Assembly (NCBI GenBank): GCA_001029735.1
Contig: CP011213.1
Location: forward strand, 396,613-460,612
Source: Berkelbacteria bacterium GW2011_GWE1_39_12
Lineage (GTDB): Bacteria; Patescibacteriota; UBA1384; UBA12157
Length of the DNA: 64,000 nt
Direction of reading: 5' to 3'
The notes beneath the pieces were generated by a model that saw only the letters and a list, made by a program, of their open reading frames with translations, was not told the origin of the DNA and made no database searches. The translations under genes and the position numbers were made by a program. Shown piece by piece: positions 1-64,000 of the stretch. Numbering within the stretch: the first letter of the stretch is position 1; the number at the start of each line of letters is the position of its first letter.

Positions 1-97
1 ACTGTCTATCATAGTTCTTCTCTAAACTTTCGATTTTTTTGAGTAAATCAGCGTCAGTCGAAAGCAATTTTCTTAACTTGATAAAAGTTCTGAATTG

Positions 98-442
98 TTA
101 GCTGATTTGGATATTAACAGCAATGGCGCGATCGGAATTTAAAACACTCGATAGCATCGCGATGCCGTGTTCTGTAAAAACATATGGTAAAGTTCGGCGT
201 CCACCTCTCCCTTTTGGACTGCTTGAGGTCGCAATTTGCGACTTCAAAACTATATCTTCTTCATTTGTTAATTTGAAAGCAAAATCTTCGGGAAATCTCT
301 TCTTATTCCTTTTAATTTGTTCATTTAATCTCTTCGTCGTCACTCCATAAAGCTTCGCCAAATCAGAATCGAGCATCACCTTTTGGTCGCGAATTAAGAA
401 AATCTTTTGTTCAATTAATTCTGCTAAAACGAGTTCTTTCAT
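98..442 (-). CDS. ORF6N-domain protein (phage/plasmid antirepressor-like DNA-binding domain)
   Basis: The 114-aa ORF contains the motif DLAKLYGVTTKRLNEQIKRNKKRFPEDFAFKLT, which is characteristic of the ORF6N domain. It lies immediately downstream of a tRNA gene. Confidence 0.55.
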   Translation of the reverse strand: MKELVLAELIEQKIFLIRDQKVMLDSDLAKLYGVTTKRLNEQIKRNKKRFPEDFAFKLTNEEDIVLKSQIATSSSPKGRGGRRTLPYVFTEHGIAMLSSVLNSDRAIAVNIQIS

Positions 443-490
443 AAGATTTATTTTTTATTAAAATTGAAGCCCACAGGATAATTGTCACAA

Positions 491-583
491 TGCGGAAGGG
501 GTGGGATTTGAACCCACGAGACCCTTGCGAGCCTACCGCTTTTCGAAAGCGGCGCAATCAACCGGGCTATGCGACCCTTCCGC
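491..583 (-). tRNA. tRNA-Ser (anticodon CGA), class II with long variable arm
   Basis: Minus-strand sequence GCGGAAGGGTCGCATAGCCCGGTTGATTGCGCCGCTTTCGAAAAGCGGTAGGCTCGCAAGGGTCTCGTGGGTTCAAATCCCACCCCTTCCGCA. It has a perfect 7-bp acceptor stem, anticodon loop TTCGAAA, a long variable arm and the T-loop GGTTCAAATCC. CCA is not encoded. Confidence 0.8.
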
Positions 584-597
584 ATTACAACAATTAT

Positions 598-816
598 TTA
601 ATCATTAAATAAATATTTAATTCTTTCTTTGCCTTTCCCTGATTTGAGAAACAATTCTTCTCGCAAAGCGTCTGTTTTATTAGTAAATGCCTCGTAATAA
701 ATGATATTCCAAGGACATCCGGATTTAGTCGAGGTTACTTTGCCTTGGTTATGCTCAGTGAACCTTTTTTTTGATATTTTCTGTACTACCCTTATAAAAC
801 TTGCCAGTCTTTTCAC
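598..816 (-). CDS. GIY-YIG nuclease family small protein (UPF0213-like), N-terminus degenerate or truncated
   Basis: The C-terminal two thirds (EHNQGK..SKSG.PWNIIYYEAF.NKTDALREE.FLKSGKG) match small GIY-YIG proteins. The N-terminal GIY/YIG strands are not recognisable. Confidence 0.45.
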   Translation of the reverse strand: MKRLASFIRVVQKISKKRFTEHNQGKVTSTKSGCPWNIIYYEAFTNKTDALREELFLKSGKGKERIKYLFND

Positions 817-844
817 TTTTTAATATATATACATAAAACATATC

Positions 845-960
845 TTAATTTCGCCAGCCCAAGGCTGGTCGTCCTCGGGACGAAAACCGGCGCAATTGGG
901 CCCGAGGCCCACCGGCCCTGGGCCGGCAACCGGGCTATGCGACCTCTCCGTAGCGAAGCG
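845..960 (-). repeat. GC-rich structured element copy 1: tRNA-Ser-like 5' segment followed by four GC triloop hairpins
   Basis: Minus-strand sequence GGAGAGGTCGCATAGCCCGGTTG, then the hairpins CCGGCCcagGGCCGG, GGGCCtcgGGCCC, CGTCCcgaGGACG and CCAGCCttgGGCTGG. GC is roughly 70% in an AT-rich context. It is homologous to positions 25081..25212 in the opposite orientation. Confidence 0.5.
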
Positions 961-1074
961 TAGGAGATGGCGCACAACGTTCTGCGTCAGCAGGTTGTTA
1001 TGCGACCTCTCCAAGGCCTGTTTGTCAAAACTATAAGACAGTTATTGGTCACATATGTAATATGCGACCTCTCC
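937..1074. repeat. Three direct copies of the 14-bp tRNA 5'-end fragment TATGCGACCTCTCC at an exact 62-bp period, separated by unique spacers
   Basis: Copies lie at 937-949, 999-1012 and 1061-1074. The reverse complement GGAGAGGTCGCATA corresponds to a tRNA acceptor 5' strand plus D-stem start. Confidence 0.6.
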
Positions 1075-1109
1075 ATCCTTCTCTTCTTTTAAGACGAGCA
1101 TAACGAAGT

Positions 1110-1565
1110 CTACTCTTTTGGCTTGATCTTAATAAATCTCATTGGCTCTTCACCTTCAGAGACAACCTCAACGCCTTCAAAATCAGTTAAGACAGTATGA
1201 ACAATTCTTCTCTCATAAGCATTCATCGGACGAAGATCTTGAGCGTATTTCGAGTTACGAACGTTTTCGGCGGTGGCCAAAGCTAATTCTTCCAATTCTT
1301 TTTCTTTATTCGCCTTGTAACCTGCTACATCAATTACAGCCGATACTCTCTCATCCATGGCTTTGTTTAACATCATTCTTATAACATATTGTAGCGATTC
1401 TAAAGTTTGACCAAATTTTCCAATCAACATGCCCGAGTCTTCGGACACAATATTGATGCGGATATTGTCTTTAACCTCAACCTCAACTTTTGCATTAGGA
1501 TCAATGAATTTTATAACTGACAAAACTAGTTCCTGCAGTTCTTTTTCAGACAATTTTTTTGGCAT
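1110..1565 (-). CDS. jag: Jag/KhpB-like RNA-binding protein (KH + R3H domains)
   Basis: Position immediately downstream of yidC. The C-terminal region has an R3H-like motif (YERRIVHTVL). Confidence 0.7.
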   Translation of the reverse strand: MPKKLSEKELQELVLSVIKFIDPNAKVEVEVKDNIRINIVSEDSGMLIGKFGQTLESLQYVIRMMLNKAMDERVSAVIDVAGYKANKEKELEELALATAENVRNSKYAQDLRPMNAYERRIVHTVLTDFEGVEVVSEGEEPMRFIKIKPKE

Positions 1566-2385
1566 TTTTTCTCCTCACTGTTACCTCTACCCCATGTTTT
1601 TTTGTGGTTTTAGGTTTATCAATTTCACTTTCAATTCTTTTTACATCGGATTCAATTTGCTTATTAACTTTTACTTTGTCCGATTTTTCTCTAAAGACAT
1701 ACCATTGTTGGCCAATAGTAAACAAGTTTGTAATTATCCAGTACAAAGGCAAAGCAGCTGGAAGTCTACCAGCAATAAAGACAGTGAAGATCGGCATTAA
1801 ATACATCATCTGCTTGCTCATCATGGCCTGCATATCAGGGCCTTTTTTCGGATCAGCAGCCTTGGTAATGCTTGGCATTAACTGTTTACTTTGAATAAAC
1901 TGCAAAATACCGGCAATGACCGGCAAAATATATTTATCTGGCTGGGCTAAATCTATGCCTAAAAAGACAGTCTTAATAAATTCAGGTCTTGGTGTAAAAT
2001 TATAAAGCATATCAAAGCGGTTTACGCTTAAACCGTCTTGAAAAACATAATAGAGCACAATTAATATCGGTAATTGAACCAATAAAGGAAGACATGAACC
2101 CAACGGATTGACTTTATTCTCCTTATAAAAAGCCATCTGAGCTTGAGCCAATTTTTCTTTCTGGCCCTTATATTTTTCGGCTAAAGCAGTTAACTCGGGC
2201 TGCAGATCTCTCATTTTCTTTTGTTGCCTGGCAGCGGAGAGCGAAGAAGGCAATAAAATTAATCGAATAATAACTGTTAGACCGATAATTGCCCAACCAA
2301 CATTATGATTCGGCACTAACCAAACCAAAAATATTAAAGCGTTAAAAAGTGGTTGGCGCAAAATTACATTAATAAGTTGTTTCAT
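1546..2385 (-). CDS. yidC: membrane protein insertase YidC (short form)
   Basis: A 279-aa multi-TM protein in the conserved rnpA-yidD-yidC-jag order. It has hydrophobic core motifs typical of YidC/Oxa1. Confidence 0.85.
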   Translation of the reverse strand: MKQLINVILRQPLFNALIFLVWLVPNHNVGWAIIGLTVIIRLILLPSSLSAARQQKKMRDLQPELTALAEKYKGQKEKLAQAQMAFYKENKVNPLGSCLPLLVQLPILIVLYYVFQDGLSVNRFDMLYNFTPRPEFIKTVFLGIDLAQPDKYILPVIAGILQFIQSKQLMPSITKAADPKKGPDMQAMMSKQMMYLMPIFTVFIAGRLPAALPLYWIITNLFTIGQQWYVFREKSDKVKVNKQIESDVKRIESEIDKPKTTKKHGVEVTVRRKNAKKIV

Positions 2386-2451
2386 ATATACTTTCTACTT
2401 TAATTTTGTCAGAAATCAAGCTCTGCTTATGAACTTTTGACTTTAAGCTTT

Positions 2452-2685
2452 TTACTTAACCGGGTCTTCCCCGCCTTCAGACCAAGGTGTGCAGCGCATA
2501 ATGCGGCGAAACCCAAGATAACTGCCTTTTACGACACCGTATTTTTCTACCGCGTCGTAAGTGTATTGACTACAGGTCGGGTGAAAGCGGCAAAAACCTC
2601 CAGGGTAAAAAGCTTTCATCGGGCCATGGTCAAACGATAGGGTTTTTTGGTAACCTTTGATAAGTTTCAAGGCGATCCACTTCAA
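2452..2685 (-). CDS. yidD: membrane protein insertion efficiency factor YidD
   Basis: A 77-aa protein with HPTCSQY and GFRRI..C.PW motifs of the YidD/haemolytic domain, between rnpA and yidC. Confidence 0.8.
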
Positions 2686-2717
2686 TTTCTTTGCCTCACT
2701 AGTTTAGCATAACAAAT

Positions 2718-3038
2718 TTATTTAACGTTTTGAAAAATTTTCTTGACGGTCGAATCAATCATCGCTTCATCCGGTAATTTTTTAAAACTAAAAATAAAAT
2801 CGTAATTGGTTTTTAAAAGCATCAAATTTTCAGTAATTGCTTCCGTAGTTTTTCTTTTTAAACGAGATCTGTTAACGGATTTTGCCACCACAGCTTTAGG
2901 AATAATCACCGCAAAGCGGCTATGTTTGGCAGTGTTCGGTAAAGTTCTTACCAATAAAAAATCCTCAAAAAAACGATTGGATTTTTTGTAAACTCGATCA
3001 ATTTCTCTCTTTTTTAACCGAAAAGATCTCGCAAGCAT
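2718..3038 (-). CDS. rnpA: ribonuclease P protein component
   Basis: A 106-aa basic protein downstream of rpmH with the RnpA-like motif (RLKKRE...FAVIIPKAV.KSV.RSRLKR). Confidence 0.8.
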   Translation of the reverse strand: MLARSFRLKKREIDRVYKKSNRFFEDFLLVRTLPNTAKHSRFAVIIPKAVVAKSVNRSRLKRKTTEAITENLMLLKTNYDFIFSFKKLPDEAMIDSTVKKIFQNVK

Positions 3039-3062
3039 TTAGTACCTACAAAATCACCTGTT

Positions 3063-3203
3063 TTAAGGTGTTAGTCTTTTTCTGCCTTTGGCGCGTCGTC
3101 TTTTTAAAACATTACGGCCGGCAGTAGTCGTCATTTTTAATAAAAATCCGTGGACTTTCCCTCTTGATGCTTTTTTTGGTTGATATGTTCTCTTAGCAGC
3201 CAT
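3063..3203 (-). CDS. rpmH: 50S ribosomal protein L34
   Basis: My own translation of the minus strand gives [46 protein letters not shown] (46 aa). This ORF is absent from the supplied ORF track, which has a length cutoff. Confidence 0.9.
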
Positions 3204-3285
3204 CTTACTCCTAATATTTATTCAGTAACTAAAAATAGTATACCTTTAAATTGCCTAAAAGTAAAGACTCGAGTCAATTCCCTTC

Positions 3286-4083
3286 TTACAAAACCTTTTC
3301 CGCTCCAAGCCACATTAGTTCAAAAGCCATTTTTTGCATTTGAGCGATATTAACATCTTCAATCAACAAGCCAAACAAACCGCTTTTATAGGTTGTGATA
3401 ATAACCTTATTGCCATAAATATGAACATCGGCCGAAAAATTATAATCGTCTTTAGGAACTAATCTTATTTCTCTAAGTTCTGTTTTGGCTTTGTCATGCC
3501 ACTCTTCTGATTCACGAGAAACTAAGGCAATTATTCGGGTTTTAATTCCTGCATCGATTCTTCTTTTAATATAATCGTCAACCCATTCTTTATCTAAATA
3601 CTGATACAGATTGATGATTGAGGTGTAATTTAAAATGTCCTTGCCTTCACGAATCGTGTCTTCATACATCTGTTTGATTTCTTCCGGACCTTGATAGAAA
3701 TAAACCTTCGGTCGTTCTTCCTGTGAATTAAATAAACTCATAAGCTGCGGCAAAGCTTCGGCAAAACGCTTTTCGCGTTCTTTTATCAAAGTAACTACGG
3801 TTTTTGGACTCTCCGCTAAATAAAAATACTTTTTACCCACTTTTGCTCTTTTTATTAATCCCTTGTTTTCTAAAGCGGGAATAATTTCATAAACAGTAGA
3901 GCGCTTCACTTTTGAATGTTTGGCGATTTCTAAAATTGTAGTTTTACCTAACTCTAAAGCCGCCAAATAAACATCGGCTTCTTTGTCATCTAGACCAGCT
4001 TCAATTAATAAATTGTTTAATTTTGTGCTTTGCATAAGATTTCCTGTTTTGTCGATTTTGTCGACATTATTTATATCTATCAT
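3286..4083 (-). CDS. TrmB-like winged-helix transcriptional regulator (paralog 1 of 4)
   Basis: N-terminal wHTH motif LIEAGLDDKEADVYLAALELGKTTILEIAKHSKVKRSTVYEIIPALENKGL. It is paralogous to the ORFs at 5382, 12742 and 56154. Confidence 0.55.
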   Translation of the reverse strand: MIDINNVDKIDKTGNLMQSTKLNNLLIEAGLDDKEADVYLAALELGKTTILEIAKHSKVKRSTVYEIIPALENKGLIKRAKVGKKYFYLAESPKTVVTLIKEREKRFAEALPQLMSLFNSQEERPKVYFYQGPEEIKQMYEDTIREGKDILNYTSIINLYQYLDKEWVDDYIKRRIDAGIKTRIIALVSRESEEWHDKAKTELREIRLVPKDDYNFSADVHIYGNKVIITTYKSGLFGLLIEDVNIAQMQKMAFELMWLGAEKVL

Positions 4084-4126
4084 ATATTATTATCTTTAAT
4101 TTGTCAACATATTAGTGTCGAAATAC

Positions 4127-4160
4127 TTGACAAAATCTTAATTATGTGCTACAATATGTT
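4127..4160 (+). promoter_or_regulatory. sigma70-like promoter (TTGACA-17-TACAAT) for the 4291 gene
   Basis: ttgacaaaatcttaattatgtgctacaat, followed by a leader of about 130 nt that contains GAACCTTAA motifs. Confidence 0.45.
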
Positions 4161-4290
4161 GTTACAAGATAAGGAAAGCAGACATGAACCTTAACAACTT
4201 GGTTTCAACCTCCTGAAGAACTCCATAAGGAGAGCTTTAGGAGAGTTGAACCTTAAAACGCCATTTTAGCCAGAAAAAGGAGAAAAAACA

Positions 4291-4698
4291 ATGAAAATCA
4301 TGAATCGCTTCACTTCTGCAGTAAATGTAGACTACACTCTTTCAGTTAAGGAAATGGGTAATCGGGTTGGTCTTCTTCTGGACACCATATTCGACAAAGA
4401 CGTTGACCTTGATGAGGTCGTGGTATCTGGCGATGAAAATGTCGAGATTGTCCTGATTGAAAATGAGATCGGGATGTCAACCTTTGAAATTCTGGATGAC
4501 ATTGATTCCTTGGGATATAGGGCCGCAAACATCATGGAAATGATGGCCTATGTTCTTAAAACTGATGAAGAATTCGTCGTTGCCTTGGGCACAGAGATTA
4601 ACGGTAAGTTCGGTATTTACTGGGATGATCACGCAACATTGGGTAACGCCGGTTTAAGTGGTTGGAAACGCTTTTACTTCGCAGCTGTTAAGAAATAG
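4291..4698 (+). CDS. hypothetical small acidic protein (divergent from TrmB-like paralog 1)
   Basis: A 135-aa ORF with RBS aaaaaggagaaaaaacaATG, a strong upstream promoter and a downstream terminator. Confidence 0.5.
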   Translation: MKIMNRFTSAVNVDYTLSVKEMGNRVGLLLDTIFDKDVDLDEVVVSGDENVEIVLIENEIGMSTFEILDDIDSLGYRAANIMEMMAYVLKTDEEFVVALGTEINGKFGIYWDDHATLGNAGLSGWKRFYFAAVKK

Positions 4699-4708
4699 CA
4701 GTAACATT

Positions 4709-4740
4709 ACCCCGTTCGAAAGAACGGGGTTTTTATTTTG
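4709..4740 (+). terminator. rho-independent terminator
   Basis: Hairpin ccccgttcGAAAgaacgggg followed by TTTTTATTTTG. Confidence 0.65.
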
Positions 4741-4804
4741 CTTTCATTCAAAGGTCAAATAAAAAAGGACCTGCATTTAACAAGTCCCGAAAATGTCTCG
4801 CAAA

Positions 4805-5242
4805 TCACTTAAGGCTAGTCCTCAATCGATCAAGCCGCTGCTGTTCTTTGTCTCTGGCACTATTATAGTCTTGGCACATCGACTCATACTCTTTGGCTTT
4901 ACGTTCCCATTGGTAAAAAGTCTTTTTGCTGACCAGTACCAGAACACCATTGTAACGGGTGCCGTCGATGTGACAAACAGCATCACGACCCTCAAGAGCA
5001 GTCACCACTAGTTTGCCTTCGCTAACATTAACATCACTGTCATTCGGCGCTAAACCTTTGCCGGCTAGCACAGTCGGACAAATTGATGAGTAACTGTAAT
5101 CAGTGCAAACACTAGCGATGTTAAAGTTGTTACCTGGCCTGATTAAACAGCCTTCATCTACAAGCCCTACTGTGATGGTACAGAGAAGAACAATAAAGAT
5201 AAGTAATTCTGGGATAGTGATATTGTTCCAAAACTGTCTCAT
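4805..5242 (-). CDS. putative pilin-like protein (prepilin-type N-terminal hydrophobic segment)
   Basis: N-terminus MRQFWNNITIPELLIFIVLLCTITVG resembles a class III signal peptide (ITIPE with Glu at +5). There is no canonical Gly before the cleavage site. Confidence 0.3.
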   Translation of the reverse strand: MRQFWNNITIPELLIFIVLLCTITVGLVDEGCLIRPGNNFNIASVCTDYSYSSICPTVLAGKGLAPNDSDVNVSEGKLVVTALEGRDAVCHIDGTRYNGVLVLVSKKTFYQWERKAKEYESMCQDYNSARDKEQQRLDRLRTSLK

Positions 5243-5381
5243 TTCGGTTCCCCCTTCTCCGATTTCTCAGATTTACAGCAAAATAATATCAGAAATGTGC
5301 CCATCTGTCAATTCAAGTCATGGCTATCAATAAACGATTAAATTATTTCTCGTTTCTTTTGCATAAATAAATCATATATAT

Positions 5382-6152
5382 TTATTTTTCGGGAATTTCC
5401 CAAAGTAAATTAAATCGAGATCTTTCTTCATCAGCTAAGGTTGAGTTCTCTATAACAGTCGCAAACGGCTCTTTTTCGCTATGCGCTATATAGGCAATTG
5501 ATTTACCAAAAATATTAACTTCGGTTTTTTGTTTGAATTTTTCTATCGGTAAGAATCTAGTTTCTCTTAACTCGGCATCGTCTCGCTCAACTATTTTTCT
5601 ATTATCCAAAGTATCTGGCAAAATAGCCCTTACTTTTATTTTCTTTTTAACCCTAGCTTTCAGATAATCTGCAATGAATTCCTGATAGGAAGTTTCCACT
5701 GCTACATTACCGTAAATTAAGATTTCTTCTTCTTTGCCCAAATCTAAGGTTAAATTATAAACCTCTACTACACCGGCTTTTCCCTCGTAAAGACGAACGT
5801 CTGGCTTAAACGATGATTTACTAGCCAATCCTTCTAGTTGATTTAGGGTTTTTGCGAGTTTTTCCTGTCGTCGATTAAATGCGGATAATAACTGCTTAGG
5901 TGACGAAACTGTATAAATGTGCCTTTTTCCGTCAAAAGTACTACTGGCATACCCTTTAAACATCAAATTATTCATTAGCACATAACAGGTTGGGCGCTTA
6001 ATGGCGCTTTTTATGGCAATATCCCAGATAGAGCTCGGCCCTAATTCAAGAGCAGCCAAATAAACCTGAGCCTCATTTTCATGAAGACCAACCCCCTCTA
6101 AACTTGATAAAATGTCGTCATTTGTTGTTGTCATAATTATTAACACTATCAT
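5382..6152 (-). CDS. TrmB-like winged-helix transcriptional regulator (paralog 2)
   Basis: N-terminal motif LSSLEGVGLHENEAQVYLAALELGPSSIWDIAIKSAIKRPTCYVLMNNLMFKG. The true start is probably the MTTTNDD methionine. Confidence 0.55.
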   Translation of the reverse strand: MIVLIIMTTTNDDILSSLEGVGLHENEAQVYLAALELGPSSIWDIAIKSAIKRPTCYVLMNNLMFKGYASSTFDGKRHIYTVSSPKQLLSAFNRRQEKLAKTLNQLEGLASKSSFKPDVRLYEGKAGVVEVYNLTLDLGKEEEILIYGNVAVETSYQEFIADYLKARVKKKIKVRAILPDTLDNRKIVERDDAELRETRFLPIEKFKQKTEVNIFGKSIAYIAHSEKEPFATVIENSTLADEERSRFNLLWEIPEK

Positions 6153-6353
6153 ATCATATTGACGATATTATGTCAATTTATACCATATATTTTCAATATA
6201 TCGCTATGATAATTAGAGTCATAACTATTGACAATTAGGCCAATTAGTGGTACAATAGCATGTTAGAAAGATGAGGAATCTGCTAACAGGTTAGAATCTG
6301 AACCTTAATAATCTAAAGGTGGCACCGATCCTTAACGTGGTGCGCGGAAAATA

Positions 6354-6776
6354 ATGAGTTTAATAAGCGAGTACGATGAGTTAGTTACAGGCAAAACGAT
6401 TTCTGTTGAATTAGAAAATAGCTCGTCAAGTGACAAAAAAACTATCAATGTCCATGTCGGAATTTACCGACCAAGCTGGCCGTACGGTGGCTTTTACAAG
6501 CAATACAGAAGATACCCCCATTGCACCGAGTATATCCTTTTTCGAATCTTCATTAAGATCGAAGATAACGTCTGGAGTGATGATTTATTTCCGACTGGCG
6601 GGGTCAAGCATGATCCTAAAAAAACTGCTGCCGAAAATTGGGTATCACAAGAAGAAGTATTAAATCAAGCAAGAGACAGGATGAATGAGATTGCGCAAAG
6701 TATACGTCAGGAGATTTCTCGTCTGTATATTGACGGCACCCCTCTTGTTAAATGGTTGCAAGAGAGACCTGAGTGA
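6354..6776 (+). CDS. hypothetical protein (first of two tandem genes with a repeated leader element)
   Basis: A 140-aa ORF. It is preceded by promoter ttgacaattaggccaattagtggtacaat and the leader element AGGTGGCACCGATCCTTAACGTGGTGCG. Confidence 0.4.
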   Translation: MSLISEYDELVTGKTISVELENSSSSDKKTINVHVGIYRPSWPYGGFYKQYRRYPHCTEYILFRIFIKIEDNVWSDDLFPTGGVKHDPKKTAAENWVSQEEVLNQARDRMNEIAQSIRQEISRLYIDGTPLVKWLQERPE

Positions 6777-6917
6777 AAGTTATAAGTGTATCGAATTATC
6801 GGGTTAGCCAATTCGGCTAGCCCCTCTTTCCCTGATCGGATTGCCGATTAGAAACGAGAGAATTGCACACCAAAATTTATAGGTGGCACCGATCCTTAAC
6901 GTGGTGCGTGGAGAAAG

Positions 6918-7199
6918 TTGCGAATACAAGAAAAACCGATCGGCACGTTCAAAGTAAAAAGATGTGCGTATATCGAGTATGGTGTGGAAATCCCTGGAGT
7001 GATACCAGGAACTGTAACAAGCGATGGTAATTTAGGAGTCACATTAGAAGGCTTTACTTTTTCTGAAAAATCCTCTGGTCACGATGATCCAAACGGTTAT
7101 TGGGTAGTATCTGGGTTTTCACCTGACAATACGAGTTGTGTGGCAAGTACTTTCGGCGACGAAAGGAAAATCCATCTATATGGATTAGAAAAAATATAG
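6918..7199 (+). CDS. hypothetical protein (second tandem gene, TTG start, same leader element)
   Basis: A 93-aa ORF. The same 28-nt element is repeated at 6883-6910 immediately upstream. A terminator follows. Confidence 0.35.
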   Translation: MRIQEKPIGTFKVKRCAYIEYGVEIPGVIPGTVTSDGNLGVTLEGFTFSEKSSGHDDPNGYWVVSGFSPDNTSCVASTFGDERKIHLYGLEKI

Positions 7200-7212
7200 T
7201 AGTTATTTTGCT

Positions 7213-7248
7213 CGGCTGGTTCTTAATTGAACCAGCCATTTTTTTATT
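7213..7248 (+). terminator. rho-independent terminator
   Basis: Hairpin gctggttcttaattgaaccagc followed by CATTTTTTTATT. Confidence 0.6.
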
Positions 7249-7253
7249 AAAAC

Positions 7254-7284
7254 AAGATTGCTTCGCTTACGCTCGCAATGACAA
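7254..7284 (+). repeat. palindromic element family A, half copy (AGATTGCTTCGCTTACGCTCGCAATGAC)
   Basis: It shares the right arm of the family-A element. Intergenic. Confidence 0.6.
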
Positions 7285-7290
7285 ACTCCT

Positions 7291-7375
7291 TTATCCCCAG
7301 TTTATTGACGCGCTGTGGATAACTAATTAATATAAGGTTAGAGTGGTTGTGGACAACTTCCCTGTGGACAACTCT
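7291..7375. promoter_or_regulatory. DnaA-box cluster upstream of dnaA
   Basis: TTATCCCCA at 7291, TGTGGATAA at 7314, TTGTGGACAA at 7347 and CTGTGGACAA at 7362. Confidence 0.6.
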
Positions 7376-7419
7376 AGACCTTTAGTAGATAGTGAGGACA
7401 GAAGTAGTTAAGGAGTGGT

Positions 7420-8811
7420 ATGAAAACCTTAGACGAGAAAGAAACTTGGCAAGCGGCGCTCGGCGAACTGGAAGTGGTTTTTTCCAAGGCTAATTATTCA
7501 ACTTGGTTTAAAGACACTTTCGTTTTAGAAATCGCTGAAGATGAGATTACGGTCGGCGTACCAAATGCCTTCACTAAAGAATGGTTGGAAAATAAATACC
7601 ACCCGCAGATTTTTGAAGTCTTAAAAAAGATTCACCCCAATTTGAAAAACGCGACTTATGCCGTCGCCACTAATTCCGCCCGGCAAGCGCCTAAAATCGA
7701 TAGTGCAGACAATTCAGATATTAATCTAAAACCGACACAAAGTTATACTCCGACTCAAATCCCTGTTGCCGACAAACCTCAACCCGCTTTCAATCTTAAT
7801 GCGCATTACTCTTTTGATAATTATGTCGTCGGTAATTCAAACCGTTTAGCCATGGCCACCGCTCAAGCGGTTGCCGCCAACCCGGGCACTGCCTATAATC
7901 CCCTGTTTATTTATGGCGGCGTCGGTTTGGGTAAAACCCATTTGGTTCAAGCCATCGGTAATGAAATTATTGCTAAAAGTCCTAAGAAGAAAATTGTTTA
8001 TGTTTCCTGTGAGAAGTTTACCAATGATTTTATTGCTTCGATATCGGATAAAAAAACGAATGAATTTAAGAAGATGTATCGCGATGCCGACGTTTTAATG
8101 GTTGATGATATCCAATTTATGGCTGGAAAAGAAGGGACTCAGGAAGAATTCTTCCATACTTTCAATGCGCTTCACCAAGCCAATCGGCAAATTGTTATAA
8201 CCAGCGATCGCGTGCCGAAAGCCATCCCGCAGCTCACTGACCGCCTTTCCTCGCGTTTTGGCATGGGAATGGTCGCAGATATCCAACCGCCTAATTTAGA
8301 GATGCGTCAGGCGATTTTAAGAAACAAATGTGCAGAAAAGCAGTGCAGTTTAACCGACGACGTAATCGATTATATCGCTCAAAATATTGAATCCAATATC
8401 CGTGAACTCGAAGGCGCGATTACCAGAATTCTTACTTATTCTCAGATGAACGATGTTTTACCTTCACTCGCCATAACCACTAAGGCCTTAGAAGATATTA
8501 TTTCCAATAAAAATAAAATTATTTCTGTGGAAAAGATGTTGCAGATGACAGCTGATTTTTTCAATATCACCACTGTCGATCTTATTTCCGCTAAAAGAAA
8601 TAAAGAATTAGTGAGACCCCGCCAGATTGTAATGTATTTAATGCGCCATGAAATGAGCCTTTCTTATCCTAAAATTGGCCAACATCTAAACAAGAAAGAC
8701 CATACGACAGTTATACACGGCGTGGAAAAAATCGAAAAAGAAATTGCACGCGATGTGGAATTGCATAAAGAGCTGACGGCATTAAAAGAAAAAATGCACG
8801 CATTCAATTAA
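7420..8811 (+). CDS. dnaA: chromosomal replication initiator protein DnaA
   Basis: A 463-aa protein with Walker A GGVGLGKTHL, an AAA+ domain and C-terminal DNA-binding domain IV. RBS aaggag upstream. Confidence 0.95.
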   Translation: MKTLDEKETWQAALGELEVVFSKANYSTWFKDTFVLEIAEDEITVGVPNAFTKEWLENKYHPQIFEVLKKIHPNLKNATYAVATNSARQAPKIDSADNSDINLKPTQSYTPTQIPVADKPQPAFNLNAHYSFDNYVVGNSNRLAMATAQAVAANPGTAYNPLFIYGGVGLGKTHLVQAIGNEIIAKSPKKKIVYVSCEKFTNDFIASISDKKTNEFKKMYRDADVLMVDDIQFMAGKEGTQEEFFHTFNALHQANRQIVITSDRVPKAIPQLTDRLSSRFGMGMVADIQPPNLEMRQAILRNKCAEKQCSLTDDVIDYIAQNIESNIRELEGAITRILTYSQMNDVLPSLAITTKALEDIISNKNKIISVEKMLQMTADFFNITTVDLISAKRNKELVRPRQIVMYLMRHEMSLSYPKIGQHLNKKDHTTVIHGVEKIEKEIARDVELHKELTALKEKMHAFN

Positions 8812-9110
8812 AAACTTGAAGAAAATGGCGTAGTTGTGGATAACTTGTGGATAACTTTAGAAATTTGCGTCTCACGTGTGGATAAGTAAGTTTATAAAGT
8901 TCCAATTTTCATCAAAGACTGACTTATACACACGTTTTCCCCCTGTTTATACACAGTTTATACCCCACTTTTCCACATGCAAAACACCCGTTAATCCCCA
9001 CAATCCACAGCCCTTATTATTACTGCCTTTTTTCTTCTTTAAGAATTATTAATATATAAGTGTGGATAAGTCCGGATAAATATTGAGCAAATAACAAAGA
9101 AAGGAATTAG
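8812..9110. other. oriC candidate: DnaA-box cluster plus AT-rich unwinding element between dnaA and dnaN
   Basis: Perfect TGTGGATAA boxes at 8835, 8846, 8877 and 9061. TTATACACA at 8925 and 8947, plus degenerate boxes at 8958, 8970 and 9002. AT-rich stretch at 9020-9060. Confidence 0.75.
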
Positions 9111-10217
9111 ATGATAGTTTCATGTACACAAGAGAATTTAGCTAAAGGATTAGGTTTAGTTGGACGATCAGTCGGAACGAGAACGACTTTACCGGTTTTA
9201 AATAATATTTTAATCAAAACAGAAAAAGGCCGGCTTAAACTTTCAGCCACAGACTTGGAAATTGGGATTCATACGTGGGTTGGCGCCAAGGTTGATGAAG
9301 AAGGAGCTCTGACAATTCCGGCCAAACTTCTATTGGATTATATTAATACCAATAATGATAAGACAATCGATTTTTCTGCCAAAGATTTAACTTTGCATTT
9401 AAAGTCGGAGCATTATAAGGCAAACATTAAAGGTATAGATGCGGCTGAATTCCCTCTTATTCCTGAAGTTAAGAAAGCGGAAAGCTTGGAAATTCCGGTA
9501 GCCAGCTTTTTAAACGCCATCACAAAAACTCTAATTTCGACGGCTTTAGATGAAAGTCGCCCGGTACTTGCCGGAGTCTTCTTTAAGGCCAAAGGTAACA
9601 CACTGAAAATGGTTGCGACTGATTCTTATCGCCTTTCAGAGCAAACAGTTATTTTAAATAAGAAGATTGATAATGAAGTTGTATTTATTGTGCCACAAAA
9701 AACTTTGGCTGAAGTTGGTAGAATTCTATCCAATGCCGGTGAAGTAGTTATAGTTTCTGCCGGGGAAAACCAGGTTGAGTTTAAATTAGGCGAAACAATT
9801 CTAGTTTCACGTTTAATCGAAGGTACTTTCCCTGATTATGAACAAATTATTCCAAAAACAGTGAAGACAACTGTAGTTGTGAAAGCCTCATTATTTTCTA
9901 ATGCGATTAAAATGGCGTCATTATTTGCCAGAGAATCTGCCAACAACATCAAGTTAAAAATTGAAGCACCAGACAAAGTTTCCGTTTTAGCTGTCTCCCC
10001 TCATTTGGGTGATAATACTTCAGAAATAACCGGTCAAGTTAGTGGCGAAGGAATTGAAATAGCATTCAATGCTAAATTTTTAAGCGATGTTTTAGCGGTG
10101 ATAAATTCGGAAAACGTTAAGTTGGAACTATCGTCAAACTTAGCAGCTGGATTGATTAAGGCTGAAAAAGACAATAACTTTCTCTATGTGATCATGCCGT
10201 TAAGAGTTGATGAATAA
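9111..10217 (+). CDS. dnaN: DNA polymerase III beta sliding clamp
   Basis: A 368-aa three-domain clamp in the conserved position after dnaA. Confidence 0.9.
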   Translation: MIVSCTQENLAKGLGLVGRSVGTRTTLPVLNNILIKTEKGRLKLSATDLEIGIHTWVGAKVDEEGALTIPAKLLLDYINTNNDKTIDFSAKDLTLHLKSEHYKANIKGIDAAEFPLIPEVKKAESLEIPVASFLNAITKTLISTALDESRPVLAGVFFKAKGNTLKMVATDSYRLSEQTVILNKKIDNEVVFIVPQKTLAEVGRILSNAGEVVIVSAGENQVEFKLGETILVSRLIEGTFPDYEQIIPKTVKTTVVVKASLFSNAIKMASLFARESANNIKLKIEAPDKVSVLAVSPHLGDNTSEITGQVSGEGIEIAFNAKFLSDVLAVINSENVKLELSSNLAAGLIKAEKDNNFLYVIMPLRVDE

Positions 10218-10240
10218 GAAAAATACTAAAATAATTACTA

Positions 10241-10320
10241 GTCATTGCGAGTGCAACGAAGCAATCTTGGAAACAATAGATTACCGCGCCTTTCAGACAC
10301 TTATCCACGGACGCAATGAC
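10241..10320 (-). repeat. palindromic element family A, full copy, intergenic, reverse orientation
   Basis: GTCATTGCGAGtgcaacgaagcaatcttgg...cacttatccacggaCGCAATGAC with terminal inverted repeats. It contains a DnaA-box-like TTATCCACG. Confidence 0.65.
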
Positions 10321-10349
10321 ATTAGTAATATTTTTCGACTAATATTTTT

Positions 10350-11420
10350 ATGAAAATTACCTCTCTTAAACTCGAAAACTTTCGTTCTTGGCCAGAATAT
10401 CATTTAGATCTTACTGATATTACTATTTTAATTGGTAAAAATGGCGTTGGTAAAACTAATGTCTTGGAGAGTCTATGGTTTTTAAGTAGTTCACGTTCTT
10501 GGCGGACTCGAGAAGAAATAGAATTGGTGAATTGGGGTAAAGAATATACCAGAATATCAGCCAAGATTGAGGTCGAAAATACACCTCATGATTTGGAACT
10601 ATTTTTTTCTAAAGGTTCACCTAATGTAAAGCCGGGCAAGCAACTAAAAATAGACGGTGTTAAAAAACGCCTGATTGAAATTGTCGGCGGCTTGCCTTCA
10701 GTCTTGTTTAGCCCAGAGACAATCGATTTGGTTTCCGGCGCGCCTGGCGCGAGAAGAAAATTCTTAGATATTCTCCTTTCGCAAACCGACAGACACTACG
10801 TCTTGGACTTAATAGAGTACGGCAAGGTTACCAAAGAGAGAAATAAGTTATTATTGCGGTTGAAAATGAAACGGGCGAAGCCCGATGAATTGGATTTTTG
10901 GGACAAAAAATTAGTTGAACTAGGCACCAGAATAATTAAACAAAGGTTAGAAGCAATTAAGTTTTTTAATAAGTATTTGAGTGAAACTTATCATAAGATT
11001 GCTAATAGCGACGAAGAATTAAAAATAAAATATCACCCGTCGGTTGACGAGGATCGCTTTATGGATATATTGGTCGCCGGTCGTGAAAGAGATATAGAAC
11101 AGAGCGCCACCAATTACGGGCCGCATCGAGATGACTTTGGCGTTTATTTGGGCGGGCGTAATATCGCCTCTTTCGGTTCACGCGGTGAATATAGATCAGT
11201 GGTTTTATCTTTAAAGATTTTAGAGCTCAAGTTTTTAGAAGAAAAAAGGGGTGAAAAACCCATTTTATTATTAGATGATATTTTTTCCGAACTCGATTCT
11301 GAACGCCGGATGCATTTAGCAAAGATTGTTCAGGATCAACAGACGATTATAACGACAACAGATATCGATCATATCGAAAAATCTTTGCGGACTAAGGCCA
11401 AGATTGTGGATATAAAGTAA
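10350..11420 (+). CDS. recF: DNA replication and repair protein RecF
   Basis: A 356-aa protein with Walker A GKNGVGKTN and the SMC-like signature LSGGE-like region (GGRNIASFGSRGE). Conserved position after dnaN. Confidence 0.9.
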   Translation: MKITSLKLENFRSWPEYHLDLTDITILIGKNGVGKTNVLESLWFLSSSRSWRTREEIELVNWGKEYTRISAKIEVENTPHDLELFFSKGSPNVKPGKQLKIDGVKKRLIEIVGGLPSVLFSPETIDLVSGAPGARRKFLDILLSQTDRHYVLDLIEYGKVTKERNKLLLRLKMKRAKPDELDFWDKKLVELGTRIIKQRLEAIKFFNKYLSETYHKIANSDEELKIKYHPSVDEDRFMDILVAGRERDIEQSATNYGPHRDDFGVYLGGRNIASFGSRGEYRSVVLSLKILELKFLEEKRGEKPILLLDDIFSELDSERRMHLAKIVQDQQTIITTTDIDHIEKSLRTKAKIVDIK

Positions 11421-11459
11421 ACAAAAAACCTGAAAGAATAAATCTCTCAGGTAATACGC

Positions 11460-11963
11460 TTAGCCGCTTTTTGCGGATTTATCGTCGAATATAAACATCT
11501 GACAACTTGGGTAATCAGATTTGTTTTCGATGGGAATTTCCGTGATGGAGCAGATTACTCTCTCTATTTCATCTTCGTTATCTATCTCCAGTTTGCCCAA
11601 GGTGATATCCTGAACCACTGGCCATCGATTGGTAAACAAAAGGCCGAGTTTGTCAGGGTTTTCTTCGGTGTGAGCGAGAAACTTGTGAACGCAGAAAACG
11701 TCGATAAGTTGCATAATTCGGTCGTCATCTTCGTAAGGACAAGTGCGGATATAGACCGTCTTAAGCAAACCGCTATCTCGCAGTTGTTTTAGATAAAAAG
11801 GATTTTTTCTCCAGCGACGAAAATGACGACTCTTGTGCGTGTCGCGATCGACCAGCTCTATTTGGAATGTCTTGTTTGTATCTGATTCATCAATACGTGG
11901 AGCAAAAAAGAAACACCCGATCTTTCTAAGCCAGCAAAACATCTTCAAATCCCCCTCCCTCAA
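11460..11963 (-). CDS. hypothetical protein (island gene)
   Basis: A 167-aa ORF. The likely start is the MFCWLRK methionine. The leader contains an AATCCTAGATAGATT motif. Confidence 0.35.
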   Translation of the reverse strand: MREGDLKMFCWLRKIGCFFFAPRIDESDTNKTFQIELVDRDTHKSRHFRRWRKNPFYLKQLRDSGLLKTVYIRTCPYEDDDRIMQLIDVFCVHKFLAHTEENPDKLGLLFTNRWPVVQDITLGKLEIDNEDEIERVICSITEIPIENKSDYPSCQMFIFDDKSAKSG

Positions 11964-12134
11964 AATCTATCTAGGATTATATATTATTTTGGCTGCCTGG
12001 TCAATCATGGTTGACTTCAATTATATTTTTATTTATAATCTGCTCAATTGGTGGCAATAGCGTCACCGACTCGGAAGGCTAATGGTGGCCCCGAGATTTT
12101 GCTCTAATAGCGGAGCAGAAGGATGGTTTAACAA

Positions 12135-12707
12135 ATGGGAAAAGCGACAGAAATGGATATTGTGGTTCAGCTTTTTGATAGGGTAAACAGTCATTTGATT
12201 GTCCCTAAAATCATGGATTTACGACGAGCTCTTAAGTTCTGTGATAAGGAAATTTCTCAGACCACTCTTGAGAAAATGATCGACAGTCTGATCTCAGAAA
12301 ATGTAATTTCTGGAAGAGATTTTGGTTTAGAGTTGAGGTCATACAGTATTCATGCTCATGCTGAGAATTCTGATCTGTGTGAAGATAAATTCGGACAACT
12401 TGTTAAGGCTTATGCCAAATGGCTTCATAGCCATACACAAGAATCTCATTCCGAAGAAACGTCTATGAAGCTCCTGATGTTGGCTATCTGGATTTACGAT
12501 CAGATTTCAAATGATGATGCTGGCATGGTGAATGAAATTCTGCGTAATCTTGTACCTAAACTTCATAGGACTGCTGTTGATCAAGTCTATCTAGATCTGA
12601 CAAAAAAGAATCATCCCGCGGCAGTTCCAATCGCCGAGGGTCTGGTGAAACTTATAGGCGTCAATAATTTGTTGACATCTCATTATGAGAAGAACTGTCC
12701 GTGCTAG
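12135..12707 (+). CDS. hypothetical protein (island gene)
   Basis: A 190-aa ORF with no recognisable domain. Confidence 0.35.
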   Translation: MGKATEMDIVVQLFDRVNSHLIVPKIMDLRRALKFCDKEISQTTLEKMIDSLISENVISGRDFGLELRSYSIHAHAENSDLCEDKFGQLVKAYAKWLHSHTQESHSEETSMKLLMLAIWIYDQISNDDAGMVNEILRNLVPKLHRTAVDQVYLDLTKKNHPAAVPIAEGLVKLIGVNNLLTSHYEKNCPC

Positions 12708-12741
12708 TGAATATCCCGCATCGAACTTTGTTGCGGGATTT

Positions 12742-13509
12742 TTAAATCTCTTCTTTCGATACCTTCCAAAGCTGTTCGAACCAGTTGCGCATGGATGTCG
12801 CGTATTCTTTGGAAGTGATAACAGTACCGAAGGACTCTTGGCTAGTGGTTATAATGGCGACATTGTCCTGATAGATCACAATATGAGCTGGACAGTCAAA
12901 ATCTTTGGGTGCAAATCTGTAAGTTCGGAAATCTTTTGGTTTAGGTTTGTTTATCTCGCCTTCTACTTCCCATTCCTTAACTCTAATTGAGCGAGATGGT
13001 ATTTTTTTATTTATGCGTTTTTCGATCCATTTTCTTAAATATTCTTCGCCGAAAACATCAGATATAGTGTTGGTATTGGCAACATACCAAATATTGTCTT
13101 TTTTTTCGTCAATTTCGAGCATTTCTTCGTAAATTAGCTTTATATCCTCACCTTTAAAGAAACGAACGTTGGGTTGGAAAGGCGAAATTTTATATTGCCG
13201 ATCGAGTTCTGGCAGATTCTTTTTTAATTCATCAATACTTTCATCGATATTCGCTTTTTCATTATTTAAAAGTGTAATTACTGTTCTAATGGGACGGGCT
13301 TGATAGCTTCGTCGAGTTTGATTGTCATTAATATTAATCAAGTTTTTCTCTCTTAAGCGTTCCAAAATATAAAAAACCGTCGTTCGCGGTAATTTAAGCT
13401 TACTGGCAACCGGCACGATGTGCGACTCGCCTATCTCTAAAAGGGCGAGATAGGCCTCGATTTCCTTATCTGAAAGGTTAAGTTGTTTTAGATAATTTCT
13501 GATGTCCAC
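12742..13509 (-). CDS. TrmB-like winged-helix transcriptional regulator (paralog 3)
   Basis: N-terminal motif LKQLNLSDKEIEAYLALLEIGESHIVPVASKLKLPRTTVFYILERLREKNLI. Confidence 0.55.
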   Translation of the reverse strand: MDIRNYLKQLNLSDKEIEAYLALLEIGESHIVPVASKLKLPRTTVFYILERLREKNLININDNQTRRSYQARPIRTVITLLNNEKANIDESIDELKKNLPELDRQYKISPFQPNVRFFKGEDIKLIYEEMLEIDEKKDNIWYVANTNTISDVFGEEYLRKWIEKRINKKIPSRSIRVKEWEVEGEINKPKPKDFRTYRFAPKDFDCPAHIVIYQDNVAIITTSQESFGTVITSKEYATSMRNWFEQLWKVSKEEI

Positions 13510-13598
13510 AATACTCCTAAACGTCTAAATGATTCGTCGACACTTATACTATACCACTATCTTATTAACAAGTAAATAGATATATAACGTCTAAAAGA

Positions 13599-13633
13599 CT
13601 TGACATTTGGGCTCGGTTGTGATACAATATCAT
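13599..13633 (+). promoter_or_regulatory. sigma70-like promoter (TTGACA-18-TACAAT) for the small-protein array
   Basis: cttgacatttgggctcggttgtgatacaat, with a leader of about 140 nt containing the CCTGTTTAACAGG palindrome. Confidence 0.45.
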
Positions 13634-13776
13634 GTAAAGAAAATTAGTTAAACCAGTTAATCAGGTTCACCAGACAGCCGGCACCTTAACAATTTGTTCA
13701 ACCTTCTGCCTACCTGTTTAACAGGTTGGTAGAAGAGTTGGATATAAAAAACACCAGTTAAAGGAGAATAAATCAG

Positions 13777-14139
13777 ATGATTCAGATAATCAAGATTAAC
13801 AAGGATTATGGCATCGTATGTTTTCCAGGTGAGACTTTCGAGGATTTCTATGCAATCAATACCCGTTTGAGTGCCGAGGGTTTTGGTCAAGATAAACGAA
13901 CATCCTATTCGGATTTCGGCGCCATACGGAAATATTACAGTTTTAATCGATTTAGATTCCGACAGCTTCTCGAGACTAGTAACCTGAAATGGGCGTGCGC
14001 ATCGAGTTTAGATGCAATCTGGCACTGGCATGGCGATGGACCCTTATGTATAAATCGCTACAGCCACGAAATCGGTAACTTCGAGCACGGGGTTTATGAT
14101 AGCTTCGGTGATCATAATGGCTTTCTTGTCCGACTCTAG
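13777..14139 (+). CDS. small protein family member 1 (VVWFP...RLTAEGFG...GFLVRL family)
   Basis: A 120-aa ORF. It is paralogous to the two following ORFs, with a shared N-terminal motif and the C-terminus GFLVRL. Confidence 0.5.
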   Translation: MIQIIKINKDYGIVCFPGETFEDFYAINTRLSAEGFGQDKRTSYSDFGAIRKYYSFNRFRFRQLLETSNLKWACASSLDAIWHWHGDGPLCINRYSHEIGNFEHGVYDSFGDHNGFLVRL

Positions 14140-14258
14140 ATCTTTATGATCTTTCGCCCGCCGCTTTTATGGCGTCGGGCGCTTCCTTCTGGATATCTAT
14201 CTAGGTATTCAGAAGAGTTGAAAAAACATTTCACTTTCAGAAAAGGAGAAAAATTCAG

Positions 14259-14618
14259 ATGATGAACGCTGTTGAAATGCAAATTGGTGAAAAGAAATAT
14301 GCGGTCGTTTGGTTCCCCGATGAGAAGATCGAGAACTTCTTGGCTGCCGATGTACGTCTTACCGCAGAAGGTTTCGATCCCGAACAGCGGGTCGGAGAAG
14401 ACGAAGTGGATGACGATATCCTTGAATCAGAGTCGTTTTGGGAACATAGCAGCGAGATTCCAGACGTTGTTTCAGCCAGCAAAACTGAAGAATTCTGTGG
14501 TTTTGAATTCGTGCACGGAGTAGCGCTTCATTGCTTCCCATATTTGGAATCATTTAGGACTTTCAGTCCGTCCGAAATTTACGATAAGGCGGAAATTTGT
14601 TACATTGTCCGGTTCTAG
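14259..14618 (+). CDS. small protein family member 2
   Basis: A 119-aa ORF containing YAVVWFPDEKIENF..RLTAEGFD. It is preceded by the conserved leader CGGGCGCTTCCTTCTGGATATCTATCTAGGTATTCAGAAGAGTTGAAAAAA. Confidence 0.5.
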   Translation: MMNAVEMQIGEKKYAVVWFPDEKIENFLAADVRLTAEGFDPEQRVGEDEVDDDILESESFWEHSSEIPDVVSASKTEEFCGFEFVHGVALHCFPYLESFRTFSPSEIYDKAEICYIVRF

Positions 14619-14726
14619 ACCTTATGGTCTCTCGCCCGTTCCTTCGTGGCACGGGCGCTTCCTTCTGAATATCTATCTAGGTATTTAGAAGAGTTGAAAA
14701 AATACATCGTATAGGAGAGTGTTCAG

Positions 14727-15071
14727 ATGGAGATGATAAAGCTTAACGATCAGTACGCGGTAGTCTGGTTCCCTAGAGAGTCATTCTACACACTCAAGTG
14801 TGTTGTAGTACGCCTGACTGCTGAAGGCCTTGGGCTAGAACAACTTACAGCTGTACCAGATTTGAATATCCTTAGGTCGTATTCTGACGACATTTGGCAG
14901 AAGTACCAGAAAGGCGAAGCTCCGGCTTCAATTTTCGCCACTACTATGCAAGGTAAAAAACGCCCCTATTGCACACCCTTTGTAAATGTTCACCCACAAC
15001 GTCGCAGGGTAAATACAAACTGGCTGACGATGCGCTTCAATGATTGCTGCGGCTTTCTTGTCCGGCTTTAA
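14727..15071 (+). CDS. small protein family member 3
   Basis: A 114-aa ORF containing YAVVWFPRESF..RLTAEGLG...GFLVRL. The same leader is repeated at 14650-14700. Confidence 0.5.
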   Translation: MEMIKLNDQYAVVWFPRESFYTLKCVVVRLTAEGLGLEQLTAVPDLNILRSYSDDIWQKYQKGEAPASIFATTMQGKKRPYCTPFVNVHPQRRRVNTNWLTMRFNDCCGFLVRL

Positions 15072-15087
15072 GTCGGCACAAACTTTT

Positions 15088-15117
15088 CCCCAGGTTAAAA
15101 CCTGGGGATTTTTTTAT
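15088..15117 (+). terminator. rho-independent terminator
   Basis: Hairpin ccccaggttAAAacctgggg followed by ATTTTTTT. Confidence 0.65.
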
Positions 15118-15230
15118 CTCATAAAGAGGCTTGACTAAAATCCCTTTAACTGGGATAATAGGCTGTCTTAAGTGAAAGAGATAAAGGGGGTGGGGACATA
15201 AAACAGTGCGACTTTCCTGGTTGCGTAAAG

Positions 15231-15986
15231 ATGATCGACGAACGAGCCAAGATGTGTGTGGATCATCAGTTGCTTTTACGCGACTACGATGAATTAGATC
15301 GGAACTTTATTCTTGAACATCTCAGGGGTTGTCACTACAGAACGTTAGCTACCTTTCTCGGGAAATCTCGGCAAACTTTTTGGGAGTATATTACAGTTGG
15401 TCGTCTCAAGACGATCGAGCCGGGATCTTTCATCGTTAGACCTGATTCGATGCTTTGGGCAATTGACTTGGTAAGAAACTGGGTTTGTGTCGACCGCAAG
15501 TTGATGGCGCTTACCGAGTACAAGAAGTATGAAGCCTTTTTGAAACTTGTTCGTGATGAAAAGTTTGGCGAGACTCGAGAATATCTCAACGGCTCGCTTG
15601 CTATTCATAAATCTCAGATTTCACTGATTGCTGAGAGGTGTCGGAAGATTCGTCTTGCCAATTCAAATAACAATGGTATGACAACGAAGAAGTATTTGCG
15701 CAAAGGCGAGATGAGTCCGCCGATGGCAGCGAAGAAGCTGCGCTGTTTGGAGAAAGAGATTCGTCACTGGATGAAAACAGGAGATCTTAAGTACTCCAGG
15801 CGCGGAGAAGGCAATATCAAGTGGCATATTATCAGGCAAAACGATTTCTGGTTGTTTGTGAAACTTGTTGCTGACGGAACAAAGAAAGACGCCTCGACAG
15901 AATTTATCGATCAGTGCAGGCGTGCTTACAAAGATTATCAAATCAGCATTCCTAACGTCATAAAGATGGTTATGAAAAAGAGCTAG
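15231..15986 (+). CDS. hypothetical protein with C-terminal excisionase/MerR-like HTH
   Basis: A 251-aa ORF. The C-terminal segment MTTKKYLRKGEMSPPMAAKKLRCLEKEIRHWMKTGDLKYSRRGEGNIKW resembles the HTH_17 excisionase-type DNA-binding domain. Confidence 0.35.
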   Translation: MIDERAKMCVDHQLLLRDYDELDRNFILEHLRGCHYRTLATFLGKSRQTFWEYITVGRLKTIEPGSFIVRPDSMLWAIDLVRNWVCVDRKLMALTEYKKYEAFLKLVRDEKFGETREYLNGSLAIHKSQISLIAERCRKIRLANSNNNGMTTKKYLRKGEMSPPMAAKKLRCLEKEIRHWMKTGDLKYSRRGEGNIKWHIIRQNDFWLFVKLVADGTKKDASTEFIDQCRRAYKDYQISIPNVIKMVMKKS

Positions 15987-15987
15987 G

Positions 15988-16017
15988 CTCCGAATCAATA
16001 TGGTTCGGAGTTTTTTA
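15988..16017 (+). terminator. rho-independent terminator
   Basis: Hairpin ctccgaatcaatatggttcggag followed by TTTTTTATTT. Confidence 0.6.
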
Positions 16018-16034
16018 TTTATATAAGGTTTGTT

Positions 16035-16316
16035 ATGATGGCAGCGATGGATCATATCAATAAACATTTCGACCACATACCCAAATATTTCAGGCTCCAA
16101 AAACCGCTGCAAGCGGCCGATGTTTGTGGTAAGGCGCGTGAACTAGCCGATGGTCAATACGACGTAATCTCATTCAATGACGGGCTTCTGACGCTTAGCA
16201 CTACGTCATCAGCTGCCGCTTCTAATTTAAGAATGAAAACTTTTGAAATACAAAATGAAATCAACGAAAAATTAGGCAAAGAACTCGTTAAAAAAGTGAG
16301 AATTAAGATACAATAG
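16035..16316 (+). CDS. DUF721/DciA-like protein (dnaA-recF neighbourhood protein)
   Basis: A 93-aa ORF with a motif resembling DUF721 proteins that normally follow recF. Here it is separated from recF by a 4.6-kb insertion. Confidence 0.45.
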   Translation: MMAAMDHINKHFDHIPKYFRLQKPLQAADVCGKARELADGQYDVISFNDGLLTLSTTSSAAASNLRMKTFEIQNEINEKLGKELVKKVRIKIQ

Positions 16317-16321
16317 TCCTT

Positions 16322-16378
16322 AAAGTCGAAAGTTCATAAAGTCGAAAGTCGAAAGTCGAAAGTCGAAAGTCGAAAGTC
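16322..16378. repeat. tandem heptamer repeat (GTCGAAA)x5 with flanking AAAGTC motifs
   Basis: aaagtcgaaagttcataaagtcgaaagtcgaaagtcgaaagtcgaaagtcgaaagtc. Confidence 0.8.
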
Positions 16379-16480
16379 TATCAAGTTTATAAGCGAAGCT
16401 TGCAAAGCCAAATGCTTTATAAAGTCTTGATTAAACCAGAAAGAATCTTAGAAATTTCAATAGATTTATTATAGATTAAA

Positions 16481-16762
16481 TCAAACTCTTTTTTTATCTA
16501 TATACTTTAGTTCAAGCGCTAAATATAACATCGATCTTACTTCACCGCACGATCCTTTAGAAATATATAAAAACTTTTTAAACTCTTTATCTCCCATTCG
16601 TTCATAGCCTTCGGCAATATTATTCATAACAGAAACACTGGCCCTGTTAATTTGGTCTTTGAATGAATAGTCCTTAATACAGCTAAAATTTCTATAACTT
16701 AGTAATGTTAATTCTTTTGCTTTTTGCCAAGCAATTATATCTTCAAACTTTTCTATCTTCAT
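16481..16762 (-). CDS. four-helix-bundle protein (23S rRNA intervening-sequence protein family)
   Basis: A 93-aa ORF with IAEGYER...DKEFKKFLYISKGSCGEVRS, typical of the TIGR02436 family. Confidence 0.65.
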   Translation of the reverse strand: MKIEKFEDIIAWQKAKELTLLSYRNFSCIKDYSFKDQINRASVSVMNNIAEGYERMGDKEFKKFLYISKGSCGEVRSMLYLALELKYIDKKRV

Positions 16763-16809
16763 TTGCTCTTTATGACTTTATAGACTTGATGGACTTTATA
16801 AACTTTGTC

Positions 16810-19320
16810 CTAATACGCCACGTGAACTTGAGCCCAAGATTCCGGCATAGCGAATAGGCCATAGTTTGCCGGCCTGGTTTTGCCGTATAAAGCATTTAAG
16901 ATTGAACTAAACGGTATGACGTCGCGTTCTTTTGAATATGTAATTAACTGCGTAACTCTATAGGTGCTGGTATTGCCTTTGTCGTAGGGAAATTTCAATA
17001 ACTCGGCAATGACTTGATGAACTTTTTTGCGTGCTTCTGGTTGATAAACCGAATAAAATACTCTCGGATCAGTTGAGGTTGATTCATCAGACTCGGCGCT
17101 TACATGTGTGACTGTTGGTTTGCTGTCTTGCCATGTGACTTTGATTGGAATAGCTTTTTTGCCGGCAGGCTGGCCCGGAAGGCCAGTACTGACGAGGCCA
17201 CCTTCACAGCGCAATCTTAACATTTCATTGTCACCGCCGAAGAAACCGCCAAAACCGCCAATATTTCCTAATAATCCATCACTTAAGCCAGCGAAATTAC
17301 TAAACTGGTCTAGGTTTAAATTATCTGTCAAAGCTCCTGTAACTTGATCAAATCCTGTGTTGATGCCGCCTAAATAATCATTAAGGCTATCCAGACCACC
17401 GATCTGAGAGATACTATCAAGATTGGTAAATTGTTCAAGCGCGGAATTAATGGTATCAATTTGCGCGTTTAGCCTATCAATATCACTGTTGATATTATCG
17501 ATGTTGCTTTGCAGGTCGGCAGTTATTTGATCCATCTTAGTTTGCAAATTAGTAATAACCGTTCCCACACCGGTAATTTGGATTAAGGAAGTATTTAATT
17601 TTTTGGTTAAGTCGTCGAGCTGTCGATTATATTCAGCCTTTTGTTCCGGAGTCAAAGAACTATTATTAACAGCTGTTCGAAAAGTCTCAATTTTTGGTTT
17701 CACTGTATCCATGTTTTGGGTATATTGATTGATTCTGTCACTGTCTTGCTGGAGAGTGTTTTGTAAATCACCTACATTATTTGTTGTGTCGTTAACTTCA
17801 TTCCTTTCATTTTGGCTTAAGGAATCAATGTTTATTTGATTCAATTGATTCAATAAATCTTGAGCTGATCCGCTTAGATCTGAAAACAGACCGCTTGTCG
17901 TGAAATCTCTGCCTGTCGGTGCTCCGTCTGCTCCCGAAACGTTATCTGGTAAGCCATCGGAGTAATAAACCACATCGTTCATTGGAGGAGTTCCGTTTGC
18001 ACCACTGCAAATATCTCTGTTTGGTTCTAATGATTTATAAACAAAATCGATTTCAGCGACATCTGAAGCCAATCCATCTTTATGTGCAGAAACATTGTTC
18101 GTTAGTTGAGAATCTCGTGCTGCTCCGGATTCCGGATCATTAGGCATATCTTTATACCCAGAAATGATATGGCTGGTGCCAATGCGAAGATGTCTATCTG
18201 ATAAATACTTTAGCGCTTGGAGTAGGCGGTAGTCTGCATTACCTTCATTAACATAGGTCTTGTCTTCACTATTTAAGTAATCAAATTTATGAAAACCAGC
18301 TGCATTAATTACGCCTGCCATACCGCCGGCAGCGGCAGAATTGATTTCTTTTATTTCCGATACATAAGTGCTTCCTGCAGTTGCCTTGGTTGGGTAGGTT
18401 TTTCCAAAATAACCGTTTTGAGCGCTACAGGCGAGACCAATAAAAATAAGCATTAGAACAATAAAAATAGCTAAACAGATAAGTAAAACTGGCCAGCCGA
18501 AAAAACCTACTACTGCGGCTAACGCCGCTTCTAAAGCTTCAGAGGTAGCAGTCAAAGCTGCTTTTGCCAACACTTTAGCTCCTTGTTGGATGCCTTGTTG
18601 AGCTGCTTTTTCCCCAACTTTTTCAGCTCCTTCTTTTACTAATTCGTCTTTAGCTTTGCTTTTGGCCGCGTCGCTTGCGCCAATATTAACTTTTTTATTT
18701 TGAAAATTTTCATCTAGTGATGGGCTGATATCACTCTTTCCTTCTACGGGACCTGGTTTTTCGCCTTCAGGGGTTTTTTCGCCCTCACCTTTTTCTTCGT
18801 TTTTCTCCGTATCTGGTTTTTCTTTATCTGATTCTTGTTCTTTCTTGTCTTCGGCTTCTTTTTCGTCTTTATCTTTATCTTCCTTTTTTTCCTCTTTTTT
18901 GCCGGTCTGATTTTCTCCTTGAGATTCTTCTTGTCCTTGATCAGTTTGTTCTTCTCCTGGGTAGCTAACCGTTGGTTTGTTGCCAGGTTGGGTTTCTTTT
19001 GTGTCGACCCCGCTACCTGTGCCAGTAGATCCTGTACCACTGCCGGATATTCCGGCGCTAGAAGTTCCTCCCCCGCCAGATTGGTTTTCAGGCTGGGTGT
19101 TTCCGTCACTGAATGATCTTTCAGACTTTTGCTGTGGGATTACAACAGGTTTGATATTTTTAACATCTTGTGCCGGCTGGCCTGCGTTTTCCTTTTTTGA
19201 ATCTTTAACCGGAGTCTTGTATTTATCTGAAGATTTTCCGGCAGAAGATTTGTATTTAGAACTGGTTTCTTGCTCTGTTGTTTTTTTAGTTTCTTTTTCT
19301 TCTGAAAATTTATATTTCAT
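16810..19320 (-). CDS. large membrane-anchored protein, putative T4SS-associated cell-wall hydrolase (PrgK-like architecture)
   Basis: An 836-aa protein with a K/E/G-rich disordered N-terminus of about 280 aa, a single TM helix and an SxHxxGxAxD motif (SAHKDGLASDV) reminiscent of M15 peptidases. Coiled-coil follows. It is the last gene of the VirB4 operon. Confidence 0.35.
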   Translation of the reverse strand: MKYKFSEEKETKKTTEQETSSKYKSSAGKSSDKYKTPVKDSKKENAGQPAQDVKNIKPVVIPQQKSERSFSDGNTQPENQSGGGGTSSAGISGSGTGSTGTGSGVDTKETQPGNKPTVSYPGEEQTDQGQEESQGENQTGKKEEKKEDKDKDEKEAEDKKEQESDKEKPDTEKNEEKGEGEKTPEGEKPGPVEGKSDISPSLDENFQNKKVNIGASDAAKSKAKDELVKEGAEKVGEKAAQQGIQQGAKVLAKAALTATSEALEAALAAVVGFFGWPVLLICLAIFIVLMLIFIGLACSAQNGYFGKTYPTKATAGSTYVSEIKEINSAAAGGMAGVINAAGFHKFDYLNSEDKTYVNEGNADYRLLQALKYLSDRHLRIGTSHIISGYKDMPNDPESGAARDSQLTNNVSAHKDGLASDVAEIDFVYKSLEPNRDICSGANGTPPMNDVVYYSDGLPDNVSGADGAPTGRDFTTSGLFSDLSGSAQDLLNQLNQINIDSLSQNERNEVNDTTNNVGDLQNTLQQDSDRINQYTQNMDTVKPKIETFRTAVNNSSLTPEQKAEYNRQLDDLTKKLNTSLIQITGVGTVITNLQTKMDQITADLQSNIDNINSDIDRLNAQIDTINSALEQFTNLDSISQIGGLDSLNDYLGGINTGFDQVTGALTDNLNLDQFSNFAGLSDGLLGNIGGFGGFFGGDNEMLRLRCEGGLVSTGLPGQPAGKKAIPIKVTWQDSKPTVTHVSAESDESTSTDPRVFYSVYQPEARKKVHQVIAELLKFPYDKGNTSTYRVTQLITYSKERDVIPFSSILNALYGKTRPANYGLFAMPESWAQVHVAY

Positions 19321-19354
19321 TTTTCCCTTAAAACGTGTCAGCTTTAATTAATCT

Positions 19355-20386
19355 CTACAAAACTTTTTTGTAAAGATTGTTACCCGAAGTAAAATATAGA
19401 GTTTTACTGTCAGATGTAACCATTAGATTTGTAGCTGAAATATCATCGCTGCTTCTTATCTTTAGTTTGGAAGGTTTGTTTGTATCTAAGTTAATGATTT
19501 GAAATAAATCGCTGTTTCCATATGGTCTTGACGCGGTATACACAGAGTTATTTTTTGCTGAATAAACCGCTTTATCAACACTAGAGGCTGGTAGTAGACC
19601 AGTTATTTTTTTAGATTTTGTGTCTAATAGGCTTAGTCCAGGATTTGCTGATTCGGAAGTTGTGCCATCTATCAAAAATTTGTTTGTAAGTATATTTGTT
19701 ATATCGCCTAAATAGTATTGATCGGCTATTTCAATTTGTTTTTTGGTTTCAGTAGACAATAAGTAAATAATTGCCTTAAATGTTTCGGAAGGAATATTGT
19801 AATAAACTAAATTTTTATTATCTGCCCAACCAATTTGAGCGTTTTCATATTCGATATCAGTTATAATTGATTCGCTGTTTCCATCTGGGTTAGACGTAGC
19901 AATCCAGTCTGCATCGTCTAAATTCCAGTCAAGGTAATGATAGGCAATTTTCTTACTATCAGGAGACCAGCTTACGTTCAATATATTATCACTTAGCTTT
20001 TTTACCTCTTGTTTAGTATCTAAATTAATAAGAAATGTATGATGATCCGCTGCATTCGAAGGATTTTCTGTTTTAATCAGTGCCATTGATAAGTCAGGGG
20101 AATAAATAATATTGTTCGTATCTTTAAATGAAAGCTTCACTATTGTTTCAATCGAGTTTTTTTTAAGATCCCATTTTTTTATCGAGTTACTGGTATTACT
20201 GTAATAGTAAATAGATTGATTGTCCTGTAATAATTTGGGAAAAAAAACTTTTTCATTATTAGGATTATTTATAAGTGCCACCTTGTTTACGTTATTGCGC
20301 CAAATAGTTAAAATAATCGCTGCTATAAGCAATGCAATTAAAATAATTCCTATGATGATATAAGATTTATTAATCTTTGTTGGCAT
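19355..20386 (-). CDS. membrane-anchored beta-propeller protein with PD40/TolB-like repeats
   Basis: A 343-aa protein with an N-terminal TM helix and repeated YSPD/WSPDSKKIAYHY motifs. Confidence 0.45.
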   Translation of the reverse strand: MPTKINKSYIIIGIILIALLIAAIILTIWRNNVNKVALINNPNNEKVFFPKLLQDNQSIYYYSNTSNSIKKWDLKKNSIETIVKLSFKDTNNIIYSPDLSMALIKTENPSNAADHHTFLINLDTKQEVKKLSDNILNVSWSPDSKKIAYHYLDWNLDDADWIATSNPDGNSESIITDIEYENAQIGWADNKNLVYYNIPSETFKAIIYLLSTETKKQIEIADQYYLGDITNILTNKFLIDGTTSESANPGLSLLDTKSKKITGLLPASSVDKAVYSAKNNSVYTASRPYGNSDLFQIINLDTNKPSKLKIRSSDDISATNLMVTSDSKTLYFTSGNNLYKKVL

Positions 20387-20419
20387 AATGACTCCTGTTA
20401 ATATTATAACGGTTGGTGT

Positions 20420-21121
20420 TTATGTTTCTGTAGAGCTAGCACAATCCCGTGTTGGTCGGTATAAACCATAAAATCTACTGCCACGGCCGCCGCCAAAGAC
20501 ATTGTAAGTGCTGACATGAGGACCTCCGCCGGAACCACCTGATTCATAAATTATTTGTTTGGTGCCGCTTTCTCCTCCGAATAATACAATATGGGAAAAA
20601 GGTGTTTTTTTGGCAGGCCCAGAGGCACTTCCCATACCAAACAGTAAAAAATCACCTGGTTGCCATAGTGTTTTGGCTTGTGCTTGTGTTGTAGCTATCC
20701 TTTGGAAACTACTTGAGGAAGCAAAAGAAACAGTATACAAACAAGTGTTCATTGGAAGTAGTCCAGCATCGCGATAAACACGACTTGCATATCCTGTGCA
20801 ATCCATATAAGTGACACCCGCTGCTCCTTTACTATTTGCGGGACCACACCTTCCCCCTTCCTGACTGTATCTAATTCCCTTATTCAAATATGTGCGGGCA
20901 GCAGTGATAACATCGCTGCATCCACCAGCGACAATCGGTGCATCAGTTTCTTCTGACGAACCGCCCGGGCTCGATGAGCCTGATCCGCTGCCAGTTCTAT
21001 CACCTATCATTGCTGCCGCTGTTACCATCATAATAATCAAAATAAACGCCATAGCGACAACCGCTATTAAAATCCAAACAACTCCGCGGTCATAATGAAT
21101 TTTAAGTTTTATTTTATTCAT
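20420..21121 (-). CDS. CHAP/NlpC-P60-type peptidoglycan hydrolase
   Basis: A 233-aa protein with an N-terminal TM helix, the Cys motif YMDCTGYASRVY and His in SHIVLFGG, typical of CHAP amidase/peptidase. VirB1-like role in a T4SS context. Confidence 0.55.
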   Translation of the reverse strand: MNKIKLKIHYDRGVVWILIAVVAMAFILIIMMVTAAAMIGDRTGSGSGSSSPGGSSEETDAPIVAGGCSDVITAARTYLNKGIRYSQEGGRCGPANSKGAAGVTYMDCTGYASRVYRDAGLLPMNTCLYTVSFASSSSFQRIATTQAQAKTLWQPGDFLLFGMGSASGPAKKTPFSHIVLFGGESGTKQIIYESGGSGGGPHVSTYNVFGGGRGSRFYGLYRPTRDCASSTET

Positions 21122-21130
21122 ATAAATAAT

Positions 21131-23230
21131 CTAAACACCTGGTGTCTGAAGTTGGCCGGTTTGACCGTTTGCTTCGTCTTCTTCCTTTTCTTCAGTATTC
21201 TTCTTGGTTTGCATTTCCATTAATTGTTTTGGATCAGTTGTAATCATCTGATCCTCCGTATAAGAAGCGATAACCTTGATGGCAACATGATTTAGGCCGG
21301 CAAAAAATAGTCCTTCTCCAACCTCGCACTCAAGCAGTAAAAATTTTTCGCCTTCAGTTAAGCCGAAAACTTGAGCGATTTTTTCAACTGAAGACGGGGA
21401 CTGCTTCATAAGAAGCTGCATGGAAGAGTTATTAATAACTGATCGGCCATACTTTGAATCCAAAAAGTCTTCTACATCTTGTGAAATAATGGTTAAACCA
21501 AGGTAATATTTACGTCCACGTTTGGCTAAGGCATAAAGGAATTTACCGGAATCTTCGTATTGCATCATCCACCAAGCCTCATCAATAACTAGCATTCGTC
21601 GGCGAATGTTGAAACGCACTCTTTGCCAGATATAATTCAAAATCATATACATACCGATTGGGCGAAGAGCGTCTTCAAGATCACGAACTGAAAAGACAAT
21701 AAAACCGTTATCCAAGTCAAAGTTAGTCGGTTGATCAAATAAACCCTTAAAAGTACCTTCGGTATATTTCGAAAGCTTTTTGACCATACTTTCAGTTCCT
21801 GTCATATTTTGTAAAACTTGTTGAAGATCGGAAAGTAGTGGTGGCTGGTTACTGTGTGTAGCAGGATCGACAGTAATGTCTTTTAAGGCATATACTTCAT
21901 ATAAAGCCTTTTCCAAGACTGCGTCTTCTTCCGGTGTAACACCACTCATCATTAAAGACAATAACCCTGAAAGCATTGTGATATTAGAGCGCAGAATGTC
22001 CTCGCCGTTACCTTCAGAAGCGGCGCTTTTACCGGCTTTTGGTAAATCAAACGGATTGATGCGTTTATCGGAGTTCAGGGCAATGTTTAAATAGTTACCG
22101 CCAACTGCCTCACAAAGGTTTTTATACTCATTTTCAGGATCAATTACAATTGCGTCTGAGCCGAGCATTAAATATCTTAAGATCTCGAGCTTAATAGCGT
22201 AAGATTTTCCCGAACCGGATTTTGCAAAAACAACTGAGTTAGCATTTTCCAAATTAAATCTATCAAATAATATTAAAGAGTTATTATGACGATTTAGGCC
22301 ATAAAGAATTCCCTCGTTACTGGAAAGTGTTGTAGAAGTAAACGGAAAAGTCGTGGAAAGAGAAGCGGTATCTAAGTTGCGTAAGATTTTGAGTTCATCG
22401 ATAGCCATCGGTACGGTTGAAGTAAAGGTGTAAATTAGCATTCCGCCCAAAGTCGATTCCAGCTGTTCAGTAATGGTATTTAATTCCTCTTCATTTTTAC
22501 CGTAAATGGTAAAGTATAAGCCAAATTGAAAAATACGCATTTCTCCTCGTTGCAAGGTATTTCTGAGTTCTTCGATATTCTGTATTGCCGTCTCTAGTTC
22601 TGGGTTTCGCACCAAGCCTTTTTCTTGTTCAATGGCAAGTGAAGATTGGAGCTGGCCGGCTTTCTTGCGTAGTTGAGTCATCATTTCTTTGGAACCGATC
22701 GGATGAATAAACATGGAAATATCTAAAGTAATATCATAGTTAATGATCGGTGCTAGCCAGTTAGTCTGAACATAACTTGGGTATGTGAAGACAAAGAGTG
22801 TTCGTGCCAGCATGTTTCCCAGTCGGATATAGTTTGGTTTAACCTCTAGCGCTGCCGGTGCAATAATATCTAATACCGAAGTCATGCCTTGTTGATAAGT
22901 TTGCTGAGGGATTGCCATTTGCATAACTCCTGTCTGTGGAATGGCTACCGGTCTGCCAGCCGCGGCCATTTGATTGGTGGCTGCATAGTTATTATTCACC
23001 GGGATTGGTCTAGGTGGCATTTGATTTGCAACAGGAGGCCTATTGGCCATAGCAGGACTCGCCGTCATTGGTTCAGGTTGAATTACCTGGTTAGACTGCT
23101 GATTGTTTTGTGCCGCCCCGGGCGTTCTTGGCAGCAATTGATCCATCATGTTTTGGGCAGGATTAATTTGAGTTGCTCCGTTTGGCACAGCTTGTTGGTT
23201 AGCCCCTGGTTGTACGTTTGTTTTGTTCAC
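21131..23230 (-). CDS. virB4: VirB4/TrbE-family conjugation ATPase (Gram-positive type) with Q/N/P-rich N-terminal extension
   Basis: A 699-aa protein with Walker A FAKSGSGKSY and Walker B LVIDEAWW, plus a VirB4 N-domain (YIRLGNMLARTLFVFTYPSYV). The first ~130 aa are low-complexity Q/N/P. Confidence 0.85.
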   Translation of the reverse strand: MNKTNVQPGANQQAVPNGATQINPAQNMMDQLLPRTPGAAQNNQQSNQVIQPEPMTASPAMANRPPVANQMPPRPIPVNNNYAATNQMAAAGRPVAIPQTGVMQMAIPQQTYQQGMTSVLDIIAPAALEVKPNYIRLGNMLARTLFVFTYPSYVQTNWLAPIINYDITLDISMFIHPIGSKEMMTQLRKKAGQLQSSLAIEQEKGLVRNPELETAIQNIEELRNTLQRGEMRIFQFGLYFTIYGKNEEELNTITEQLESTLGGMLIYTFTSTVPMAIDELKILRNLDTASLSTTFPFTSTTLSSNEGILYGLNRHNNSLILFDRFNLENANSVVFAKSGSGKSYAIKLEILRYLMLGSDAIVIDPENEYKNLCEAVGGNYLNIALNSDKRINPFDLPKAGKSAASEGNGEDILRSNITMLSGLLSLMMSGVTPEEDAVLEKALYEVYALKDITVDPATHSNQPPLLSDLQQVLQNMTGTESMVKKLSKYTEGTFKGLFDQPTNFDLDNGFIVFSVRDLEDALRPIGMYMILNYIWQRVRFNIRRRMLVIDEAWWMMQYEDSGKFLYALAKRGRKYYLGLTIISQDVEDFLDSKYGRSVINNSSMQLLMKQSPSSVEKIAQVFGLTEGEKFLLLECEVGEGLFFAGLNHVAIKVIASYTEDQMITTDPKQLMEMQTKKNTEEKEEDEANGQTGQLQTPGV

Positions 23231-23937
23231 TATTTTGCCTCTCCTGATTTTGCGGCTTCTTCTGGATTTAAGACTGCACTTTCAACGACTTGTGAAGTAA
23301 GATTATCAATCTGAGTGAGTTTTTCTTTACTTGATTCCTCGGGATTATATATTCCGTAAAGCAATTCAATAATTTGTTGGCTGCCTAATTGAGCACAGCG
23401 GATACCGATTGAACCGAGGCCACTTTCAATCACTTGAATCCTTTGAACCAGTTCTTGTTTGTAAGTTTCAAATTCTTGCATTGTGATTTTGGGGGTTTCA
23501 TTCTTAGCGGCGCTCTGACTCATTTTTGGTGGCGCAGCAAAAGAGATACAGACATAAAATTTCTTATCCATAATATTGGCTATATTAATCAGGCGCCCGA
23601 CAAAATCGATATAATCTAAGGTTTGCACTCTAAGTAATTCATTAGTTTGAACTTGCCCAATTTTCTTTAAAGAAGCAAGATAATTGGAAAGATCAAGTTT
23701 TTTTGATTGCATCATTATTTGAATCGGAAATTCTAAAGAGTTCAAGAAATTTTGATATGCAAAAATAATAGCCGTTTGTTCTTGCTCGGACTTTAAGGCA
23801 AAGTTGATTGAACTTACCATTAAAATCGCCCGAAGTTCTCCGGTTTTGGTGATGATGATTCCGTCATGAATTTCTGCAAATTTCAGAATTTCTTGAGTGC
23901 TACTTACCTGCGGTTGGGGGTTGCCCCATATTCCCAA
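23230..23937 (-). CDS. hypothetical T4SS-associated protein (weak resemblance to a VirB4 N-terminal domain)
   Basis: A 235-aa protein translationally coupled to virB4 (ATGA overlap). It contains DGIIITKTGELRAILMVSSINF. Confidence 0.3.
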   Translation of the reverse strand: MGIWGNPQPQVSSTQEILKFAEIHDGIIITKTGELRAILMVSSINFALKSEQEQTAIIFAYQNFLNSLEFPIQIMMQSKKLDLSNYLASLKKIGQVQTNELLRVQTLDYIDFVGRLINIANIMDKKFYVCISFAAPPKMSQSAAKNETPKITMQEFETYKQELVQRIQVIESGLGSIGIRCAQLGSQQIIELLYGIYNPEESSKEKLTQIDNLTSQVVESAVLNPEEAAKSGEAK

Positions 23938-24484
23938 CTTGTCCTCCTTGACCCTGGCCCTGTCTCGGCGCCTGGGTTTTTTGTTCTCCCATTCCTTGTT
24001 GAATCAATTTCTCGAAATTATTAGTAATTCTGCCAAAATTTTGCTGCTCTTGCTTGCCCAATGGCCCTGTATCTAAAGTATGCGCTAATTTTTCTAAATC
24101 ACTTTTCTCAATTTTTTTAGGCTGAACATATACTTCGCTTCTGACTTTTTTTGGTGGCTCAATTAAAACTGTTGATCTAAATCCGACTTTTCGCCAGAAT
24201 CTTGTCTTTGGATGAGTGTAGTAGTAAATGCCGGCTTTTATAAAATGCGATAATGGCTGATCTTGGATTTTAACGAAGGCCATGCCAAGACTTACGATGC
24301 TAATCGGTAAGGCTAAAATAACAAAGATTCCAGTACTTTTGGTGCCGATTGATTGAAATAAAATATAGACAATCAAGCCGCCGCCCAACAGGTAAAGAAA
24401 TTGCACTAAAGTGAGCGGTCCGACAATCTTGTCTTCGAGATCGATATTTTGCGGAACTTTAAATTGCAAGACCCCTCCATACAC
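23900..24484 (-). CDS. PrgI/VirB3-like small membrane protein
   Basis: A 194-aa protein. The N-terminus MYGGVLQFKVPQNIDLEDKIVGPLTLVQFLYLLGGGLIVYIL matches the PrgI family pattern with two TM helices. First gene of the operon. Confidence 0.45.
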   Translation of the reverse strand: MYGGVLQFKVPQNIDLEDKIVGPLTLVQFLYLLGGGLIVYILFQSIGTKSTGIFVILALPISIVSLGMAFVKIQDQPLSHFIKAGIYYYTHPKTRFWRKVGFRSTVLIEPPKKVRSEVYVQPKKIEKSDLEKLAHTLDTGPLGKQEQQNFGRITNNFEKLIQQGMGEQKTQAPRQGQGQGGQVGNMGQPPTAGK

Positions 24485-24571
24485 TTAAACCAAACGGAAA
24501 ATAAAATTCCGTCACTTTTATAATATCACAATTTCAAAATGTGTGTAGAGGCAAAAAATATGTAACTATAT

Positions 24572-24600
24572 TGACAAATCGGTTTATTTCTTGTATACTG
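24572..24600 (+). promoter_or_regulatory. sigma70-like promoter (TTGACA-16-TATACT)
   Basis: ttgacaaatcggtttatttcttgtatact upstream of the 24669 ORF. Confidence 0.5.
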
Positions 24601-24668
24601 AACCAAGAGATTTTAGGAACTTCAGAATCCGGATGTTCACTAACGAACATATGAAAAGGAGAGCGTGT

Positions 24669-24983
24669 ATGAGAGAAGTTGTTGCGATTGAAATTGGCGT
24701 TACAGGTTTTGGTAAGATAAGCCTCAGCCGGCCAAGGGTGATCAAAGCTGATTTTCAAGTATTGCTCAATGAATTAGGCGGAGGCCGCCGTTGGAGCCAA
24801 GCTGCGATATTATCTGAAAACACTGATCTTGACGTGGCAATGTGGTACGTCATAGGCGCCAACATGACCGAACTGTCGGATGAGCCTGAAATTCAAAAGG
24901 CGATTGAGGAAGGCAACCCGATTTGTATTGGGTTCCCAGGTGAAGACTTTTACTTTGTCTTCCCGATTAAAGAGGAAGGTTAA
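24669..24983 (+). CDS. hypothetical small protein
   Basis: A 104-aa ORF with RBS aaaaggagag. Its C-terminus ICIGFPGEDFYFVFP resembles the N-terminal motif of the 13777 family. Confidence 0.45.
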   Translation: MREVVAIEIGVTGFGKISLSRPRVIKADFQVLLNELGGGRRWSQAAILSENTDLDVAMWYVIGANMTELSDEPEIQKAIEEGNPICIGFPGEDFYFVFPIKEEG

Positions 24984-25003
24984 GAACCTGCTGACCAGCT
25001 TAC

Positions 25004-25027
25004 AACCGGATTTAGATCCGGTTTTTT
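25004..25027 (+). terminator. rho-independent terminator
   Basis: Hairpin aaccggatttagatccggtt followed by TTTTTT. Confidence 0.6.
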
Positions 25028-25030
25028 AGT

Positions 25031-25064
25031 AAAAAAAACCGCTCTTATTTATTTTGAAGAGCGG
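25031..25064 (-). terminator. rho-independent terminator of the atp operon
   Basis: Minus-strand hairpin ccgctcttcaaaataaataagagcgg followed by TTTTTTTT. Confidence 0.6.
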
Positions 25065-25080
25065 TCAGACTCATTCTTAG

Positions 25081-25212
25081 CAAGGTCGCATACGTCCGCC
25101 CAGGCTCTGTGACTTGATTGACTTCGACTATCTTGTCGGTGATGTTTTTTGCGGGCAATTTTGAGGTGCAAGAGGGCTTTTTTCGGCCCAAGGCCGACCA
25201 GCCTAGGGCTGG
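25081..25212 (+). repeat. GC-rich structured element copy 2 (inverted relative to 845..960)
   Basis: It starts AAGGTCGCATACGTCCGCCCAGG and ends TTTTCGGCCCAAGGCCGACCAGCCTAGGGCTGGC. Both termini align to copy 1. Confidence 0.5.
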
Positions 25213-25641
25213 CTAACGATGCTTTCTTTGTCTATTAGCTATCTTTAAGTGTAACAATGCCTTCTCCAGAGCTGCAGAGGCTTCCGCAACTTCTATATCA
25301 TCTTCGGCGTTTTCGAGTTTTTGCTTGGCTTTATTCTTCGCTTCTTCAGCGGCAATTTCGTCAATACGCTCGGAACGAACGGCGCTATCGGACAGCACTT
25401 TAACCACATCGTTATTAATTTCCACAAAACCACCCATTGAAGCCAGGTGAATTTCTTCCGATTCGCCCTTTTCCGCCAGTTGGCGGATTATTATTTCGCC
25501 GGGCGAAAGAATTGTAACCAGCGGTTCATGTCCGGCCAAAATGCCAATTTCCCCATTTAAAGTCGGTAACAAAACTTCGTGAGCTTTGCCCTCATAAATG
25601 GTTTCTTCTGGAGTGATTAATTTAAAGTCAAATAGTTTCAT
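25213..25641 (-). CDS. atpC: F0F1 ATP synthase subunit epsilon
   Basis: MKLFDFKLITPEETIYEG... is a typical epsilon N-terminus. The ORF track's start at 25656 lies inside a palindromic element. Confidence 0.8.
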   Translation of the reverse strand: MKLFDFKLITPEETIYEGKAHEVLLPTLNGEIGILAGHEPLVTILSPGEIIIRQLAEKGESEEIHLASMGGFVEINNDVVKVLSDSAVRSERIDEIAAEEAKNKAKQKLENAEDDIEVAEASAALEKALLHLKIANRQRKHR

Positions 25642-25651
25642 AATGTAAATT

Positions 25652-25717
25652 GTCATTCCGGACTTGATCCGGAATCTATTCTAGATCCTGAATCCTGCAA
25701 TGGCCGGTTCAGGATGA
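25652..25717. repeat. palindromic element family B (GTCATTCCGGA...TCCGGAATCTAT...TTCAGGATGAC)
   Basis: A 66-bp element in the atpD-atpC intergenic region. Confidence 0.6.
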
Positions 25718-25728
25718 CATTGTAAATG

Positions 25729-28006
<2,278 letters not shown>

Positions 28007-28035
28007 TTGTATCTTTCTGTAATTATAACTCTTTT

Positions 28036-28103
28036 GTCTTTCCGGACCGGTTGGTAAACAGGATCCGGAATCTATCATATGGATCCTGAATCATGTTCAG
28101 GAC
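28036..28103. repeat. palindromic element family B copy, between a duplicated atpG 5' end and the real atpG start
   Basis: gtctttccggaccggttggtaaacaggatccggaatctatcatatggatcctgaatcatgttcaggac. A second MPNTKEI-coding segment lies at 28098-28118 (minus). Confidence 0.55.
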
Positions 28104-28140
28104 TTCGATTTCTTTTGTATTTGGCATTGATTTTCTTGGT

Positions 28141-28209
28141 GTCATCCCGAGCTTGCCGAGGGATCTAGATTCGAGATTCCTCCACTCGCTATTGCTCGGT
28201 CGGAATGAC
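28141..28209. repeat. palindromic element (GTCATCCCGAG...CGGAATGAC)
   Basis: A 69-bp element with terminal inverted repeats in the atpA-atpG intergenic region. Confidence 0.55.
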
Positions 28210-28281
28210 ATTTACTCTTGACTACTTGGTTGACTTGTGATAACATTTATTCGAATTTGGATATCAAGCAGGAGGAAGAAA

Positions 28282-28539
28282 ATGATAGTTGTTCTGAATA
28301 TTGTGAAGTATCTTTCGTTCTTGATCACAGGGCTTTGTGCAATAGCGGGCGTAATGTTTATTGCAACTGCGCCACTCACTCTTGGTGTGTCAGTTCATAT
28401 AGCTAACATTGCCAAGGCCATTTGCATTATCTTTGTCTCTTCGCTGGCTCTGGCTTTCCTCTCAAGCAATCTGATTGACTGGTTACAGAGAAGATATCGG
28501 ATGAACAACGGCCAGATTCAAATTATGGTTCAACGCTAG
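28282..28539 (+). CDS. hypothetical small membrane protein embedded antisense within the atp operon
   Basis: An 85-aa ORF with two predicted TM helices and RBS aggaggaagaaaATG. It is flanked by palindromic elements. Confidence 0.3.
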   Translation: MIVVLNIVKYLSFLITGLCAIAGVMFIATAPLTLGVSVHIANIAKAICIIFVSSLALAFLSSNLIDWLQRRYRMNNGQIQIMVQR

Positions 28540-28597
28540 GATTCATTAGCGCTTGAAGTTTCTACTTCCGGCGCTTTTTTAAATTGCCAAAACTTTT

Positions 28598-28674
28598 GTC
28601 ATTCCGGAAAGAAAGGGTTTCTTATCCGGAATCTATTGGATCCCGGATACTGTTTGCTAACCGGTCCGGGATGA
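28598..28674. repeat. palindromic element family B copy
   Basis: gtcattccggaaagaaagggtttcttatccggaatctattggatcccggatactgtttgctaaccggtccgggatgac. Confidence 0.6.
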
Positions 28675-28677
28675 CAG

Positions 28678-30207
28678 CTATGCTTTGTCTATTCCCTTGG
28701 TATTTTCTTTTAAAAACGCTGTCAACTTCTCTTCACACTTTTCATCAATTACTCCTGAATCAGAAATACTTTTTAAAACATCGGCGATTTCGCCCTTGGC
28801 TTTAGTCGATAAAGTCTTTTCTAAAGCGCTGATTTCGGAAACTTCATAACTATCAAAATATCCATTCGTAACGGCATATAAAGTAATAACCTGTTCGGCA
28901 ACTGGAATCGGTTGGTTGTTCACTTGTTTTAAGACTTCGGTAATTCTGCGGCCTCGTTCTATCTGGCGCTTAGTATCTGCATCCAAATCAGATGAAAACT
29001 GAGCAAAAGCTTCCAGTTCTCTGAACTGTGCCATTTCCAACTTCAATTTACCGGCAATCTTTTTCATGGCTTTGATCTGAGCGGCGCCGCCGACACGGGA
29101 AACGGAAAGGCCGGCGTTTAAAGCAGGGCGAATACCTTTGTAAAACAAATCGTTCTCTAAAAATATCTGACCATCGGTAATAGAAATAACGTTGGTTGGA
29201 ATATAAGCGGAAATGTCCCCTGCCTGGGTTTCAATAATCGGAAGAGCGGTAAGTGAACCGCCGCCATTCTCTTTATTTAATTTGGCTGCGCGTTCTAATA
29301 GGCGAGAGTGTAAATAGAAAATATCGCCTGGGTAAGCTTCGCGGCCTGGCGGGCGACGGAGCAGCAAAGAAATCTGTCTATAAGCCCATGCATGCTTACT
29401 TAAATCATCGTAAACGATCAATGCGTCCCGACCATTGTCGCGGAAAAATTCGCCCAAACTAGCGCCCGCGTAGGGTGCCAAATAGGCAAATGAGGCTGGA
29501 TCGGAAGCGCCGGCTAAAACGACAATTGAGTTATCCATCGCTCCAGTTTCTTCAAGTGTATTGATTAATTTAGCGACCTTAGATTCTTTCTGACCGATGG
29601 CAACATAAATGCTAATGACTGGATCTTTGCCTTCTTCTTTGGCAATTTTGGTTTGATTAATAATCGCATCGATAGCAATCGATGTCTTTCCCGTGCCACG
29701 GTCGCCAATAATGAGTTCTCTTTGGCCACGGCCAATTGGCACAATGGAATCGATGGCTTTAATACCAGTTTGCAAAGGCGTATTGACGCCTTCTCGGGTA
29801 ATAACGCCGGGGGCAATCTTTTCAATTGGCGCCATAAGATCAGTTTTTATCTCACCCTTACCATCGAGTGGTTGGCCTAAAGGATTTACCACGCGACCGA
29901 TCATGGCTTCACCGACTGGGATTTCCAAAATCTTACCAGTAGATTTAACTGTTGAACCGGCAATGATTTTTTCAGTTTCGCCTAGTACAATAGCGCCGAC
30001 AGTGTCGCGCTCAAGGTTTAAGATCACACCGAAGACGTCTGTTCCTTCGAACTCAATCATTTCCATGGACTTGGCTTGGCTTAGACCATAGATTTTGGCC
30101 ACACCGTCGCCGATTTCAGTGACAACGCCGGTTTGTTCCAAACTCTGCTCATCGGAAAGATTTTCGATTTTCTTTTTGATTTCTTCTAAAATTAAGTCGG
30201 TATTCAT
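28678..30207 (-). CDS. atpA: F0F1 ATP synthase subunit alpha
   Basis: Walker [12 protein letters not shown] and a conserved alpha subunit sequence. Confidence 0.95.
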
Positions 30208-30321
30208 TTTACTCCTAGTTTATAAAGTCAAAAGTCCTTAAAGTCTGTAAAGTACATGGAAACTTTTGATAGTAAAACACCTCGTACTTTAAAAACTTTA
30301 TAGACTTTATGACTATTTAAG

Positions 30322-30819
30322 CTAACTTACTAATTTTTTAAGCTTTGATTGGAAGCTATTATCGTAACTTAACCCGTCGATCTCGACAATGACTCCTCCC
30401 AGAAGTTCTGGGGAAACTCGGCTTTCCAAAACTACCGGGACGGACATTTTAATTTCTAAATCATTTTCTAAGTTTTCAATCTCTTCGTTTGATAGAGCGC
30501 TACTAGAAGTAACTAATCCGCTCAAAGCCGTTTTTTCATCACGTAGAATTTTTTTAAATTCGTTAACAATTTTGCTGAAATTTTTCAATCCGTTTTCTTC
30601 AGTTAGAAAAATTAAAAAATTTAATGTATTTTTGTTAAAATTTTCAGAAAAAAGTTCATTTACGATTGTCTTCTTCTTATCGATAGATAGTTTCGGATTA
30701 AACATCATCTTTTTAAATGAGTTTAAGGCGAAAACTTTTTCCAGCATCATCAACTCGATTAATCCATCCTTGGATTTCTCGGTGTAAGAATCGGCTAATT
30801 GTTTTGGTGTGTATGACAT
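30322..30819 (-). CDS. atpH: F0F1 ATP synthase subunit delta (OSCP)
   Basis: A 165-aa protein with the C-terminal LLGGVIVEIDG motif, in operon position. Confidence 0.75.
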   Translation of the reverse strand: MSYTPKQLADSYTEKSKDGLIELMMLEKVFALNSFKKMMFNPKLSIDKKKTIVNELFSENFNKNTLNFLIFLTEENGLKNFSKIVNEFKKILRDEKTALSGLVTSSSALSNEEIENLENDLEIKMSVPVVLESRVSPELLGGVIVEIDGLSYDNSFQSKLKKLVS

Positions 30820-30830
30820 AATTTGGTTTT

Positions 30831-30903
30831 GTCATCGCGAGGAGTGAAAACGACGCGGCGATCCTTCAAGATTGCTTCGCTCGTTTCATTTGCTCGCAAT
30901 GAC
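30831..30903 (+). repeat. palindromic element family A, full copy, atpF-atpH intergenic
   Basis: gtcatcgcgaggagtgaaaacgacgcggcgatccttcaagattgcttcgctcgtttcatttgctcgcaatgac. A further half-like copy ends at 30985 (ttcgctcaggatgac). Confidence 0.65.
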
Positions 30904-30999
30904 GCTCTAAAATTTCTTCGATGCTTATCTAAAGCATCTTTTTGCATTTTCAAAGATCTTCGACTTCGCTCAGGATGACACTCACAACTTTATGTCTTA

Positions 31000-31491
31000 C
31001 TACTTTTTCTCATATTCGCTAGTAGCTTCTTCTAATGCCGATTTTTGCATCTCTGGCGATACTTTTTCTTTCAAAATCTTTTCTGTGGCCAAACCAACTA
31101 AACCGATAATATCTTTTTGCAAAGCTTCTTTGGCGGCTTCCTTTTCTTGATTAATGGCAATTTTAGCTTTAGCAATTTCTTTTTCTGCTTGACTCTTGGC
31201 CAAAGTGACAATTTCTTCTTTTTGCAAAGTGGCAGCCTTGTTTCCTTCTTCAATAATCTTAGCTGATTTTTCTTCAGCTTGATTGATTATTTCTGTTACC
31301 CGTTTTTCCGTACTGGCTAAATTTTCTTCAATCTTCTTGGCATTTTCTAAACTTTCCGCAATTTTCTTGCGGCGTTCTTCCAGCATGTTGACCAAGGGCT
31401 TATAAGCAAATTTGGTCAAAATAAAAAGAAGAATCAAAAAATTGATAATTTGGCCGATAAAAAGTTTTAAATCGATACCTAATGCTTCCAC
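31000..31491 (-). CDS. atpF: F0F1 ATP synthase subunit b
   Basis: An N-terminal TM helix followed by a long charged helix. Confidence 0.8.
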   Translation of the reverse strand: MEALGIDLKLFIGQIINFLILLFILTKFAYKPLVNMLEERRKKIAESLENAKKIEENLASTEKRVTEIINQAEEKSAKIIEEGNKAATLQKEEIVTLAKSQAEKEIAKAKIAINQEKEAAKEALQKDIIGLVGLATEKILKEKVSPEMQKSALEEATSEYEKK

Positions 31492-31530
31492 GAATTCTCC
31501 TAAAAGTCGCTTTTTAAGCGAAATTGCTGC

Positions 31531-31761
31531 TTAAGCAATAAATTTCAAAATCAAAGCGATAACCAAAGCATAGACTGCGATGGCTTCGGCAAAAGCGGCC
31601 ACTAAAATCATCGAGCTTTGAATTTTTGGAGCGGCTTCAGGGTTTCGTCCGATGGCTTCCATAGCTTTTGCTCCGACTAAACCGATGGCAATAGCTGGGA
31701 CTGCGCCGCCGATAGCGATTGTGCCGGCAACGGCTAATAATTTCATTGATTCTGCGTCCAT
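31531..31761 (-). CDS. atpE: F0F1 ATP synthase subunit c
   Basis: A 76-aa hairpin proteolipid with GLVGAKAMEAIGRNPEA. Confidence 0.85.
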   Translation of the reverse strand: MDAESMKLLAVAGTIAIGGAVPAIAIGLVGAKAMEAIGRNPEAAPKIQSSMILVAAFAEAIAVYALVIALILKFIA

Positions 31762-31791
31762 TTGAATCCTTTCTTTCTCTTATTTTATATT

Positions 31792-32610
31792 TTAACCTCG
31801 ACTAAAACCAAATTTTTCTGGAATAAGGCCATCTTTTTCCTCGACTTTTTCCTGCGCTGTTTGTTCTGAATGATCTTCATGAACTATAGTTGCGGTTTGC
31901 AGGAAAACGGCGGTTAGCATTGAAAAGACCAAGGCCTGAATAAATCCGACAAACAGTTCCAGTCCATAAAACGGAATGGCGGCAATAACCGGAACCAAAA
32001 AGGAGATAACCATGAGCAAAACGGAGCCTGCAAAAATATTACCGAAAAGTCGAAAAGCAAATGAGATAATGCGGGAAAGTTCTGAAACGGCTTCTAAAAA
32101 TCCTACAAAAAAATCTATTGGTCCTTTAAAGTTAATAAATTTTTTGAAATAACCTATTCCTAAATGGCGGATACCGTAAATTTGAACTGTGACAATCGAG
32201 ATAACGGCTAGTGCAAAAGTCGTATTTAAGTCAGCAGCCGGTTGACGGAACAATGGAACAAGAATATGGTGGCCTTCTTCGTTGATCTCGTTTAATCCGA
32301 TAGATTCGAATCCTGGGACTAAGCCGATCCAGTTGGCAAAAATTACAAAAATAAATATGGTAGCTACCAGTGGTAAAAATTGAATCGCCTTTTTACGGTT
32401 CTGAGTGATGCCTTCGATCATAGCCAAAATGGCTTCGACGACGAATTCGCAAATATTTTGCAATTTGCCAGGAGTATTAGAGAGTTTTTTACTGACTCTA
32501 ATTGCGATAGCGCAAAGAAAAATTACTACAATCCAAGTAACCAACATCGAATTGGTGATGGCAATTGGACCGATTTCAATAATTTTTTCAGCGGCAAGTG
32601 AAATATGCAT
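31792..32610 (-). CDS. atpB: F0F1 ATP synthase subunit a
   Basis: A multi-TM protein with the conserved Arg region ISFAFRLFGNIFAG. Confidence 0.85.
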   Translation of the reverse strand: MHISLAAEKIIEIGPIAITNSMLVTWIVVIFLCAIAIRVSKKLSNTPGKLQNICEFVVEAILAMIEGITQNRKKAIQFLPLVATIFIFVIFANWIGLVPGFESIGLNEINEEGHHILVPLFRQPAADLNTTFALAVISIVTVQIYGIRHLGIGYFKKFINFKGPIDFFVGFLEAVSELSRIISFAFRLFGNIFAGSVLLMVISFLVPVIAAIPFYGLELFVGFIQALVFSMLTAVFLQTATIVHEDHSEQTAQEKVEEKDGLIPEKFGFSRG

Positions 32611-32861
32611 AAGATATTCAAAAGTCCATAAAGTTAAAGGCGAAAAGTTTAGAAAAGAAAAAATAAAAGGCTGATTTGACAGTCTTTTTAATTTTCCAGC
32701 CCAAATATATCACAACTGAAAAAAAGATCAACCCTACCATTTTTTTGTGCACGGTTAGAATAGTCGTAAAGTTCATAAAGTCATAAAGTTATAAAGTCGG
32801 AAGCCCCCAGGAAAAAATCTTGCCTTACAGACTTTAAAGACTTGATAGACTTTAGACTAAT

Positions 32862-32890
32862 TATTAAAAACCCGCTAATAATAGCGGGTG
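32862..32890 (-). terminator. rho-independent terminator
   Basis: Minus-strand hairpin cccgctattattagcggg followed by TTTTT, downstream of the 32898..33308 gene. Confidence 0.55.
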
Positions 32891-32897
32891 AGTTGGA

Positions 32898-33308
32898 TTA
32901 GCTGATTCTTTCAAAGTGGTATGGATCTTCATCATCTTGTAGATACATTTCAAAAGAGATATCTGGGGCATGCAGTTCGTGCCATTGCCTGGCTTTTCCC
33001 AGAGTTTCGAGATGCTTTTTTTTCTCGTCCTCTGGTTTGAGGCCCGGAAAGTGTAATGGGAAAGCTTTGCAAGTCAGGTGATCGATCAAGATGTATCTTT
33101 TCACACCTGCATCACGTGCGGTTTTGAGTCGGTCAAGCAGAGCGGGCTCACAAGCCAGCTTAGCGTATTGAAGTGAAGCCCCTGCTTCTGAAACCTGATA
33201 AGCACCTTCAGCGCCAATGGAAATCAAAAAGTGCTCCAGGGGTTTTTCATACTTCCCGCCTGGACGATACCTTGGGTCCATACAAATTTTGACCATTACA
33301 TGTGCCAT
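32898..33308 (-). CDS. hypothetical protein
   Basis: A 136-aa ORF with no recognisable domain. Confidence 0.35.
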   Translation of the reverse strand: MAHVMVKICMDPRYRPGGKYEKPLEHFLISIGAEGAYQVSEAGASLQYAKLACEPALLDRLKTARDAGVKRYILIDHLTCKAFPLHFPGLKPEDEKKKHLETLGKARQWHELHAPDISFEMYLQDDEDPYHFERIS

Positions 33309-33415
33309 CTTTTACCTCCGTGCAGCCGAATCAAAAACGCCGCTCGCGACGAATTAATGTTTGATGAGTATATTTTTATACCACAAATAAATAATTGTCA
33401 AGTTTTGAAGCTATT

Positions 33416-34378
33416 TTATCGAGTTCTTTTAACACGAATCAGGCCGCCAAGAGGGATTATCTTTATACCTTTTTTCTCAATCTCGTCAAGAAAAAGGTTA
33501 AGACCAAGAGAATCAGAGGAAATATGGCCTGCGATCACAACATTCAAGTGATTTTTACTGGCTTCATCGCGGCTTTCGTCTTTAATATGCATTCCAATAA
33601 TTGTGCCGATGCCAGCTTTCACAAGTTCAGGGTAAACCTCTTTGCTGCCTGAAGTACCGCCTGTGATCTCGCTTGCGACAATTCGACCAGTGTGGTTTTC
33701 TGGAGAACCGGCGAAAATCATTGGGCCGGCATTATTTTTTGTTGCTTCTTTGTATTCAGGAATAGTCTTAAGGAGATCAATCAATTCTCCGACTGTGTCT
33801 GGATTTTTTTTATTCACCAAGTCTTGAAGAAACTGAAAAACCAGATTGTCGCATGGTGTGTGAAGATTCATGTAAGCAATGTCGGCAAACCTTGCAGCAT
33901 CAACTGGTCTCATGTGGTTAACTGGAGAGAGGGATCGACCGACTTGTTGAATGCGATCTCTCATCACGCCTTCAGCGACGTTGATTGGGACACCGTATGA
34001 CGCCATCATTTCAGCTTGCATGTGCATTACTTCATCGAGAGCGGCAAGCGCCTTGCCGACAGGATGGTGGGTGATAATTAAATCGATATCTGAGTTCATA
34101 GCGGCGATTAAGGCGATTTCGGCTTCTTCGACATCGATACCGACCGCTATTGTTTTTACCTTTTGCTTCTCCTTATTAAAATGAATTCTACTATCGGCAT
34201 AAGGATTGGTTAATCGTTCAGTGTCAAAAAGAGCCTTGTCTCCGCCAGCTGGCGTATTTGACAATTTTTCGTATTTTTTCTTTTCCCCATCAAGCCATCT
34301 TTTAACACCAGCTTTGCCTCGAGGGTCTGCATTGATACCTGTTTTTATTGCTAAATCGTATATTTCTTTTATTGACAT
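33416..34378 (-). CDS. Nif3-like dinuclear metal centre protein (YqfO/YbgI family)
   Basis: A 320-aa protein with the ITHHP motif and a C-terminal GHISSD-type metal-binding segment. Confidence 0.45.
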   Translation of the reverse strand: MSIKEIYDLAIKTGINADPRGKAGVKRWLDGEKKKYEKLSNTPAGGDKALFDTERLTNPYADSRIHFNKEKQKVKTIAVGIDVEEAEIALIAAMNSDIDLIITHHPVGKALAALDEVMHMQAEMMASYGVPINVAEGVMRDRIQQVGRSLSPVNHMRPVDAARFADIAYMNLHTPCDNLVFQFLQDLVNKKNPDTVGELIDLLKTIPEYKEATKNNAGPMIFAGSPENHTGRIVASEITGGTSGSKEVYPELVKAGIGTIIGMHIKDESRDEASKNHLNVVIAGHISSDSLGLNLFLDEIEKKGIKIIPLGGLIRVKRTR

Positions 34379-34491
34379 TTTTATCCTTTACTATTCAAGA
34401 GCTATTATGAACTTTTTTTTGTTTTATTTCAAGATTTTTTATACAAAACGACCCCGGAATTAATACTCCGGGGTCGAATTGATGGTTTTTG

Positions 34492-36039
34492 TTAAGCCGT
34501 CTCGCCGGCTTGTTCTGCGCTGTCCAGCGCTTGCTGGATGCGCCTCCTTAAAGCCAGAACTTCGGCTTTTCTGAGGCCGAGGTTTTGCTGAACACGGCCG
34601 CGATCTTTGTTCCTCCCAGTTGCATCAAGGAAGCCGTGTGGCGAAAGACCTGCTTTCTCAAGAAACTCTGCGTCGTCTCTTTCAAGACCGAGCTTCAAGC
34701 CCATCTCCAGCGGAGATGAGACAATTGATTCCTCATTGTTGGCAGGAGGTTCTGTCGATCCTGCAACTGGCTCTTGTTTCTCCTCCTCCTTTTTGCCAAT
34801 CGGGAAAAGTATTGCAGCCAAGTCTTGAATTGCCTTCTCATCGAGATCATACTCTTCCAAGAAGGACTTCAGCTCGTCTGTATTTGAAGCCACAGTCAAT
34901 AGCTCATTGACTGAGTTGATGCCAGCATCAGCGAGCTGATTGATAACGTCTTGTACCGCGTCGTCCTCGGCAAGAGACTGATTGACAGGTGCCGTTTGAT
35001 CCTCAGCCTGCACAGTAACTGTATCATCAGCTATTTGATCTGTCTGAGCTTCAGCGACGATCCCGTCTGATTTGTCCAATGCGAATTTGGCTTCAATGTC
35101 GCCGAGAATGCCATCGCATTCTTTGATAACGGCGACCATCTGCTCGATCATGATTGGATGACCTGTATTTTGCCTGCTGATGATCATCCTTGTCAAGTTA
35201 CGACCATTGAATGCTCTAGTACCAGCCGCTTCACAGGCTGCTCGTAGATCAGCAAGCGTTTTTTCAAAGACGAGTAAACCACGTACCGCCTTGCCGGAAA
35301 ACTCTGCCCAACTAAGGATATATGCGACTTGCTCTTCTGTTGGCTCATAGCCGACCTGTCGAGCGATCTTGGAGATTAGCTCTCTCTTCGTCTCTCCTGT
35401 TCTTTCTCGAAAGTCGGCTCTCCTCCGACTAAGTTCGTCGGATGCCTCGTTGTTGCCGCCTGCTACAGGCGTTTCCGTGTCTATAGGTACTGAAGTTTCG
35501 GTCTTCAGCTTACGCAGAGATTCCAGCGCCCACTCGTCGGTGTAGTCGGGGCAAACCGACAGATCTCTTGCCTGATCTTCAGAGAGATTGTAGCCGATTC
35601 CAATTGCCAGTTCCCGAAGCATCTGCAGACGTTCATTCCGAACTTCTTCTTCTGCAGATATCTGCATTGAAGAATCAGACGTGGGAGCGGGTTCTTCGTC
35701 TGTTTCCACTGAAACCGGCTCCTCTGGGAGCTCTATCACTGGTTTCTCTATGGTTTCTACTAATGTTGTTTCAGGCACTGTTGTAACAACGGTTTCGACA
35801 GGTGCTTCGACCTTAAAAGTCTCCACTACCTTTTCCGCAGCTTCGACTCGATTGCCAAGAACTGCAGCCGCATGGCGGGCGCAAGCATTAATAATATCGA
35901 CTGATGAACTACCAGCCTGAGCAGTCTTAGACTCCACCGAAGCGGCGTTCCCTCCGACTCTGATAACTGCAACGGCGCTGCCGCGAGTTACATAGGTTTT
36001 GGTGCCGTTCCGATTGTTGACGATCAGTAGCTCTGACAT
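34492..36039 (-). CDS. hypothetical acidic protein encoded by GC-rich DNA (probable foreign origin)
   Basis: A 515-aa ORF. GC is visibly higher than neighbouring genes (about 55% by eye), with long spurious ORFs in other frames. Confidence 0.4.
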   Translation of the reverse strand: MSELLIVNNRNGTKTYVTRGSAVAVIRVGGNAASVESKTAQAGSSSVDIINACARHAAAVLGNRVEAAEKVVETFKVEAPVETVVTTVPETTLVETIEKPVIELPEEPVSVETDEEPAPTSDSSMQISAEEEVRNERLQMLRELAIGIGYNLSEDQARDLSVCPDYTDEWALESLRKLKTETSVPIDTETPVAGGNNEASDELSRRRADFRERTGETKRELISKIARQVGYEPTEEQVAYILSWAEFSGKAVRGLLVFEKTLADLRAACEAAGTRAFNGRNLTRMIISRQNTGHPIMIEQMVAVIKECDGILGDIEAKFALDKSDGIVAEAQTDQIADDTVTVQAEDQTAPVNQSLAEDDAVQDVINQLADAGINSVNELLTVASNTDELKSFLEEYDLDEKAIQDLAAILFPIGKKEEEKQEPVAGSTEPPANNEESIVSSPLEMGLKLGLERDDAEFLEKAGLSPHGFLDATGRNKDRGRVQQNLGLRKAEVLALRRRIQQALDSAEQAGETA

Positions 36040-36177
36040 TATTTCTTCCCCTTTCTCGACGATTGACTTTAGATTGTTTAGTTACTTCATTGGAAAATGA
36101 ATACAGGTTACTTTATCACATTTTTATTGACAAGTCAAGAGGTAAGGCGCAAAATTAATATGTAATAAAGGAGGCAA

Positions 36178-36540
36178 ATGGACTCTTCAAACTTTAAGTT
36201 AATGTCAGAAGACGAAATTAAAGATGTGTTGGACAAAGATCTTCTTGACCTATTGGATGCACAGGGAATTTCTGAAGAACAAAAAACCGAGTTCTATCAA
36301 AAAATGACCCAAGCGATTCAAAACCGCGTGATTATTCGTATCGATAACAGATTAAATGATAGTGAAAGAGAACAGTGGCTTGAATTGATCGATAAAAATG
36401 ACCATAAAGAAATGGAAGATTTTTTGAAGTCAAAAAATATTGAAGTCGCTAAATTGATTGTCGAAGAGGCGATTATTTATAAAATGCAATTAATGAGCTT
36501 GTATAAACAAGTTGAAAGTAAAAAGTCCGTAAAGTCGTAA
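36178..36540 (+). CDS. hypothetical protein
   Basis: A 120-aa ORF with promoter TTGACAAGTCAAG... and RBS aaaggagg. Confidence 0.4.
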   Translation: MDSSNFKLMSEDEIKDVLDKDLLDLLDAQGISEEQKTEFYQKMTQAIQNRVIIRIDNRLNDSEREQWLELIDKNDHKEMEDFLKSKNIEVAKLIVEEAIIYKMQLMSLYKQVESKKSVKS

Positions 36541-36629
36541 GCAAAGCTTGATTTCTGAAGAAATTAAAGGGAAAAATATGGCTAAACATGAGTTTAGCGC
36601 GGAATTTTCTGAAAATACAGAGGAGAAAT

Positions 36630-38609
36630 ATGAGTCCAGAACATGGTGATGGAGACAGAGATTTTATAGCGCCTCAAACCGGCGGGGAAGACACTCAGCC
36701 GAGGCGTCGTTTTTGGGATCGTTTTCGTCGAAACATACCAGAAGAACGTGATGAATCGGAAAATGAAGAAGAAAATCAGGCAAGAGAGCTTTTACCTATT
36801 ACCGAAAGATCTGAAGAAGAATCCAATGAAATTGATGGACGTGAACCAACCGATTGGCGTGATTTGCAAGAAATGATTCAATCCTACGATGCAGAAGGTT
36901 GGCGTGAACGCGGTTTATTGCAAATTTATGGAGAAGGAAGGCTTGCCGGACTTAATGAATTTATGGATGGAGAGCGCGATTTTAACGTTGATTCAGAAGA
37001 CGGGCGGATTCGCCATGATGGTTTTACCAAGTTAAAGGAATTTGGCCGCAAAACCCTTGGCACTCTCGTAAATAAGAAAAACCTTGGTGGGGCAGTGGCT
37101 TTAGCCGGAGTGGCAGTCGCAACAGGAGGCGTCGGCGCACCAGCAGCCTTGGCTTTAGCCGGCGGCGCTATCGGACGAGGGGTGGTTGAAGCTTGGCACT
37201 CGATAAACGGTGAAGAACGTCAATTAAGAGAAGAGCGTGCCGCTTTCTCATTTGAACAATATAATAGATTATTAGAGATAGCTAACTCGATCAACGAAGC
37301 TGTTGATCCTCAAGAAAAAATTTATCGTCAAGAGTCTTTGGTTCGTTATTACAACCTATCAAATCTGGAGCTAGACCGATATACAGATCGGATCTTAGAA
37401 GTTAAAGAAAATTGGAATCGAAAAAGAAATGCTGGTCAATTTATTGGAGCGATTGCGGGGGGAGTAGCAGGAGTAGCTGGGACCTGGCAAAATCTTGCCG
37501 AAAAGGCGCTGACAATGGATTTAGATGGAAATGGCGTTTCTCATGCTGTGGAGAAGGTGAACGGAGTTTGGCATTATCTCTACAATAGCCAGCAAGAAAT
37601 CGCGCAAGCTGTCCAGCAAGGAGCGCATATAGCGCAATCTAACGCCGGGTATGCCGCTCATGCGGTAAGTGCAGGAGCAAATGTCGGTATGCAGGTTGCA
37701 ACAGAAGCGGCTAAAAATTTAGCGGTTGAAGCGGGTAGAGTAGCTGCGGTTTTTGGTGGAATGATTGTTGGTAGATTCTTGGATAGAAATGACGTGAAAA
37801 AAGAGCAAGATAAATTTGATGATCAGGTGGATGAGAGAGGCGTTTTAGATCCAATGGCTCAGCCAGAAACGCCTAATCCGGAACAAGAGCAAGGTGGAGG
37901 ACACTTATTCTTAGAATTAAACGAGAATACTGCGCCAACGCCTCCTGTTAATCTTAACCCTCCTACCGTGCCACAACCGGAATCTGGCGGGGGCGGGGGA
38001 AGAGGTTCGTTTATTGAAATGGGTGAGGCTAATGAGCCTCAGCCTGGACAATTATGGAAGCTTGATGGCACACCAGGTTTGTTAAGGATAATTGACATTG
38101 ATCCGGCTGTAGGGACGGCCAGAGTAGAACTTTTAAATGATAATGAAACACCTATGACATTTGGAGGACAGCCTGTCGAACAAAATATAGATCCAAATGA
38201 TCTATTGGGGCATGGACATCGGTATGAATCTCCGCCTGTAATCGTTTCTCCAAGCCATTCAGAAGCAACCGCTCCATTACAGCATCCTGAGGTTGAAACG
38301 CCGGAAGAGGCGGCCTTAGCGGCGTCTACGGATGTCCAATTTGAACAATCGGGACAAGGATCGGAAGATGACGCTCCTGAAAGGATTCTTGACCCAGTCG
38401 GAGGAACAATGAAATATAATATTGTTAGCGCCGACAGAATGCCTGACAGGTTAAGAGAGCTTAATATTCCAAGTAAATTTCATATTTTTGGACCTATTAA
38501 TAGGACTAGAGATAGCAAAATTCAGCTGAAAGATATGAATGATTCGAATCGTGTAGTGACAATTACTCGAGCAGATTGGGATGAGTTGTATCCTGCGCTC
38601 GGAAAATAA
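36630..38609 (+). CDS. hypothetical large protein with Gly/Ala-rich hydrophobic segments
   Basis: An ORF of about 660 aa from the internal Met (RBS aggagaaat). It contains GGAVALAGVAVATGGVGAPAALALAGGAIG. Confidence 0.4.
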   Translation: MSPEHGDGDRDFIAPQTGGEDTQPRRRFWDRFRRNIPEERDESENEEENQARELLPITERSEEESNEIDGREPTDWRDLQEMIQSYDAEGWRERGLLQIYGEGRLAGLNEFMDGERDFNVDSEDGRIRHDGFTKLKEFGRKTLGTLVNKKNLGGAVALAGVAVATGGVGAPAALALAGGAIGRGVVEAWHSINGEERQLREERAAFSFEQYNRLLEIANSINEAVDPQEKIYRQESLVRYYNLSNLELDRYTDRILEVKENWNRKRNAGQFIGAIAGGVAGVAGTWQNLAEKALTMDLDGNGVSHAVEKVNGVWHYLYNSQQEIAQAVQQGAHIAQSNAGYAAHAVSAGANVGMQVATEAAKNLAVEAGRVAAVFGGMIVGRFLDRNDVKKEQDKFDDQVDERGVLDPMAQPETPNPEQEQGGGHLFLELNENTAPTPPVNLNPPTVPQPESGGGGGRGSFIEMGEANEPQPGQLWKLDGTPGLLRIIDIDPAVGTARVELLNDNETPMTFGGQPVEQNIDPNDLLGHGHRYESPPVIVSPSHSEATAPLQHPEVETPEEAALAASTDVQFEQSGQGSEDDAPERILDPVGGTMKYNIVSADRMPDRLRELNIPSKFHIFGPINRTRDSKIQLKDMNDSNRVVTITRADWDELYPALGK

Positions 38610-38697
38610 GTGTTTTTATTTAGCAAAAGAGCCAATCTGTAAAGACTGGCTCTTGTTGTGTCCGGCTTTTCGCCGGGATGGTTTTCAGTAACCTATG

Positions 38698-39657
38698 TTA
38701 CATTGTGGTTGCATTTATTCTCATCAGTTCTTGAAATTCTTGAACTGTGAGATTGATCGGACGCGCAGGCTGCTGTTCCTGCTGGGTTGTGGCCTGCTGG
38801 TTAGGATCAACTGGGTCTCCGTTGGAGGAGCATACCATCTTGAATCCTTCGGCGTTATGGGAGCAATCCACTGTTACGTTCCGACCTGCAGTCGGACCGA
38901 ACTGCTTCATACAATCGAATGCTCGGCCAGCATTCTCGTCTCGGAGGCGGGCTGCTTCGATGGCTGCAGCATCAAGCCTATCGTTTCTGGCTCTTTCTGC
39001 GTCAGCGGCTGCTGTTTCGCGGGCAATTCTGTCAGCCCTCTCAATTTCGGCGGCTGCTGCATTTGCTTGTCTAACGCGTTCAGCCTCTGCAGCTACGGCG
39101 GCAGCGGCTCGATCTGCTTCGATGGCGACGTCGCGTCGAGCTCGCTCAGCTTCCGCTGCTGCACGCTCGGCGTCTCGTCGATCACGTCGACTCTCCGCGG
39201 CACGCCCACCCATTGCCACAAGGGCAACGAGGGCGACAATACCGAGTGCCCCGAGGAGACCGTATAGGGCATAGATACCCCAGATTGGGTCCACTGGTTT
39301 CTCCTTCTCCACCGTTTTCACAACGGTGACTGTTTTTGTCGCCGGCTTCTTCGCTGGCGCATGATAATACCGTTTGGTCTGTGCCGCTCTAACAGTTTTT
39401 GTCCTATAGACAATTTTTGTGGGACTGTTGACAGTCACAGATTGACTCTGAGACTGACTCATAACAGGAGCCCTCGGCGCTTCAACGGTTACCGGCTTTG
39501 TGTAAGTGTAGGCACTCTGTGCCTGTCCATCTACCACACAGCCGTCGTCATTGCTCGGTACTGTCCCGACATTGAACATTTCGCCGGCCAGTACGGGGCT
39601 AACCAGGAGAGAGGCCATTATAATGGCCAGAACTACCAGAGTAACTCGGAATTTCAT
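38698..39657 (-). CDS. secreted/membrane-anchored Ala-Arg-Glu-rich repeat protein encoded by high-GC DNA
   Basis: A 319-aa protein with a signal peptide, a TM helix (GIYALYGLLGALGIVALVALVAMGG) and ERARRD/AAAEAER repeats. GC is about 60% by eye, and two overlapping long antisense ORFs are typical of high-GC DNA. Confidence 0.45.
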   Translation of the reverse strand: MKFRVTLVVLAIIMASLLVSPVLAGEMFNVGTVPSNDDGCVVDGQAQSAYTYTKPVTVEAPRAPVMSQSQSQSVTVNSPTKIVYRTKTVRAAQTKRYYHAPAKKPATKTVTVVKTVEKEKPVDPIWGIYALYGLLGALGIVALVALVAMGGRAAESRRDRRDAERAAAEAERARRDVAIEADRAAAAVAAEAERVRQANAAAAEIERADRIARETAAADAERARNDRLDAAAIEAARLRDENAGRAFDCMKQFGPTAGRNVTVDCSHNAEGFKMVCSSNGDPVDPNQQATTQQEQQPARPINLTVQEFQELMRINATTM

Positions 39658-39805
39658 CAGATATCTCCTCCTTATTGATCACAAATACGTCACATTCGAT
39701 ATATAACCCTAAAAGGGATAATACGGTATTGACTCTTCAGTTGTTCAGGTTCAAATAAGGCATTTAACCTCATCCTATCTTGAAACATCCCAGTATACCA
39801 AAAAA

Positions 39806-39845
39806 TGACTCAAATGTCAAGTGTTTTGAGTCATTCTAAGTGAGC
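39806..39845 (-). terminator. rho-independent terminator
   Basis: Minus-strand hairpin aatgactcaaaacacttgacatttgagtcatt followed by TTTTT. Confidence 0.55.
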
Positions 39846-39852
39846 TATAGTA

Positions 39853-40959
39853 CTAAAGCATTCGTTGTCTGTTTTCGAGTTCAGTGCTTGCTTGTCTTAG
39901 ACGAGATCCTATTTGCCAAATTGGATGATCACTATCAACACTGTCCCTAGATAATTCATTAGTTGCGTTTCTTAATCGATTAATAAAATGCATCGCATCT
40001 TCCAAAATTGCGCCGACCATTTCCCAATTATGTTGTAATTGTTCGCTCGAGTCAGCTAATCTTTGTTGTGCTATGTTAGTTTCATCGTCTTCGATTGCCT
40101 TGTTAACTGATCGAAGCTTTCCAGCTTCATCAATAATATTTAATAAGCGATTATTTAGCTTGCCGATATATTCTTCGTTGAATCTTTGCAAAGGTCGATA
40201 CCATGGTTCGTTTGGTGAGATATCAGTCGAAATAGTCCGAAGACGAGCAGATATGTTTCGCAAATCCTCAGCCAATTCTCGATTTTTTACCATTTTTTCA
40301 GTTATTGTTTGCTGGTCTAATAAAACGTCTTTTGTTTCTTCAGGTTCTTCTTTTTCTTCTTGAATCGCTTCTTCGGTAGATGTTTCTGCCGCAACATCTT
40401 CTGGCATAATTAGTGTTTCGGCGACGGGTGGTTCTTCTGCCTCTGCCGGCTCTTCTGCGGCGGCAGGATTTGTTAATTCATCGGTTTGTGTAGATGATTC
40501 AATCTGCGGTTGATCCGCCGTACTAGACGGTGTCTCCGGTGTCAATTTTTCCTTATTTTGTCTTAAGGTAGTAATTATCGCTTGAACCTCTTTTCGCCAC
40601 AAACTATAACGATCTTTTACCTCTGCAATCTGTTTTTTTGCCCACGCTTCGTTGTCGTCCTGAAAATTTATTTCTTTACGGCGCTTATACTCCGCTCGAA
40701 TATCGTCAACATCTTGCCTTTCTTCGTCTCGATACTGCTCAATTAAGCCTCGCTGCTTATTGATTCTGTCATCTAGTAAGGCGGCTTTTGCGTTCATGTC
40801 TAATTCCGGATTTGCCAAATAAGCGTCAATTTTTCTTTGCGCTTCTTCACGAACATAATCTAATTCTTGCTCCTCAGTTTTAGGCTGCTGCTCCTCTTGG
40901 GCTGGCATTTTAGTTTCTTCGTTTCCACCTTCAACCGATTGTATTTCTTGCGTATCCAT
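39853..40959 (-). CDS. acidic coiled-coil protein (T4SS-cluster 2 member)
   Basis: A 368-aa E/Q-rich protein with predicted long helices and no enzymatic motifs. Confidence 0.35.
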   Translation of the reverse strand: MDTQEIQSVEGGNEETKMPAQEEQQPKTEEQELDYVREEAQRKIDAYLANPELDMNAKAALLDDRINKQRGLIEQYRDEERQDVDDIRAEYKRRKEINFQDDNEAWAKKQIAEVKDRYSLWRKEVQAIITTLRQNKEKLTPETPSSTADQPQIESSTQTDELTNPAAAEEPAEAEEPPVAETLIMPEDVAAETSTEEAIQEEKEEPEETKDVLLDQQTITEKMVKNRELAEDLRNISARLRTISTDISPNEPWYRPLQRFNEEYIGKLNNRLLNIIDEAGKLRSVNKAIEDDETNIAQQRLADSSEQLQHNWEMVGAILEDAMHFINRLRNATNELSRDSVDSDHPIWQIGSRLRQASTELENRQRML

Positions 40960-41787
40960 TTACAAATGAATTACTTCAACCAAATGAGTAGCAATTGCTG
41001 AAAGCAAATCCTCATCTGAATTAATTTGAGTATTTTTTTTCTTAATCTCCAATGTTATTTTCATTGCTCGTTCGGATTTAGTAATGATTTCTGTAATCAC
41101 ACCCAAATTCTTTTTTTCCTTAAACGTGTTTAACTGCATGGATGTTCGGCCGCATCTACCCATAAAAATAATTGCTTCATCCATAACTTTTGGATTCGGT
41201 TGTGTACCCTTTGATAGCAACGCTTCATATTCTTTCTGCATTTTAACCGAGATCTTTGCTTCTTCAGCCAATAAAGCGTTAATTTGATCAGGAATCAATT
41301 TTAAGAAAAATTTTACATCGTTTTCATAGTTAAACGCGTCGTACTCAGCTAAAACTGCCTTAAGTGACAACGTAGCATTGTATACCTTACCGGCACGACC
41401 ATGGTAATCCGCATAATCAAAATCTTTCGGTAATTTTGCTTCGGGTAAAACTGTTTGGATTTGTTTTAAGATAGGTTCTGGTTTTCCTGTCTGATCTTCG
41501 GCTATAAATTCAATTATTTTCTCATTTTGTTCTTTAGTAAGTTTTTTTGGAGCTGGCCCATTTTGGATTTCTTCGGGAATAAAATCATCAGCGATTAAGG
41601 AACCCAGAAGCATGACATCGCCATCGATTGCTCGATCAAAAACATCGTTGAAATAATCTTCTTTTTTATATTTTTTAATGATTTCATCGTACGGTAAATC
41701 AAGAAGCTCATTTAACAGCTCTTCGTTTCTTTTATTGTAATTCTTGTCGTAGTCCTGATCAGGTTGTAAATTGGTATGGTTGTTCAT
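40960..41787 (-). CDS. hypothetical protein (T4SS-cluster 2 member)
   Basis: A 275-aa ORF contiguous with the neighbouring genes (ATG/TAA junction). Confidence 0.35.
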   Translation of the reverse strand: MNNHTNLQPDQDYDKNYNKRNEELLNELLDLPYDEIIKKYKKEDYFNDVFDRAIDGDVMLLGSLIADDFIPEEIQNGPAPKKLTKEQNEKIIEFIAEDQTGKPEPILKQIQTVLPEAKLPKDFDYADYHGRAGKVYNATLSLKAVLAEYDAFNYENDVKFFLKLIPDQINALLAEEAKISVKMQKEYEALLSKGTQPNPKVMDEAIIFMGRCGRTSMQLNTFKEKKNLGVITEIITKSERAMKITLEIKKKNTQINSDEDLLSAIATHLVEVIHL

Positions 41788-44573
41788 TATTTATTCTCCG
41801 TCCATTCGTGCTCACCGACTGGGCGTTGGCGCCCTAATCTCGATCCGGCGCTATTTGAAAGTTGAAGCGCTGGATCTTCTTCGGCTTGTGTAAGATAACG
41901 GTCTACAAAATCTTTAGCTGCTGTTGAATCTGGGCCGGAACCTTTTACTTGAAGTTTTGTGAAGTCGATTCCTTCCAAAGCTTTTTCTTGATCAGGTCCT
42001 AAACCATTCCAGGCAGCTTTTTTATCTGGTTCAGACATAGCATCCCAGTTGACGCCTTGGGACTTCATATACTGCTTTGCTATTTCCATTTCTACGTATG
42101 GTTTATACTTATCACTCATTGAATCAATACTTTTTTTCGCCGCCGAGGATTTAAATTTGCCTCTTCCAGCCCCTGTCATAAGATCGTTAAATCCGTTAAT
42201 CGTTTCTAGACCAGCCGCATCACCATGTCTCGCCGATTTCATAACACTATGAATTGCTCCTAGCTGAACTATTGATGCTCTTGCCGCTGCTTCGGTACTT
42301 TTATGTGTATTACCGGTTAGCATATTATGCATATCTTGTTGATTTCCTCTGGCTTCGCCAGTCCCGTAGCTACCTTTTTTAACATCTTCAATCAATTGCT
42401 TTGGTGAGTTTGAAATTTCTTGTACATGAATTTCGTCTGCTATGTCAGGATTGATAATTTTTTGTCGTCGACCAGCCAAGTTGTTCGATAGATATCTTTT
42501 TTTATATTCAACATTATTTCCTAGATTCGATCTAACAAATGTCGCCCTTTCGACCATTTGATCAGCTTTAAATTTAGCCTCATCTCTTTCTGCCTGTGTT
42601 TTTGTCATATCGGCTGAATCTGCTCGGTGAATTCTTTCTTGCGCATCTAGTGAATTTGCCATATCGTCGCTATATGTGGCATGTGTTGTTTCAAATTCAG
42701 TTGCTTTAGCTTCGAAATGCTTGGCGGCCCTTTCCAGCCCTTCTCGTTTTCTTTGATCTCTCTCAGTAGTTGCTTTAAATCTTAACTGTTCTGCCGATTC
42801 TCTTGCTTCTGCATAATTGACCTTTTTGGTTGTCCCGGGTGCTAATTGTGTACCATCGAGATCGTATTCAGCATCAATGCCGACAGCATTAGGGCCGTCG
42901 TTGATTTCTTTAACAAAAGTCCTTAAATCGACATTTCTTCTTAAATCTCTTTCGGCCATAACCTGCGCATCTTGTCCGGCACGTTTTGCCAGTCGTTCCT
43001 TAAGCATTGTCAGCCGATTATCTTGTTCAAGATAACGGTTTTTTACATCCATGGCGGTAGTTGGTCTTCCGTCAGGATTGGCATTTCCGCTTAAGTCATA
43101 AATCTGATGAAGTTCGGCTGGTGTTAAATTATTAAATGCGCCTTCTCTAATCACTGCTTCAGTATTTCCTTTTGATTGTTCTAGTTGATTTTTAGCAAAT
43201 TCAACCTCTTTTTCTCTTAATTGTTGGGTGATAGCTTGGTGGCTATCGACTGGTCCTCGTGCTTCAATTTCAGCATTTGCTTCTTCTCTTTCAATACCGC
43301 CGGCAGCATTAATAGAATCAAGTTTTTCTCGGCCAATATCCGCTCTATGCTGTTGGATATACATGCCGATCTGAGTTTTAATAGTGGAATCTAATCTGCC
43401 CTTTGCGCGTTCTAGTGCTTTTTCGTTTTCGGCAAAATCTGCATGTCGTGTTCTTACCTCTCCTTCGCGATCAGTTAATTGAGTGTCTCGGCGATTTTTA
43501 TAATTGGCAATCAATCCTTCTTCGTTCTTTCTGCCACGATCCATCCAAGCACCAACCCTAGTATTTCCTAGTCCGACTCCCCATGCGCCCTTGGCAAGAT
43601 CTTTCTTTCTCTGAATGTTTTCGTCAATTGGCTTTCTTAAATAACCATCTTTTTTGGTACCAGTGACGTATTGCCCAAATTTACTCCAAGCGCCCATCAC
43701 ACCGCCGCCAAGTTTGAACGGGACAACAGCGGCCATATACAATACGCCACAAACAGCAAATTGGGCCGAAATACTGTAAGGGCCGCCGCTTATAGTTGCG
43801 CAGTTGCCCTGACCGATTTGGCCCGCTGCCCAGAGTAAAAACATTACAACCGGGCCCATAAATGTCCATTTTAAAAACCAGCTCCACCATTGTTTAAAAA
43901 CAGTTTGAGTTGGTGGAAAGGCATACATGATAAAGGCGACTGGAGCTACAGCGACACAAAGGAAAATAACAAATTTTCTAATCCAAAGTAAGAATGCCAA
44001 AATAAAAACAGCAATCATGGTGGCTACAAGAGTTAAAATAACGACAATTAAGCCGCCGGCGACTACGCCCTCTGGATTCGAAAGTAATAGGAAATATATT
44101 TGATTGCTACTCAATTGAAAACCCATGCCACAAAGCAGATTCTCAGTTAAACCCCTTGCATCTTGAGCAAAAGTGTTGGTCAAAACCTGAGCGGCGTCAA
44201 CAATCATTCTGCAAATCAGCAGGCTAAAGTTGGCCATAATAATGCCGATAATTAATAAAGGCAAAGATTTTTTAATGGCATATGTGTCGTACTGCAAGTG
44301 GGTGATGTTAACAGTGGCAACAAATATTAGCATTGCTATAACTACGACGTTAGCTAAAGAAAGTGCTATTCGCCAAATATTAAAAATCCATTGAGTGTCA
44401 GGGGAACCTGGGCTAGTTAAGTCTTCGTGCAAAGTTTGAGCGTGGCTTAAACCAAATGAAGGCGTTAAATGTTGGAAATGGCCAAACAAAAATAAGCCAA
44501 CAATAACAAAGAGGGCAGAAAGAAATCCGGCTAAAATAATTTTATCTTTTTTGGTCATCGTTTGTATTACCAT
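41787..44573 (-). CDS. VirB6/TrbL-like polytopic membrane protein with long hydrophilic C-terminal domain
   Basis: A 928-aa protein. The N-terminal ~330 aa have 6 or more TM helices in TrbL/VirB6-like spacing, followed by a ~600-aa charged coiled-coil tail. Confidence 0.5.
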   Translation of the reverse strand: MVIQTMTKKDKIILAGFLSALFVIVGLFLFGHFQHLTPSFGLSHAQTLHEDLTSPGSPDTQWIFNIWRIALSLANVVVIAMLIFVATVNITHLQYDTYAIKKSLPLLIIGIIMANFSLLICRMIVDAAQVLTNTFAQDARGLTENLLCGMGFQLSSNQIYFLLLSNPEGVVAGGLIVVILTLVATMIAVFILAFLLWIRKFVIFLCVAVAPVAFIMYAFPPTQTVFKQWWSWFLKWTFMGPVVMFLLWAAGQIGQGNCATISGGPYSISAQFAVCGVLYMAAVVPFKLGGGVMGAWSKFGQYVTGTKKDGYLRKPIDENIQRKKDLAKGAWGVGLGNTRVGAWMDRGRKNEEGLIANYKNRRDTQLTDREGEVRTRHADFAENEKALERAKGRLDSTIKTQIGMYIQQHRADIGREKLDSINAAGGIEREEANAEIEARGPVDSHQAITQQLREKEVEFAKNQLEQSKGNTEAVIREGAFNNLTPAELHQIYDLSGNANPDGRPTTAMDVKNRYLEQDNRLTMLKERLAKRAGQDAQVMAERDLRRNVDLRTFVKEINDGPNAVGIDAEYDLDGTQLAPGTTKKVNYAEARESAEQLRFKATTERDQRKREGLERAAKHFEAKATEFETTHATYSDDMANSLDAQERIHRADSADMTKTQAERDEAKFKADQMVERATFVRSNLGNNVEYKKRYLSNNLAGRRQKIINPDIADEIHVQEISNSPKQLIEDVKKGSYGTGEARGNQQDMHNMLTGNTHKSTEAAARASIVQLGAIHSVMKSARHGDAAGLETINGFNDLMTGAGRGKFKSSAAKKSIDSMSDKYKPYVEMEIAKQYMKSQGVNWDAMSEPDKKAAWNGLGPDQEKALEGIDFTKLQVKGSGPDSTAAKDFVDRYLTQAEEDPALQLSNSAGSRLGRQRPVGEHEWTENK

Positions 44574-44998
44574 TCATCGCCACTACTGTCACCGTCGGTC
44601 GTATCTGCTACTGGAGGAGTAGGTGTAGGGGTAGGTGTAGCTCTGGTTGGGTCTGAATCAGTTATTGGCATAGTGGGACATGCACGGCTAGGATCTCCTT
44701 CTTTACACAAACCAAGAGCAGGGTAAAGAACTTTACCGATTACCCAGCCAATCATTGTGGCTTCCCAGTCAATAATCGTACATTGCATGTTGCAAATGGC
44801 GTTCCTGATGTTGTCGTCAACTTTCCACCACCAAGTGCCTCCAGGGCATTTGTCTTTACAGATATCAGTTACCTCTCCTGCTTGGGCTTTGGCGATTTTA
44901 GGGGTTTGTAGAACAGTGCCAAAAAAAGTAACAAAAAAGAAAGAAAGTACCAAAATAAAGGAAGTGGCGGTTCTAACTTTTTTTGAGTGCATATTCAT
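44567..44998 (-). CDS. small Cys-rich exported/membrane protein with Pro-Thr-rich tail (possible pilin-like T4SS component)
   Basis: A 143-aa protein with a signal peptide, 6 Cys, one TM helix and a PTPTPTPP tail. First gene of cluster 2. Confidence 0.3.
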   Translation of the reverse strand: MNMHSKKVRTATSFILVLSFFFVTFFGTVLQTPKIAKAQAGEVTDICKDKCPGGTWWWKVDDNIRNAICNMQCTIIDWEATMIGWVIGKVLYPALGLCKEGDPSRACPTMPITDSDPTRATPTPTPTPPVADTTDGDSSGDEW

Positions 44999-45127
44999 TA
45001 AGAAGCCCTCCTTTAATTGGCTTTTCTTTATATTTCGGAATAATGAAATTCAGCGATTTGCAATAAGCAAATCTATATTTCGGATTACGGAAATCAGCTA
45101 AGTAAATTTATTGTATCATCAAACAAT

Positions 45128-47323
45128 TCATTTTGGCCAATGTGCGGTGATCAATTGTTCTTCGTTGACTAACCCATTTTCTTTCAAATTTTGCCAAATT
45201 TTCTCGGTCACAAAAGGCATGAATGGGTGAAGCAGTTTAAGAGTAGTCTTTAAAGTGTAAAGTAAAATGTATAAAGTATTTTCTTTCAACTCTGGCGTAT
45301 CAACTTGGTTTTTACTTGCTTCTATATAAATGTCTGCAAAATCGTGCCAAACAAAATCGTATAAGTCATGGGCGGCTTGGCCAAAGCGAAAGTTATCCAA
45401 ATTTTCATCTGTCGACTTAATCACTTCATTTAATCGAGATAATATCTGCTTATCTGCTTCGGTTTTTGGCGCTAACTTGTCATTGCGAGAAGCCGAAGGC
45501 GACGCGGCAATCCAGTCATTATTAGAGATTGCTTCGCTGTTGCTCGCAATGACCATGTTATCTATTTGCATCATGGTGAACCGGGCAATATTCCAAACTT
45601 TATTGGCAAATTTTTGAGCGGCTAAAATAGCTGCTTCATCAAATTTCAGATCTTGAGTCCCAGTATTGATGTACATTAGACCAAATCGGGTAGCATCTGC
45701 TCCATATTTGTCGATCAAAAGTAGAGGATCAACCCCTGTGCCGAGCGATTTACTCATACGCTTACCTTCTTTATTGAAGACGGTTGGATGAATATAGACT
45801 TGAGAAAATGGTTTTTCTTTCATTAGCTCTAATCCGGAGAAAATCATTCGAACAACCCAAAGCATATTAATATCTCGAGCGGTACTTAAAATGGTGGTAG
45901 GATAGAAATAGGAAAGATCGTTTAATTTGTCATCGCAAGATTGCTTCGCCTGTTGGCTCGCAATGACATCCTTTGAGGCGCCGCCCAGAGGGCTCTGCCC
46001 GGCGGGCCAACCCAGAGTGGCAAAAGGCCACAAGGCAGATGAAAACCAAGTATCCAAAACATCTGTCTCGCCTTCGATTGGAATAGTGTGCCCCCACCAA
46101 ATTTGTCGGGAAATGCACCAGTCACGAATATTATCCATCCAGTCGATATATACTTTTTTCCATCGATCAGGAGTAATTTTTATCTCATCATTTTTGATCG
46201 CTTCGAGGGCCGGCTTGATCAATTCCGACATTTTTAAGAACCATTGCTTTGATGGTTGAGGCTCGATCTCTCTGTTACAACGATAGCAAACACTTAAATT
46301 GTTGGTGATATCTTCTTCTTTTTCCAGTAAGTTTTCTTCTTTTAGCCATTCAACTATTTTTTCCCTTGCCTCTTTGGCTTTTAACCCTTCATATTGGCCG
46401 GCCTCTTTGGTCATTTTCCCATATTGATTGATAACTTTAACTATATCTAAGCCATTTTTTTCGGCCATTTCATAATCAACCAGTGAGTGGGCAGGAGTTA
46501 CTCCAACGGCGCCGGTACCAAAAGTCATGTCAACATTTCGGTCGCCGATAACTCTTATCTCTCGTTTTACACCAGCAAAGTTAACTGTGAAAGTTTTATC
46601 AATGTATTCTGCATATCTTTTGTCTTTTGGATTCACAGCTACACCAGTATCACCCAGTTTAGTTTCTGGTCTGGTAGTGGCAATCGAGATCGGAAAATCA
46701 TTATCATATTTAAAGTAATACAGCTTGGCGGGTTGTTCTATATATTCAACTTCAATATCGGAAAGGGAAGTTTGGCAGCGCACGCACCAGTTAATAACGC
46801 GTTCGCCTTGGTAGATCCAGCCTTTGTCGTAATAATGTTTAAAAGCGGTTTTAACGGCTTCGGTATAACCTTCGTCCATAGTGAAACGTTGTCTTGACCA
46901 GTCACACGAACAGCCCATTTTTTTAAGCTGATCGATAATAATATGGCCTTTTTCGTCAACCCATTGCCATATTTCTTTTTCAAATTCTTCCCGTCCAAGT
47001 TCTTGGCGGGTTTTACCTTCTTTGGCTAACTTTTTTTCCACCACGTTTTGAGTGGCAATACCAGCATGATCGGTCCCAGGAATCCAAAGGGTGGGAATTT
47101 GCTTCATTCGAGCACGACGGATTAAAATATCTTGAATCGTATTATTGAGCGCATGACCCATATGAAGAGAACCAGTCACATTTGGTGGTGGAATGCATAT
47201 AACAAAAGGGACGACAGAAACGTCAGAGGCAATAGGTTTAAAGGCACCAGACTTTTCCCATAACGAATATATATCCGCTTCGGTTTCTTTCGGATTGTAT
47301 GATTTGGCTAATTCTTCTTGCAT
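45128..47323 (-). CDS. valS: valine--tRNA ligase (short form) with two in-frame palindromic-element insertions
   Basis: HIGH-type motif PPNVTGSLHMGHA and KMSKS. 731 aa. Confidence 0.9.
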   Translation of the reverse strand: MQEELAKSYNPKETEADIYSLWEKSGAFKPIASDVSVVPFVICIPPPNVTGSLHMGHALNNTIQDILIRRARMKQIPTLWIPGTDHAGIATQNVVEKKLAKEGKTRQELGREEFEKEIWQWVDEKGHIIIDQLKKMGCSCDWSRQRFTMDEGYTEAVKTAFKHYYDKGWIYQGERVINWCVRCQTSLSDIEVEYIEQPAKLYYFKYDNDFPISIATTRPETKLGDTGVAVNPKDKRYAEYIDKTFTVNFAGVKREIRVIGDRNVDMTFGTGAVGVTPAHSLVDYEMAEKNGLDIVKVINQYGKMTKEAGQYEGLKAKEAREKIVEWLKEENLLEKEEDITNNLSVCYRCNREIEPQPSKQWFLKMSELIKPALEAIKNDEIKITPDRWKKVYIDWMDNIRDWCISRQIWWGHTIPIEGETDVLDTWFSSALWPFATLGWPAGQSPLGGASKDVIASQQAKQSCDDKLNDLSYFYPTTILSTARDINMLWVVRMIFSGLELMKEKPFSQVYIHPTVFNKEGKRMSKSLGTGVDPLLLIDKYGADATRFGLMYINTGTQDLKFDEAAILAAQKFANKVWNIARFTMMQIDNMVIASNSEAISNNDWIAASPSASRNDKLAPKTEADKQILSRLNEVIKSTDENLDNFRFGQAAHDLYDFVWHDFADIYIEASKNQVDTPELKENTLYILLYTLKTTLKLLHPFMPFVTEKIWQNLKENGLVNEEQLITAHWPK
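45479..45553 (+). repeat. palindromic element family A, full copy, inside valS in frame
   Basis: gtcattgcgagaagccgaaggcgacgcggcaatccagtcattattagagattgcttcgctgttgctcgcaatgac. It encodes VIASNSEAISNNDWIAASPSASRND. Confidence 0.75.
45929..45967 (+). repeat. palindromic element family A, short copy, inside valS in frame
   Basis: gtcatcgcaagattgcttcgcctgttggctcgcaatgac. It encodes VIASQQAKQSCDD. Confidence 0.7.
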
Positions 47324-47466
47324 AATTTTAACTTCACAATTTATCGCTTAAAATTTCCGCGCAAATCTCTGATTTGCTATAAGATTATTTTATCAGAACT
47401 CTAACTGCTTGACAATGTGACTTTTAACTTGGTAAAATTTGCTCGTCTGAGAAAGGGGGAAGTCTT

Positions 47467-47742
47467 GTGTGTAGAAAAATCGTTCGTAATGACTTCGAAT
47501 CTATCTTTGTCCGGTTATTGAAGGACGGCGATGCTGACATTATCATTTCCCAGCATTTCGATCGGCAAACAGATTTTTATTGGTGTCATATAACCTTTCG
47601 GTTGGAAAATGATGCTGAAGAAATCGAAAAGCAAACCAGTTGGAAAGTTTCAGAAAAACGCGGCGAATTTTCTTGCCTCTTTGCCGAACTAAGCGAAGAT
47701 GATATTCGCCGTAAGCTCAACGAGATTGGTTACAATTCATGA
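47467..47742 (+). CDS. hypothetical small protein
   Basis: A 91-aa ORF with promoter TTGACAatgtgacttttaacttggTAAAAT, RBS aaagggggaag and a terminator hairpin at 47750-47790. Confidence 0.3.
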   Translation: MCRKIVRNDFESIFVRLLKDGDADIIISQHFDRQTDFYWCHITFRLENDAEEIEKQTSWKVSEKRGEFSCLFAELSEDDIRRKLNEIGYNS

Positions 47743-47835
47743 AAGAACTATCGACTCCTCGGATTTCCTAGGAGTTTTTTATAAGGCAGATCTTGCCAGT
47801 AAGGCTAAAATCGAGCAAGACATAGTAAACAGAAA

Positions 47836-48909
47836 CTACAGCTTTAAGTTCGAATCGGCATTGATATTTTCGAATGTCGTATATTTTGACTTGTCCATAT
47901 AAGCGGCGGCAAGGCCGACCATGGCGGCATTGTCGGTACTCAAAACAATCGGGGGGACATGAAAACTGACTTTTTCGTCATCGTGAGGCCAAAGGCCGTG
48001 GCGATCTATTGACGGATTGAGAGATTGCTTCGCCGAAGCTCGCAATGACATTACGGCTTTTTGCATCTGTTCCCTTAACTCTTTGTTAGCGGAAACTCCG
48101 CCACAGAGGCAAATCGATTTTGGTTGGTATTCATATGCTGCCCTAATAGTTTTGTTAATCAAAATATCAACTACAGTTTGTTGAAAAGAAGCGGCGATAT
48201 CTTTTTTATTTTTCTCAGAAAGCTCACCCATTTTTTTAGTTTCATTTAATACGGCAGTTTTGAGCCCTGAAAAACTAAAGTTATAATCTTTTCGGTCGGT
48301 CATCGCTCGAGGAAAATTAAAGGCTTTCGGATCGCCTTCTTCGGCCGCTTTTGATATAGCCGGTCCGCCCGGGTAGCCTAACCCTAATAAATTTGATATT
48401 TTATCGAACGCCTCGCCCGCGGCATCATCTAAAGTTTCGCCAAGAGGTTTGATCTTATCGTAATCCTCCATTAAGACTAGACCGGTATGTCCGCCAGAAA
48501 CGATTAAAAAGAGAGCGGGGAATTGGGGGTGTGGCTCTTCTGCCCAGTTTGAGTAAATATGTCCGAGCCAGTGGTTAATGCCAATAATAGGTTTATTTCT
48601 GGCAAAGGCGTAAGTTTTGGCAAAGTTAACACCAACAAGAAGGGATCCAATCAGACCGGGGCCAACTGTGACAGCAACTAAATCCGGATCAATGCCATTT
48701 AGTGCCTCCTCCACGACAGGTATAATCTTTTCGGCATGAGCTCTTGAAGCTTTCTCTGGAAAAACACCACCAAATTCCTTATGAATGTCGATTTGTGAAG
48801 CAATTACATTCGATAAAATACGGATACCGTTTTCTCCGCCCGCTGGCGGATTTTCAATGACCGATGCGGCTGTTTCATCGCAGCTGGATTCTATGGCTAA
48901 AATATACAT
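47836..48909 (-). CDS. tsaD: tRNA N6-adenosine threonylcarbamoyltransferase TsaD (with in-frame element-derived insertion)
   Basis: N-terminus MYILAIESSCDETAASV and HxxGH motif GHIYSNW. 357 aa. Confidence 0.9.
   Translation of the reverse strand: MYILAIESSCDETAASVIENPPAGGENGIRILSNVIASQIDIHKEFGGVFPEKASRAHAEKIIPVVEEALNGIDPDLVAVTVGPGLIGSLLVGVNFAKTYAFARNKPIIGINHWLGHIYSNWAEEPHPQFPALFLIVSGGHTGLVLMEDYDKIKPLGETLDDAAGEAFDKISNLLGLGYPGGPAISKAAEEGDPKAFNFPRAMTDRKDYNFSFSGLKTAVLNETKKMGELSEKNKKDIAASFQQTVVDILINKTIRAAYEYQPKSICLCGGVSANKELREQMQKAVMSLRASAKQSLNPSIDRHGLWPHDDEKVSFHVPPIVLSTDNAAMVGLAAAYMDKSKYTTFENINADSNLKL
48020..48049 (+). repeat. palindromic element family A, half copy, inside tsaD in frame
   Basis: gagattgcttcgccgaagctcgcaatgac. 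It encodes MSLRASAKQSLN in an inserted loop near the TsaD C-terminus. Confidence 0.65.
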
Positions 48910-49012
48910 ATTTATTCCTAGGTATGGGATTGACTTTTCTTCTTAAATTCATTAATATTAAACCATAATTTCTGCCGGTTGAACAGGGCAGAAGGATAAG
49001 GGGGGAGACTAG

Positions 49013-49915
49013 ATGAAGCCATTAAGGATTGGCACGCTGGCAACGGCTGGAGATTACGGAGCACAGGAGGTTATTAAGGCAGCAATTTTGGCATCTCGTT
49101 ACTGCTCGCCCAGTAATGACTTCGATCTGGTGGTTTATGCCAAGAAGGGCAGCTCAGAAGGTTTTTCCATGGATGACATGGGTCGGATCGCATATTACGA
49201 AACCGGTAATACTGACACCTCGGAAATAAGGGCGGCTTTCGAAGCTCTGAGACGAGGCGACATTAATGCGATCGTTACTCCAAAGAATAGCCATGACTTA
49301 ATGGCCATGGCTAAGAACTACATGAACCCGGATATTGAACGGCCGGGATTGATTGGCGGCTTTCCGACAATGGGTGGGATTCGTTATGTTACAGATATTG
49401 GCGCCACATCTCGTGTAGATGATCCAAAAGTCTTTGCCGGCTTGGCTGAACTTGGCCGTGACTATTTGATCAGACATTGTGGTATAGCCTCACCGAGAAT
49501 CGGTCTGCATAATATCTCGACTGAGCATGCCTATCCGACGCTTCAGCGAGCCTACGAATTACTCGATGGTTTTCCTGGTTTTGTCGGCTACGCCGAGCCT
49601 GCTAAATTTTGGGCAGGTGAAATAGACCTTCTGCTCATAGACGGATTTGGCGGAAACTCTAAGCTTAAGGATTTCGAGAGAATCGGCCTGATGACAGTAT
49701 CGATGTGTGCAGATGCTTTGTCAAAGGCCGGTTACTTTGATGCTGCTAAAGCATTGCCCGGTATCATGAAGGCCAGACTAAGCTATGATTCTTATCTCAT
49801 CAGCCTTCTTTTAGGTCCGGGTTGGGTCTTTCGTACACACGGCAACTGCAAAGCCGAACAATTGGCAAAGGCATTTGCCATGGCCGTCAAGCATCCTATC
49901 CAAGAACCGTACTAA
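49013..49915 (+). CDS. plsX: PlsX-like phosphate acyltransferase family protein
   Basis: A 300-aa protein. IGLHNISTEH...DLLLIDGFGGNSKLK matches the PlsX/phosphotransacylase core (LLN.G.E..KG / DGFTGN). Confidence 0.5.
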   Translation: MKPLRIGTLATAGDYGAQEVIKAAILASRYCSPSNDFDLVVYAKKGSSEGFSMDDMGRIAYYETGNTDTSEIRAAFEALRRGDINAIVTPKNSHDLMAMAKNYMNPDIERPGLIGGFPTMGGIRYVTDIGATSRVDDPKVFAGLAELGRDYLIRHCGIASPRIGLHNISTEHAYPTLQRAYELLDGFPGFVGYAEPAKFWAGEIDLLLIDGFGGNSKLKDFERIGLMTVSMCADALSKAGYFDAAKALPGIMKARLSYDSYLISLLLGPGWVFRTHGNCKAEQLAKAFAMAVKHPIQEPY

Positions 49916-49986
49916 AATGCATTTTATCGCGCGTCTATTTAGGCGCGTTTTTCATTAGGAGAAAATTATAGTAAAATGTAGTTACG

Positions 49987-50922
49987 ATGAAATCCTTATT
50001 ACAAACTAAAGCATGGGCTGATTTTCGTGTTACTCAGGGTTGGCAGGCCGACAATGTCGATGGTGTTTTTGTGCTGTCGCGCGACTTGTTTTTAGGTAAA
50101 ACATTTCTATACTCACCTGAAGTGAATTTTTCTGAAATTAAAAATATTGAAAATTTTGTAGAAAATATTAAAAAAATTGCCAATCCGCCAGCTGGCGGAA
50201 AAAACTCCATATTTTTTAGGTTGGAAATCTTAGAAGAAAAAGATATAAAAATTATTGAAAAATTAAAGGAAAATGGCTTTATTAAAGCTTTTGAAGAAGT
50301 TCAACCAGAATGCCGGCAGGTAATTGATATTTCCGGAACCGAGGAAGAAATCTTTTCCGCAATGAAAGAAAAGGGTCGCTATAACACGCGTATTGCTCAA
50401 AAGAAGGGTGTTACGGTTGAATCAAGTAGTAACGTCGATGAATTTTACCGTTTGTTTAAAGAGACGGCTGATCGTGATGGTTTTTCGATTCGGCCAAAAA
50501 GTTATTTCCAAAAGTTGCTTGACAATCTCGGCGTTAACGGGTACGCTGAGCTACTGGAAGCTAGGTTTGAAGGTAAAGTAATTGCGGCTGAAATAGTTAC
50601 GTATTTTGATGAAACAGCTAGTTATCTTTATGGTGCTTCAGGTAATGAATTTCGCAATGTGATGGCTCCCTATCTCATTCACTTTGAAGCCATGAAAAAA
50701 GCCAAAGCCAAGGGCTGCAAATATTACGATTTGCTGGCAGTCGCTCCCGAAGGTGTCGAGCATTCTGTCCTGGCGGCAGACGTTCACAAATATGCTGGCA
50801 TTTCCAGATTCAAAAGACAATTCGGTGGTCGCACGGTGGAAATAACCGGCGGCTATGATTTTGTTTTTCAACCTTTTTGGTATAAATTATTTAAATTTTT
50901 AGAAAAAATTAGAAGAAAGTAA
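49987..50922 (+). CDS. FemAB-family peptidoglycan interpeptide-bridge aminoacyltransferase
   Basis: A 311-aa protein containing RYNTRIAQKKGV and YLYGASGNEFRNVMAPYLIHFEAMKKAKAKGCKYYDL, a FemABX GNAT-like fold. Confidence 0.65.
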   Translation: MKSLLQTKAWADFRVTQGWQADNVDGVFVLSRDLFLGKTFLYSPEVNFSEIKNIENFVENIKKIANPPAGGKNSIFFRLEILEEKDIKIIEKLKENGFIKAFEEVQPECRQVIDISGTEEEIFSAMKEKGRYNTRIAQKKGVTVESSSNVDEFYRLFKETADRDGFSIRPKSYFQKLLDNLGVNGYAELLEARFEGKVIAAEIVTYFDETASYLYGASGNEFRNVMAPYLIHFEAMKKAKAKGCKYYDLLAVAPEGVEHSVLAADVHKYAGISRFKRQFGGRTVEITGGYDFVFQPFWYKLFKFLEKIRRK

Positions 50923-52235
50923 TGAAAGATCAACTACGTAAAATTTTACCGCCGTCGGTCATTCTTTGGTCGCATAAACTCCGAGGTATGCTGGCCGCTG
51001 CTATTTATGGCAATCCGGCTCAAAACCTGAAAATTATTGGTGTTACTGGAACTAACGGTAAAACTACAACCTGCAACATGATTGCCAAAATTTTGGAAAA
51101 AGCCAATTACAATGTTGGATTGGCTTCAACCATTAACTATAAGATTGGCGACAAGGAATGGGATAATAAGACAAAGATGACCAATGTCTCGCCTTTTGGT
51201 TTGCAGAAATTTCTAAAAGAATGTGTTAAGGCCGGTTGCCATTGGGTTGTTTTGGAAACAAGCTCTCATGGAATTGCCCAGTATAGAAATTACGGCATTG
51301 ATTATGATGTCGCGGTCCTCACCAACGTCACTCATGACCATTTAGATTATCACAAGACGTTTGAAGAATACCGCAATGTTAAGGGTAGAATGTTTTCTTC
51401 TGGTAATTCGATAAATATTATCAACGCTGATGACATGAAAACGGCAAAATATTTTTATGATTTACCGAGTCGAAAAACCTATACTTATGGCACGGATCAG
51501 CCAGAAAACGGTCATATTACTAAACCAGAAATTTTGGGCAAAAAAATATTGCTTGAGCCTTCGAGTTCTTTGGTTAGTGTTGTGACTCCGATTGGTCAAG
51601 TCGCTTACGAACTAAAATTGCCTGGCATGTTTAATATCTATAATGCTTTGGCAGCGACGGCCGTTGCAGTGGCCTTAAATATCCACCTGAGCGTCTGTAA
51701 GCAAGCTTTAGAGTCAATCGAAAGTATCCCCGGACGCATGGAAAAAGTCGACGTTGGACAGTCTTTTACGGTCTTAGTTGATTACGCCCATACGCCGGAT
51801 GCTTTGGAAAAGATCTTTCAAACCTTGCAGATGGCCAAGCGGGCAAGAATCATTTCCGTCCTTGGTTCTTGCGGCGATAGAGACAAAACCAAGCGCCCAA
51901 TTTTAGGAGCGCTGGCAGGAAGGTTTGCTGACGTTGTTATCGTAACCAATGAAGATCCTTACACAGAAGACGCTTCCAAGATTATTGAAGAAGTCGCTTC
52001 CGGTGTGCCGCGTGGCGCCGACCCTAAAAAACCGAAAGTTTCAGGAGAAAATTTCTTTAAAATTTATGATCGCAAAAAAGCTATCGCTAAAGCAATTAAT
52101 ATGGCTTATAAAGACGATATTGTTCTAATAACTGGCAAAGGTGCCGAGGAATGTATGGTTGTTGGTAATGAAAAAATCCCTTGGTCGGATAGAAAAATCA
52201 CTAAAGAACTCTTACTCAAACGTATTAACGGCTAA
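50922..52235 (+). CDS. murE: Mur ligase, MurE-like (UDP-MurNAc-tripeptide synthetase)
   Basis: GVTGTNGKTTT P-loop and DYAHTPDALEK motif. 437 aa. Confidence 0.65.
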   Translation: MKDQLRKILPPSVILWSHKLRGMLAAAIYGNPAQNLKIIGVTGTNGKTTTCNMIAKILEKANYNVGLASTINYKIGDKEWDNKTKMTNVSPFGLQKFLKECVKAGCHWVVLETSSHGIAQYRNYGIDYDVAVLTNVTHDHLDYHKTFEEYRNVKGRMFSSGNSINIINADDMKTAKYFYDLPSRKTYTYGTDQPENGHITKPEILGKKILLEPSSSLVSVVTPIGQVAYELKLPGMFNIYNALAATAVAVALNIHLSVCKQALESIESIPGRMEKVDVGQSFTVLVDYAHTPDALEKIFQTLQMAKRARIISVLGSCGDRDKTKRPILGALAGRFADVVIVTNEDPYTEDASKIIEEVASGVPRGADPKKPKVSGENFFKIYDRKKAIAKAINMAYKDDIVLITGKGAEECMVVGNEKIPWSDRKITKELLLKRING

Positions 52236-52303
52236 GTCTATCTTAATCTGATTTATTCTGATATGATGACCTCGAAAGAGACACGAGTCTGGGGGGGTGT
52301 ATT

Positions 52304-53695
52304 TTGAAAATCGAAAAAATCGCACTAGTAGAGCCAGTTGGCGTAGACTGGTTCAATATTTACGCCCTGACCCGGATGCCGAGAGGTATTCCGCTCTTGG
52401 CGGCAATCTTGCGGCAAACTGGCTATCAGGTCGATTGTTATGTTGGATCGATCAAGAAGATCAAACTGAAAGATTTGATGCAATATGATGTCATCGGGTT
52501 TAGTGCGATCAGTTGCACAATTTACCCCACTCATGACATGATCCGTAAACTTATCGACATGGGATTTGTCGGCAAGATCATTGTTGGCGGACCACATGCT
52601 ACTGTTTTACCTGCGGAATCAATAATCACAGGAGCCGATGTAGTTGTCCGGAACGAAGGTGACAAAGCCTTACTAGAAGTGATCGCTGCTTTCGAATCAG
52701 GATCTGATCTTGGTAAAATCGCAGGTATTCACTGGTGGGACGGTGAAACGATTCGATCTACACCGAATCGGCCGTTTCTGACCGAGCAAGAATTGTCTGA
52801 ACTACCATTTCCAGCGTTGGACAGTATTGTCGGCCTGGAACGCATGAATCTTGTACCAATCACATTCAGTCGCGGCTGTCCTTATCAATGTGAATTTTGT
52901 GGCGTAGCCGGCATGTATGGCTCAAGATATCGTTGTACAACCGTCGAATGGCGTGTGGCTCAAGTCCGAAATCTCAAAGAGAATTACCCGGAGATATGGG
53001 CAACGACAGCCATTTTCTTTACCGATGATAATCTTTTCGGTACTCCTAGGAGCCGAGAAGTTACCATCGAATTCCTCAACCGGCTGGTTGCAGAGGATTT
53101 GGTCCCTCCAATGGGCTTTGTCTGTCAGATAAGAGTAGCTGATGCAACTCCTGAAATTGCGGCTCTTTTCAAAAAGGCAAATTGTTGTTTAGTTTGTATG
53201 GGCATCGAATCAGCGGACGATAAAGCCCTGAAGCTTCTCAACAAAGAACAGACGGCTGAAGATATTAGAGTCGGTCTCGCCAATCTTCACGCCGAGGGTT
53301 TGAATACCTTGGCGATGACGATCGCTGGAACGGATGAAGATACATTTTGGTCTTTCTGGCGTAGTATTCGGCAGCTGACTAAATGGGGAATTACTTATCT
53401 CCAAGTTCTGAATCTAGTCCCCTTGGTTGGCACGCCGATGACCAAACGTTTCATGGCTGAAGGCCGGAAGTGTTGTGAGAACTATGATCGTCACAATGGT
53501 ATGCACGTGACAATCAAGCCTAAGAAGATGAGCCGATTTGGCGTTTGGGCCTCGCTCTATCTTGTCTGCTTCGGCTGGTTCTATGGACGATTGTTACTGA
53601 AGCCGAGCTTCAAATACCGCAAGTTGATATGGGTTGGTGCTCTTCAGGAATTGAAGCGTCCATGGGAGATTATCAGAAATAGATTCAGGCGATAG
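52304..53695 (+). CDS. B12-binding domain radical SAM protein
   Basis: An N-terminal cobalamin-binding-like domain and radical SAM CxxxCxxC (CPYQCEFC). 463 aa. Confidence 0.7.
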   Translation: MKIEKIALVEPVGVDWFNIYALTRMPRGIPLLAAILRQTGYQVDCYVGSIKKIKLKDLMQYDVIGFSAISCTIYPTHDMIRKLIDMGFVGKIIVGGPHATVLPAESIITGADVVVRNEGDKALLEVIAAFESGSDLGKIAGIHWWDGETIRSTPNRPFLTEQELSELPFPALDSIVGLERMNLVPITFSRGCPYQCEFCGVAGMYGSRYRCTTVEWRVAQVRNLKENYPEIWATTAIFFTDDNLFGTPRSREVTIEFLNRLVAEDLVPPMGFVCQIRVADATPEIAALFKKANCCLVCMGIESADDKALKLLNKEQTAEDIRVGLANLHAEGLNTLAMTIAGTDEDTFWSFWRSIRQLTKWGITYLQVLNLVPLVGTPMTKRFMAEGRKCCENYDRHNGMHVTIKPKKMSRFGVWASLYLVCFGWFYGRLLLKPSFKYRKLIWVGALQELKRPWEIIRNRFRR

Positions 53696-53716
53696 CGTCG
53701 AGAGGGGGTTTACGAA

Positions 53717-54031
53717 ATGTCTCTACCGGAAATAACACCAGAACAACTTGCCAAGGCATATATCTTGGCACATCCTGCGAGAGTCATGATCATCCAATAT
53801 TTAAGGTCGAAAGGTGAATCCTATACGGCCAAGATTGCGGCTGAGACTGGGCTCAAAGAACATGTTGTCGCTTTTCATCTCTCTGTGCTTTTCGAGCATG
53901 AGTTTGTGACAAGAAGGTATGGCCCGTCTGAAAAGCCTATCAGAATTGTCTGCATCTTCAAGCTCGAAAGTGAAAAAGTCGTCGAGGCGTTTACGCCGTT
54001 GTATCTAATGCTGACGGCAAAACGTTCATAA
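53717..54031 (+). CDS. ArsR-like winged-helix transcriptional regulator
   Basis: A 104-aa protein with an HTH segment IIQYLRSKGESYTAKIAAETGLKEHVVAFHLSVL. Confidence 0.45.
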   Translation: MSLPEITPEQLAKAYILAHPARVMIIQYLRSKGESYTAKIAAETGLKEHVVAFHLSVLFEHEFVTRRYGPSEKPIRIVCIFKLESEKVVEAFTPLYLMLTAKRS

Positions 54032-54132
54032 CTATCAAGGTTGGTAAAACCCATATGGGTGATAAGCCAGCCTTTTTTATTTGACAAATATTTTTTTATG
54101 AACTTATAGTTGACTAGGAATGAATATCAGAA

Positions 54133-54964
54133 GGGGGAAAATATGTTTTCATATGTTGTTCAGCTGATTATCATCCTGGCAGTGTTTTTTGTGGCAACCA
54201 AGATTGATTTTGGGATCAACCACAGATCCGAAAAGGAAAAGCCGTCGGTTGGCCGTTTGGTTTACTGGATCGTCATCATCTTTTTAGTATTTACACTCCT
54301 TTTGACAATGTCGATCTATATCTTAACCCACCATGTTAGTTTCCTTCCCTCGGTTTTAATGGTAACAAACTGGTTGATCACTTATTTCCTTTTCAAGTTC
54401 GGATTAACTGTCTTAAAGCCAGGATGGCGACCGATTGTAGCGATATTATCGGCGTCACTGATTCTAGCCATGGAGTTAAGATTTCCGCATCACTGGCTGA
54501 TGATAAATCTTTCGTCGGCCATAATGTGCGCATTCTTTCTTGTTTTCTTCAAGAGAATTAGCTTCTGGCAAACTATTGTTATCGCTATTGGCTGTACCGC
54601 TTACGATGTTTGGGCAGTGTGGGGTACTCAACAAATGTTGACGCTTTCCAAATATAGCCAGGGTTTGCAAACGGCAATCTCGGTGCCAACCGGCGCAAAC
54701 TCGCTGTTTCAGCTAGGTGCCGGCGACATTATTTTTCCAGGCTTGGCTGTCATGATGGCGATAAACTTCGCCAGAAAGGTTCAGAAGCCACTTCTTGCCT
54801 ATGCTGCGCTTACAGGTTATGCAATCGGTTACTTTTTAACGGTTTTGGCCGTAATAATAACCGGCAATCCACAACCGGCAACAATCTATCTGTTCCCTTC
54901 GATTTTCGCTCTCTTCCTGCTAGCCGCAAGGAGAGAAAACGTATTGAGATCTATTTGGCCTTAA
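54133..54964 (+). CDS. signal-peptide-peptidase/presenilin-like intramembrane aspartyl protease (A22 family)
   Basis: A polytopic membrane protein with YD (CTAYDVWAVW), GxGD (LGAGDIIFPG) and a PAL-like motif (QPATIYLFP), in the order and spacing of SPP/PSH proteases. RBS gggggaaaatATG. Confidence 0.45.
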
Positions 54965-55043
54965 CGAGATAGCCTGCGAAAGCAGGCTTTTTTAAACATA
55001 TAAAAACCCCAGGAATTTATCCCTGGGGTTTTATTAGAAAGAG

Positions 55044-55472
55044 TTAGCCGAGTACTCTGACTAGGCTAACAAGAAGTCGAACAGATGGATCGTACTCCAT
55101 TTGTTCGGGAGGGCAATCAGAATTGAAAAACTTCGACTCCAGATATGCAATGACCGCCTCCTTCTCGTCTGGAGAAATCTGCTTGCGCATCAAGAAGTAG
55201 TCGTTGATGATGCGTCGTTCGAGTTTTGACGTCCAGAAGATCGAGAAGATACTGAGGATTCCACCTGTCCCAACGATTGTGAATGCAACCGCTGCACTTA
55301 CTAGATGAGCGATTGTTAAGGATTGGGCGACTACAAGTGAAACCATAAGCGTGCCGACGGTTATATTTGGGAACAGGCTTGATACTGTCTGCTGGTGTTT
55401 CCGGTAAACCTTCTCGGCATCTGGTGAAATCGTCTTAATATCTTTTAGTAGAGCTTCCTGATTAACTTTCAT
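55044..55472 (-). CDS. hypothetical small membrane protein (tandem paralog-like pair, gene 2)
   Basis: A 142-aa protein with two TM helices. It is preceded by a conserved leader shared with the 55563 gene. Confidence 0.35.
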   Translation of the reverse strand: MKVNQEALLKDIKTISPDAEKVYRKHQQTVSSLFPNITVGTLMVSLVVAQSLTIAHLVSAAVAFTIVGTGGILSIFSIFWTSKLERRIINDYFLMRKQISPDEKEAVIAYLESKFFNSDCPPEQMEYDPSVRLLVSLVRVLG

Positions 55473-55562
55473 TTCTGTCTCCTTAAGAATTTATTTTCAC
55501 CGCTTGAAACTCTTTAAAAGGAGTCTCGAGGGTAAGCCCCAGGAGCAAATCCTGGGGCGAAA
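55473..55562 (-). promoter_or_regulatory. conserved structured leader (hairpin + AAGCGGTGAAA motif), copy 2
   Basis: Minus strand: CCCCAGGATTTGCTCCTGGGGCTTACCCTCGAGACTCCTTTTAAAGAGTTTCAAGCGGTGAAAATAAATTCTTAAGGAGAC. Confidence 0.4.
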
Positions 55563-55853
55563 TTAAGGTATGCAGATAATATCGTCAGGAATTAACCTGT
55601 CGAGAAAGCTTGCATATCCTTTTGCCAGCCAGTCACCTTCTTTGCCAAGTTTCAGGCTAGCAAGATGAAAGATAGTTGTTCCGATCAATATAATCGAAGC
55701 AATGGCCCATACTGCCGAATGATGTTCTAGAAACATAGCGACGGTGAAAACCGTCACAAAGCTTCCCACCCATTCAGGGCAGATCAGCCATACAATCGGG
55801 AAATACAGTACTACCTTTACTATTCTTTTCAATGTTATTAAGAAGGATCTCAT
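55563..55853 (-). CDS. hypothetical small membrane protein (gene 1 of pair)
   Basis: A 96-aa protein with 2-3 TM helices. Confidence 0.35.
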   Translation of the reverse strand: MRSFLITLKRIVKVVLYFPIVWLICPEWVGSFVTVFTVAMFLEHHSAVWAIASIILIGTTIFHLASLKLGKEGDWLAKGYASFLDRLIPDDIICIP

Positions 55854-55990
55854 CTGTTATCTCCACAGTGTATTTCACCGCTTCAAATCCTTTGAAAGGG
55901 ATCTGAAGGGTGAACCCCTGAACCTGTTATCAGGTAAGGGGCTAACCTGGCATCCACCAGGTTCGGACAACTTATTAAGGTTCAAACCTG
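55854..55990 (-). promoter_or_regulatory. conserved structured leader, copy 1, containing GAACCTTAATAAG and CTGATAACAGGTTCAGG motifs
   Basis: Minus strand: ...GGTTTGAACCTTAATAAGTTGTCCGAACCTGGTGGATGCCAGGTTAGCCCCTTACCTGATAACAGGTTCAGGGGTTCACCCTTCAGATCCCTTTCAAAGGATTTGAAGCGGTGAAATACAC... Confidence 0.4.
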
Positions 55991-56153
55991 TAAATCCTTA
56001 TCTTGACTACCTATTGTAACACAATATTAGCCATTTGTCAAGTATTAGTGACGATAATTGATCATTATATAATTCTTTATATTTATCATATTGACAAGGT
56101 AAATTAGGCATTGTATACTGTATATAGTCGTAGATTAGTGACGAAAGGACTGT

Positions 56154-56882
56154 ATGGACATCAATTCAACCTTAAAAGACCTCGGTTTAGACGAAAAAGA
56201 GATCAATATTTACCTAGCTACCTTGGAACTGGGCGAATCCACGGTTTTGCCGATTGCCAAAAAAGCCGGTTTAAAACGAACCTATTGTTACGATATCTTA
56301 TCCTCTCTTCAGCAAAAGGGCCTGGTTTACTATCAGGAGAAAAACAATCGCCGCCGCTATATTGCCGAAGATCCGAAAAAATTAGAAGAAATTGCTAAAA
56401 ATCGTTTAAGAAATTTAGCCAGTATTTTACCTGAATTAAAATCTCTCTATAATCGCTCTGCTTCCAAGCCAAAAGTCCGTTTTTACGAAGGTAAAAGTGG
56501 TTTAATTGAGGTCTATGAAATGTTTGCTAAGGCTAAATCATTTGATGCGATCGCCTCGCCAAACCATATAACCGAAAATTTAGGCGATTATTTTAAGAGC
56601 TTTGCCGACAGAGTAATTATGAAGAAACTGAAAATCAGAGAACTCGTAACTGGCGATGGCCAAGATATCGAGTACGTCAAAAAATACAAAAAACCTTTTC
56701 AAGAAGCGAGAATATTACCACAAGGAGTCGTTCTCGACACAGATATTGTGATTTTTGAAGATAATTTAGCTTTAATTTCTTATGAAAAAGACGTGCATGC
56801 CGTTTTATTGCAAAACTCCTCAATCGTAAAAACCCATAAGGTTTTATTTGAACTTTTATGGAGTAATGCAAGAAAGCTCTAA
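56154..56882 (+). CDS. TrmB-like winged-helix transcriptional regulator (paralog 4)
   Basis: N-terminal motif LKDLGLDEKEINIYLATLELGESTVLPIAKKAGLKRTYCYDILSSLQQKGLV, with promoter TTGACAAGG...TATACT upstream. Confidence 0.55.
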   Translation: MDINSTLKDLGLDEKEINIYLATLELGESTVLPIAKKAGLKRTYCYDILSSLQQKGLVYYQEKNNRRRYIAEDPKKLEEIAKNRLRNLASILPELKSLYNRSASKPKVRFYEGKSGLIEVYEMFAKAKSFDAIASPNHITENLGDYFKSFADRVIMKKLKIRELVTGDGQDIEYVKKYKKPFQEARILPQGVVLDTDIVIFEDNLALISYEKDVHAVLLQNSSIVKTHKVLFELLWSNARKL

Positions 56883-56921
56883 CCCTTTATCTATTTAATA
56901 AACCTGGTAGAATATGAATAT

Positions 56922-57830
56922 ATGATCAAGAACAGATTTGTTTTAATTGATGCTTTTGCCCTAATTTTCAGAGCATATTATGCTTTACCGCCTTCAATGA
57001 CTTCAGATGGACACCCGGTTCAGGCGGCTTACGGGTTCACTTCCGCTCTTCTTTCCGCTATCAGAACCTTGGAGCCGGAATATTTGGCTGTCGGCATGGA
57101 CTTACCTAAACCAACCAAGCGTCACGCTGATTTTGTCGAATACAAAGCCCACCGAGCGGCGGCTCCTGAGGATCTTTCGGCTCAAATACCATATGTGAGG
57201 GACGTTTTAAAAACTATGAATGTTCCCTGTTTTGCTGTAGAAGGCTACGAGGGTGAAGATGTTTTAGCGACAATTGTTGCCAAAACCAAGCCTCAACTTC
57301 CTGATGAAAAGTTCGAATTTATATATGTGACAGGCGATATGGATCTGTTGCAATTGATTGACGAACAATCCAAAGTTTATTCGATGGCCAGGGGAGTTAC
57401 GCTCGCGCAAATGTACGATATCGCGAAGGTAAAAGAACGATATGGTTTGAAACCTTCGCAATTTGTTGATTTCAAAGCTTTAAAAGGCGACGCTTCAGAC
57501 AATATTCCAGGAGTGCCGGGAATAGGCGAGAAAACGGCATCAAAACTTATTATAGAAAATGGAAGTTTAGATAAAATTTATGAAAATATTGAACTAATTA
57601 GTGGAAAAGTTCATACCTTATTAAAAGAGAACAAGGAACAGGCATATTTAAGTCAAAAATTAAGCAAAATTGTTGACGATGCCCCACTCGAGTTCAAACT
57701 TTCTGATGCTAAGATTCATCATTACGATCAGAAAAACACTATTGCTCTATTTAACAGGTTGGGTTTCAAATCCTTAATTGCCAGGTTGCCAAAGGAAGAA
57801 AAGCCTGAACCTCAACCGAAATTATTTTGA
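56922..57830 (+). CDS. 5'-3' exonuclease (Pol I N-terminal nuclease domain / FEN-like)
   Basis: N-terminus FVLIDAFALIFRAYYALPP, with the GDASDNIPGVPGIGEKTA helix-hairpin-helix motif. 302 aa. Confidence 0.8.
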   Translation: MIKNRFVLIDAFALIFRAYYALPPSMTSDGHPVQAAYGFTSALLSAIRTLEPEYLAVGMDLPKPTKRHADFVEYKAHRAAAPEDLSAQIPYVRDVLKTMNVPCFAVEGYEGEDVLATIVAKTKPQLPDEKFEFIYVTGDMDLLQLIDEQSKVYSMARGVTLAQMYDIAKVKERYGLKPSQFVDFKALKGDASDNIPGVPGIGEKTASKLIIENGSLDKIYENIELISGKVHTLLKENKEQAYLSQKLSKIVDDAPLEFKLSDAKIHHYDQKNTIALFNRLGFKSLIARLPKEEKPEPQPKLF

Positions 57831-57888
57831 TTTAAAAACCCACGATTTCTCGTGGGTGCACTGATCTCCTCCTTGATACGTTTCTTTC

Positions 57889-58932
57889 CTATAGACGGAA
57901 TAGAATCGCTGACAAGGTAAGTCCGGCTCCGAACCCAACCATGATTCCGTAGTCCCCGACGGTGATTGCGCCAGAATCCTTGGCTTCGCTAAGCGCAATG
58001 GGAATGGACGCTGATGAGGTGTTACCGTAAAACTCCACATTCATGAAGATCTTTTCTTCTGGTATGCCCAAGCTTCTAGCAATTGGCTTACGGATTCTAC
58101 CGTTTGCTTGGTGCGGCAGAATCAGGCCGACATCCGAAAGGCGAATCACATGCTGAAATTGTTGTGTCCAGCCAGGCTCATTTGCCTTAATAATCGTTTC
58201 GAGTATCAGATTAGGGATTTCCGATAGAACGAATTCATGAATTTTCGTTCCCTCCATCCACGCGTCCATTAGGACGTCGTCTGACCATGTATGCGTGCCA
58301 AGTCGCCGACTTACTGCCATCTGAGCCATTTCAGGAATGGATTTGGCGATAGAGCAGATAATCCCGGTTTCTTCATTCGTGTCTATCTTCTCTAGAAGTA
58401 CACAGCCGGCGCCGTCGCCCCAGATATCCCAGTTTATTGTTGTAGTACTGGCAAGTCGGGAGCCAATGGCGTCTGCTCCGATAACCAATCCATAACGGTA
58501 TTTCTTCTCGTCGAGAAGTCTGGATTTGACCACGTTCATACCATATATTGCGCTTGTGCACGCCGCTAAGATATCAAAGGCCTCAATATTAGGGCCTCCA
58601 ACCTTTTCTAGAATCGTGCAAGCGGTCGATGGAAACGCGGTTTCCGGGGTCGATGTGCCGACACACAGTATGTCGATATCGTCCCAGTCTAAGCCAGCCT
58701 TTCTCAAAGTGTCTTCTGCAGCTAGTCTTCCCATATCTGAAATATTCTGGTCAGCCGCCATACGGCGTCTTTCTTTTATACCTATAGTTTTGAAGATTAT
58801 CTCTTCGGTTAGGGGCTTATGGCTGCTTGTTTCTGTGACACCATTTTCCGCCAAAGTTCTCAAAGCTTCTTCATTGTTTAGAACACAAGGCGGTAAATGC
58901 TTGCCCGCTTCCGCGATTCTCACTCTTTCCAT
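57889..58932 (-). CDS. fabH: 3-oxoacyl-ACP synthase III
   Basis: Active-site Cys region LAACTSAIYG and C-terminal GFGAGLT. 347 aa. Confidence 0.85.
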   Translation of the reverse strand: MERVRIAEAGKHLPPCVLNNEEALRTLAENGVTETSSHKPLTEEIIFKTIGIKERRRMAADQNISDMGRLAAEDTLRKAGLDWDDIDILCVGTSTPETAFPSTACTILEKVGGPNIEAFDILAACTSAIYGMNVVKSRLLDEKKYRYGLVIGADAIGSRLASTTTINWDIWGDGAGCVLLEKIDTNEETGIICSIAKSIPEMAQMAVSRRLGTHTWSDDVLMDAWMEGTKIHEFVLSEIPNLILETIIKANEPGWTQQFQHVIRLSDVGLILPHQANGRIRKPIARSLGIPEEKIFMNVEFYGNTSSASIPIALSEAKDSGAITVGDYGIMVGFGAGLTLSAILFRL

Positions 58933-59052
58933 CTGTTATCTCCTGGTTGTCAAGATTGCGCTGAATACCCGCATAATACCCCTATTTCCTTCAGTTGTCA
59001 ATTAAAAAACCCTTCGATATTAGGCGAAGGGTTGATAACAATCTCTGGCGTG

Positions 59053-59478
59053 TTATTGAGTCTTGGTCAGAGTGAACGTGAACTTCATGTCGGCGACTTC
59101 TTGATCGTCGTCGTAAATTTTGCATTCGGCCTTGCCGGCCGTAGAGCGCAATCTTACGATCTCTGATTCAATCCTTAGTACTGCACCTGGCCTGATAGGG
59201 CGACGGACGCGGAATCGCTCAATTCCAGAGAGCGATGGTAATAGTCCACGCAGTTCTTTACGTCGGACAGCGATTTGACCTGCTGACTGAGCCATAGCTT
59301 CGATCAGGAAGATGGCAGGGCATATCAAATTGCCGGGAAAATGATCTTGAGCGGCGAGAATTTCTCGACCAGTGTAGGTGAACTCGGTTGTGATCACCTG
59401 ACTTTCCGTTATTCCCAGGATTTTTGAAATCATCCTGAAGAAAGGTCCATGGGCTAGAATAACTTTTAATCTCTGCAT
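59053..59478 (-). CDS. fabZ: 3-hydroxyacyl-ACP dehydratase
   Basis: Hot-dog fold with the FPGNLICPAIFLIEAMAQ motif. 141 aa. Confidence 0.8.
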   Translation of the reverse strand: MQRLKVILAHGPFFRMISKILGITESQVITTEFTYTGREILAAQDHFPGNLICPAIFLIEAMAQSAGQIAVRRKELRGLLPSLSGIERFRVRRPIRPGAVLRIESEIVRLRSTAGKAECKIYDDDQEVADMKFTFTLTKTQ

Positions 59479-59558
59479 TGCAACCTCCTGCTTTCAGTTG
59501 TTGGCAAGCCAACTCAATATGATACTATAATGATAGATAGAAATCAACCGAGGATGAA

Positions 59559-60533
59559 ATGATTATTTTCTTTTATGGACAAGATTCTTACAGATTAGCG
59601 CAAAGTGAAAAAAAACTGAAAGAGAAATTTATTTCAGCTTCTCTTGGTGATACAAATTTGGCTGTGCTAGATGTCAAGAAGCTAACTTTCGATGAATATA
59701 TTCGCCAGATATTGGCCATGCCTTTTCTTTCCAAAACTCGTTTGGTTATTGTTGAAAATATTTTATCGGAAGCAAAGAAAGAACTTCAGGAAAAAATCGG
59801 TGAAGTCTTAAACAAAGTGCCCGAATCAACAGTATTGCTTTTTACGGAGACGGCGCCGGATAAGAGACTTAGCCTTTTCAAGAAACTGGTAAAAGTCGAT
59901 AAGGTTCAGGAATTTCTGCCCATGGAAGAAATTCAAATTAAACGCTGGATTAAATCAGAGACAGAGGCCAAGGGCGGGGAGATTGATTCAGCTTCAATTA
60001 ATCTCTTGTACGAAAGTGTCGGTGGTGATTTATGGCGGCTATCGAACGAGCTTGATAAATTAATCACTTTTAACCATAAAATTACGACCGGAACAATTGA
60101 GCTTTTGGTTCAATCGCAGGCACAGAAAGATATCTTTCGTTTAGTCGATGCCTTGGGCAATAAAAATCTTAAAAAAGCTTTAAATGAGTTAAACCAATTG
60201 CAACATGCTGGCGAAAACGAAATTTATATATTTTCGATGATCTGTTATCAATATCGTAATTTATTGATCGTCAAAGATCTGCAAGACAGGCTTCACAGTT
60301 CTAATGCTTATCCTGCCAGCGGGCAAGCATGGGCGATTCAAAAAGAAGCGGGGATGAACCCGTACGTGGTCCAAAAGACCTTGGCACAATGCGGAAATTT
60401 TACGTTCGATGAACTCAAGAATTCGTATGATACTCTGTTAGACTTTGATCACAAACTAAAGACTGGTAAAATAGGAAAAGAAGCGGCTTTAGCATTGCTA
60501 GTAGTCAAACTGAGTTTGTCGCGGAATTTCTAA
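59559..60533 (+). CDS. holA: DNA polymerase III delta subunit
   Basis: A 324-aa protein with delta-subunit-like organisation (LFKKL...KRW.. motifs). Typical short CPR/Firmicutes HolA. Confidence 0.65.
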   Translation: MIIFFYGQDSYRLAQSEKKLKEKFISASLGDTNLAVLDVKKLTFDEYIRQILAMPFLSKTRLVIVENILSEAKKELQEKIGEVLNKVPESTVLLFTETAPDKRLSLFKKLVKVDKVQEFLPMEEIQIKRWIKSETEAKGGEIDSASINLLYESVGGDLWRLSNELDKLITFNHKITTGTIELLVQSQAQKDIFRLVDALGNKNLKKALNELNQLQHAGENEIYIFSMICYQYRNLLIVKDLQDRLHSSNAYPASGQAWAIQKEAGMNPYVVQKTLAQCGNFTFDELKNSYDTLLDFDHKLKTGKIGKEAALALLVVKLSLSRNF

Positions 60534-60594
60534 TGCTATTAGAAATATAGCCAAATTTTGCAGTAAATAAGAGCTTGATTCTGAAGAATTAAGG

Positions 60595-62112
60595 GTGGGG
60601 ATGAACAATTTTGCTTTAATTAAAGCGCTGTTACACGGTGTGGACTTCTATTGGAAGAAGTTTTTTGTTCTTTCGTTATTTTTGGTAGCGATTTTTGGTG
60701 GCTATTTTTTCTTGAAAAACTCAAACGTCTCACAGGCAGCCACCGACTTTTCAGATACGCCAGAATTTTCATTAATTCAAAGTAAAAGCATTAATATTGA
60801 AGTATTACCAAACGGTAAAGTTCTCTCCGACGGTAAAAATATCTCTGACACTTTAAAGATTTTTTCTGATCACGATGAACTCAGAATCATTTTACTAGAT
60901 AGCCCGGGTGTTTTCATCCAAGATTTAACGGCCAAAGTAAAATTACCCAGGTCATTTCAGAAAAATGAAGTAGAGCAAATTACCTATGCGGTTCACGGTG
61001 TTGGTTCGTACCGAAACTATATTCAAGATGATCGAGTACTCGTTTATGAAGCCAGTGATATTACAACATCTTCAACCCTGACGATCGTGACCAAGTTTCC
61101 CAAAGATATGATTAAGCCGTCGCTGAGTAAAAATATTGCTTACAATATTTCTTCAGTTTCTGCCAAGTCATATCTAATTTTAGCGGTAATTTTACCTCTT
61201 GCCACTTTGATCGTTACTTTATTTATGCTTTTAAAGAGAAGGAAAGACCAAATCATATCTCTAAATGTAGATCCAAACGATAAAATGCCAGCCGAAGTTT
61301 CGCCGGCGGTGGTTGGAGTCTTGATTGATGGCCAGATTGGTTCGAGGGAAATCGCGGCTACGTTAATCAGTCTGGCGGAAAGAAAATATATTTTTATCAT
61401 TAAAAAAACGGATGGATTTACATTTGGTAAAAGAAAAAGTTTTGACAGTCCGGAATTAGAACCGTTCGAGAAAGTTTTGCTTTCGAAAATATTTACCGAA
61501 AATTATAAGAGTACTAAGGACGATGTGGAAATGAGAGTGGGACACCATATCTTCTCACGCAAGATGGCTCAGGTTTTTCTTGGTGTCTATGATGAAGCGA
61601 CAAATGCAGGATACTTTATTAGTAATCCTGCTTCAGTTCATCGCCGCTGGCGGTTGACAGGCATTGGACTCTTTTTCCTGTCACTGCTTGGTTTTATCCA
61701 AAGCGCTTTTTATGCGCCTGACCCAAAATTTACTTTGCTTTTTTGGGTTGGTTCTATGGCGGCCGCATCTGTGATTGTAAAAATTTCGGGTATGATGCCA
61801 GCGAGGTCAAGTGAAGGTAGTCGAGCTTTAAAACCATGGATGGCTTTTAGAAAATATTTGAAAATGAAAGATGACTTTCCGCCAAACCAGCTTGCGTCCA
61901 GTATCTATATGAAAAATCTATCGTTGGCTATTGTTTTCGGGGTAGAAGACGCATGGGCTAAAAGGTTTATGAAAGAAAACTTTTCTAAGCCTGATTGGTA
62001 TGAGTCGGAGGATCCATCACCAACCTTAGAAGCATTTATCGGTGGCTTGTATCCTTTAATCTCCTTTGTCGGCACTCTTTTAGCTAATTCGCACGAACCA
62101 ACTGTGGAATAA
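60595..62112 (+). CDS. hypothetical membrane protein (DUF2207-like topology)
   Basis: A 505-aa protein with an N-terminal TM helix, an extracytoplasmic domain of about 170 aa, then 3-4 C-terminal TM helices. Confidence 0.35.
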   Translation: MGMNNFALIKALLHGVDFYWKKFFVLSLFLVAIFGGYFFLKNSNVSQAATDFSDTPEFSLIQSKSINIEVLPNGKVLSDGKNISDTLKIFSDHDELRIILLDSPGVFIQDLTAKVKLPRSFQKNEVEQITYAVHGVGSYRNYIQDDRVLVYEASDITTSSTLTIVTKFPKDMIKPSLSKNIAYNISSVSAKSYLILAVILPLATLIVTLFMLLKRRKDQIISLNVDPNDKMPAEVSPAVVGVLIDGQIGSREIAATLISLAERKYIFIIKKTDGFTFGKRKSFDSPELEPFEKVLLSKIFTENYKSTKDDVEMRVGHHIFSRKMAQVFLGVYDEATNAGYFISNPASVHRRWRLTGIGLFFLSLLGFIQSAFYAPDPKFTLLFWVGSMAAASVIVKISGMMPARSSEGSRALKPWMAFRKYLKMKDDFPPNQLASSIYMKNLSLAIVFGVEDAWAKRFMKENFSKPDWYESEDPSPTLEAFIGGLYPLISFVGTLLANSHEPTVE

Positions 62113-62231
62113 TCTATTCTGTAAATACAGCTGTCCTTTCTAGGCAAGTTTTTTATTTTGGTATGTCAAAAGTAGCCTCTTAGAATAATTGATAACAAAA
62201 AAACGTCAATTGGTCGGTTTTTTATTGCTAA

Positions 62232-62867
62232 TTAAAAAGTGTAGTGTTGGATAACGCCGACTTGATTGAATGGCCAAATGATTAACCAACCTTTGCCAAT
62301 CAAGAATCTCTTATCGGCTATACCCCAGACGCGAGAATCAGAAGAGTTTGGTCGGTTGTCTCCCATCAAAAAGTAATCACTGCCGCGAAGAGTACGATTC
62401 ACGTTTGGCATGGTTAGCATTTCTGTTGGTAAATAAGGTTCATCTAATTTCTTACCGTTTAAGAATACTTCACCGTCTTTAATGGCTATTGTATCTCCAG
62501 GGATTCCTATAATTCTTTTTATATATTTTTTATGAACCGGGTCGCCGGGAAATTTTAGAACAACAACATCGCCGCGCTCAGGGTTACCAAAAATATATTG
62601 CCAACGATTAGCAATCACGGTTTCACCGGTATGAAAGTTTGGTTCCATGGAAACTCCGTCTACAATAAAGACGGTGGCGACAAAAAAGTGAATCAAGCAA
62701 AAAAAGATGACAACAGCAATCAGCCATTTAGTTAATTCATAAAAACAGCCTGCCCCATAGACGGCTTTTTCTTCGAGTTCAGCTTTCTTTTCGCTTTTAA
62801 AAGCGCTATTTGCGCTTTCAGAATTTATGGCATTATCGATGCTTGAATCGGTTTGTTTGTTTTCCAT
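62232..62867 (-). CDS. lepB: signal peptidase I
   Basis: VDGVSMEPNF (SMEP box) and the KRIIGIPGDTI and GDNRPNSSDSR boxes. 211 aa. Confidence 0.85.
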   Translation of the reverse strand: MENKQTDSSIDNAINSESANSAFKSEKKAELEEKAVYGAGCFYELTKWLIAVVIFFCLIHFFVATVFIVDGVSMEPNFHTGETVIANRWQYIFGNPERGDVVVLKFPGDPVHKKYIKRIIGIPGDTIAIKDGEVFLNGKKLDEPYLPTEMLTMPNVNRTLRGSDYFLMGDNRPNSSDSRVWGIADKRFLIGKGWLIIWPFNQVGVIQHYTF

Positions 62868-62934
62868 ACCCTCCTTGAGTAAGTAAACAGTAATTTATAA
62901 TTTAGAAAATTTCCGAGGACGTCAGTCCTTTTTG

Positions 62935-63267
62935 CTACTTTTTAGCAGGAGCCTTTTTTGCAGCAGCTTTAGGAGCGGCCTTTTTTTCAGGAGTAGCAGC
63001 TTTTTTCTCAACCTTTGCTTCCGCTTTTTCAGCTTTGGCTTTGGTGGTGCTAAATTTTTTGCTTAAAGCAGATTTTAAACGAGCAGCTTTATTTTTGTGA
63101 ATGACACCGGTTTTGGCGGCTTTGTCGATGGTTGAGACAGCCGAGTTAACAGTTTTTTCATCAACATTCTTCAAAGCTTTGCTTAAAGCGACTTTTGTTT
63201 TCAAATTTTGTGCTTTTTTCACCCGAGAAACCTTCAATGATTTCTTGGCAGATTTAGTAATTGGCAT
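62935..63267 (-). CDS. rpsT: 30S ribosomal protein S20 with Lys/Ala-rich C-terminal extension
   Basis: MPITKSAKKSLKVSRVKKAQNLKTKVALSKALK is typical of S20. Promoter TTGACAAGG...TATATT on the minus strand upstream. Confidence 0.75.
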   Translation of the reverse strand: MPITKSAKKSLKVSRVKKAQNLKTKVALSKALKNVDEKTVNSAVSTIDKAAKTGVIHKNKAARLKSALSKKFSTTKAKAEKAEAKVEKKAATPEKKAAPKAAAKKAPAKK

Positions 63268-63529
63268 TTGTTTTCTTTCTAACCCTGAGCGTAGTCGAAG
63301 GGCTTTGATTCAATTTAGTATTGATATCCTCACTTTATCATAATATTGAACCCTTGACAAGGCTTGGCTAAGTTGCTATATTTGTTTGTTAACTATAGAT
63401 TAAAGAACCGCAAACAAATTTACTTTTAAGTTATATTGTTGTTGATATTAATCGGAAAAGCCGACAAACAAATTCGCTCTTGCTATTATTGCTTGTTGAT
63501 ATTAAAATCAGCTACTAACTAAAACCCAG

Positions 63530-64000
63530 GAAATACTAATGGATAGGCCAATGGCCTGTCGCGGAAATTGCGGAGCAATTATGGAACTTACGCCAAAACA
63601 GCAAACAATCGAATTGTTAAAAGGCGCTCAGAGCGTATTGCTTTTAACTCATGAAAATCCCGACGGAGATGCTCTCGGTTCTATTTTGGCGCTTCAAATG
63701 GTTTTAACCAAGCTCGGCAAAGAAGCTACCGCTGTTGTTACAGATCCGATTCCAGGAGTTTACCAGTTCTTACCAGCCAAAGAATGTATTAAAACCAGTT
63801 TTTCCGGTACAAAAGACTTTATTATCACAGTCGACACGACTAAAACTAAAGTCGATAAAATGGGCTATAAGAACTTGCCTGAAGAAAACAAACTCAATAT
63901 TGTAATTACTCCAACAAAAGGCGCTTTCTCGGTTGAGGATCTATCTTTCAACCATGGCTCTTTTAAATATGATTTAGTTATCGTCCTAGATTCGCCTGAC
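63530..64000 (+). CDS. DHH-family phosphoesterase (NrnA-like), 5' partial, runs off the window end
   Basis: RBS aggaaa. The HENPDGDALGS DHH motif is present. The open frame continues to position 64000 without a stop. Confidence 0.6.

What the first reader, a model, noticed from the sequence alone, without database searches (positions are those of the whole stretch)
11460..16030. 4.6-kb accessory island splitting recF from the DUF721 gene, with a triplicated small-protein family and a recurring ATCTATCTAGG operator-like motif
The conserved dnaA-dnaN-recF-DUF721 neighbourhood is interrupted by seven genes. These are two unknowns transcribed divergently from each other; a TrmB-like regulator transcribed divergently from three tandem paralogues (N-terminal motif YAVVWFP.E.F..RL(S/T)AEG(F/L)G, C-terminus GFLVRL), each with its own conserved leader (CGGGCGCTTCCTTCTG.ATATCTATCTAGGTATT.AGAAGAGTTGAAAAAA); and a protein with an excisionase-type HTH. 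The ATCTATCTAGG motif also occurs, in reverse orientation, in the leader of the 11460..11963 gene. The family has no recognisable domain. Triplication with conserved regulatory DNA suggests diversifying selection, for example an immunity, adhesin or anti-defence type cargo.
Basis: partly seen in the sequence, partly recalled or inferred. Interest (0 to 1): 0.7.

Follow-up and report, generated by a model that had tools for sequence, protein, structure and literature searches.

The report
Triplicated lectin-fold variable-protein genes, retroelement absent
Three tandem small genes beside the replication genes of a Berkelbacteria genome belong to a rare family of lectin-fold binding proteins that a retroelement (DGR) hypermutates in related uncultured bacteria; here no retroelement lies within 64 kb, a TrmB-type regulator sits next to them, and the proposed 'operator' motif is the tip of a conserved RNA hairpin.

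Summary
The seven-gene insert between recF and dciA is real, and so are the three paralogues (13777-14139, 14259-14618, 14727-15071).

- **Family.** No domain library recognises the paralogues. Only about 14 clusters of relatives exist among billions of proteins. Two AlphaFold models give a C-type-lectin (CLec) fold.
- **DGR link.** In at least four metagenomic loci a longer homologue is a true diversity-generating-retroelement target. Its last ~43 codons (ending GFLVxC) repeat a template region and differ from it only at template adenines, with Avd nearby and, where the contig reaches far enough, the reverse transcriptase. Paralogue 3's C-terminus matches those template-encoded peptides at 17 of 29 residues.
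- **This window.** It holds no RT, Avd or template, and the genes are identical in seven other assemblies. I read them as retroelement-less copies diversified by duplication.
- **Conserved module.** The divergent TrmB partner recurs in six other loci, always next to dnaA/recF. One relative (L067) has the orthologous TrmB (84% identical) at the same site. So part of the "island" is conserved core inside a variable hotspot.
- **The motif.** ATCTATCTAGG is the apex of a 13-14 bp RNA hairpin that keeps its pairing through compensatory and wobble changes while the 11-mer itself is lost. The third copy could be chance (P about 0.16).

This is a new member of a known kind, of moderate interest.

The parts
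11460..11942 (-). ORF160, unknown protein with its own promoter and terminator; variable cargo of the locus
   Evidence: ORF list. No hit in Pfam, PHROGs, PADLOC or NCBIfam. No counterpart in L067 or L002. Terminator-like site 11452-11428.
11965..11975 (+). Third exact copy of ATCTATCTAGG. It abuts the -10 hexamer of the ORF160 promoter (TTGACC-17-TATAAT, 12004..11976 on the minus strand).
   Evidence: Chance expectation P = 0.16 for the island and 0.025 for intergenic DNA only. Function not shown.
12135..12707 (+). ORF190, unknown protein with its own promoter (12011-12039); variable cargo
   Evidence: No counterpart in related loci.
12742..13509 (-). TrmB-family winged-helix regulator (255 aa), divergent partner of the paralogue operon
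   Evidence: PF01978 E = 1.1e-12, 48.1 bits against a cut-off of 25.6. 84% identical orthologue at the same locus in L067. Same 255-aa divergent partner in L001, L056, L065, L066 and L068.
13521..13595 (+). Two ACGTCTAAA boxes (13521-13529, 13587-13595) in the divergent promoter region. The second abuts the -35 hexamer. Candidate TrmB operator (inferred).
   Evidence: These are the only two copies in 64 kb. Both are conserved in L067.
13600..13628 (+). Sigma-70-type promoter of the three-gene operon (TTGACA-17-TACAAT with TG)
   Evidence: Conserved in L067, L001 and the paralogous cassettes.
13697..13748 (+). Leader hairpin B' in the 5' UTR of paralogue 1: same stem base (CCUUCUG...AGAAGAGUUGGA), different apex, no ATCTATCTAGG
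   Evidence: RNA fold z = -4.2. Covariation. Covariance model R1 scores 72.5 bits.
13777..14139 (+). Paralogue 1 (120 aa), CLec-fold family member. The segment equivalent to a DGR variable region (VR) is about 14026-14139.
14155..14181 (+). GC-rich hairpin A, 16 nt after the paralogue 1 stop codon. The same element is the intrinsic terminator in single-copy loci; here the U-tract is replaced by CUUCCUUCUG.
   Evidence: 92.9% of cells paired, 3 compensatory pairs.
14186..14215 (+). Hairpin B, copy 2: 13-bp stem with loop AUCU. ATCTATCTAGG (14195-14205) forms its apex.
   Evidence: (I1).
14259..14618 (+). Paralogue 2 (119 aa), the most divergent copy (C-terminus CYIVRF). VR-equivalent segment about 14496-14618.
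14633..14657 (+). GC-rich hairpin A, second copy
14662..14691 (+). Hairpin B, copy 3; its apex holds ATCTATCTAGG (14671-14681)
14727..15071 (+). Paralogue 3 (114 aa). Its C-terminus PFVNVHPQRRRVNTNWLTMRFNDCCGFLV matches DGR template-encoded peptides of homologues. VR-equivalent segment about 14955-15071.
15087..15108 (+). Intrinsic terminator of the operon
15231..15986 (+). 251-aa protein with weak HTH_17/excisionase-like helix-turn-helix; own promoter (15131-15159) and terminator (15985-16013); variable cargo
   Evidence: No counterpart in L067 or L002.
10350..11420 (+). recF, left flank
   Evidence: 64% identical to L067 RecF and 58% to L002 RecF.
16035..16316 (+). DciA (DUF721), right flank
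   Evidence: PF05258 E = 7.1e-8. The L002 orthologue is 52% identical and inverted.

Best explanation
The core of the locus is a regulatory cassette. A TrmB-family repressor or activator is transcribed divergently from one sigma-70-type promoter. That promoter drives a three-cistron operon of small (114-120 aa) proteins with no signal peptide, each essentially one C-type-lectin-fold (CLec) domain.

The family is a rare lineage, apparently of candidate-phyla-radiation (CPR) bacteria. Its longer members are the variable proteins of diversity-generating retroelements (DGRs). In those members the last ~43 codons, ending in the GFLVxC strand, are rewritten from a template repeat by adenine-specific mutagenesis.

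In this genome the three copies have no retroelement or template within 64 kb. They differ most in the middle and the VR-equivalent C-terminal third, and they are invariant between assemblies. Their diversity was therefore most likely produced by tandem duplication and divergence, possibly after an ancestral DGR phase, and is now fixed. I infer that they act as three ligand-binding modules of different specificity; the ligand is unknown.

Each cistron is preceded by a conserved RNA hairpin (B). Cistrons 1 and 2 are followed by a GC hairpin (A), which is the terminator in single-copy loci. I infer that these elements set transcript processing, stability or read-through between cistrons. ATCTATCTAGG is only the apex of hairpin B.

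The other three genes (ORF160, ORF190, the HTH protein) are lineage-specific cargo of a variable hotspot downstream of recF.

**Shown:** homology, fold prediction, DGR targeting of homologues, the synteny of TrmB with family members, hairpin covariation, and absence of RT, Avd and template from the window.
**Inferred:** loss or absence of a DGR genome-wide, ligand binding, TrmB control, and the role of the hairpins.
For: **Family and fold**
- A profile search of 1.84 billion representatives finds only 12 clusters. A word-index search adds P0013 and P0014.
- There are no Pfam or PDB sequence hits.
- AF2 of paralogue 3 gives pLDDT 75.5, and AF2 of P0014 gives pLDDT 90.3 and pTM 0.87.

**DGR link**
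- In L054 the gene end 10369-10501 repeats 10905-11037. Of 24 mismatches, 22 sit at template adenines and the other two lie at the stop codon. bAvd and RVT_1 are adjacent.
- A matching template plus Avd also occurs in L073 (0 non-A of 20 mismatches), L076 (0 of 17) and L069 (5 of 14). L071 has RT and Avd.
- Paralogue 3 matches the template-encoded peptides at 17 of 29 residues.

**No retroelement here**
- tblastn with RT and Avd, and an adenine-tolerant template scan of all 64 kb, find nothing.
- The three VR-equivalents share only 0-13% identity, so one template could not serve them all.
- The locus is 99.8-100% identical in seven other assemblies.

**TrmB module**
- A divergent TrmB partner is present in the window, L001, L056, L065, L066, L067 and L068.
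- TrmB is 84% identical between the window and L067, while the adjacent family member is only 33% identical over its length.

**Hairpins**
- Hairpin B: 14 pairs, 97% of cells paired, 4 pairs changed on both sides, slid controls 31-51%.
- Hairpin A: 93% paired, 3 compensatory pairs.
- Several pairs are G-U, which would be mismatches in duplex DNA or on the opposite strand.
Against: - Only 64 kb of a roughly 915-kb genome could be read, so a DGR elsewhere is not excluded. RTs of the same clade exist in another Berkelbacteria genome (P0030).
- One scaffold (L060) has an N-gap exactly inside the VR-equivalent of paralogue 1 (14102-14108). Population heterogeneity could cause this.
- All DGR-linked homologues are the long form (about 165 aa). 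None of the short, TrmB-linked forms has been seen with a DGR. The short forms may therefore never have been DGR targets.
- Regulation by TrmB, ligand binding and the hairpin functions are untested inferences.
- The near-identical sequence (not only the pairing) of hairpin B between the window and L067 would also fit a sequence-specific protein binding site.
Confidence: 0.6

Rival explanations
1. The three genes, or one of them, are active targets of a DGR encoded elsewhere in the same genome and are still being hypermutated in trans.
For: - Homologues are genuine DGR targets.
- The C-terminal GGCTTTCTTGTCCG stretch is identical in paralogues 1 and 3. GC-rich hairpins follow the stop codons, as the inverted repeat (proposed cruciform) follows known VRs (PMC5758913).
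- There is an N-gap in scaffold L060 inside the VR-equivalent of paralogue 1.
- A CPR-clade DGR RT occurs in another Berkelbacteria genome.
- A 23S-rRNA-IVP protein, of the same four-helix-bundle type as Avd, lies at 16481-16762.
Against: - There is no RT, Avd or template in 64 kb.
- The three VR-equivalents are mutually unalignable, so they would need three templates.
- The sequences are identical in seven assemblies.
- No RT from the 915-kb contig appears among the best 120 RT homologues.
- CPR DGRs are reported to tend towards a single target, and remote targets were found only in another lineage.
Confidence: 0.15
2. Hairpin B and ATCTATCTAGG form a palindromic DNA operator bound by the TrmB paralogue or by the 251-aa HTH protein. 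It would co-regulate ORF160 and the paralogues.
For: - The element is a 30-bp near-palindrome (I1).
- Its sequence, not only its pairing, is almost identical between the window and L067.
- A third exact 11-mer abuts the -10 hexamer of the ORF160 promoter, with P = 0.025 if only intergenic DNA is considered.
- Similar leader hairpins precede other genes that are divergent from TrmB paralogues.
Against: - The 11-mer is absent from leader 1 and is interrupted by a 3-nt loop insertion in L067, while the stem is kept.
- Stem changes pass through G-U pairs and one C-G to A-U swap. This fits RNA on the sense strand, not duplex DNA.
- Copies 2 and 3 lie between cistrons, far from any promoter.
- Across the whole island the third copy has P = 0.16.
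- TrmB paralogues only 25-35% identical to each other would not be expected to share one operator.
Confidence: 0.15
3. The whole 4.6-kb block is a remnant of a mobile element (prophage or integrative island) that brought an excisionase-like gene and anti-defence or immunity cargo.
For: - The 251-aa protein gives weak excisionase, HTH_17 and mad1 hits.
- The equivalent gap in L002 carries RhuM/Fic and PycTM-like genes, and L067 carries a nucleotidyltransferase of the AbiEii type.
- GC content is slightly higher (0.44-0.45 against 0.36-0.39) over 14000-16000.
- An imperfect 28-nt direct repeat (75% identical) sits at 11359-11386 and 16042-16069 (D5).
Against: - There is no integrase, tRNA, phage structural gene or PHROG hit.
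- A viral-contig scan with the family found nothing.
- The TrmB-family pair is vertically conserved next to the replication genes in several genomes.
- The 28-nt repeat lies inside the recF and dciA coding sequences and is weak.
Confidence: 0.07
4. The short TrmB-linked proteins share only an ancestral fold with the DGR targets. They would have a different, non-binding role, for example a small regulatory or toxin/immunity protein acting with TrmB.
For: - Every short-form locus lacks a DGR and every DGR-linked member is a long form.
- TrmB-plus-structured-leader cassettes in the same genome drive unrelated small ORFans.
- Paralogue 2 has lost the GFLV end.
Against: - Profile E-values link the short and long forms (1e-12 to 1e-5; 1e-34 to 1e-37).
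- L056 carries a long form with a TrmB partner.
- Paralogue 3 keeps the scaffold of the template-encoded peptide, including AAY-coded Asn residues.
- There are no toxin, antitoxin or defence hits.
Confidence: 0.1

Closest known systems
DGR variable proteins with C-type-lectin fold (Bordetella phage Mtd, Treponema TvpA, Nanoarchaeota AvpA, Thermus TaqVP)
   Same: Predicted CLec fold. The variable segment lies at the extreme C-terminus and ends in a conserved strand. Homologues have a TR/VR pair with adenine-only mismatches plus Avd and RT. The template is rich in AAY codons.
   Different: The window proteins are only 114-120 aa, a bare CLec domain with no N-terminal partner domain and no signal peptide. 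They have no cognate template, RT or Avd in 64 kb, occur as three ancient, mutually dissimilar tandem copies, and are paired with a TrmB regulator.
CPR-specific DGRs (clade 2 of Roux et al. 2021, PMC8144416; 'CPR set' and unknown VR classes UVR1-6 of Wu et al. 2018, PMC5758913)
   Same: The L054 RT's best named relatives come from Berkelbacteria, Moranbacteria and Parcubacteria. The targets lack any recognisable transmembrane or other conserved domain, as those papers report for CPR targets.
   Different: I could not check whether this family equals one of the published UVR or protein-cluster classes, because no supplements are held. Those surveys start from RT-linked targets and would not list retroelement-less, TrmB-linked copies like these.
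TrmB-family transcriptional regulators (PF01978)
   Same: The N-terminal winged helix scores above the Pfam cut-off. The gene is divergent from its likely target, with repeated boxes over the promoter.
   Different: No sugar-binding TrmB C-terminal domain was detected. The NCBIfam TrmBL1 equivalog scores 31 bits against a cut-off of 650. The 255-aa architecture forms multiple paralogous cassettes in this lineage.
Intercistronic and 5'-UTR stabiliser or processing hairpins of polycistronic mRNAs, and leaky intrinsic terminators (general knowledge, not tested here)
   Same: A stable stem-loop lies upstream of each cistron and a GC stem-loop follows cistrons 1 and 2. The GC stem-loop is a canonical terminator, with a U-tract, in single-copy loci.
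   Different: The sequence is conserved far beyond what pairing needs. The same leader architecture recurs in paralogous TrmB cassettes. There is no Rfam match.
DGR-diversified cytoplasmic CLec 'antigen sensor' domains of conflict systems in multicellular bacteria (PMC10907252)
   Same: A CLec variable domain, apparently cytoplasmic, that could sense foreign molecules.
   Different: There is no fused STAND NTPase or effector domain and no PADLOC hit for the paralogues. The resemblance is a lead only.

Membership tests
DGR variable protein (active target of a diversity-generating retroelement) | C-type-lectin (or Ig) fold carrying the variable residues | tested here: met
DGR variable protein (active target of a diversity-generating retroelement) | Variable region with a cognate template repeat that differs only at template adenines | tested here: not met
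   An adenine-tolerant scan of the whole 64-kb window gives no candidate; the best has at least 22 non-A mismatches per 97 nt. The feature is met in homologues L054, L073 and L076, and largely in L069. The rest of the genome was not available.
DGR variable protein (active target of a diversity-generating retroelement) | DGR reverse transcriptase (and usually Avd) in the same genome, normally adjacent | tested here: not met
   tblastn with the L054 RT and Avd against the window gives nothing below E = 0.1. The PF05635 protein at 16481-16762 is only a distant four-helix-bundle relative of Avd: 25% identity, pairwise E = 0.001.
DGR variable protein (active target of a diversity-generating retroelement) | IMH-type GC-rich end of the VR followed by a GC-rich inverted repeat | tested here: inconclusive
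   GC hairpins lie 16 nt after the stop codons of paralogues 1 and 2 (14155-14181, 14633-14657) and are conserved with covariation. The same hairpin is an ordinary terminator in single-copy loci.
Protein family of the DGR targets P0014, P0008 and P0013 (homology, irrespective of DGR activity) | Significant profile similarity over the whole domain, including the WFxGE...RLTAEG core and the GFLV end | tested here: met
   hmmsearch E = 3e-12 to 3e-5 from the four-sequence profile to the long forms. E = 3e-37 and 7e-35 for P0013 and P0014 with the 12-sequence profile. Alignment A6.
TrmB family regulator (PF01978) | TrmB-type winged helix-turn-helix above the Pfam gathering score | tested here: met
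   48.1 bits against a cut-off of 25.6, residues 7-72.
TrmB family regulator (PF01978) | Sugar-sensing C-terminal domain of archaeal TrmB/TrmBL1 | tested here: not met
   The NCBIfam TrmBL1 and TrmB equivalogs match only residues 3-106 and score far below their cut-offs. There is no PDB sequence hit.
Excisionase / HTH_17 (the 251-aa protein) | HTH_17 domain above the Pfam gathering score | tested here: not met
   20.4 bits against a cut-off of 27. PHROG excisionase E = 0.021. PDB Xis Gp37 E = 1.
Integrative mobile island | Integrase or recombinase, flanking att repeats, and insertion absent from close relatives | tested here: not met
   No integrase ORF. Only a weak 28-nt repeat inside coding sequence. 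The TrmB-family core is present at the same site in L067. L002 has different cargo at this site rather than an empty site.
Known RNA family (Rfam 15) | Covariance-model match at or near the gathering score | tested here: not met
   No relevant match over 11000-16500 even at E up to 10.

The most novel reading that the evidence does not exclude
The 'TrmB regulator + two-hairpin leader RNA + small fast-evolving cargo' unit may be a previously undescribed, CPR-specific expression cassette that has proliferated around the replication origin. There are at least three in this window and two in L067. Under this reading, the CLec triplet would be a germline-encoded repertoire of cytoplasmic receptors descended from DGR targets. 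It would be used to recognise host or phage molecules, and the conserved leader would be a new cis-regulatory RNA class sensed by a common factor.
Probability: 0.15. Interest if true: 0.75.

Novelty: new member of a known kind. Interest (0 to 1): 0.5.

Why it matters
- **An annotation for a 'hypothetical' family.** It gives an unannotated CPR family a concrete identity: a minimal, single-domain C-type-lectin scaffold that diversity-generating retroelements hypermutate in some genomes.
- **A natural comparison.** The same scaffold is either diversified by a retroelement or fixed as a duplicated, regulator-controlled array. This bears on an open question raised by DGR surveys: what the domain-less, apparently non-membrane targets of CPR bacteria do, and how targets persist or evolve without the retroelement.
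- **A testable regulatory element.** A well-conserved leader hairpin and a recurring TrmB-type cassette next to the replication genes could be tested as regulatory elements in organisms where almost nothing is known about gene control.

Tried and rejected
- **Domain libraries.** Pfam, PHROGs, PADLOC and NCBIfam gave no domain for the paralogues, ORF160 or ORF190. PDB sequence searches were empty.
- **Structure searches.** Foldseek against the PDB was not significant. The afdb50 library was unavailable.
- **RNA families.** Rfam gave no hit.
- **Collection scans.** A viral-contig scan with the family profile found nothing. The first metagenome scan, with the short-form profile, also found nothing. 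Profiles A6 and A4 were too degenerate for that tool.
- **Looking for this genome's own RT.** It did not appear among homologues of the L054 RT: none of the best 120 comes from the 915-kb contig. The Berkelbacteria RT locus L077 has a different target type and its contig is cut.
- **Other TrmB-cassette cargo.** hhalign of the family against ORF135, ORF140, ORF93 and the L067 168-aa protein showed no relationship.
- **Internal duplication of the 251-aa protein.** Not supported by BLASTP.
- **A hairpin in the L001 leader.** It resembles hairpin B by eye, but the covariance model did not recover it. I do not count it.
- **Each cistron having its own promoter in TTGAAAAAA.** Rejected: no -10 hexamer at a workable spacing.
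- **A foreign-DNA signature.** The GC shift is small.

Full report
**1. What is in the sequence**

The window comes from a Candidatus Berkelbacteria genome. The three small proteins are identical to the NCBI entries DD449_04185, DD449_04190 and DD449_04195, and the longest contig carrying them is 915 kb.

dnaA (7420-8811), dnaN (9111-10217) and recF (10350-11420) are followed by seven ORFs and then DciA/DUF721 (16035-16316). The seven ORFs are:

| ORF | Coordinates | Strand | Note |
|---|---|---|---|
| ORF160 | 11460-11942 | - | unknown |
| ORF190 | 12135-12707 | + | unknown |
| TrmB-family regulator | 12742-13509 | - | PF01978 E = 1.1e-12 |
| Paralogue 1 | 13777-14139 | + | 120 aa |
| Paralogue 2 | 14259-14618 | + | 119 aa |
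| Paralogue 3 | 14727-15071 | + | 114 aa |
| HTH protein | 15231-15986 | + | 251 aa; HTH_17 match below threshold |

Consensus scans give each unit a promoter and terminator:
- ORF160: TTGACC-17-TATAAT on the minus strand, 12004..11976.
- ORF190: 12011-12039.
- TrmB: 13576..13548.
- The paralogues: one promoter, TTGACA-17-TACAAT at 13600-13628, and one terminator at 15087-15108.
- The HTH gene: promoter 15131-15159 and terminator 15985-16013.

The three paralogues therefore form one operon.

The paralogues are 25-31% identical. Identity is 37-45% in the N-terminal core, 7-19% in the middle, 0-13% in the C-terminal third, and high again in the last strand, GFLVRL.

**2. The repeated DNA**

The 51-nt element (14176-14226 and 14652-14702) is 96% identical between its two copies. 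It consists of the end of a GC-rich hairpin A followed by a 13-bp hairpin B with loop AUCU. ATCTATCTAGG is the apex of hairpin B.

Leader 1 (13697-13748) has the same stem base and 3' flank (CCUUCUG...AGAAGAGUUGGA) but a different apex and no 11-mer.

The related contig L067 (DnaA 72%, DnaN 76%, RecF 64% identical) carries both leader types.
- In its internal leader the 11-mer is broken by a 3-nt loop insertion (ATCTACAAGCTAGG), while the stem is kept.
- In its first leader a C-G pair has become A-U, and three pairs change through G-U.

Pair counts over the aligned copies:

| Hairpin | Copies | Pairs | Cells paired | Pairs changed on both sides | Slid controls |
|---|---|---|---|---|---|
| B | 5 | 14 | 97% | 4 | 31-51% |
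| A | 6 | 10 | 93% | 3 | 38-57% |

The conserved feature is thus a sense-strand RNA hairpin, not the 11-mer.

The third exact 11-mer, at 11965, abuts the -10 hexamer of the ORF160 promoter. However, one such match between the leader and the rest of the island arises in 16% of resamplings, or 2.5% if only intergenic DNA is counted. I treat it as unproven.

**3. What the small proteins are**

No domain library or PDB sequence search recognises them. In 5.8 billion clustered proteins only one outside relative was found at first (P0004). An exhaustive profile search of 1.84 billion representatives found 12 clusters, and a second profile search added P0013 and P0014.

|---|---|---|---|---|

**4. 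The link to diversity-generating retroelements**

The P0014 gene (L054, a 212-kb JGI contig) lies next to bAvd and an RVT_1 reverse transcriptase. Its last 133 nt (10369-10501) repeat 10905-11037. Of 24 mismatches in 130 nt, 22 are at template adenines and the other two are at the stop codon. This is the signature of DGR adenine mutagenesis.

A metagenome scan with the long-form profile gave eight more loci. An adenine-tolerant scan, together with tblastn, gave the following:

| Locus | Non-A mismatches / total | DGR genes found |
|---|---|---|
| L073 | 0 / 20 | Avd |
| L076 | 0 / 17 | Avd |
| L069 | 5 / 14 | Avd |
| L071 | gene runs into template-like sequence (probably an assembly collapse) | RT and Avd |

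The template-encoded peptides (for example VWRNDDGNLYLPYVNVNPDNRKVNANWVENDFNDNNGFLV) are rich in AAY-coded Asn. Paralogue 3 aligns to them over PFVNVHPQRRRVNTNWLTMRFNDCCGFLV: 17 of 29 residues are identical, and 0 of 2000 shuffles score as high. So the conserved GFLV end and the hypervariable C-terminal third of the window proteins correspond to the DGR variable region of their relatives.

Published surveys describe CPR-specific DGRs whose targets lack any recognisable domain, and they predict undiscovered CLec variants there (PMC8144416; PMC5758913).

**5. Are the window genes DGR targets now?**

Evidence against:
- tblastn with the L054 RT and Avd, and the adenine-tolerant scan, find nothing in the 64 kb.
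- The three VR-equivalents cannot derive from one template.
- The locus is 99.8-100% identical in seven other assemblies of groundwater metagenomes.
- None of the short-form loci (L001, L065, L066, L067, L068), nor the TrmB-linked long form in L056, has a DGR in its flanks.
- DGR-linked loci lack TrmB and dnaA.

Caveats:
- Only 7% of the genome was visible.
- Scaffold L060 has an N-gap at 14102-14108, inside the VR-equivalent of paralogue 1.
- An RT of the same clade exists in another Berkelbacteria genome.

I put about 15% on trans-targeting by a remote DGR.

**6. Is it an accessory island?**

Only partly.

In L067 the same position downstream of recF holds the orthologous TrmB (84% identical, more conserved than DnaA). 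It is divergent from a 56-aa ORF and one family member (P0006, 33% identical over its length), with the same promoter, the same ACGTCTAAA boxes and the same leaders.

In L056, L065, L066 and L068 a second TrmB lineage is divergent from a family member between rnpA/rpmH and the DnaA boxes of oriC. This lineage is about 25% identical to the window's TrmB and 70-92% identical within itself.

In L002 (RecF 58% identical) the recF-dciA gap holds about 5.8 kb of different genes: RhuM/Fic, a PycTM-like protein and a truncated TrmB-like fragment. There dciA is inverted.

ORF160, ORF190 and the HTH protein have no counterparts in these loci.

The picture is a variable hotspot containing a conserved TrmB-CLec module whose copy number differs: one copy in L067, three here.

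**7. Mechanism proposed**

Shown:
- One promoter and one terminator.
- Conserved boxes over the -35 hexamer.
- Conserved hairpins.
- Fast divergence of the proteins next to a slowly evolving regulator.

Inferred:
- TrmB binds the ACGTCTAAA boxes (the only two copies in 64 kb) and controls the operon.
- Hairpin A, a canonical terminator in single-copy loci, has lost its U-tract inside the array and acts as an attenuator or 3' stabiliser.
- Hairpin B, about 40 nt upstream of each start codon, acts as a 5' stabiliser, a processing site or a protein-binding site.
- The three proteins are cytoplasmic ligand-binding modules of different specificity.

**8. An unexpected extension**

A covariance model of hairpin B also hits two other leaders:
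- The leader of ORF 4291-4698 (28.7 bits), which is divergent from a second TrmB paralogue (3286-4083).
- More weakly (16.7 bits), the leader of the L067 168-aa gene, which is divergent from TrmB254.

These leaders, and partly that of a third cassette (TrmB 5382-6152 with ORFs 6354-6776 and 6918-7199), share the promoter, an ACCTTAACAA box and a long hairpin with base UUCAACCU.CUG/CAG.AG.GUUGAA. Their cargo proteins are unrelated to the CLec family.

The TrmB-plus-leader unit therefore looks like a reusable cassette in this lineage.

**9. Verdict**

The operator reading is not supported. The diversification reading is supported in a specific, checkable form.

The family is a new, minimal member of the known class of CLec-fold DGR variable proteins. 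Here it occurs as a retroelement-less, regulator-linked tandem array. Interest is moderate (0.5). The most novel reading still open is a CPR-specific TrmB/leader-RNA cassette driving a germline repertoire of receptors; I give it about 15%.

Noticed in passing
window 3286-4698 and 5382-7199: There are two more 'TrmB paralogue divergent from small ORFan(s)' cassettes between rnpA and dnaA. The first is TrmB 3286-4083(-) with ORF 4291-4698. The second is TrmB 5382-6152(-) with ORFs 6354-6776 and 6918-7199. Each of those last two ORFs is preceded by a 42-nt repeat (6310-6351 and 6874-6915, 90% identical). The leaders share the promoter, an ACCTTAA(C/T)AA box (4188, 6302, 13683) and, for 4204-4256, a hairpin-B-like structure (covariance model, 28.7 bits).
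   Followed up: partly
L067 9106-9247 (minus strand): The leader of a 168-aa ORFan divergent from a second TrmB paralogue has the same promoter, ACCTTAACAA box and UUCAACCU...GUUGAA hairpin. This suggests a leader-RNA class tied to 255-aa TrmB paralogues. It is not in Rfam for the region searched.
   Followed up: partly
window 16481-16762 (minus strand): A 93-aa 23S-rRNA-intervening-sequence protein (PF05635, E = 1.9e-29) lies just after dciA. It has the same four-helix-bundle type as the DGR accessory protein Avd, but is only 25% identical to the L054 Avd, and no RT is nearby. L054 also has a PF05635 gene 1.2 kb upstream of its DGR target.
   Followed up: partly
window 16315-16400; also 30217-30250, 32618-32648, 32770-32803, 36508-36541: Short tandem AAAGTCGAAAGTC-type repeats (four 13-nt units at 16322-16378) follow dciA. 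Similar AAAGTC-rich stretches recur at several other places in the window.
   Followed up: no
window 11359-11386 and 16042-16069: An imperfect 28-nt direct repeat (75% identical) lies at the 3' end of recF and the 5' end of dciA, exactly bracketing the insert. Both copies are inside coding sequence (…DIDHIEK… and …MDHINK…). This is probably chance.
   Followed up: no
L054 10496-10560; L057 709-775; L070 and L072 after the stop codon: Long-form family genes are followed by four to five (C)TTGG(G) repeats about 10 nt apart, right after the variable region. L073 and L069 instead have a GGGCC-CUUU-GGCCC hairpin there. These may be cis elements for retrohoming.
   Followed up: no
L065 1340-1420, L066, L068, L056 1140-1337, L067 7718-7888: In single-copy loci a short ORF encoding a hydrophobic peptide (for example MIYTLIGMLIFVLLYILIFNKKTP) lies between the promoter and the family gene. 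In L067 a 56-aa ORF begins with the same MIQ.IK as the window's paralogue 1.
   Followed up: no
L002 11883-12875 and 14084-14668; L067 10633-11103: The recF-downstream hotspot of relatives carries conflict-type genes: RhuM/Fic, a Pycsar-effector-like transmembrane protein, and a DUF6036/AbiEii-like nucleotidyltransferase.
   Followed up: partly
L060 (= window 14102-14108): The ANAN16 scaffold has a run of N exactly inside the VR-equivalent segment of paralogue 1. The rest of the 6.3-kb locus differs from the window at only one base.
   Followed up: partly
window 7253-7282, 45524-45553, 48020-48049, 27365-27412, 45479-45526: Dispersed 30-48-nt repeats (…GATTGCTTCGC…GCTCGCAATGAC and GTCATTGCGAG…) form inverted pairs. 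They could be a small repeated element or structured RNA family of this genome.
   Followed up: no

Follow-up and report, generated by a model that had tools for sequence, protein, structure and literature searches.

Gene content and layout of the locus

The window, that is, the whole stretch of DNA analysed, covers 64 kb of the ~915-kb Berkelbacteria genome, and its positions 16810-24484 hold six co-directional, tightly packed and operon-like minus-strand ORFs. An ORF reading of the window placed all six at the coordinates claimed in an earlier sequence-only reading:

24520..24549, minus: promoter-like site (TACACA/TCTACA, TG, TATTAT), ~35 nt upstream of the first gene
23900..24484, minus: small PrgI/VirB3-like membrane protein, 194 aa counted from GTG (Pfam PF12666)
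23230..23937, minus: TrsD-like protein, 235 aa, TTG start after AAGGAGG (NF041427, VirB4 profile)
21131..23230, minus: VirB4 ATPase, C-terminal two-thirds, 699 aa (NF045971, PF19044)
22895..23230, minus: Q/N/P/A-rich low-complexity head, VirB4 residues 1-112 (composition)
22202..22225, minus: Walker A AKSGSGKS, VirB4 residues 336-343 (read from translation)
21578..21595, minus: Walker B MLVIDE, VirB4 residues 546-551 (read from translation)
20420..21121, minus: membrane-anchored NlpC/P60-type cysteine peptidase, 233 aa (NLPC_P60, invariant residues)
19355..20386, minus: membrane-anchored PD40/TolB-like beta-propeller, 343 aa, TM residues 3-34 (PD40)
16810..19320, minus: bitopic membrane protein, 836 aa, from an unnamed family linked to the T4SS (motifs resembling those of LAS enzymes; inserted coiled coil)
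7420..11420, plus: dnaA, dnaN and recF-like gene, replication-origin context (Pfam)

The junctions agree with the earlier description of packed or overlapping genes: the PrgI and TrsD-like genes overlap by 38 nt and the TrsD-like and VirB4 genes by 1 nt (TAGTG), and gaps of 9, 33 and 34 nt precede the peptidase, propeller and 836-aa genes, respectively. The promoter-like site is a consensus match only, of a kind whose count in the region is not above shuffled expectation. On one side of the block lie rnpA, yidC, dnaA, dnaN and recF, with dnaA-dnaN-recF ~8 kb away, and on the other the F1Fo ATP synthase operon. The GC content and base composition of the block are ordinary for the window. Near the block, at 11.4-16.0 kb, is a variable insert of 4.6 kb that encodes an HTH_17-like protein.

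PrgI and a split VirB4

The gene identities support the core of the earlier reading, a Gram-positive-type T4SS-like operon, here MPF-FATA-like. Its PrgI-like assignment is upheld by the profile search (PF12666, E = 1.6e-9; score 38.6 bits, cut-off 27; above the gathering score). The protein carries two hydrophobic helices in residues 20-74, its true start may be the TTG at 24469, preceded by GGAGG, and in 64 of the 85 related loci PrgI immediately precedes TrsD/VirB4.

VirB4 had been called unambiguous on its Walker motifs, and both are present alongside matches to NF045971 (CD1110 family; E = 1.9e-98; score 330.6 bits, cut-off 325) and P-loop_TraG (PF19044, E = 6.5e-29). It is 75-80% identical to the VirB4 of two related loci (L001 and L002), and a search of genome contigs returned 587 relatives, the best 80 of which are almost all labelled CPR/Patescibacteria. 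The gene between PrgI and VirB4, previously labelled an accessory protein, stands as a gene, while the generic label gives way to a more specific identity. It matches TrsD/TraD NF041427 (6.5e-8), its relatives are annotated PF26593 TraC-like, and it aligns to positions 102-289 of a mycoplasma VirB4 profile and 2-176 of the CD1110 VirB4 profile, of which the 699-aa ORF covers positions 182-733. Each ORF has a Shine-Dalgarno sequence of its own, and the TrsD-like ORF occurs in 67 of the 85 related loci, separate from VirB4 in nearly all of those. Given these complementary profile spans, separate Shine-Dalgarno sequences and separate ORFs in relatives, the split is real, and the TrsD-like protein is the free-standing N-terminal domain of a split VirB4.

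The Q/N/P-rich N-terminal part of VirB4 exists as reported but is shorter than the ~130 aa first given, measuring ~110 aa, since residues 1-112 carry the enrichment (59% Q/N/P/A). The head is ~110 aa long in the window, ~60 aa in L001 and ~20 aa in L002, with a conserved ORF start, MN(K/Q). Judged by composition and alignment, it is a length-variable linker at the TrsD/VirB4 split, not an extension.

Wall hydrolase and propeller

The next gene had been proposed to encode a CHAP hydrolase; it remains a cell-wall hydrolase candidate, now NlpC/P60-like, and CHAP enzymes fill its slot in relatives. The protein has a TM segment (residues 10-43) followed by a G/S linker, and its catalytic-type residues C108, H177 and E193 are invariant in the family. 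NLPC_P60 matched all five family members, weakly (best 1e-4, all below the gathering score), the p60 endopeptidase profile NF010495 matched at 9e-4, the UniRef name is 'NlpC/P60 dom...', and the domain is homologous to that of L006 (hhalign probability 99.6%). Strict CHAP identity was rejected: none of the five members has a CHAP match in Pfam, and there is no catalytic-domain homology between the window peptidase and the CHAP enzyme of L001. The peptidase occupies the VirB1 (wall-opening) slot, which is filled by CHAP plus glucosaminidase in L001 and L005, SLT_2 plus M15_4 in L002, VanY in L004, and NlpC/P60 in the window and L006; by these domain assignments, the slot is swapped freely among unrelated enzymes across relatives.

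The PD40 beta-propeller claim was likewise confirmed by profile (26.1 bits against a cut-off of 20.9). PD40 is matched in nine of 15 propeller homologues, which also match other propeller families, with PEGA in four, and propeller homologues lie downstream of VirB4 in 13 loci.

The 836-aa, probably stalked surface protein

The last gene of the block encodes a protein divisible into five parts:

18625..19320, minus: disordered K/E/S/G-rich N-terminal region, residues 1-232 (composition, pLDDT below 35)
18406..18537, minus: transmembrane segment, residues 262-305 (Kyte-Doolittle maximum 3.43; modelled helix)
17956..18405, minus: ectodomain N-part, residues 306-455 (invariant columns)
17227..17955, minus: coiled-coil insertion, residues 456-698, at a beta-hairpin turn (alignment, models)
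16813..17226, minus: ectodomain C-part, residues 699-836 (invariant columns)

The protein is 100% identical to one encoded by Berkelbacteria GW2011_GWE1_39_12, a CPR/Patescibacteria genome. Its family comprises 63 cluster representatives at E<=1e-30, shows no Pfam domain in any member, and closes the block in L001, L002, L004, L005 and L006; giant versions lie downstream of VirB4 in L009, L011-L013, L016 and L017. The N-terminal region (1-232) is not alignable across homologues and would be cytoplasmic under the positive-inside rule, with lysines before the TM helix. The insertion of ~240 aa, with long helices at 475-694 in the model, is missing from the shorter homologues P0015-P0023 (293-551 aa), and on the P0020 model it enters between the strands E241-247 and E253-262; its PDB and Pfam matches are coiled coils only.

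The flanking ectodomain parts hold the invariant residues (S383, Y389, S411, H413, G416, A418, D420 and C438 in the N-part; C705, H739, H768, E827, W829 and H833 in the C-part). The N-part motif SxHxxGxAxD is H-x6-D, LAS/M15-like, and follows an S-x-Y element. As a regular expression (S.H..G.A.D) it matched only 17 of 10,595 locus ORFs: 12 are of this family, and the other five are hydrolase ORFs beside VirB4, four lying within genes that match M15_4 or VanY in Pfam. The family end is strictly C-terminal (...ESWxxxH-h-G/A-Y), with H-h-[GAS]-[YFW] forming the terminus of 95 representatives and the residue two before the motif His being H in 30, N in 24 and Q in 22. This late (H/Q/N)-x-H motif comes in the right order for LAS metallopeptidases (MEROPS M15 VanY/VanX/DD-carboxypeptidase, the hedgehog N-domain and M23 lysostaphin were compared). 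Unlike in those enzymes, the two motifs stand 180 to >1600 residues apart, and the window clade has Q for the first His of HxH.

Profile and fold comparisons also set the family apart. A distant member matched Peptidase_M15_2 at E = 0.0054; for the 836-aa protein itself, Pfam and PDB profiles gave no LAS/M15 support (hhalign probability only ~2%), and Foldseek against PDB and BFVD returned nothing for a confident homologue model (pLDDT 81.5, ectodomain above 90). The earlier label of a giant hydrolase-like surface protein holds for the LAS-like motifs, which are what M15 was read from, and not for a profile or fold match. The ectodomain is probably a derived LAS-type zinc peptidase-like domain, judging from these motifs, and we regard this unnamed T4SS-cluster-linked family with its hypervariable insertion as modestly new.

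A VirB6-like gene and the search for conjugation genes

The six genes stand as delimited earlier; the system, however, reaches beyond them to a VirB6-like gene 17 kb upstream, past the ATP synthase operon:

41787..44573, minus: VirB6-like 'extended' channel subunit, 928 aa (TrbL/VirB6, synteny in relatives)
44567..44998, minus: Cys-rich protein, 143 aa, whose start resembles a signal peptide; overlaps the VirB6-like gene start
39853..41787, minus: two co-directional ORFs of 275 and 368 aa, immediately following the VirB6-like gene

The VirB6-like protein has ~6 hydrophobic helices in residues 1-290 followed by a ~630-aa hydrophilic tail. With E = 0.18 over profile positions 25-207 of 215, its TrbL/VirB6 match does not reach the threshold; TrbL is the only recurring family among 20 homologues (4/20, best 5e-5), and in 30 loci of other lineages a homologue shares its strand with PrgI and precedes it by 2-6 kb. 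The Cys-rich protein, possibly a T4SS accessory and not pilin-like, has no Pfam match, the 275- and 368-aa ORFs have no significant one, and none of the three has homologues in related loci.

No relaxase, coupling protein, integrase or pilin was detected in the 64-kb window, which bears out the earlier statement for relaxase and coupling protein. The search covered ~50 of the 92 listed ORFs of >=90 aa (47 by Pfam, three against PDB sequences), including each long ORF not inside a longer annotated one; the remainder are all shorter than 200 aa and thus too small to be T4CP or relaxase candidates. Other parts of the genome may still encode a T4CP, a relaxase, a VirB8-like protein or a pilin array, and VirD4-like genes are common in Patescibacteria yet distant from virB4 (PMC12102498).

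Conservation and relation to known systems

The synteny comparison proposed earlier showed a conserved gene order with a variable hydrolase slot: PrgI, TraC-like, VirB4, hydrolase, propeller, 836-aa family, dciA, recF, dnaN, dnaA. The dnaA/dnaN/recF neighbours recur in L001, L004 and L005, and DnaA lies <=10 kb from the related T4SS locus in 27 loci. Such a system is already known for Patescibacteria, the ultra-small bacteria of the candidate phyla radiation (Wang 2023; Quiñonero-Coronel 2025), with PrgI, TrsD and VirB4, relaxase rare, near dnaA (PMC12102498); the Berkelbacteria version has, in addition, an uncharacterised and probably stalked protein at the cell surface. In Southlakia epibionticum, the cluster SEML1_0004-0019 is essential for epibiotic growth, and directly after virB4 come a lysozyme/cysteine-peptidase protein and one of 1113 aa that carries a Hedgehog/DD-peptidase domain (PMC10633639).

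The window shares with that cluster and the Quiñonero-Coronel 2025 survey the PrgI, TrsD-like, VirB4 order, the chromosomal site beside dnaA, dnaN and recF, wall hydrolases and a large LAS/DD-peptidase-featured protein directly downstream of virB4, an extended VirB6-like protein, and no relaxase or T4CP nearby. It differs in that the ATP synthase operon separates the VirB6-like gene from the core, in having no VirB2-like pilin array or recognised NTF2/VirB8-like gene, in its small NlpC/P60 hydrolase, in a PD40 propeller that replaces or accompanies a PEGA-type exported protein, and in LAS-like motifs split by a coiled coil, as against a contiguous C-terminal DD-peptidase domain. With MPF-FATA systems (pGO1/pSK41 Trs, pCF10 Prg, C. 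difficile CTn2 CD1110) it has in common a VirB4 body passing the CD1110 equivalog cut-off, a PrgI/VirB3 homologue, a VirB4 split as in pGO1 (TrsD plus TrsE-like), a membrane-anchored wall hydrolase as in PrgK, TraG and TrsG, and the absence of outer-membrane core components. Unlike those mobile elements, the locus is conserved and chromosomal, has no relaxase, T4CP, oriT or PrgB-type adhesin within the window, and includes a propeller and an 836-aa family with no counterpart there.

Proposed function and alternatives

We consider the block, at a probability of roughly 0.8, to be the core operon of a Patescibacteria-clade, MPF-FATA-related T4SS beside oriC that serves host interaction, not plasmid conjugation. 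With no relaxase, coupling protein or integrase nearby, the machine is most likely for contact-dependent host-bacterium interaction (protein export or surface/pilus assembly), a function transferred from genetics of the Saccharibacterium S. epibionticum, which belongs to a different class (Saccharimonadia) from Berkelbacteria. The chromosomal oriC-side locus, its ordinary base composition, the lack of an integrase in the window and the conserved order support the sequence-only reading, which had offered DNA uptake or host interaction in place of plasmid conjugation for a reduced-genome organism, and published work arrives at the same function (PMC10633639, PMC12102498 and the review PMC12857230). 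PrgI/VirB3 would sit in the membrane via two helices and, together with the distant VirB6-like protein, may build the channel. VirB4 is made in two translationally coupled pieces, one being the TrsD-like N-domain and the other the ATPase body that bears the disordered Q/N/P linker; they presumably assemble into the energising ATPase at the channel. Three membrane-anchored proteins would face outward: the NlpC/P60 peptidase, cutting peptidoglycan to open the wall for the machine (the VirB1 role); the TolB-like propeller, probably a wall/periplasm-side scaffold or binding module; and the 836-aa protein, which may project an antiparallel coiled-coil spike from its hairpin.

It is improbable, if still the best of the alternatives, that the peptidase, propeller and 836-aa genes are ordinary wall-remodelling or division genes merely following virB4. 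No domain recognised as T4SS-specific occurs in any of the three, one hydrolase can replace another across relatives, and propeller and LAS-like proteins are common envelope proteins. However, the genes are separated by same-strand gaps of only 9-34 nt, and behind virB4 they keep their relative order in L001, L002, L004, L005 and L006, three of these five loci having an additional gene, on the opposite strand, in between; propeller homologues recur after virB4 in 13 loci, members of the 836-aa family do so in at least 11, and the analogous SEML1_0004-0007 are essential along with the T4SS genes (PMC10633639).

Slightly less probable again is a DNA-import machine, like archaeal Ced or Helicobacter ComB, feeding a nucleotide auxotroph or mediating competence. 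The organism's group is without nucleotide synthesis (PMC10633639), ABY1-class T4SS loci adjoin comF, recG and radA (PMC12102498), and VirB4 is weakly similar to CedB (1e-11) and CedD (8e-4), although the CedB score is far below those of conjugative-type families and com/rec genes are not adjacent to the block. In S. epibionticum, moreover, competence needs ComEC and type IV pili, and a comEC mutant survives, with the T4SS remaining essential (PMC12857230).

Very unlikely is an integrated conjugative element or its decayed remnant, with relaxase and coupling protein outside the window or lost and the cluster as mobile-element baggage: VirB4 matches conjugative families best (CD1110/CTn2, mycoplasma ICE, TraC), PrgI and TrsD are plasmid-derived families and the 4.6-kb insert is close by, but the order beside dnaA, dnaN, recF and dciA recurs in divergent relatives, the block has the GC content of its window, which is without integrase, relaxase or T4CP and whose sole tRNA is 16 kb off, and the Patescibacteria VirB4 clade is monophyletic and vertically inherited, with relaxases in ~100 of ~3000 genomes (PMC12102498).

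A Patescibacteria-type secretion operon beside the replication origin

The six minus-strand genes at 16810-24484 form an operon-like block in ordinary chromosome surrounding the replication origin. The 836-aa product of the last of them is 100% identical to a protein of Berkelbacteria bacterium GW2011_GWE1_39_12 encoded on a 915-kb contig. All six ORFs proposed by the sequence-only reading were recovered with exactly the coordinates it gave, and its interpretation of a T4SS-like operon is supported overall, with corrections to individual genes.

Main features of the window (strand in brackets where given)
492-581: tRNA-Ser, the single tRNA in the window
Left part of the window: jag/khpB, yidC, rnpA
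7420-8811: dnaA, then dnaN and a recF-like gene
16035-16316 (+): dciA-like gene, opposite-strand neighbour of the operon, conserved in relatives
16481-16762 (-): TIGR02436 four-helix-bundle protein, encoded 47 nt beyond the end of the 836-aa gene and in the same direction
16810-24484 (-): core operon encoding PrgI, TrsD-like protein, VirB4, NlpC/P60-type peptidase, PD40 propeller and 836-aa protein
25213-32610: complete F1Fo ATP synthase operon, beyond the T4SS block
Farther along, past the ATP synthase operon: leuS, tsaD, plsX, femAB, Mur ligase, fabH, holA
41787-44573 (-): 928-aa VirB6-like ORF whose N-terminal part has about six hydrophobic helices and is followed by a long hydrophilic tail

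The genes for PrgI and the TrsD-like protein overlap by 38 nt, those for the TrsD-like protein and VirB4 share one base (TAGTG), and the later gaps are 9, 33 and 34 nt. The first gene is preceded at about 35 nt by a weak sigma-70-like site, and atpC, the gene before the block, may end in a terminator hairpin at 25004-25041; neither signal is statistically compelling. The block ends 8 kb from dnaA, and its GC content (0.38-0.41) is similar to that of the remaining window.

A Gram-positive-like T4SS without recognizable relaxase or coupling proteins has been described in Saccharibacteria (McLean 2020; Wang 2023, PMC10633639). It is located at the chromosome start (SEML1_0004-0019), beside dnaA, dnaN and recF, and is essential for epibiotic growth, as known from Tn-seq in S. 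epibionticum alone (PMC10633639). No T4SS before that of the Patescibacteria had been shown to be essential for the survival of its bearer. A survey of 3,035 Patescibacteria genomes (Quiñonero-Coronel 2025, PMC12102498) recovered a monophyletic VirB4 clade nested in MPF-FATA, in which TrsD was the partner seen most often, PrgI/VirB3 and VirB6 lay in the vicinity, relaxases were few and dnaA was close by; a 2025 review gives the same picture (PMC12857230). The block matches this published system, and we therefore regard it as an instance of it. It differs from an integrative conjugative element or conjugative plasmid in having no relaxase, coupling protein (T4CP), integrase or att/tRNA boundary within the 64 kb. 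As the sequence-only reading had held, no relaxase or T4CP was found among the 47 ORFs tested with Pfam and three compared with PDB sequences (every long ORF), and neither an integrase nor an att/tRNA boundary was found in the 64-kb window.

After homologues of the 836-aa protein had been placed on their contigs, 185,579 species genomes were scanned for VirB4, giving 587 relatives. Almost all of the best 80 were labelled CPR/Patescibacteria; a few metagenome-assembled genomes (MAGs) bore the label Gammaproteobacteria, Planctomycetota or Woesearchaeota. The genes of the closest lineages run in the order PrgI, TraC-like/TrsD, VirB4, hydrolase, propeller, 836-aa family, dciA, recF, dnaN, dnaA, sometimes with one opposite-strand gene between the propeller and the 836-aa family gene. 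The text of PMC12102498 does not mention a propeller, PD40, NlpC or Berkelbacteria, and its supplements do not list the Berkelbacteria GW2011_GWE1_39_12 genome. Within the literature searched, the accessory set and the split-motif family of the 836-aa protein appear to be uncharacterized so far.

VirB4 is encoded in two parts

The PrgI assignment was confirmed by a PF12666 match above the gathering score (38.6 bits against a cut-off of 27). The protein has two hydrophobic helices, and a homologue adjoins virB4 in the same position in 64 of 85 related loci. VirB4 was likewise identified correctly, with Walker A at residues 336-343, Walker B at 546-551 and a PF19044 match at E=6.5e-29. The 699-aa ORF clears the NCBIfam equivalog cut-off for a CD1110 VirB4-like conjugal ATPase (NF045971, 330.6 bits against 325) while covering profile positions 182-733 only; the 235-aa ORF preceding it matches positions 2-176 of the same profile, and so represents the N-terminal domain of VirB4 as a free-standing protein. 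This ORF, described by the sequence-only reading as an accessory protein, is thus real, but the generic label does not hold. It also matches NF041427 (TrsD/TraD of staphylococcal plasmids) at E=6.5e-8, below the curated cut-off of 200 bits, and its counterparts in relatives are annotated as PF26593 TraC-like.

The split is real. Each of the two ORFs has its own Shine-Dalgarno sequence, and a TrsD-like ORF lies upstream of VirB4 in 67 of 85 related loci, nearly always as a separate ORF; in view of this conservation, a frameshift, pseudogene or sequencing error at the boundary was rejected. The Q/N/P-rich head noted earlier on VirB4 exists, but spans residues 1-112 (59% Q/N/P/A) rather than about 130 aa. 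It is a linker at the TrsD/VirB4 break, and is down to about 60 and about 20 residues in two relatives with 75-80% identity in the ATPase body.

Several related loci vary in this region. The window's VirB4 is without a 10-residue segment near residue 268 (KQTLLQMEQG) that two related loci (L001 and L002) both have. In another locus (L016), TrsD and VirB4 are fused in a single ORF. Loci from Peregrinibacteria, Peribacteria and Gracilibacteria (L018-L039) have longer VirB4 ORFs of 2.2-3.0 kb, and phmmer found no separate TrsD or PrgI homologue in them.

An anchored protein with a hypervariable insertion

The last gene of the operon (16810-19320, minus strand) encodes an 836-aa protein that begins with about 230 disordered, K/E-rich residues, has a single transmembrane segment (262-305) and ends in an ectodomain. 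NCBI/UniRef name it "Plexin repeat family protein", which no search here supported. It has no Pfam domain, and a first search found only eight full-length relatives. An AlphaFold2 model of the full protein built from eight sequences was unusable (pLDDT 44), and the full-length alignment, used as a profile against PDB, matched nothing but coiled-coil noise. Searching with a profile from which residues 471-694 had been spliced out recovered shorter homologues of 293-551 aa, in which the two halves of the ectodomain are contiguous; the coiled coil is therefore a lineage-specific insertion. One of these homologues (P0020, 399 aa) was modelled from an 18-sequence alignment with a pLDDT of 81.5, exceeding 90 in the ectodomain, and the insertion point maps to a turn between strands E241-247 and E253-262 of this model. 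Two invariant cysteines, C438 and C705 in the window protein, flank the insertion and may form a disulfide. In an exhaustive HMMER search of 1.84 billion representatives, 63 sequences qualified as members at E<=1e-30 and 83 did so at E<=1e-10. Lengths of 800-2045 aa are common among them; the N-part then lies close to the N-terminus and the C-part right at the C-terminal end. Between the first motif and the C-terminus, family members have anything from 103 to 1623 residues.

Enzymes of the LAS group (MEROPS M15/M23, hedgehog) carry the signature H-x6-D plus HxH. The 836-aa family has an invariant S-x-H-x-x-G-x-A-x-D (H413-x6-D420), preceded by an S-x-Y element, and a strictly terminal E-x-W-x-x-x-H-h-G-Y in which E827, W829 and H833 are invariant; the residue two before the C-terminal His is itself His (HxH) in 30 of 95 representatives, and Q in the window's clade. 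Together these motifs make up the LAS signature, and the looser M15 pattern of H-x(3-6)-D plus a later His (HxH or E..WH) is present in the family. The expression S.H..G.A.D occurred in 17 of 10,595 locus ORFs, 12 of them from the 836-aa family and the other five being hydrolase ORFs adjoining VirB4, four in genes with a Pfam M15_4 or VanY match. One distant family member matches Peptidase_M15_2 at E=0.0054 over the motif region. In S. epibionticum, an essential 1113-aa protein directly downstream of virB4 has a Hedgehog/DD-peptidase domain (PMC10633639), a parallel that would favour the hydrolase reading.

Profile and fold searches returned less. Eight family members had no Pfam M15 profile match at E<=5, and neither the N-part by itself, nor the 18-sequence alignment, nor the compact members brought up anything in PDB beyond insignificant low-complexity matches (E>=0.11). 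Against Pfam-annotated M15 hydrolases of related loci, hhalign aligned the motif region alone, with a probability of 1.7-2.4%, and Foldseek found no match to the confident P0020 model in PDB or BFVD. The "hydrolase-like" label given earlier to this protein is supported by LAS/M15-like motifs; no profile or fold match confirmed it as M15. We lean slightly towards the LAS-like reading; that the protein is catalytically active is less certain.

We put at roughly one in four the probability that the 836-aa protein stands for a T4SS-linked family not described before and confined to the lineages with a VirB4 most like the window's (MAGs labelled Berkelbacteria, Saccharibacteria or Patescibacteria), in which a LAS-like anchored ectodomain is split at a disulfide-flanked beta-hairpin by a coiled coil of 0 to >1000 residues. 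The insertion would then form a length-tunable spike that reaches over to the host cell, carrying or positioning a module that cuts or binds the wall, and would act as a determinant of contact or host range. The family, with its hypervariable insertion, is a candidate host-contact component.

A wall-hydrolase slot with exchangeable enzymes

The 233-aa protein encoded after VirB4 consists of a transmembrane anchor, a G/S linker and a probable NlpC/P60-type core. PF00877 is matched by each of the five family members examined, below the gathering score throughout (best E=1e-4; window E=0.029), and C108 (in a D-C-T/S-G-Y context), H177 and E193 are invariant. The sequence-only reading had assigned it to CHAP, which was not borne out: no family member of the five matched PF05257 at E<=5, and its catalytic domain showed no similarity to that of the L001 CHAP enzyme. 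A PDB sequence search returned nothing. The next gene encodes a TM-anchored 343-aa propeller whose PD40 assignment was upheld (26.1 bits as the sum over weak repeats, with the cut-off at 20.9); nine of 15 homologues match PD40, the best at 2.4e-8.

The VirB1-type slot occupied by the 233-aa protein holds a recognized hydrolase in every relative examined: CHAP plus glucosaminidase in L001 and L005, SLT_2 plus Peptidase_M15_4 in L002, VanY in L004, and NlpC/P60 in the window and L006, the last two aligning with an hhalign probability of 99.6%. Judging by these domain assignments, unrelated enzymes in the slot are what would be expected of a VirB1-type wall-opening role for which any muralytic activity suffices. 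In L007, the slot (9942-11321) encodes a 460-aa protein with SPHWCGNAMD and a near-C-terminal HEDHVHIGF about 80 residues apart; this protein may connect the split-motif family with ordinary M15 enzymes in compact form.

A relocated VirB6-like gene and absence of pilins from the window

The 928-aa ORF matches TrbL/VirB6 at a sub-threshold E=0.18 over profile positions 25-207 of 215. TrbL is the sole Pfam family recurring among its homologues (4 of 20, best 5e-5), and in 30 loci a homologue precedes PrgI by 2-6 kb in the same orientation. The VirB6-like gene is parted from the core in this genome and its nearest relatives, and here the ATP synthase operon intervenes. It belongs to a probable second T4SS sub-cluster (39853-44998, minus strand) with a 143-aa Cys-rich signal-peptide protein and 275-aa and 368-aa proteins without assigned function.

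Searches for VirB2-like pilins (PF18895) with phmmer and jackhmmer, both using the pilins of L003, found 38 pilin-like ORFs in the related loci and none in the 64-kb window; L002 and L003 have pilin arrays a few kb from the cluster. Three small ORFs in tandem at 13.8-15.1 kb were rejected as VirB2 candidates, having neither hydrophobic helices nor pilin similarity.

The Berkelbacteria locus has fixed parts (PrgI, split VirB4, propeller and LAS-like anchored protein) and interchangeable or relocatable ones (wall hydrolase, position of the VirB6-like gene and pilins). What adds interest to it is the T4SS-linked family with a hypervariable insertion, clean evidence of a swapped hydrolase slot and the relocated VirB6-like gene.

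Other features of the neighbourhood

The roughly 4.6 kb that separate recF from dciA (11460-16000) are a variable insert, slightly raised in GC (0.44) and encoding a TrmB regulator, three small paralogues and a 251-aa protein with a weak HTH_17 match; in L005, dciA follows recF immediately. The paralogues (13777-15071, plus strand; 120, 119 and 114 aa, 25-31% identical) have no Pfam match or hydrophobic helices, and have in common the motifs Y.VV.FP.E...RL.AEG at the N-terminus and F(L/I)VR(L/F) at the C-terminus. A run of large ORFs without a Pfam family (34492-39657) separates the ATP synthase region from the VirB6-like sub-cluster; these ORFs are of 515 (acidic), 120, 673 and 319 aa, the last with a signal peptide, a transmembrane segment and an A/R/E-rich repeat. 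Four TrmB-family transcriptional regulators are encoded in 64 kb of this small genome, at 3286-4083, 5382-6152, 12742-13509 (minus strand) and 56154-56882 (plus strand).

Follow-up and report, generated by a model that had tools for sequence, protein, structure and literature searches.

The valine-tRNA ligase gene (valS) of Berkelbacteria bacterium GW2011_GWE1_39_12 carries two palindromic segments that alignment shows to be extra sequence relative to other ValRS. We consider it probable that both are REP-type repeats tagged with CGTC or TGTC and filtered for tolerated protein loops, and that the shorter, 39-bp form is a mostly deleted dimer. The valS repeat is a further example of the known CGTC-tagged REP kind, in a phylum that was not surveyed when this class was described in 2013. 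Within the window, i.e., the whole stretch of 64,000 nucleotides that was analysed, valS is an intact ORF of 731 aa on the minus strand (45128-47323). Its product matches Pfam tRNA-synt_1 (4e-119) and Anticodon_1 (4e-32), holds both the HMGH and RMSKS motifs, aligns with the Thermus thermophilus ValRS 1GAX (E=3e-173) and is 61-78% identical to 66 Patescibacteria ValRS. The host genome is small and of the Patescibacteria type.

Element 1 (45479-45553, minus strand, 75 bp) is the full form, in which two CGTC/TGTC-tagged units and a spacer make up an inverted dimer; its sequence is GTCATTGCGAG...AGATTGCTTCGC...CTCGCAATGAC, and its inverted ends are perfect over 11 nt. It is 87% identical to a copy in atpG and folds into a long hairpin (-27.4 kcal/mol, z -3.2 as RNA; -18.2, z -4.0 as DNA). 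Element 2 (45929-45967, minus strand, 39 bp; GTCATCGCAAGATTGCTTCGCCTGTTGGCTCGCAATGAC) is a short form that aligns as one unit followed by 8-10 nt of the right end: the unit GTCATTGCGAGCCAACAGGCGAAGCAATC on the sense strand is joined to TTGCGATGAC, the final 10 nt at the tagged end of the partner. It retains the 11-mer core GATTGCTTCGC exactly and matches the family at 11/11 positions of its right end and 9/11 of its left (plus-strand) end, which carries two transitions. On the sense strand it forms a fold of -13.9 kcal/mol whose outer stem contains two G-U pairs. Coordinates and translation confirm the initial annotation, which had reported one full and one short element in frame within valS, 375 bp apart (45929-45553-1). 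Both elements start at codon position 1 ((47323-45553)/3 = 590; (47323-45967)/3 = 452) and have lengths that are multiples of three, element 1 being translated as VIASNSEAISNNDWIAASPSASRND (aa 591-615) and element 2 as VIASQQAKQSCDD (aa 453-465).

In the alignment with 1GAX, both segments fall opposite gaps. The editing domain, delimited as aa 197-339 by the same alignment, holds neither insert, in disagreement with the editing-domain loops first considered as a location; insert 2 instead interrupts the catalytic-domain match, and insert 1 lies in the linker that joins the catalytic to the anticodon-binding domain, ahead of the Pfam Anticodon_1 match that begins at aa 624. In the AF2 model of the protein (mean pLDDT 86.6), values fall below 50 only at aa 443-465, 594-602 and 604-614. 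Element 2 is contained in the first of these segments and the low-scoring part of element 1 lies within aa 594-614. As protein, both inserts probably form disordered loops that are merely passive. The only near-identical contig (99.77%), from a second assembly of the same population (L001), has both elements, and its valS was annotated as a pair of genes, with the break next to element 2. An A/T difference at 45973 gives Lys versus TAG.

The loop that holds element 2 has received further sequence. A GC-rich insert of 30 nt (45977-46006, minus strand) encodes AGQSPLGGAS (aa 440-449), which directly follows the conserved GWP, in a GC-rich island (45975-46009) inside a gene of 40% GC. It is missing from orthologues with an empty site, and 24 of 118 orthologues have a 10-aa insert at the same point. 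The GC-rich 24-mer has no second copy within the window, and the fold of the insert is not better than that of shuffles. This is a separate insertion into the same loop as element 2, which brings the valS insertions to three rather than two.

The repeat is dispersed in the genome, in genes as well as in spacers. With at most one mismatch, GTCATTGCGAG occurs 10 times in the window against an expectation of 0.82, and none of 100 shuffles gave more than 4; its occurrence is not chance. All six exact copies of the core GATTGCTTCGC in the window lie within family copies, and 10 of 12 unit ends in the window are tagged CGTC or TGTC. Eight copies or relatives were found in all: two in valS, one each in atpG and tsaD, three in spacers, plus a related family; by form, the census counts five dimers, one single and one deletion form. 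The in-frame dimer in atpG (27365-27436, minus strand, 72 bp; ORF 27098-28090, Pfam ATP-synt gamma) reads as 24 aa, residues that are extra to the solved gamma subunit 9itj_G. A degenerate dimer in tsaD (47977-48049, minus strand, 73 bp; ORF 47836-48909, Pfam TsaD) is read in the second open frame, and T. maritima TsaD 6nak_B lacks an equivalent of aa 286-316 of the product. Outside genes, a dimer occupies the atpF-atpH spacer of the ATP synthase operon (30831-30903, minus strand, 73 bp), a divergent copy lies in the dnaN-recF spacer (10241-10320, plus strand, 80 bp), in the same orientation relative to transcription as the other copies, and a single unit, or half element, is intergenic (7254-7282, minus strand), directly past a terminator-like hairpin and ahead of the DnaA-box cluster upstream of dnaA. 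The related family, GTCATCCCGAG...TCGGAATGAC, is represented in the atpA-atpG spacer (28141-28209, 69 bp). The 72-75-bp copies in valS, atpG, tsaD and the spacer are 64-87% identical in pairwise comparisons.

The unit consensus is (C/T)GTC-ATTGC...GCGAAGCAAT-C(CA), and its usual form is two units inverted around a short spacer, as in element 1. In a metagenome sample of 135 unit ends, the base preceding GTCAT gives CGTC at 94 and TGTC at 30, and a CCA tail is present at 90; in the genome sample, 109 of 118 cases have C or T at position -1. The window copies have CTC, CTA or CTT past GCAAT. Of 126 occurrences anchored on the unit alone, and hence unbiased with regard to architecture, 101 are inverted dimers and 25 are singles. 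Dimers fold well (z-scores -3.2 to -4.7). The unit by itself forms a 5-bp ATTGC/GCAAT stem around 12-15 nt containing GCGAAGC, and this single-unit hairpin (-2.7 kcal/mol as DNA) is no better than shuffles. Direct-repeat counts around 118 copies equal the chance expectation and so show no target-site duplication (TSD), and none was found at the valS, atpG or spacer copies. Flanking bases are biased as YY/GTCAT...ATGAC/RR, with no extended target motif besides this palindrome extension. The ATTGCGAG family is spread across many phyla, a scan of viral_contigs returned only three loci with related ends, and composite elements with nested or adjacent palindromes occur at four loci (L153, L170, L178 and L208). 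Of the four open frames, the one in use gives the most hydrophilic and least charged peptide. A Y1/HUH-like ORF was found neither in the window nor in the 126 loci (approximately 0.9 Mb) in a low-sensitivity search with an IS608 TnpA query. An Rfam scan of the window returned one tRNA only, leaving the element without a family; full-text literature matches to the element and peptide strings were unrelated primers only, and a search for CPR/Patescibacteria with MITEs or in-frame palindromes found nothing relevant.

These features place the family in a class that is not new in kind. The CGTC-tagged REPs include Neisseria dRS3 and Rickettsia conorii RPE-4 and RPE-6; the tag is often altered to TGTC or CCTC, and the described units have an 8-9-bp stem starting with A-T pairs, a 4-5-nt loop and a 3-nt unpaired tail with consensus CCA, although for Bradyrhizobium CGTC-1 the loops are described as atypical (Di Nocera, De Gregorio & Rocco 2013, BMC Genomics 14:522; PMC3733652). 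The same source reports single and dimeric intragenic copies encoding peptides of about 8-30 aa that start with V-I/V and end with ...ND or ...MT, glyS and ileS as hosts of in-frame dimers, and genes with two insertions; in the work that it covers, no mobilising enzyme was found for these repeats. Our family shares the CGTC/TGTC tag, the AT start of the stem (GTC-AT-TGC), the predominance of inverted dimers with a spacer, the lack of a TSD and of an associated transposase (at the low sensitivity of our search), and in-frame intragenic copies that extend to aminoacyl-tRNA synthetase genes and to genes hit twice. As for the tail, CCA prevails in the metagenome sample, and the window copies read CTC, CTA or CTT. 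The family differs in that nothing resembling VIASEAKQS... is among the intragenic peptides compared, from the list given there for the four described families (CGTC-1 to CGTC-4), and in that Patescibacteria and many of the phyla matched here lie outside the five phyla that the survey names. Its unit, with a 5-bp stem and 12-15 nt in place of an 8-9-bp stem and a 4-5-nt loop, makes a poor hairpin, which is a point against the reading that we favour.

Other systems are more distant. The Rickettsia-defined RPE family, whose RPE-1, of about 150 bp, codes for a conserved peptide (Ogata et al. 2000, Science 290:347, via PMC10969869), is likewise palindromic selfish DNA inserted in frame in housekeeping genes of a reduced genome, compatibly with protein fold and function. 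By the description in that secondary source, RPE-1 at approximately 100-150 bp is longer than the 39- and 75-bp elements reported here, with another sequence and in another phylum; the sole link is the CGTC tag that our elements share with RPE-4 and RPE-6. The RAYT-mobilised REPINs and GTAG REPs resemble the present repeats in that two inverted REPs make one long hairpin, singlets are decayed forms and a TSD is lacking, but they carry a GTAG instead of a CGTC/TGTC tag and are typically extragenic (Bertels & Rainey 2011, PMC3116915). In addition, our low-sensitivity search of the window found no Y1 transposase ORF of the kind that accompanies REPINs. We know of no RAYT for the CGTC class. Bacterial MITEs are also small and non-autonomous, with 11-nt terminal inverted repeats (TIRs) as here, and some yield in-frame fusions. 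They are IS-derived and defined by TIRs and TSDs, whereas the valS repeats lack a TSD and no parent IS with such ends was seen.

Comparison over 118 orthologues addressed the loops that hold element 1 (site 1) and element 2 (site 2). The segments are not conserved: in addition to the gaps against 1GAX and the occurrence of the same DNA in unrelated genes and spacers, the site-2 loop is basal, or unexpanded, in 59 of the 118, and spacer length at site 1 varies between 19 and 57 aa. Peptides derived from repeats of several families populate four ValRS insertion zones, sites 1 and 2 and two others, and families that are not of the GTCAT type occupy the same loops too. In five orthologues, GTCAT-type elements of two families stop at site 2 exactly 9 nt before GAT-YTN (Asp-Leu) codons; at site 1, the right junction of such elements is common to three orthologues. 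Full dimers reside at the very codon of element 2 in three orthologues (P0003, P0075 and P0077). At site 2, the elements of P0003 and P0077 share 82% identity, with 27/27 identities in the unit, compared with 69-70% for the valS DNA that flanks them and 50% at its third codon positions; these elements are thus younger than the split of the host genes. Sites 1 and 2 are, on these alignments, insertion hotspots in Patescibacteria ValRS that several repeat families use, which upholds the original proposal of repeated targeting or tolerance. A closely related genome with an empty valS site was not present in the databases searched, the nearest ValRS orthologue outside the same population being 74% identical, and P0007 the closest with an empty site; this limits the precision of the insertion boundaries and tempers the view that the 39-bp element did not arrive short. 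The window ValRS joins its best partner with 38% support in a neighbor-joining tree (100 bootstraps) and P0003 with 4-6%, and given this poorly supported position we infer the number of independent gains from the divergence of elements versus flanks instead of counting them on the tree.

The favoured reading suggests the following course of events. The repeats would spread by a single-strand or hairpin-dependent process of the cut-and-paste or copy type, driven by an enzyme that presumably acts in trans and for which no candidate was found. In a gene-dense genome, copies landing in essential genes would be kept only if their length is a multiple of three, if the frame read is stop-free and innocuous, and if they sit in a surface or inter-domain loop that is permissive. 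Such a retention filter, possibly together with a real insertion-site preference, could turn the two ValRS loops into places where such repeats land again and again. As for the 39-bp form, it most likely derives from a dimer by loss of the spacer and nearly all of the second unit, and might have originated by an in-frame deletion of 33-36 bp through slippage across the hairpin at a short repeat such as CTC or GAG. Of the precise partial excision first suggested for it, the loss of sequence stands, but the event is better described as an in-frame internal deletion.

Whether the 39-bp form is a remnant or a minimal transposable unit had been left undecided, and the remnant is now favoured by its make-up of one unit plus 10 nt and by the count of 0/126 unit-anchored occurrences so built, against 80% dimers and 20% singles. 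That it is a mobile minimal unit, inserted into valS as such and not derived from a dimer, seems unlikely to us: the window holds just one such copy, with degraded ends, full dimers sit at the same codon in three orthologues, and deletions of spacer plus unit in CGTC dimers are among the forms described in PMC3733652. Nonetheless, the form is still able to fold into a hairpin on the sense strand, TIR-bounded short hairpins of 32-45 bp are common, and short forms of 42-46 bp with the same junction (GTCATTGCGAG/ATTGCTTCG...CTCGCAATGAC) in Fibrobacter (L044), Caldatribacteriota (L060) and Omnitrophota (L058) MAGs and at L102 count against the remnant; the one in L044, which is contained in a frame of 460 codons, is translated as VIARNEATKQSRND. 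We see next to no chance that the segments belong natively to ValRS, as lineage-specific sequence, or arose by low-complexity drift. The length of the site-1 linker does vary in all ValRS, but the recurrence of the same 72-75-bp DNA in other genes and a spacer, the canonical unit, identical in more than 120 metagenome contigs, and a palindromic structure far above shuffles led us to reject this origin. An intein, intron or other removable insert was also rejected, with no supporting features.

Recurrence at the same codon could alternatively reflect true target-site specificity, set by sequence, structure or a pre-existing element, beyond mere selection for tolerated sites. We regard this as possible but somewhat doubtful. 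Right junctions coincide to the nucleotide at both sites and for two element families, the elements are younger than the divergence of their hosts, palindromes are nested or adjacent both beside element 2 and at the four composite loci, and flanks show the YY/RR bias. However, the frame filter fixes the codon phase and an empty site-2 loop offers about five codon positions, which makes coincidence not very improbable; the valS, atpG and tsaD sites have no common target motif, use of the same loops by non-GTCAT families favours tolerance, and shared ancestry is compatible with the tree. That loop reuse to the nucleotide by elements younger than the host-gene split amounts to real targeting, e.g., at or beside pre-existing hairpins, is still harder to credit, and we give it only a minor chance. 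Co-option of the inserts, whether as mRNA hairpins that pause translation at domain boundaries, for mRNA stability or for protein function, appears improbable. All seven two-unit copies in the window have one orientation relative to transcription, two of them in operon spacers, the two mismatches at the ends of element 2 pair as G-U in the sense strand but stand as C-A in the antisense strand, and both sites are at or near a domain boundary. Yet the peptide filter accounts for the orientation of genic copies, so that two informative spacer copies are left, half of the orthologues lack a site-2 insert, the occupants are unrelated families, and the loops are predicted to be disordered.

On the practical side, such repeats make protein lengths too large and can give rise to spurious small ORFs. 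The compared orthologues constitute a clean data set on which to pose the question of element site choice versus selection filter; no mobilising enzyme is known for the CGTC class. If targeting were true, selfish palindromes captured and turned over one after another would lengthen certain loops of essential CPR proteins, driven by such an enzyme. Our findings indicate that CGTC-type palindromes like those of Rickettsia and alphaproteobacteria also colonise the essential genes valS, atpG and tsaD in ultra-small Patescibacteria genomes, and the orthologue set provides a natural map of the ValRS positions that tolerate 10-35 extra residues.

The valS open reading frame (45128-47323, minus strand) encodes an intact ValRS: it carries the Pfam tRNA-synt_1 and Anticodon_1 domains, matches Thermus thermophilus ValRS (1GAX; E=3e-173), and has Patescibacteria ValRS sequences as its nearest relatives (61-78% identity). 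A full and a short copy of the palindromic family A lie 375 bp apart within it, as the initial annotation had described. Element 1 (45479-45553, 75 bp) is bounded by perfect 11-nt inverted ends, GTCATTGCGAG...CTCGCAATGAC, and element 2 (45929-45967, 39 bp) reads GTCATCGCAAGATTGCTTCGCCTGTTGGCTCGCAATGAC. Both are in frame, starting at codon position 1 with lengths divisible by three, and are translated as VIASNSEAISNNDWIAASPSASRND (aa 591-615) and VIASQQAKQSCDD (aa 453-465), respectively. The count of two insertions needs extending, since a GC-rich insert of 30 nt (45977-46006; AGQSPLGGAS, directly after GWP) adjoins element 2.

Comparison with orthologues places both segments in gaps relative to 1GAX. 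At site 1, aa 592-614 interrupt the linker that follows the NKxWNxxRF-bearing helix and precedes Anticodon_1, which starts at aa 624; at site 2, aa 441-465 have no counterpart between GWPE and ETEDL (Tth residues 471-473). The editing domain spans aa 197-339 (match to 1WKA and 1WK9), and therefore neither insert maps to its loops, one of the locations initially proposed. An AlphaFold2 model built from a 67-sequence alignment has a mean pLDDT of 86.6 and falls below 50 only at aa 443-465, 594-602, and 604-614, segments that coincide with the inserts; genic family A copies are predicted to form disordered loops. Another assembly represents the same population (ENA ERZ28564033, ANAN16-1 scaffold_5101; 99.77% identity over 7.3 kb) and has T instead of A at the position matching window 45973. 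The affected codon, which separates element 2 from the GC-rich insert, thereby changes from Lys to TAG, with the result that valS is annotated there as two genes of 450 and 238 aa. That assembly also shows clustered differences and a 4-nt indel against window 45616-45634. These differences could be assembly errors or real polymorphism.

The repeat is dispersed. Its end motif occurs 10 times in the window with at most one mismatch (0.82 expected), and all six occurrences of the core GATTGCTTCGC fall within family copies. Dimers, i.e., two inverted units plus a spacer, are found in frame in atpG (27365-27436, 72 bp; 87% identical to element 1 and read in the same VIAS...RND frame), in the atpF-atpH spacer (30831-30903, 73 bp) and, in degenerate form, inside tsaD (47977-48049, 73 bp). 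The atpG copy adds residues relative to a solved gamma subunit, and the Thermotoga maritima protein lacks an equivalent of TsaD aa 286-316. A divergent 80-bp copy occupies the dnaN-recF spacer (10241-10320), and a single intergenic unit lies upstream of dnaA (7254-7282). With a member of a related family (GTCATCCCGAG) in the atpA-atpG spacer (28141-28209), the ATP synthase operon (27098-32610) holds three palindromic elements. Dimers fold into long hairpins (z-scores of -3.2 to -4.7 versus shuffled controls). A dimer can be read without stops in four of its six frames; the genic copies, all in frame, use one favorable frame, which is more hydrophilic and less charged than the other three open ones.

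A GCGAAGCAATC-type unit comes first along transcription in all two-unit copies (starts 10241, 27365, 30831, 45479, 45929, and 47977). This includes the dnaN-recF copy, which is chromosomally inverted together with its plus-strand genes; orientation therefore tracks transcription rather than DNA strand, albeit in few copies. End mismatches of imperfect copies (45929-45967, 30831-30903, and the site-1 element of the fetched locus L127) are mostly transitions, giving G-U pairs on the strand that matches the mRNA and C-A on its complement. They are not independent events, because the variant right end GCGATGAC is common to several copies. The core CGAAGCAATC is invariant in all family copies (columns 18-27 of their alignment) and, with the preceding G, contains GCGAAGC, which the canonical unit holds twice in overlap (GCGAAGCGAAGC). 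This heptamer reportedly forms an unusually stable DNA mini-hairpin, as described by Hirao et al. in the 1990s. The single unit upstream of dnaA abuts the first of two DnaA-box clusters (TTATCCACA, exact or with one mismatch; 7291-7371 and 8835-9069) on either side of dnaA (7420-8811); dnaN (9111-10217) and a recF-like gene (10350-11420) come next. Cumulative GC skew reaches its minimum at ~4-6 kb, and the chromosomal replication origin is probably inside the window.

Judged by its motifs, the family bears most of the defining marks of CGTC-tagged REP palindromes (Di Nocera et al. 2013, PMC3733652). Members of that class, among them Neisseria dRS3 and Rickettsia conorii RPE-4 and RPE-6, have a CGTC/TGTC tag, an AT-starting stem, and a CCA tail, occur mostly as inverted dimers, and lack a dedicated transposase. 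When one genome per species was scanned for both ends 10-40 nt apart, at least 120 stretches were returned; the matches listed span many phyla, including Bradyrhizobium, Pedobacter, Rickettsiales and Tisiphia, Chloroflexi, Omnitrophota, cyanobacteria, and Liptonbacteria. These listed copies show no target-site duplication, the palindrome continues outward (YY|GTCAT...ATGAC|RR), and at most 17 of 118 lie within long open frames. In a second sample, anchored solely on the canonical unit GTCATTGCGAGCGAAGCGAAGCAATC, inverted dimers account for 101 of 126 occurrences (65-126 bp, mode 80-84) and singles for 25. GTCAT is preceded by the base that makes a CGTC end in 94 of 135 cases and TGTC in 30, and a CCA tail follows the unit in 90 of 135; the window copies have CTC, CTA, or CTT after GCAAT. 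The terminology of PMC3733652 makes the initially annotated full form a dimer, and the half copy (7254-7282) a single. The present unit differs in having just a 5-bp stem around a 12-15-nt segment with GCGAAGC, so that a single unit alone is a weak hairpin. Its peptide is absent among the intragenic peptides compared from the table of that paper, whose survey of five phyla leaves Patescibacteria outside. Elsewhere, eight 88-bp dimers are arrayed regularly in tandem, one every 121 bp (metagenome contig Ga0207055_1035, L149, 3910-4903). Composites from metagenome contigs (L153, L170, L178, and L208) and genomes (L043, L076, L078, L082, and L106) carry a GC-rich palindrome, CCAACGGGTCGCGCG...CGCGCCCCGTTGG, within the second unit of the dimer or directly between two GTCATTGCGAG ends; one palindrome can therefore lie inside another.

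Repeated targeting or tolerance of valS, as first suggested, is supported by reuse of the same loops across orthologues by several repeat families. Inserts of at least 8 aa cluster in four zones of the 67-sequence alignment, after aa 415, 440, ~592-613, and 673. The site-2 spacer is basal (GWPK-ETEDL, Thermus-like) in 59 of 118 orthologues and extended by 10 aa in 24; the remainder have larger inserts from several unrelated repeat families. Family A dimers occupy site 2 in orthologues P0003, P0075, and P0077 and site 1 in P0058 and P0075, the latter with one per site, as in the window. GTCAT-type elements of two families terminate exactly 9 nt before the site-2 Asp-Leu codons in five sequences (window, P0003, P0077, P0058, and P0021), and the right junction of site 1 is common to the window, P0003 (GTCATCCCGAG family), and P0058. 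The ValRS tree gives no bootstrap support to the window position and does not distinguish descent from separate gain of these junctions. The site-2 dimers of P0003 and P0077 are 82% identical (unit, 27/27), against 69-70% for the conserved coding DNA beside them and 50% at third codon positions. Since an inherited disordered loop should diverge at least as much as its flanks, the two dimers either postdate the split of their host genes or are being homogenized, and in both cases one codon has been used repeatedly. A contribution of targeting to the hotspots, beyond selection alone, is possible but less likely than not. The zone after aa 415, where Thermus ValRS has a 32-aa insert, holds a segment of 14-66 aa (W...YVGxNPP) in 22 of 67 orthologues; repeat-derived peptides (KSKVKT, NLEIRNSDLEI, and similar) fill many of these segments, and the window ValRS is without the entire segment. 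Some relatives encode a PaaX_M-domain protein immediately upstream of valS, whereas in others it forms the N terminus of a fused ValRS (960-1037 aa), the cases being P0025, P0053, P0077, L002 (2372-2878), and L127 (306-833); the window has none upstream of valS.

The short form had been read as either a remnant or a minimal transposable unit, and the former is favored, if not strongly. Relative to dimers, element 2 has one complete unit (GTCATTGCGAGCCAACAGGCGAAGCAATC, sense strand) followed directly by TTGCGATGAC, the final 10 nt of the tagged end of the partner; the spacer and nearly the whole second unit are missing. It is shorter than the window dimers by 33-36 bp, in frame, and full dimers sit at the same codon in other orthologues. 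Short direct repeats flank the missing part, with one CTC where the unit meets the spacer and another where the right end begins (GAG on the other strand), and could support slippage across the hairpin. Deletions of the spacer plus adjacent bases have been reported in CGTC dimers (PMC3733652). A 39-bp form mobile in its own right seems unlikely: the same junction recurs in 4 of the 118 end-bounded elements listed, from other phyla and once inside a long frame, but the architecture of element 2 appears in none of the 126 unit-anchored occurrences, and its plus-strand left end carries two transitions, in keeping with a remnant. A co-opted RNA or protein role of the inserts would agree with the single orientation of all seven two-unit copies in the window relative to transcription, and with both end mismatches of element 2 being G-U on the sense strand; we consider it improbable.

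The family might spread via a single-strand or hairpin-dependent process with an enzyme supplied in trans. No mobilizing enzyme is known for the CGTC class (PMC3733652), and our low-sensitivity search for a Y1/HUH-like gene in the window and ~0.9 Mb of fetched loci found none. Essential genes would keep only those copies whose length, frame, and location do no harm, and slippage deletion would have yielded the short form.

The finding is real and its first interpretation essentially right. It is not of a new kind: reports from 2000-2013 already describe in-frame CGTC-REP/RPE insertions in housekeeping genes, with aaRS genes and doubly hit genes among them. Those tabulated in PMC3733652 comprise singles and dimers encoding 8-30 aa, among them copies in the genes for glycyl- and isoleucyl-tRNA synthetase of E. 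litoralis, and double-hit genes such as R. conorii uvrB. What is new here is the ATTGCGAG-type family, its host phylum and breadth across phyla, and the map of ValRS insertion hotspots across orthologues.
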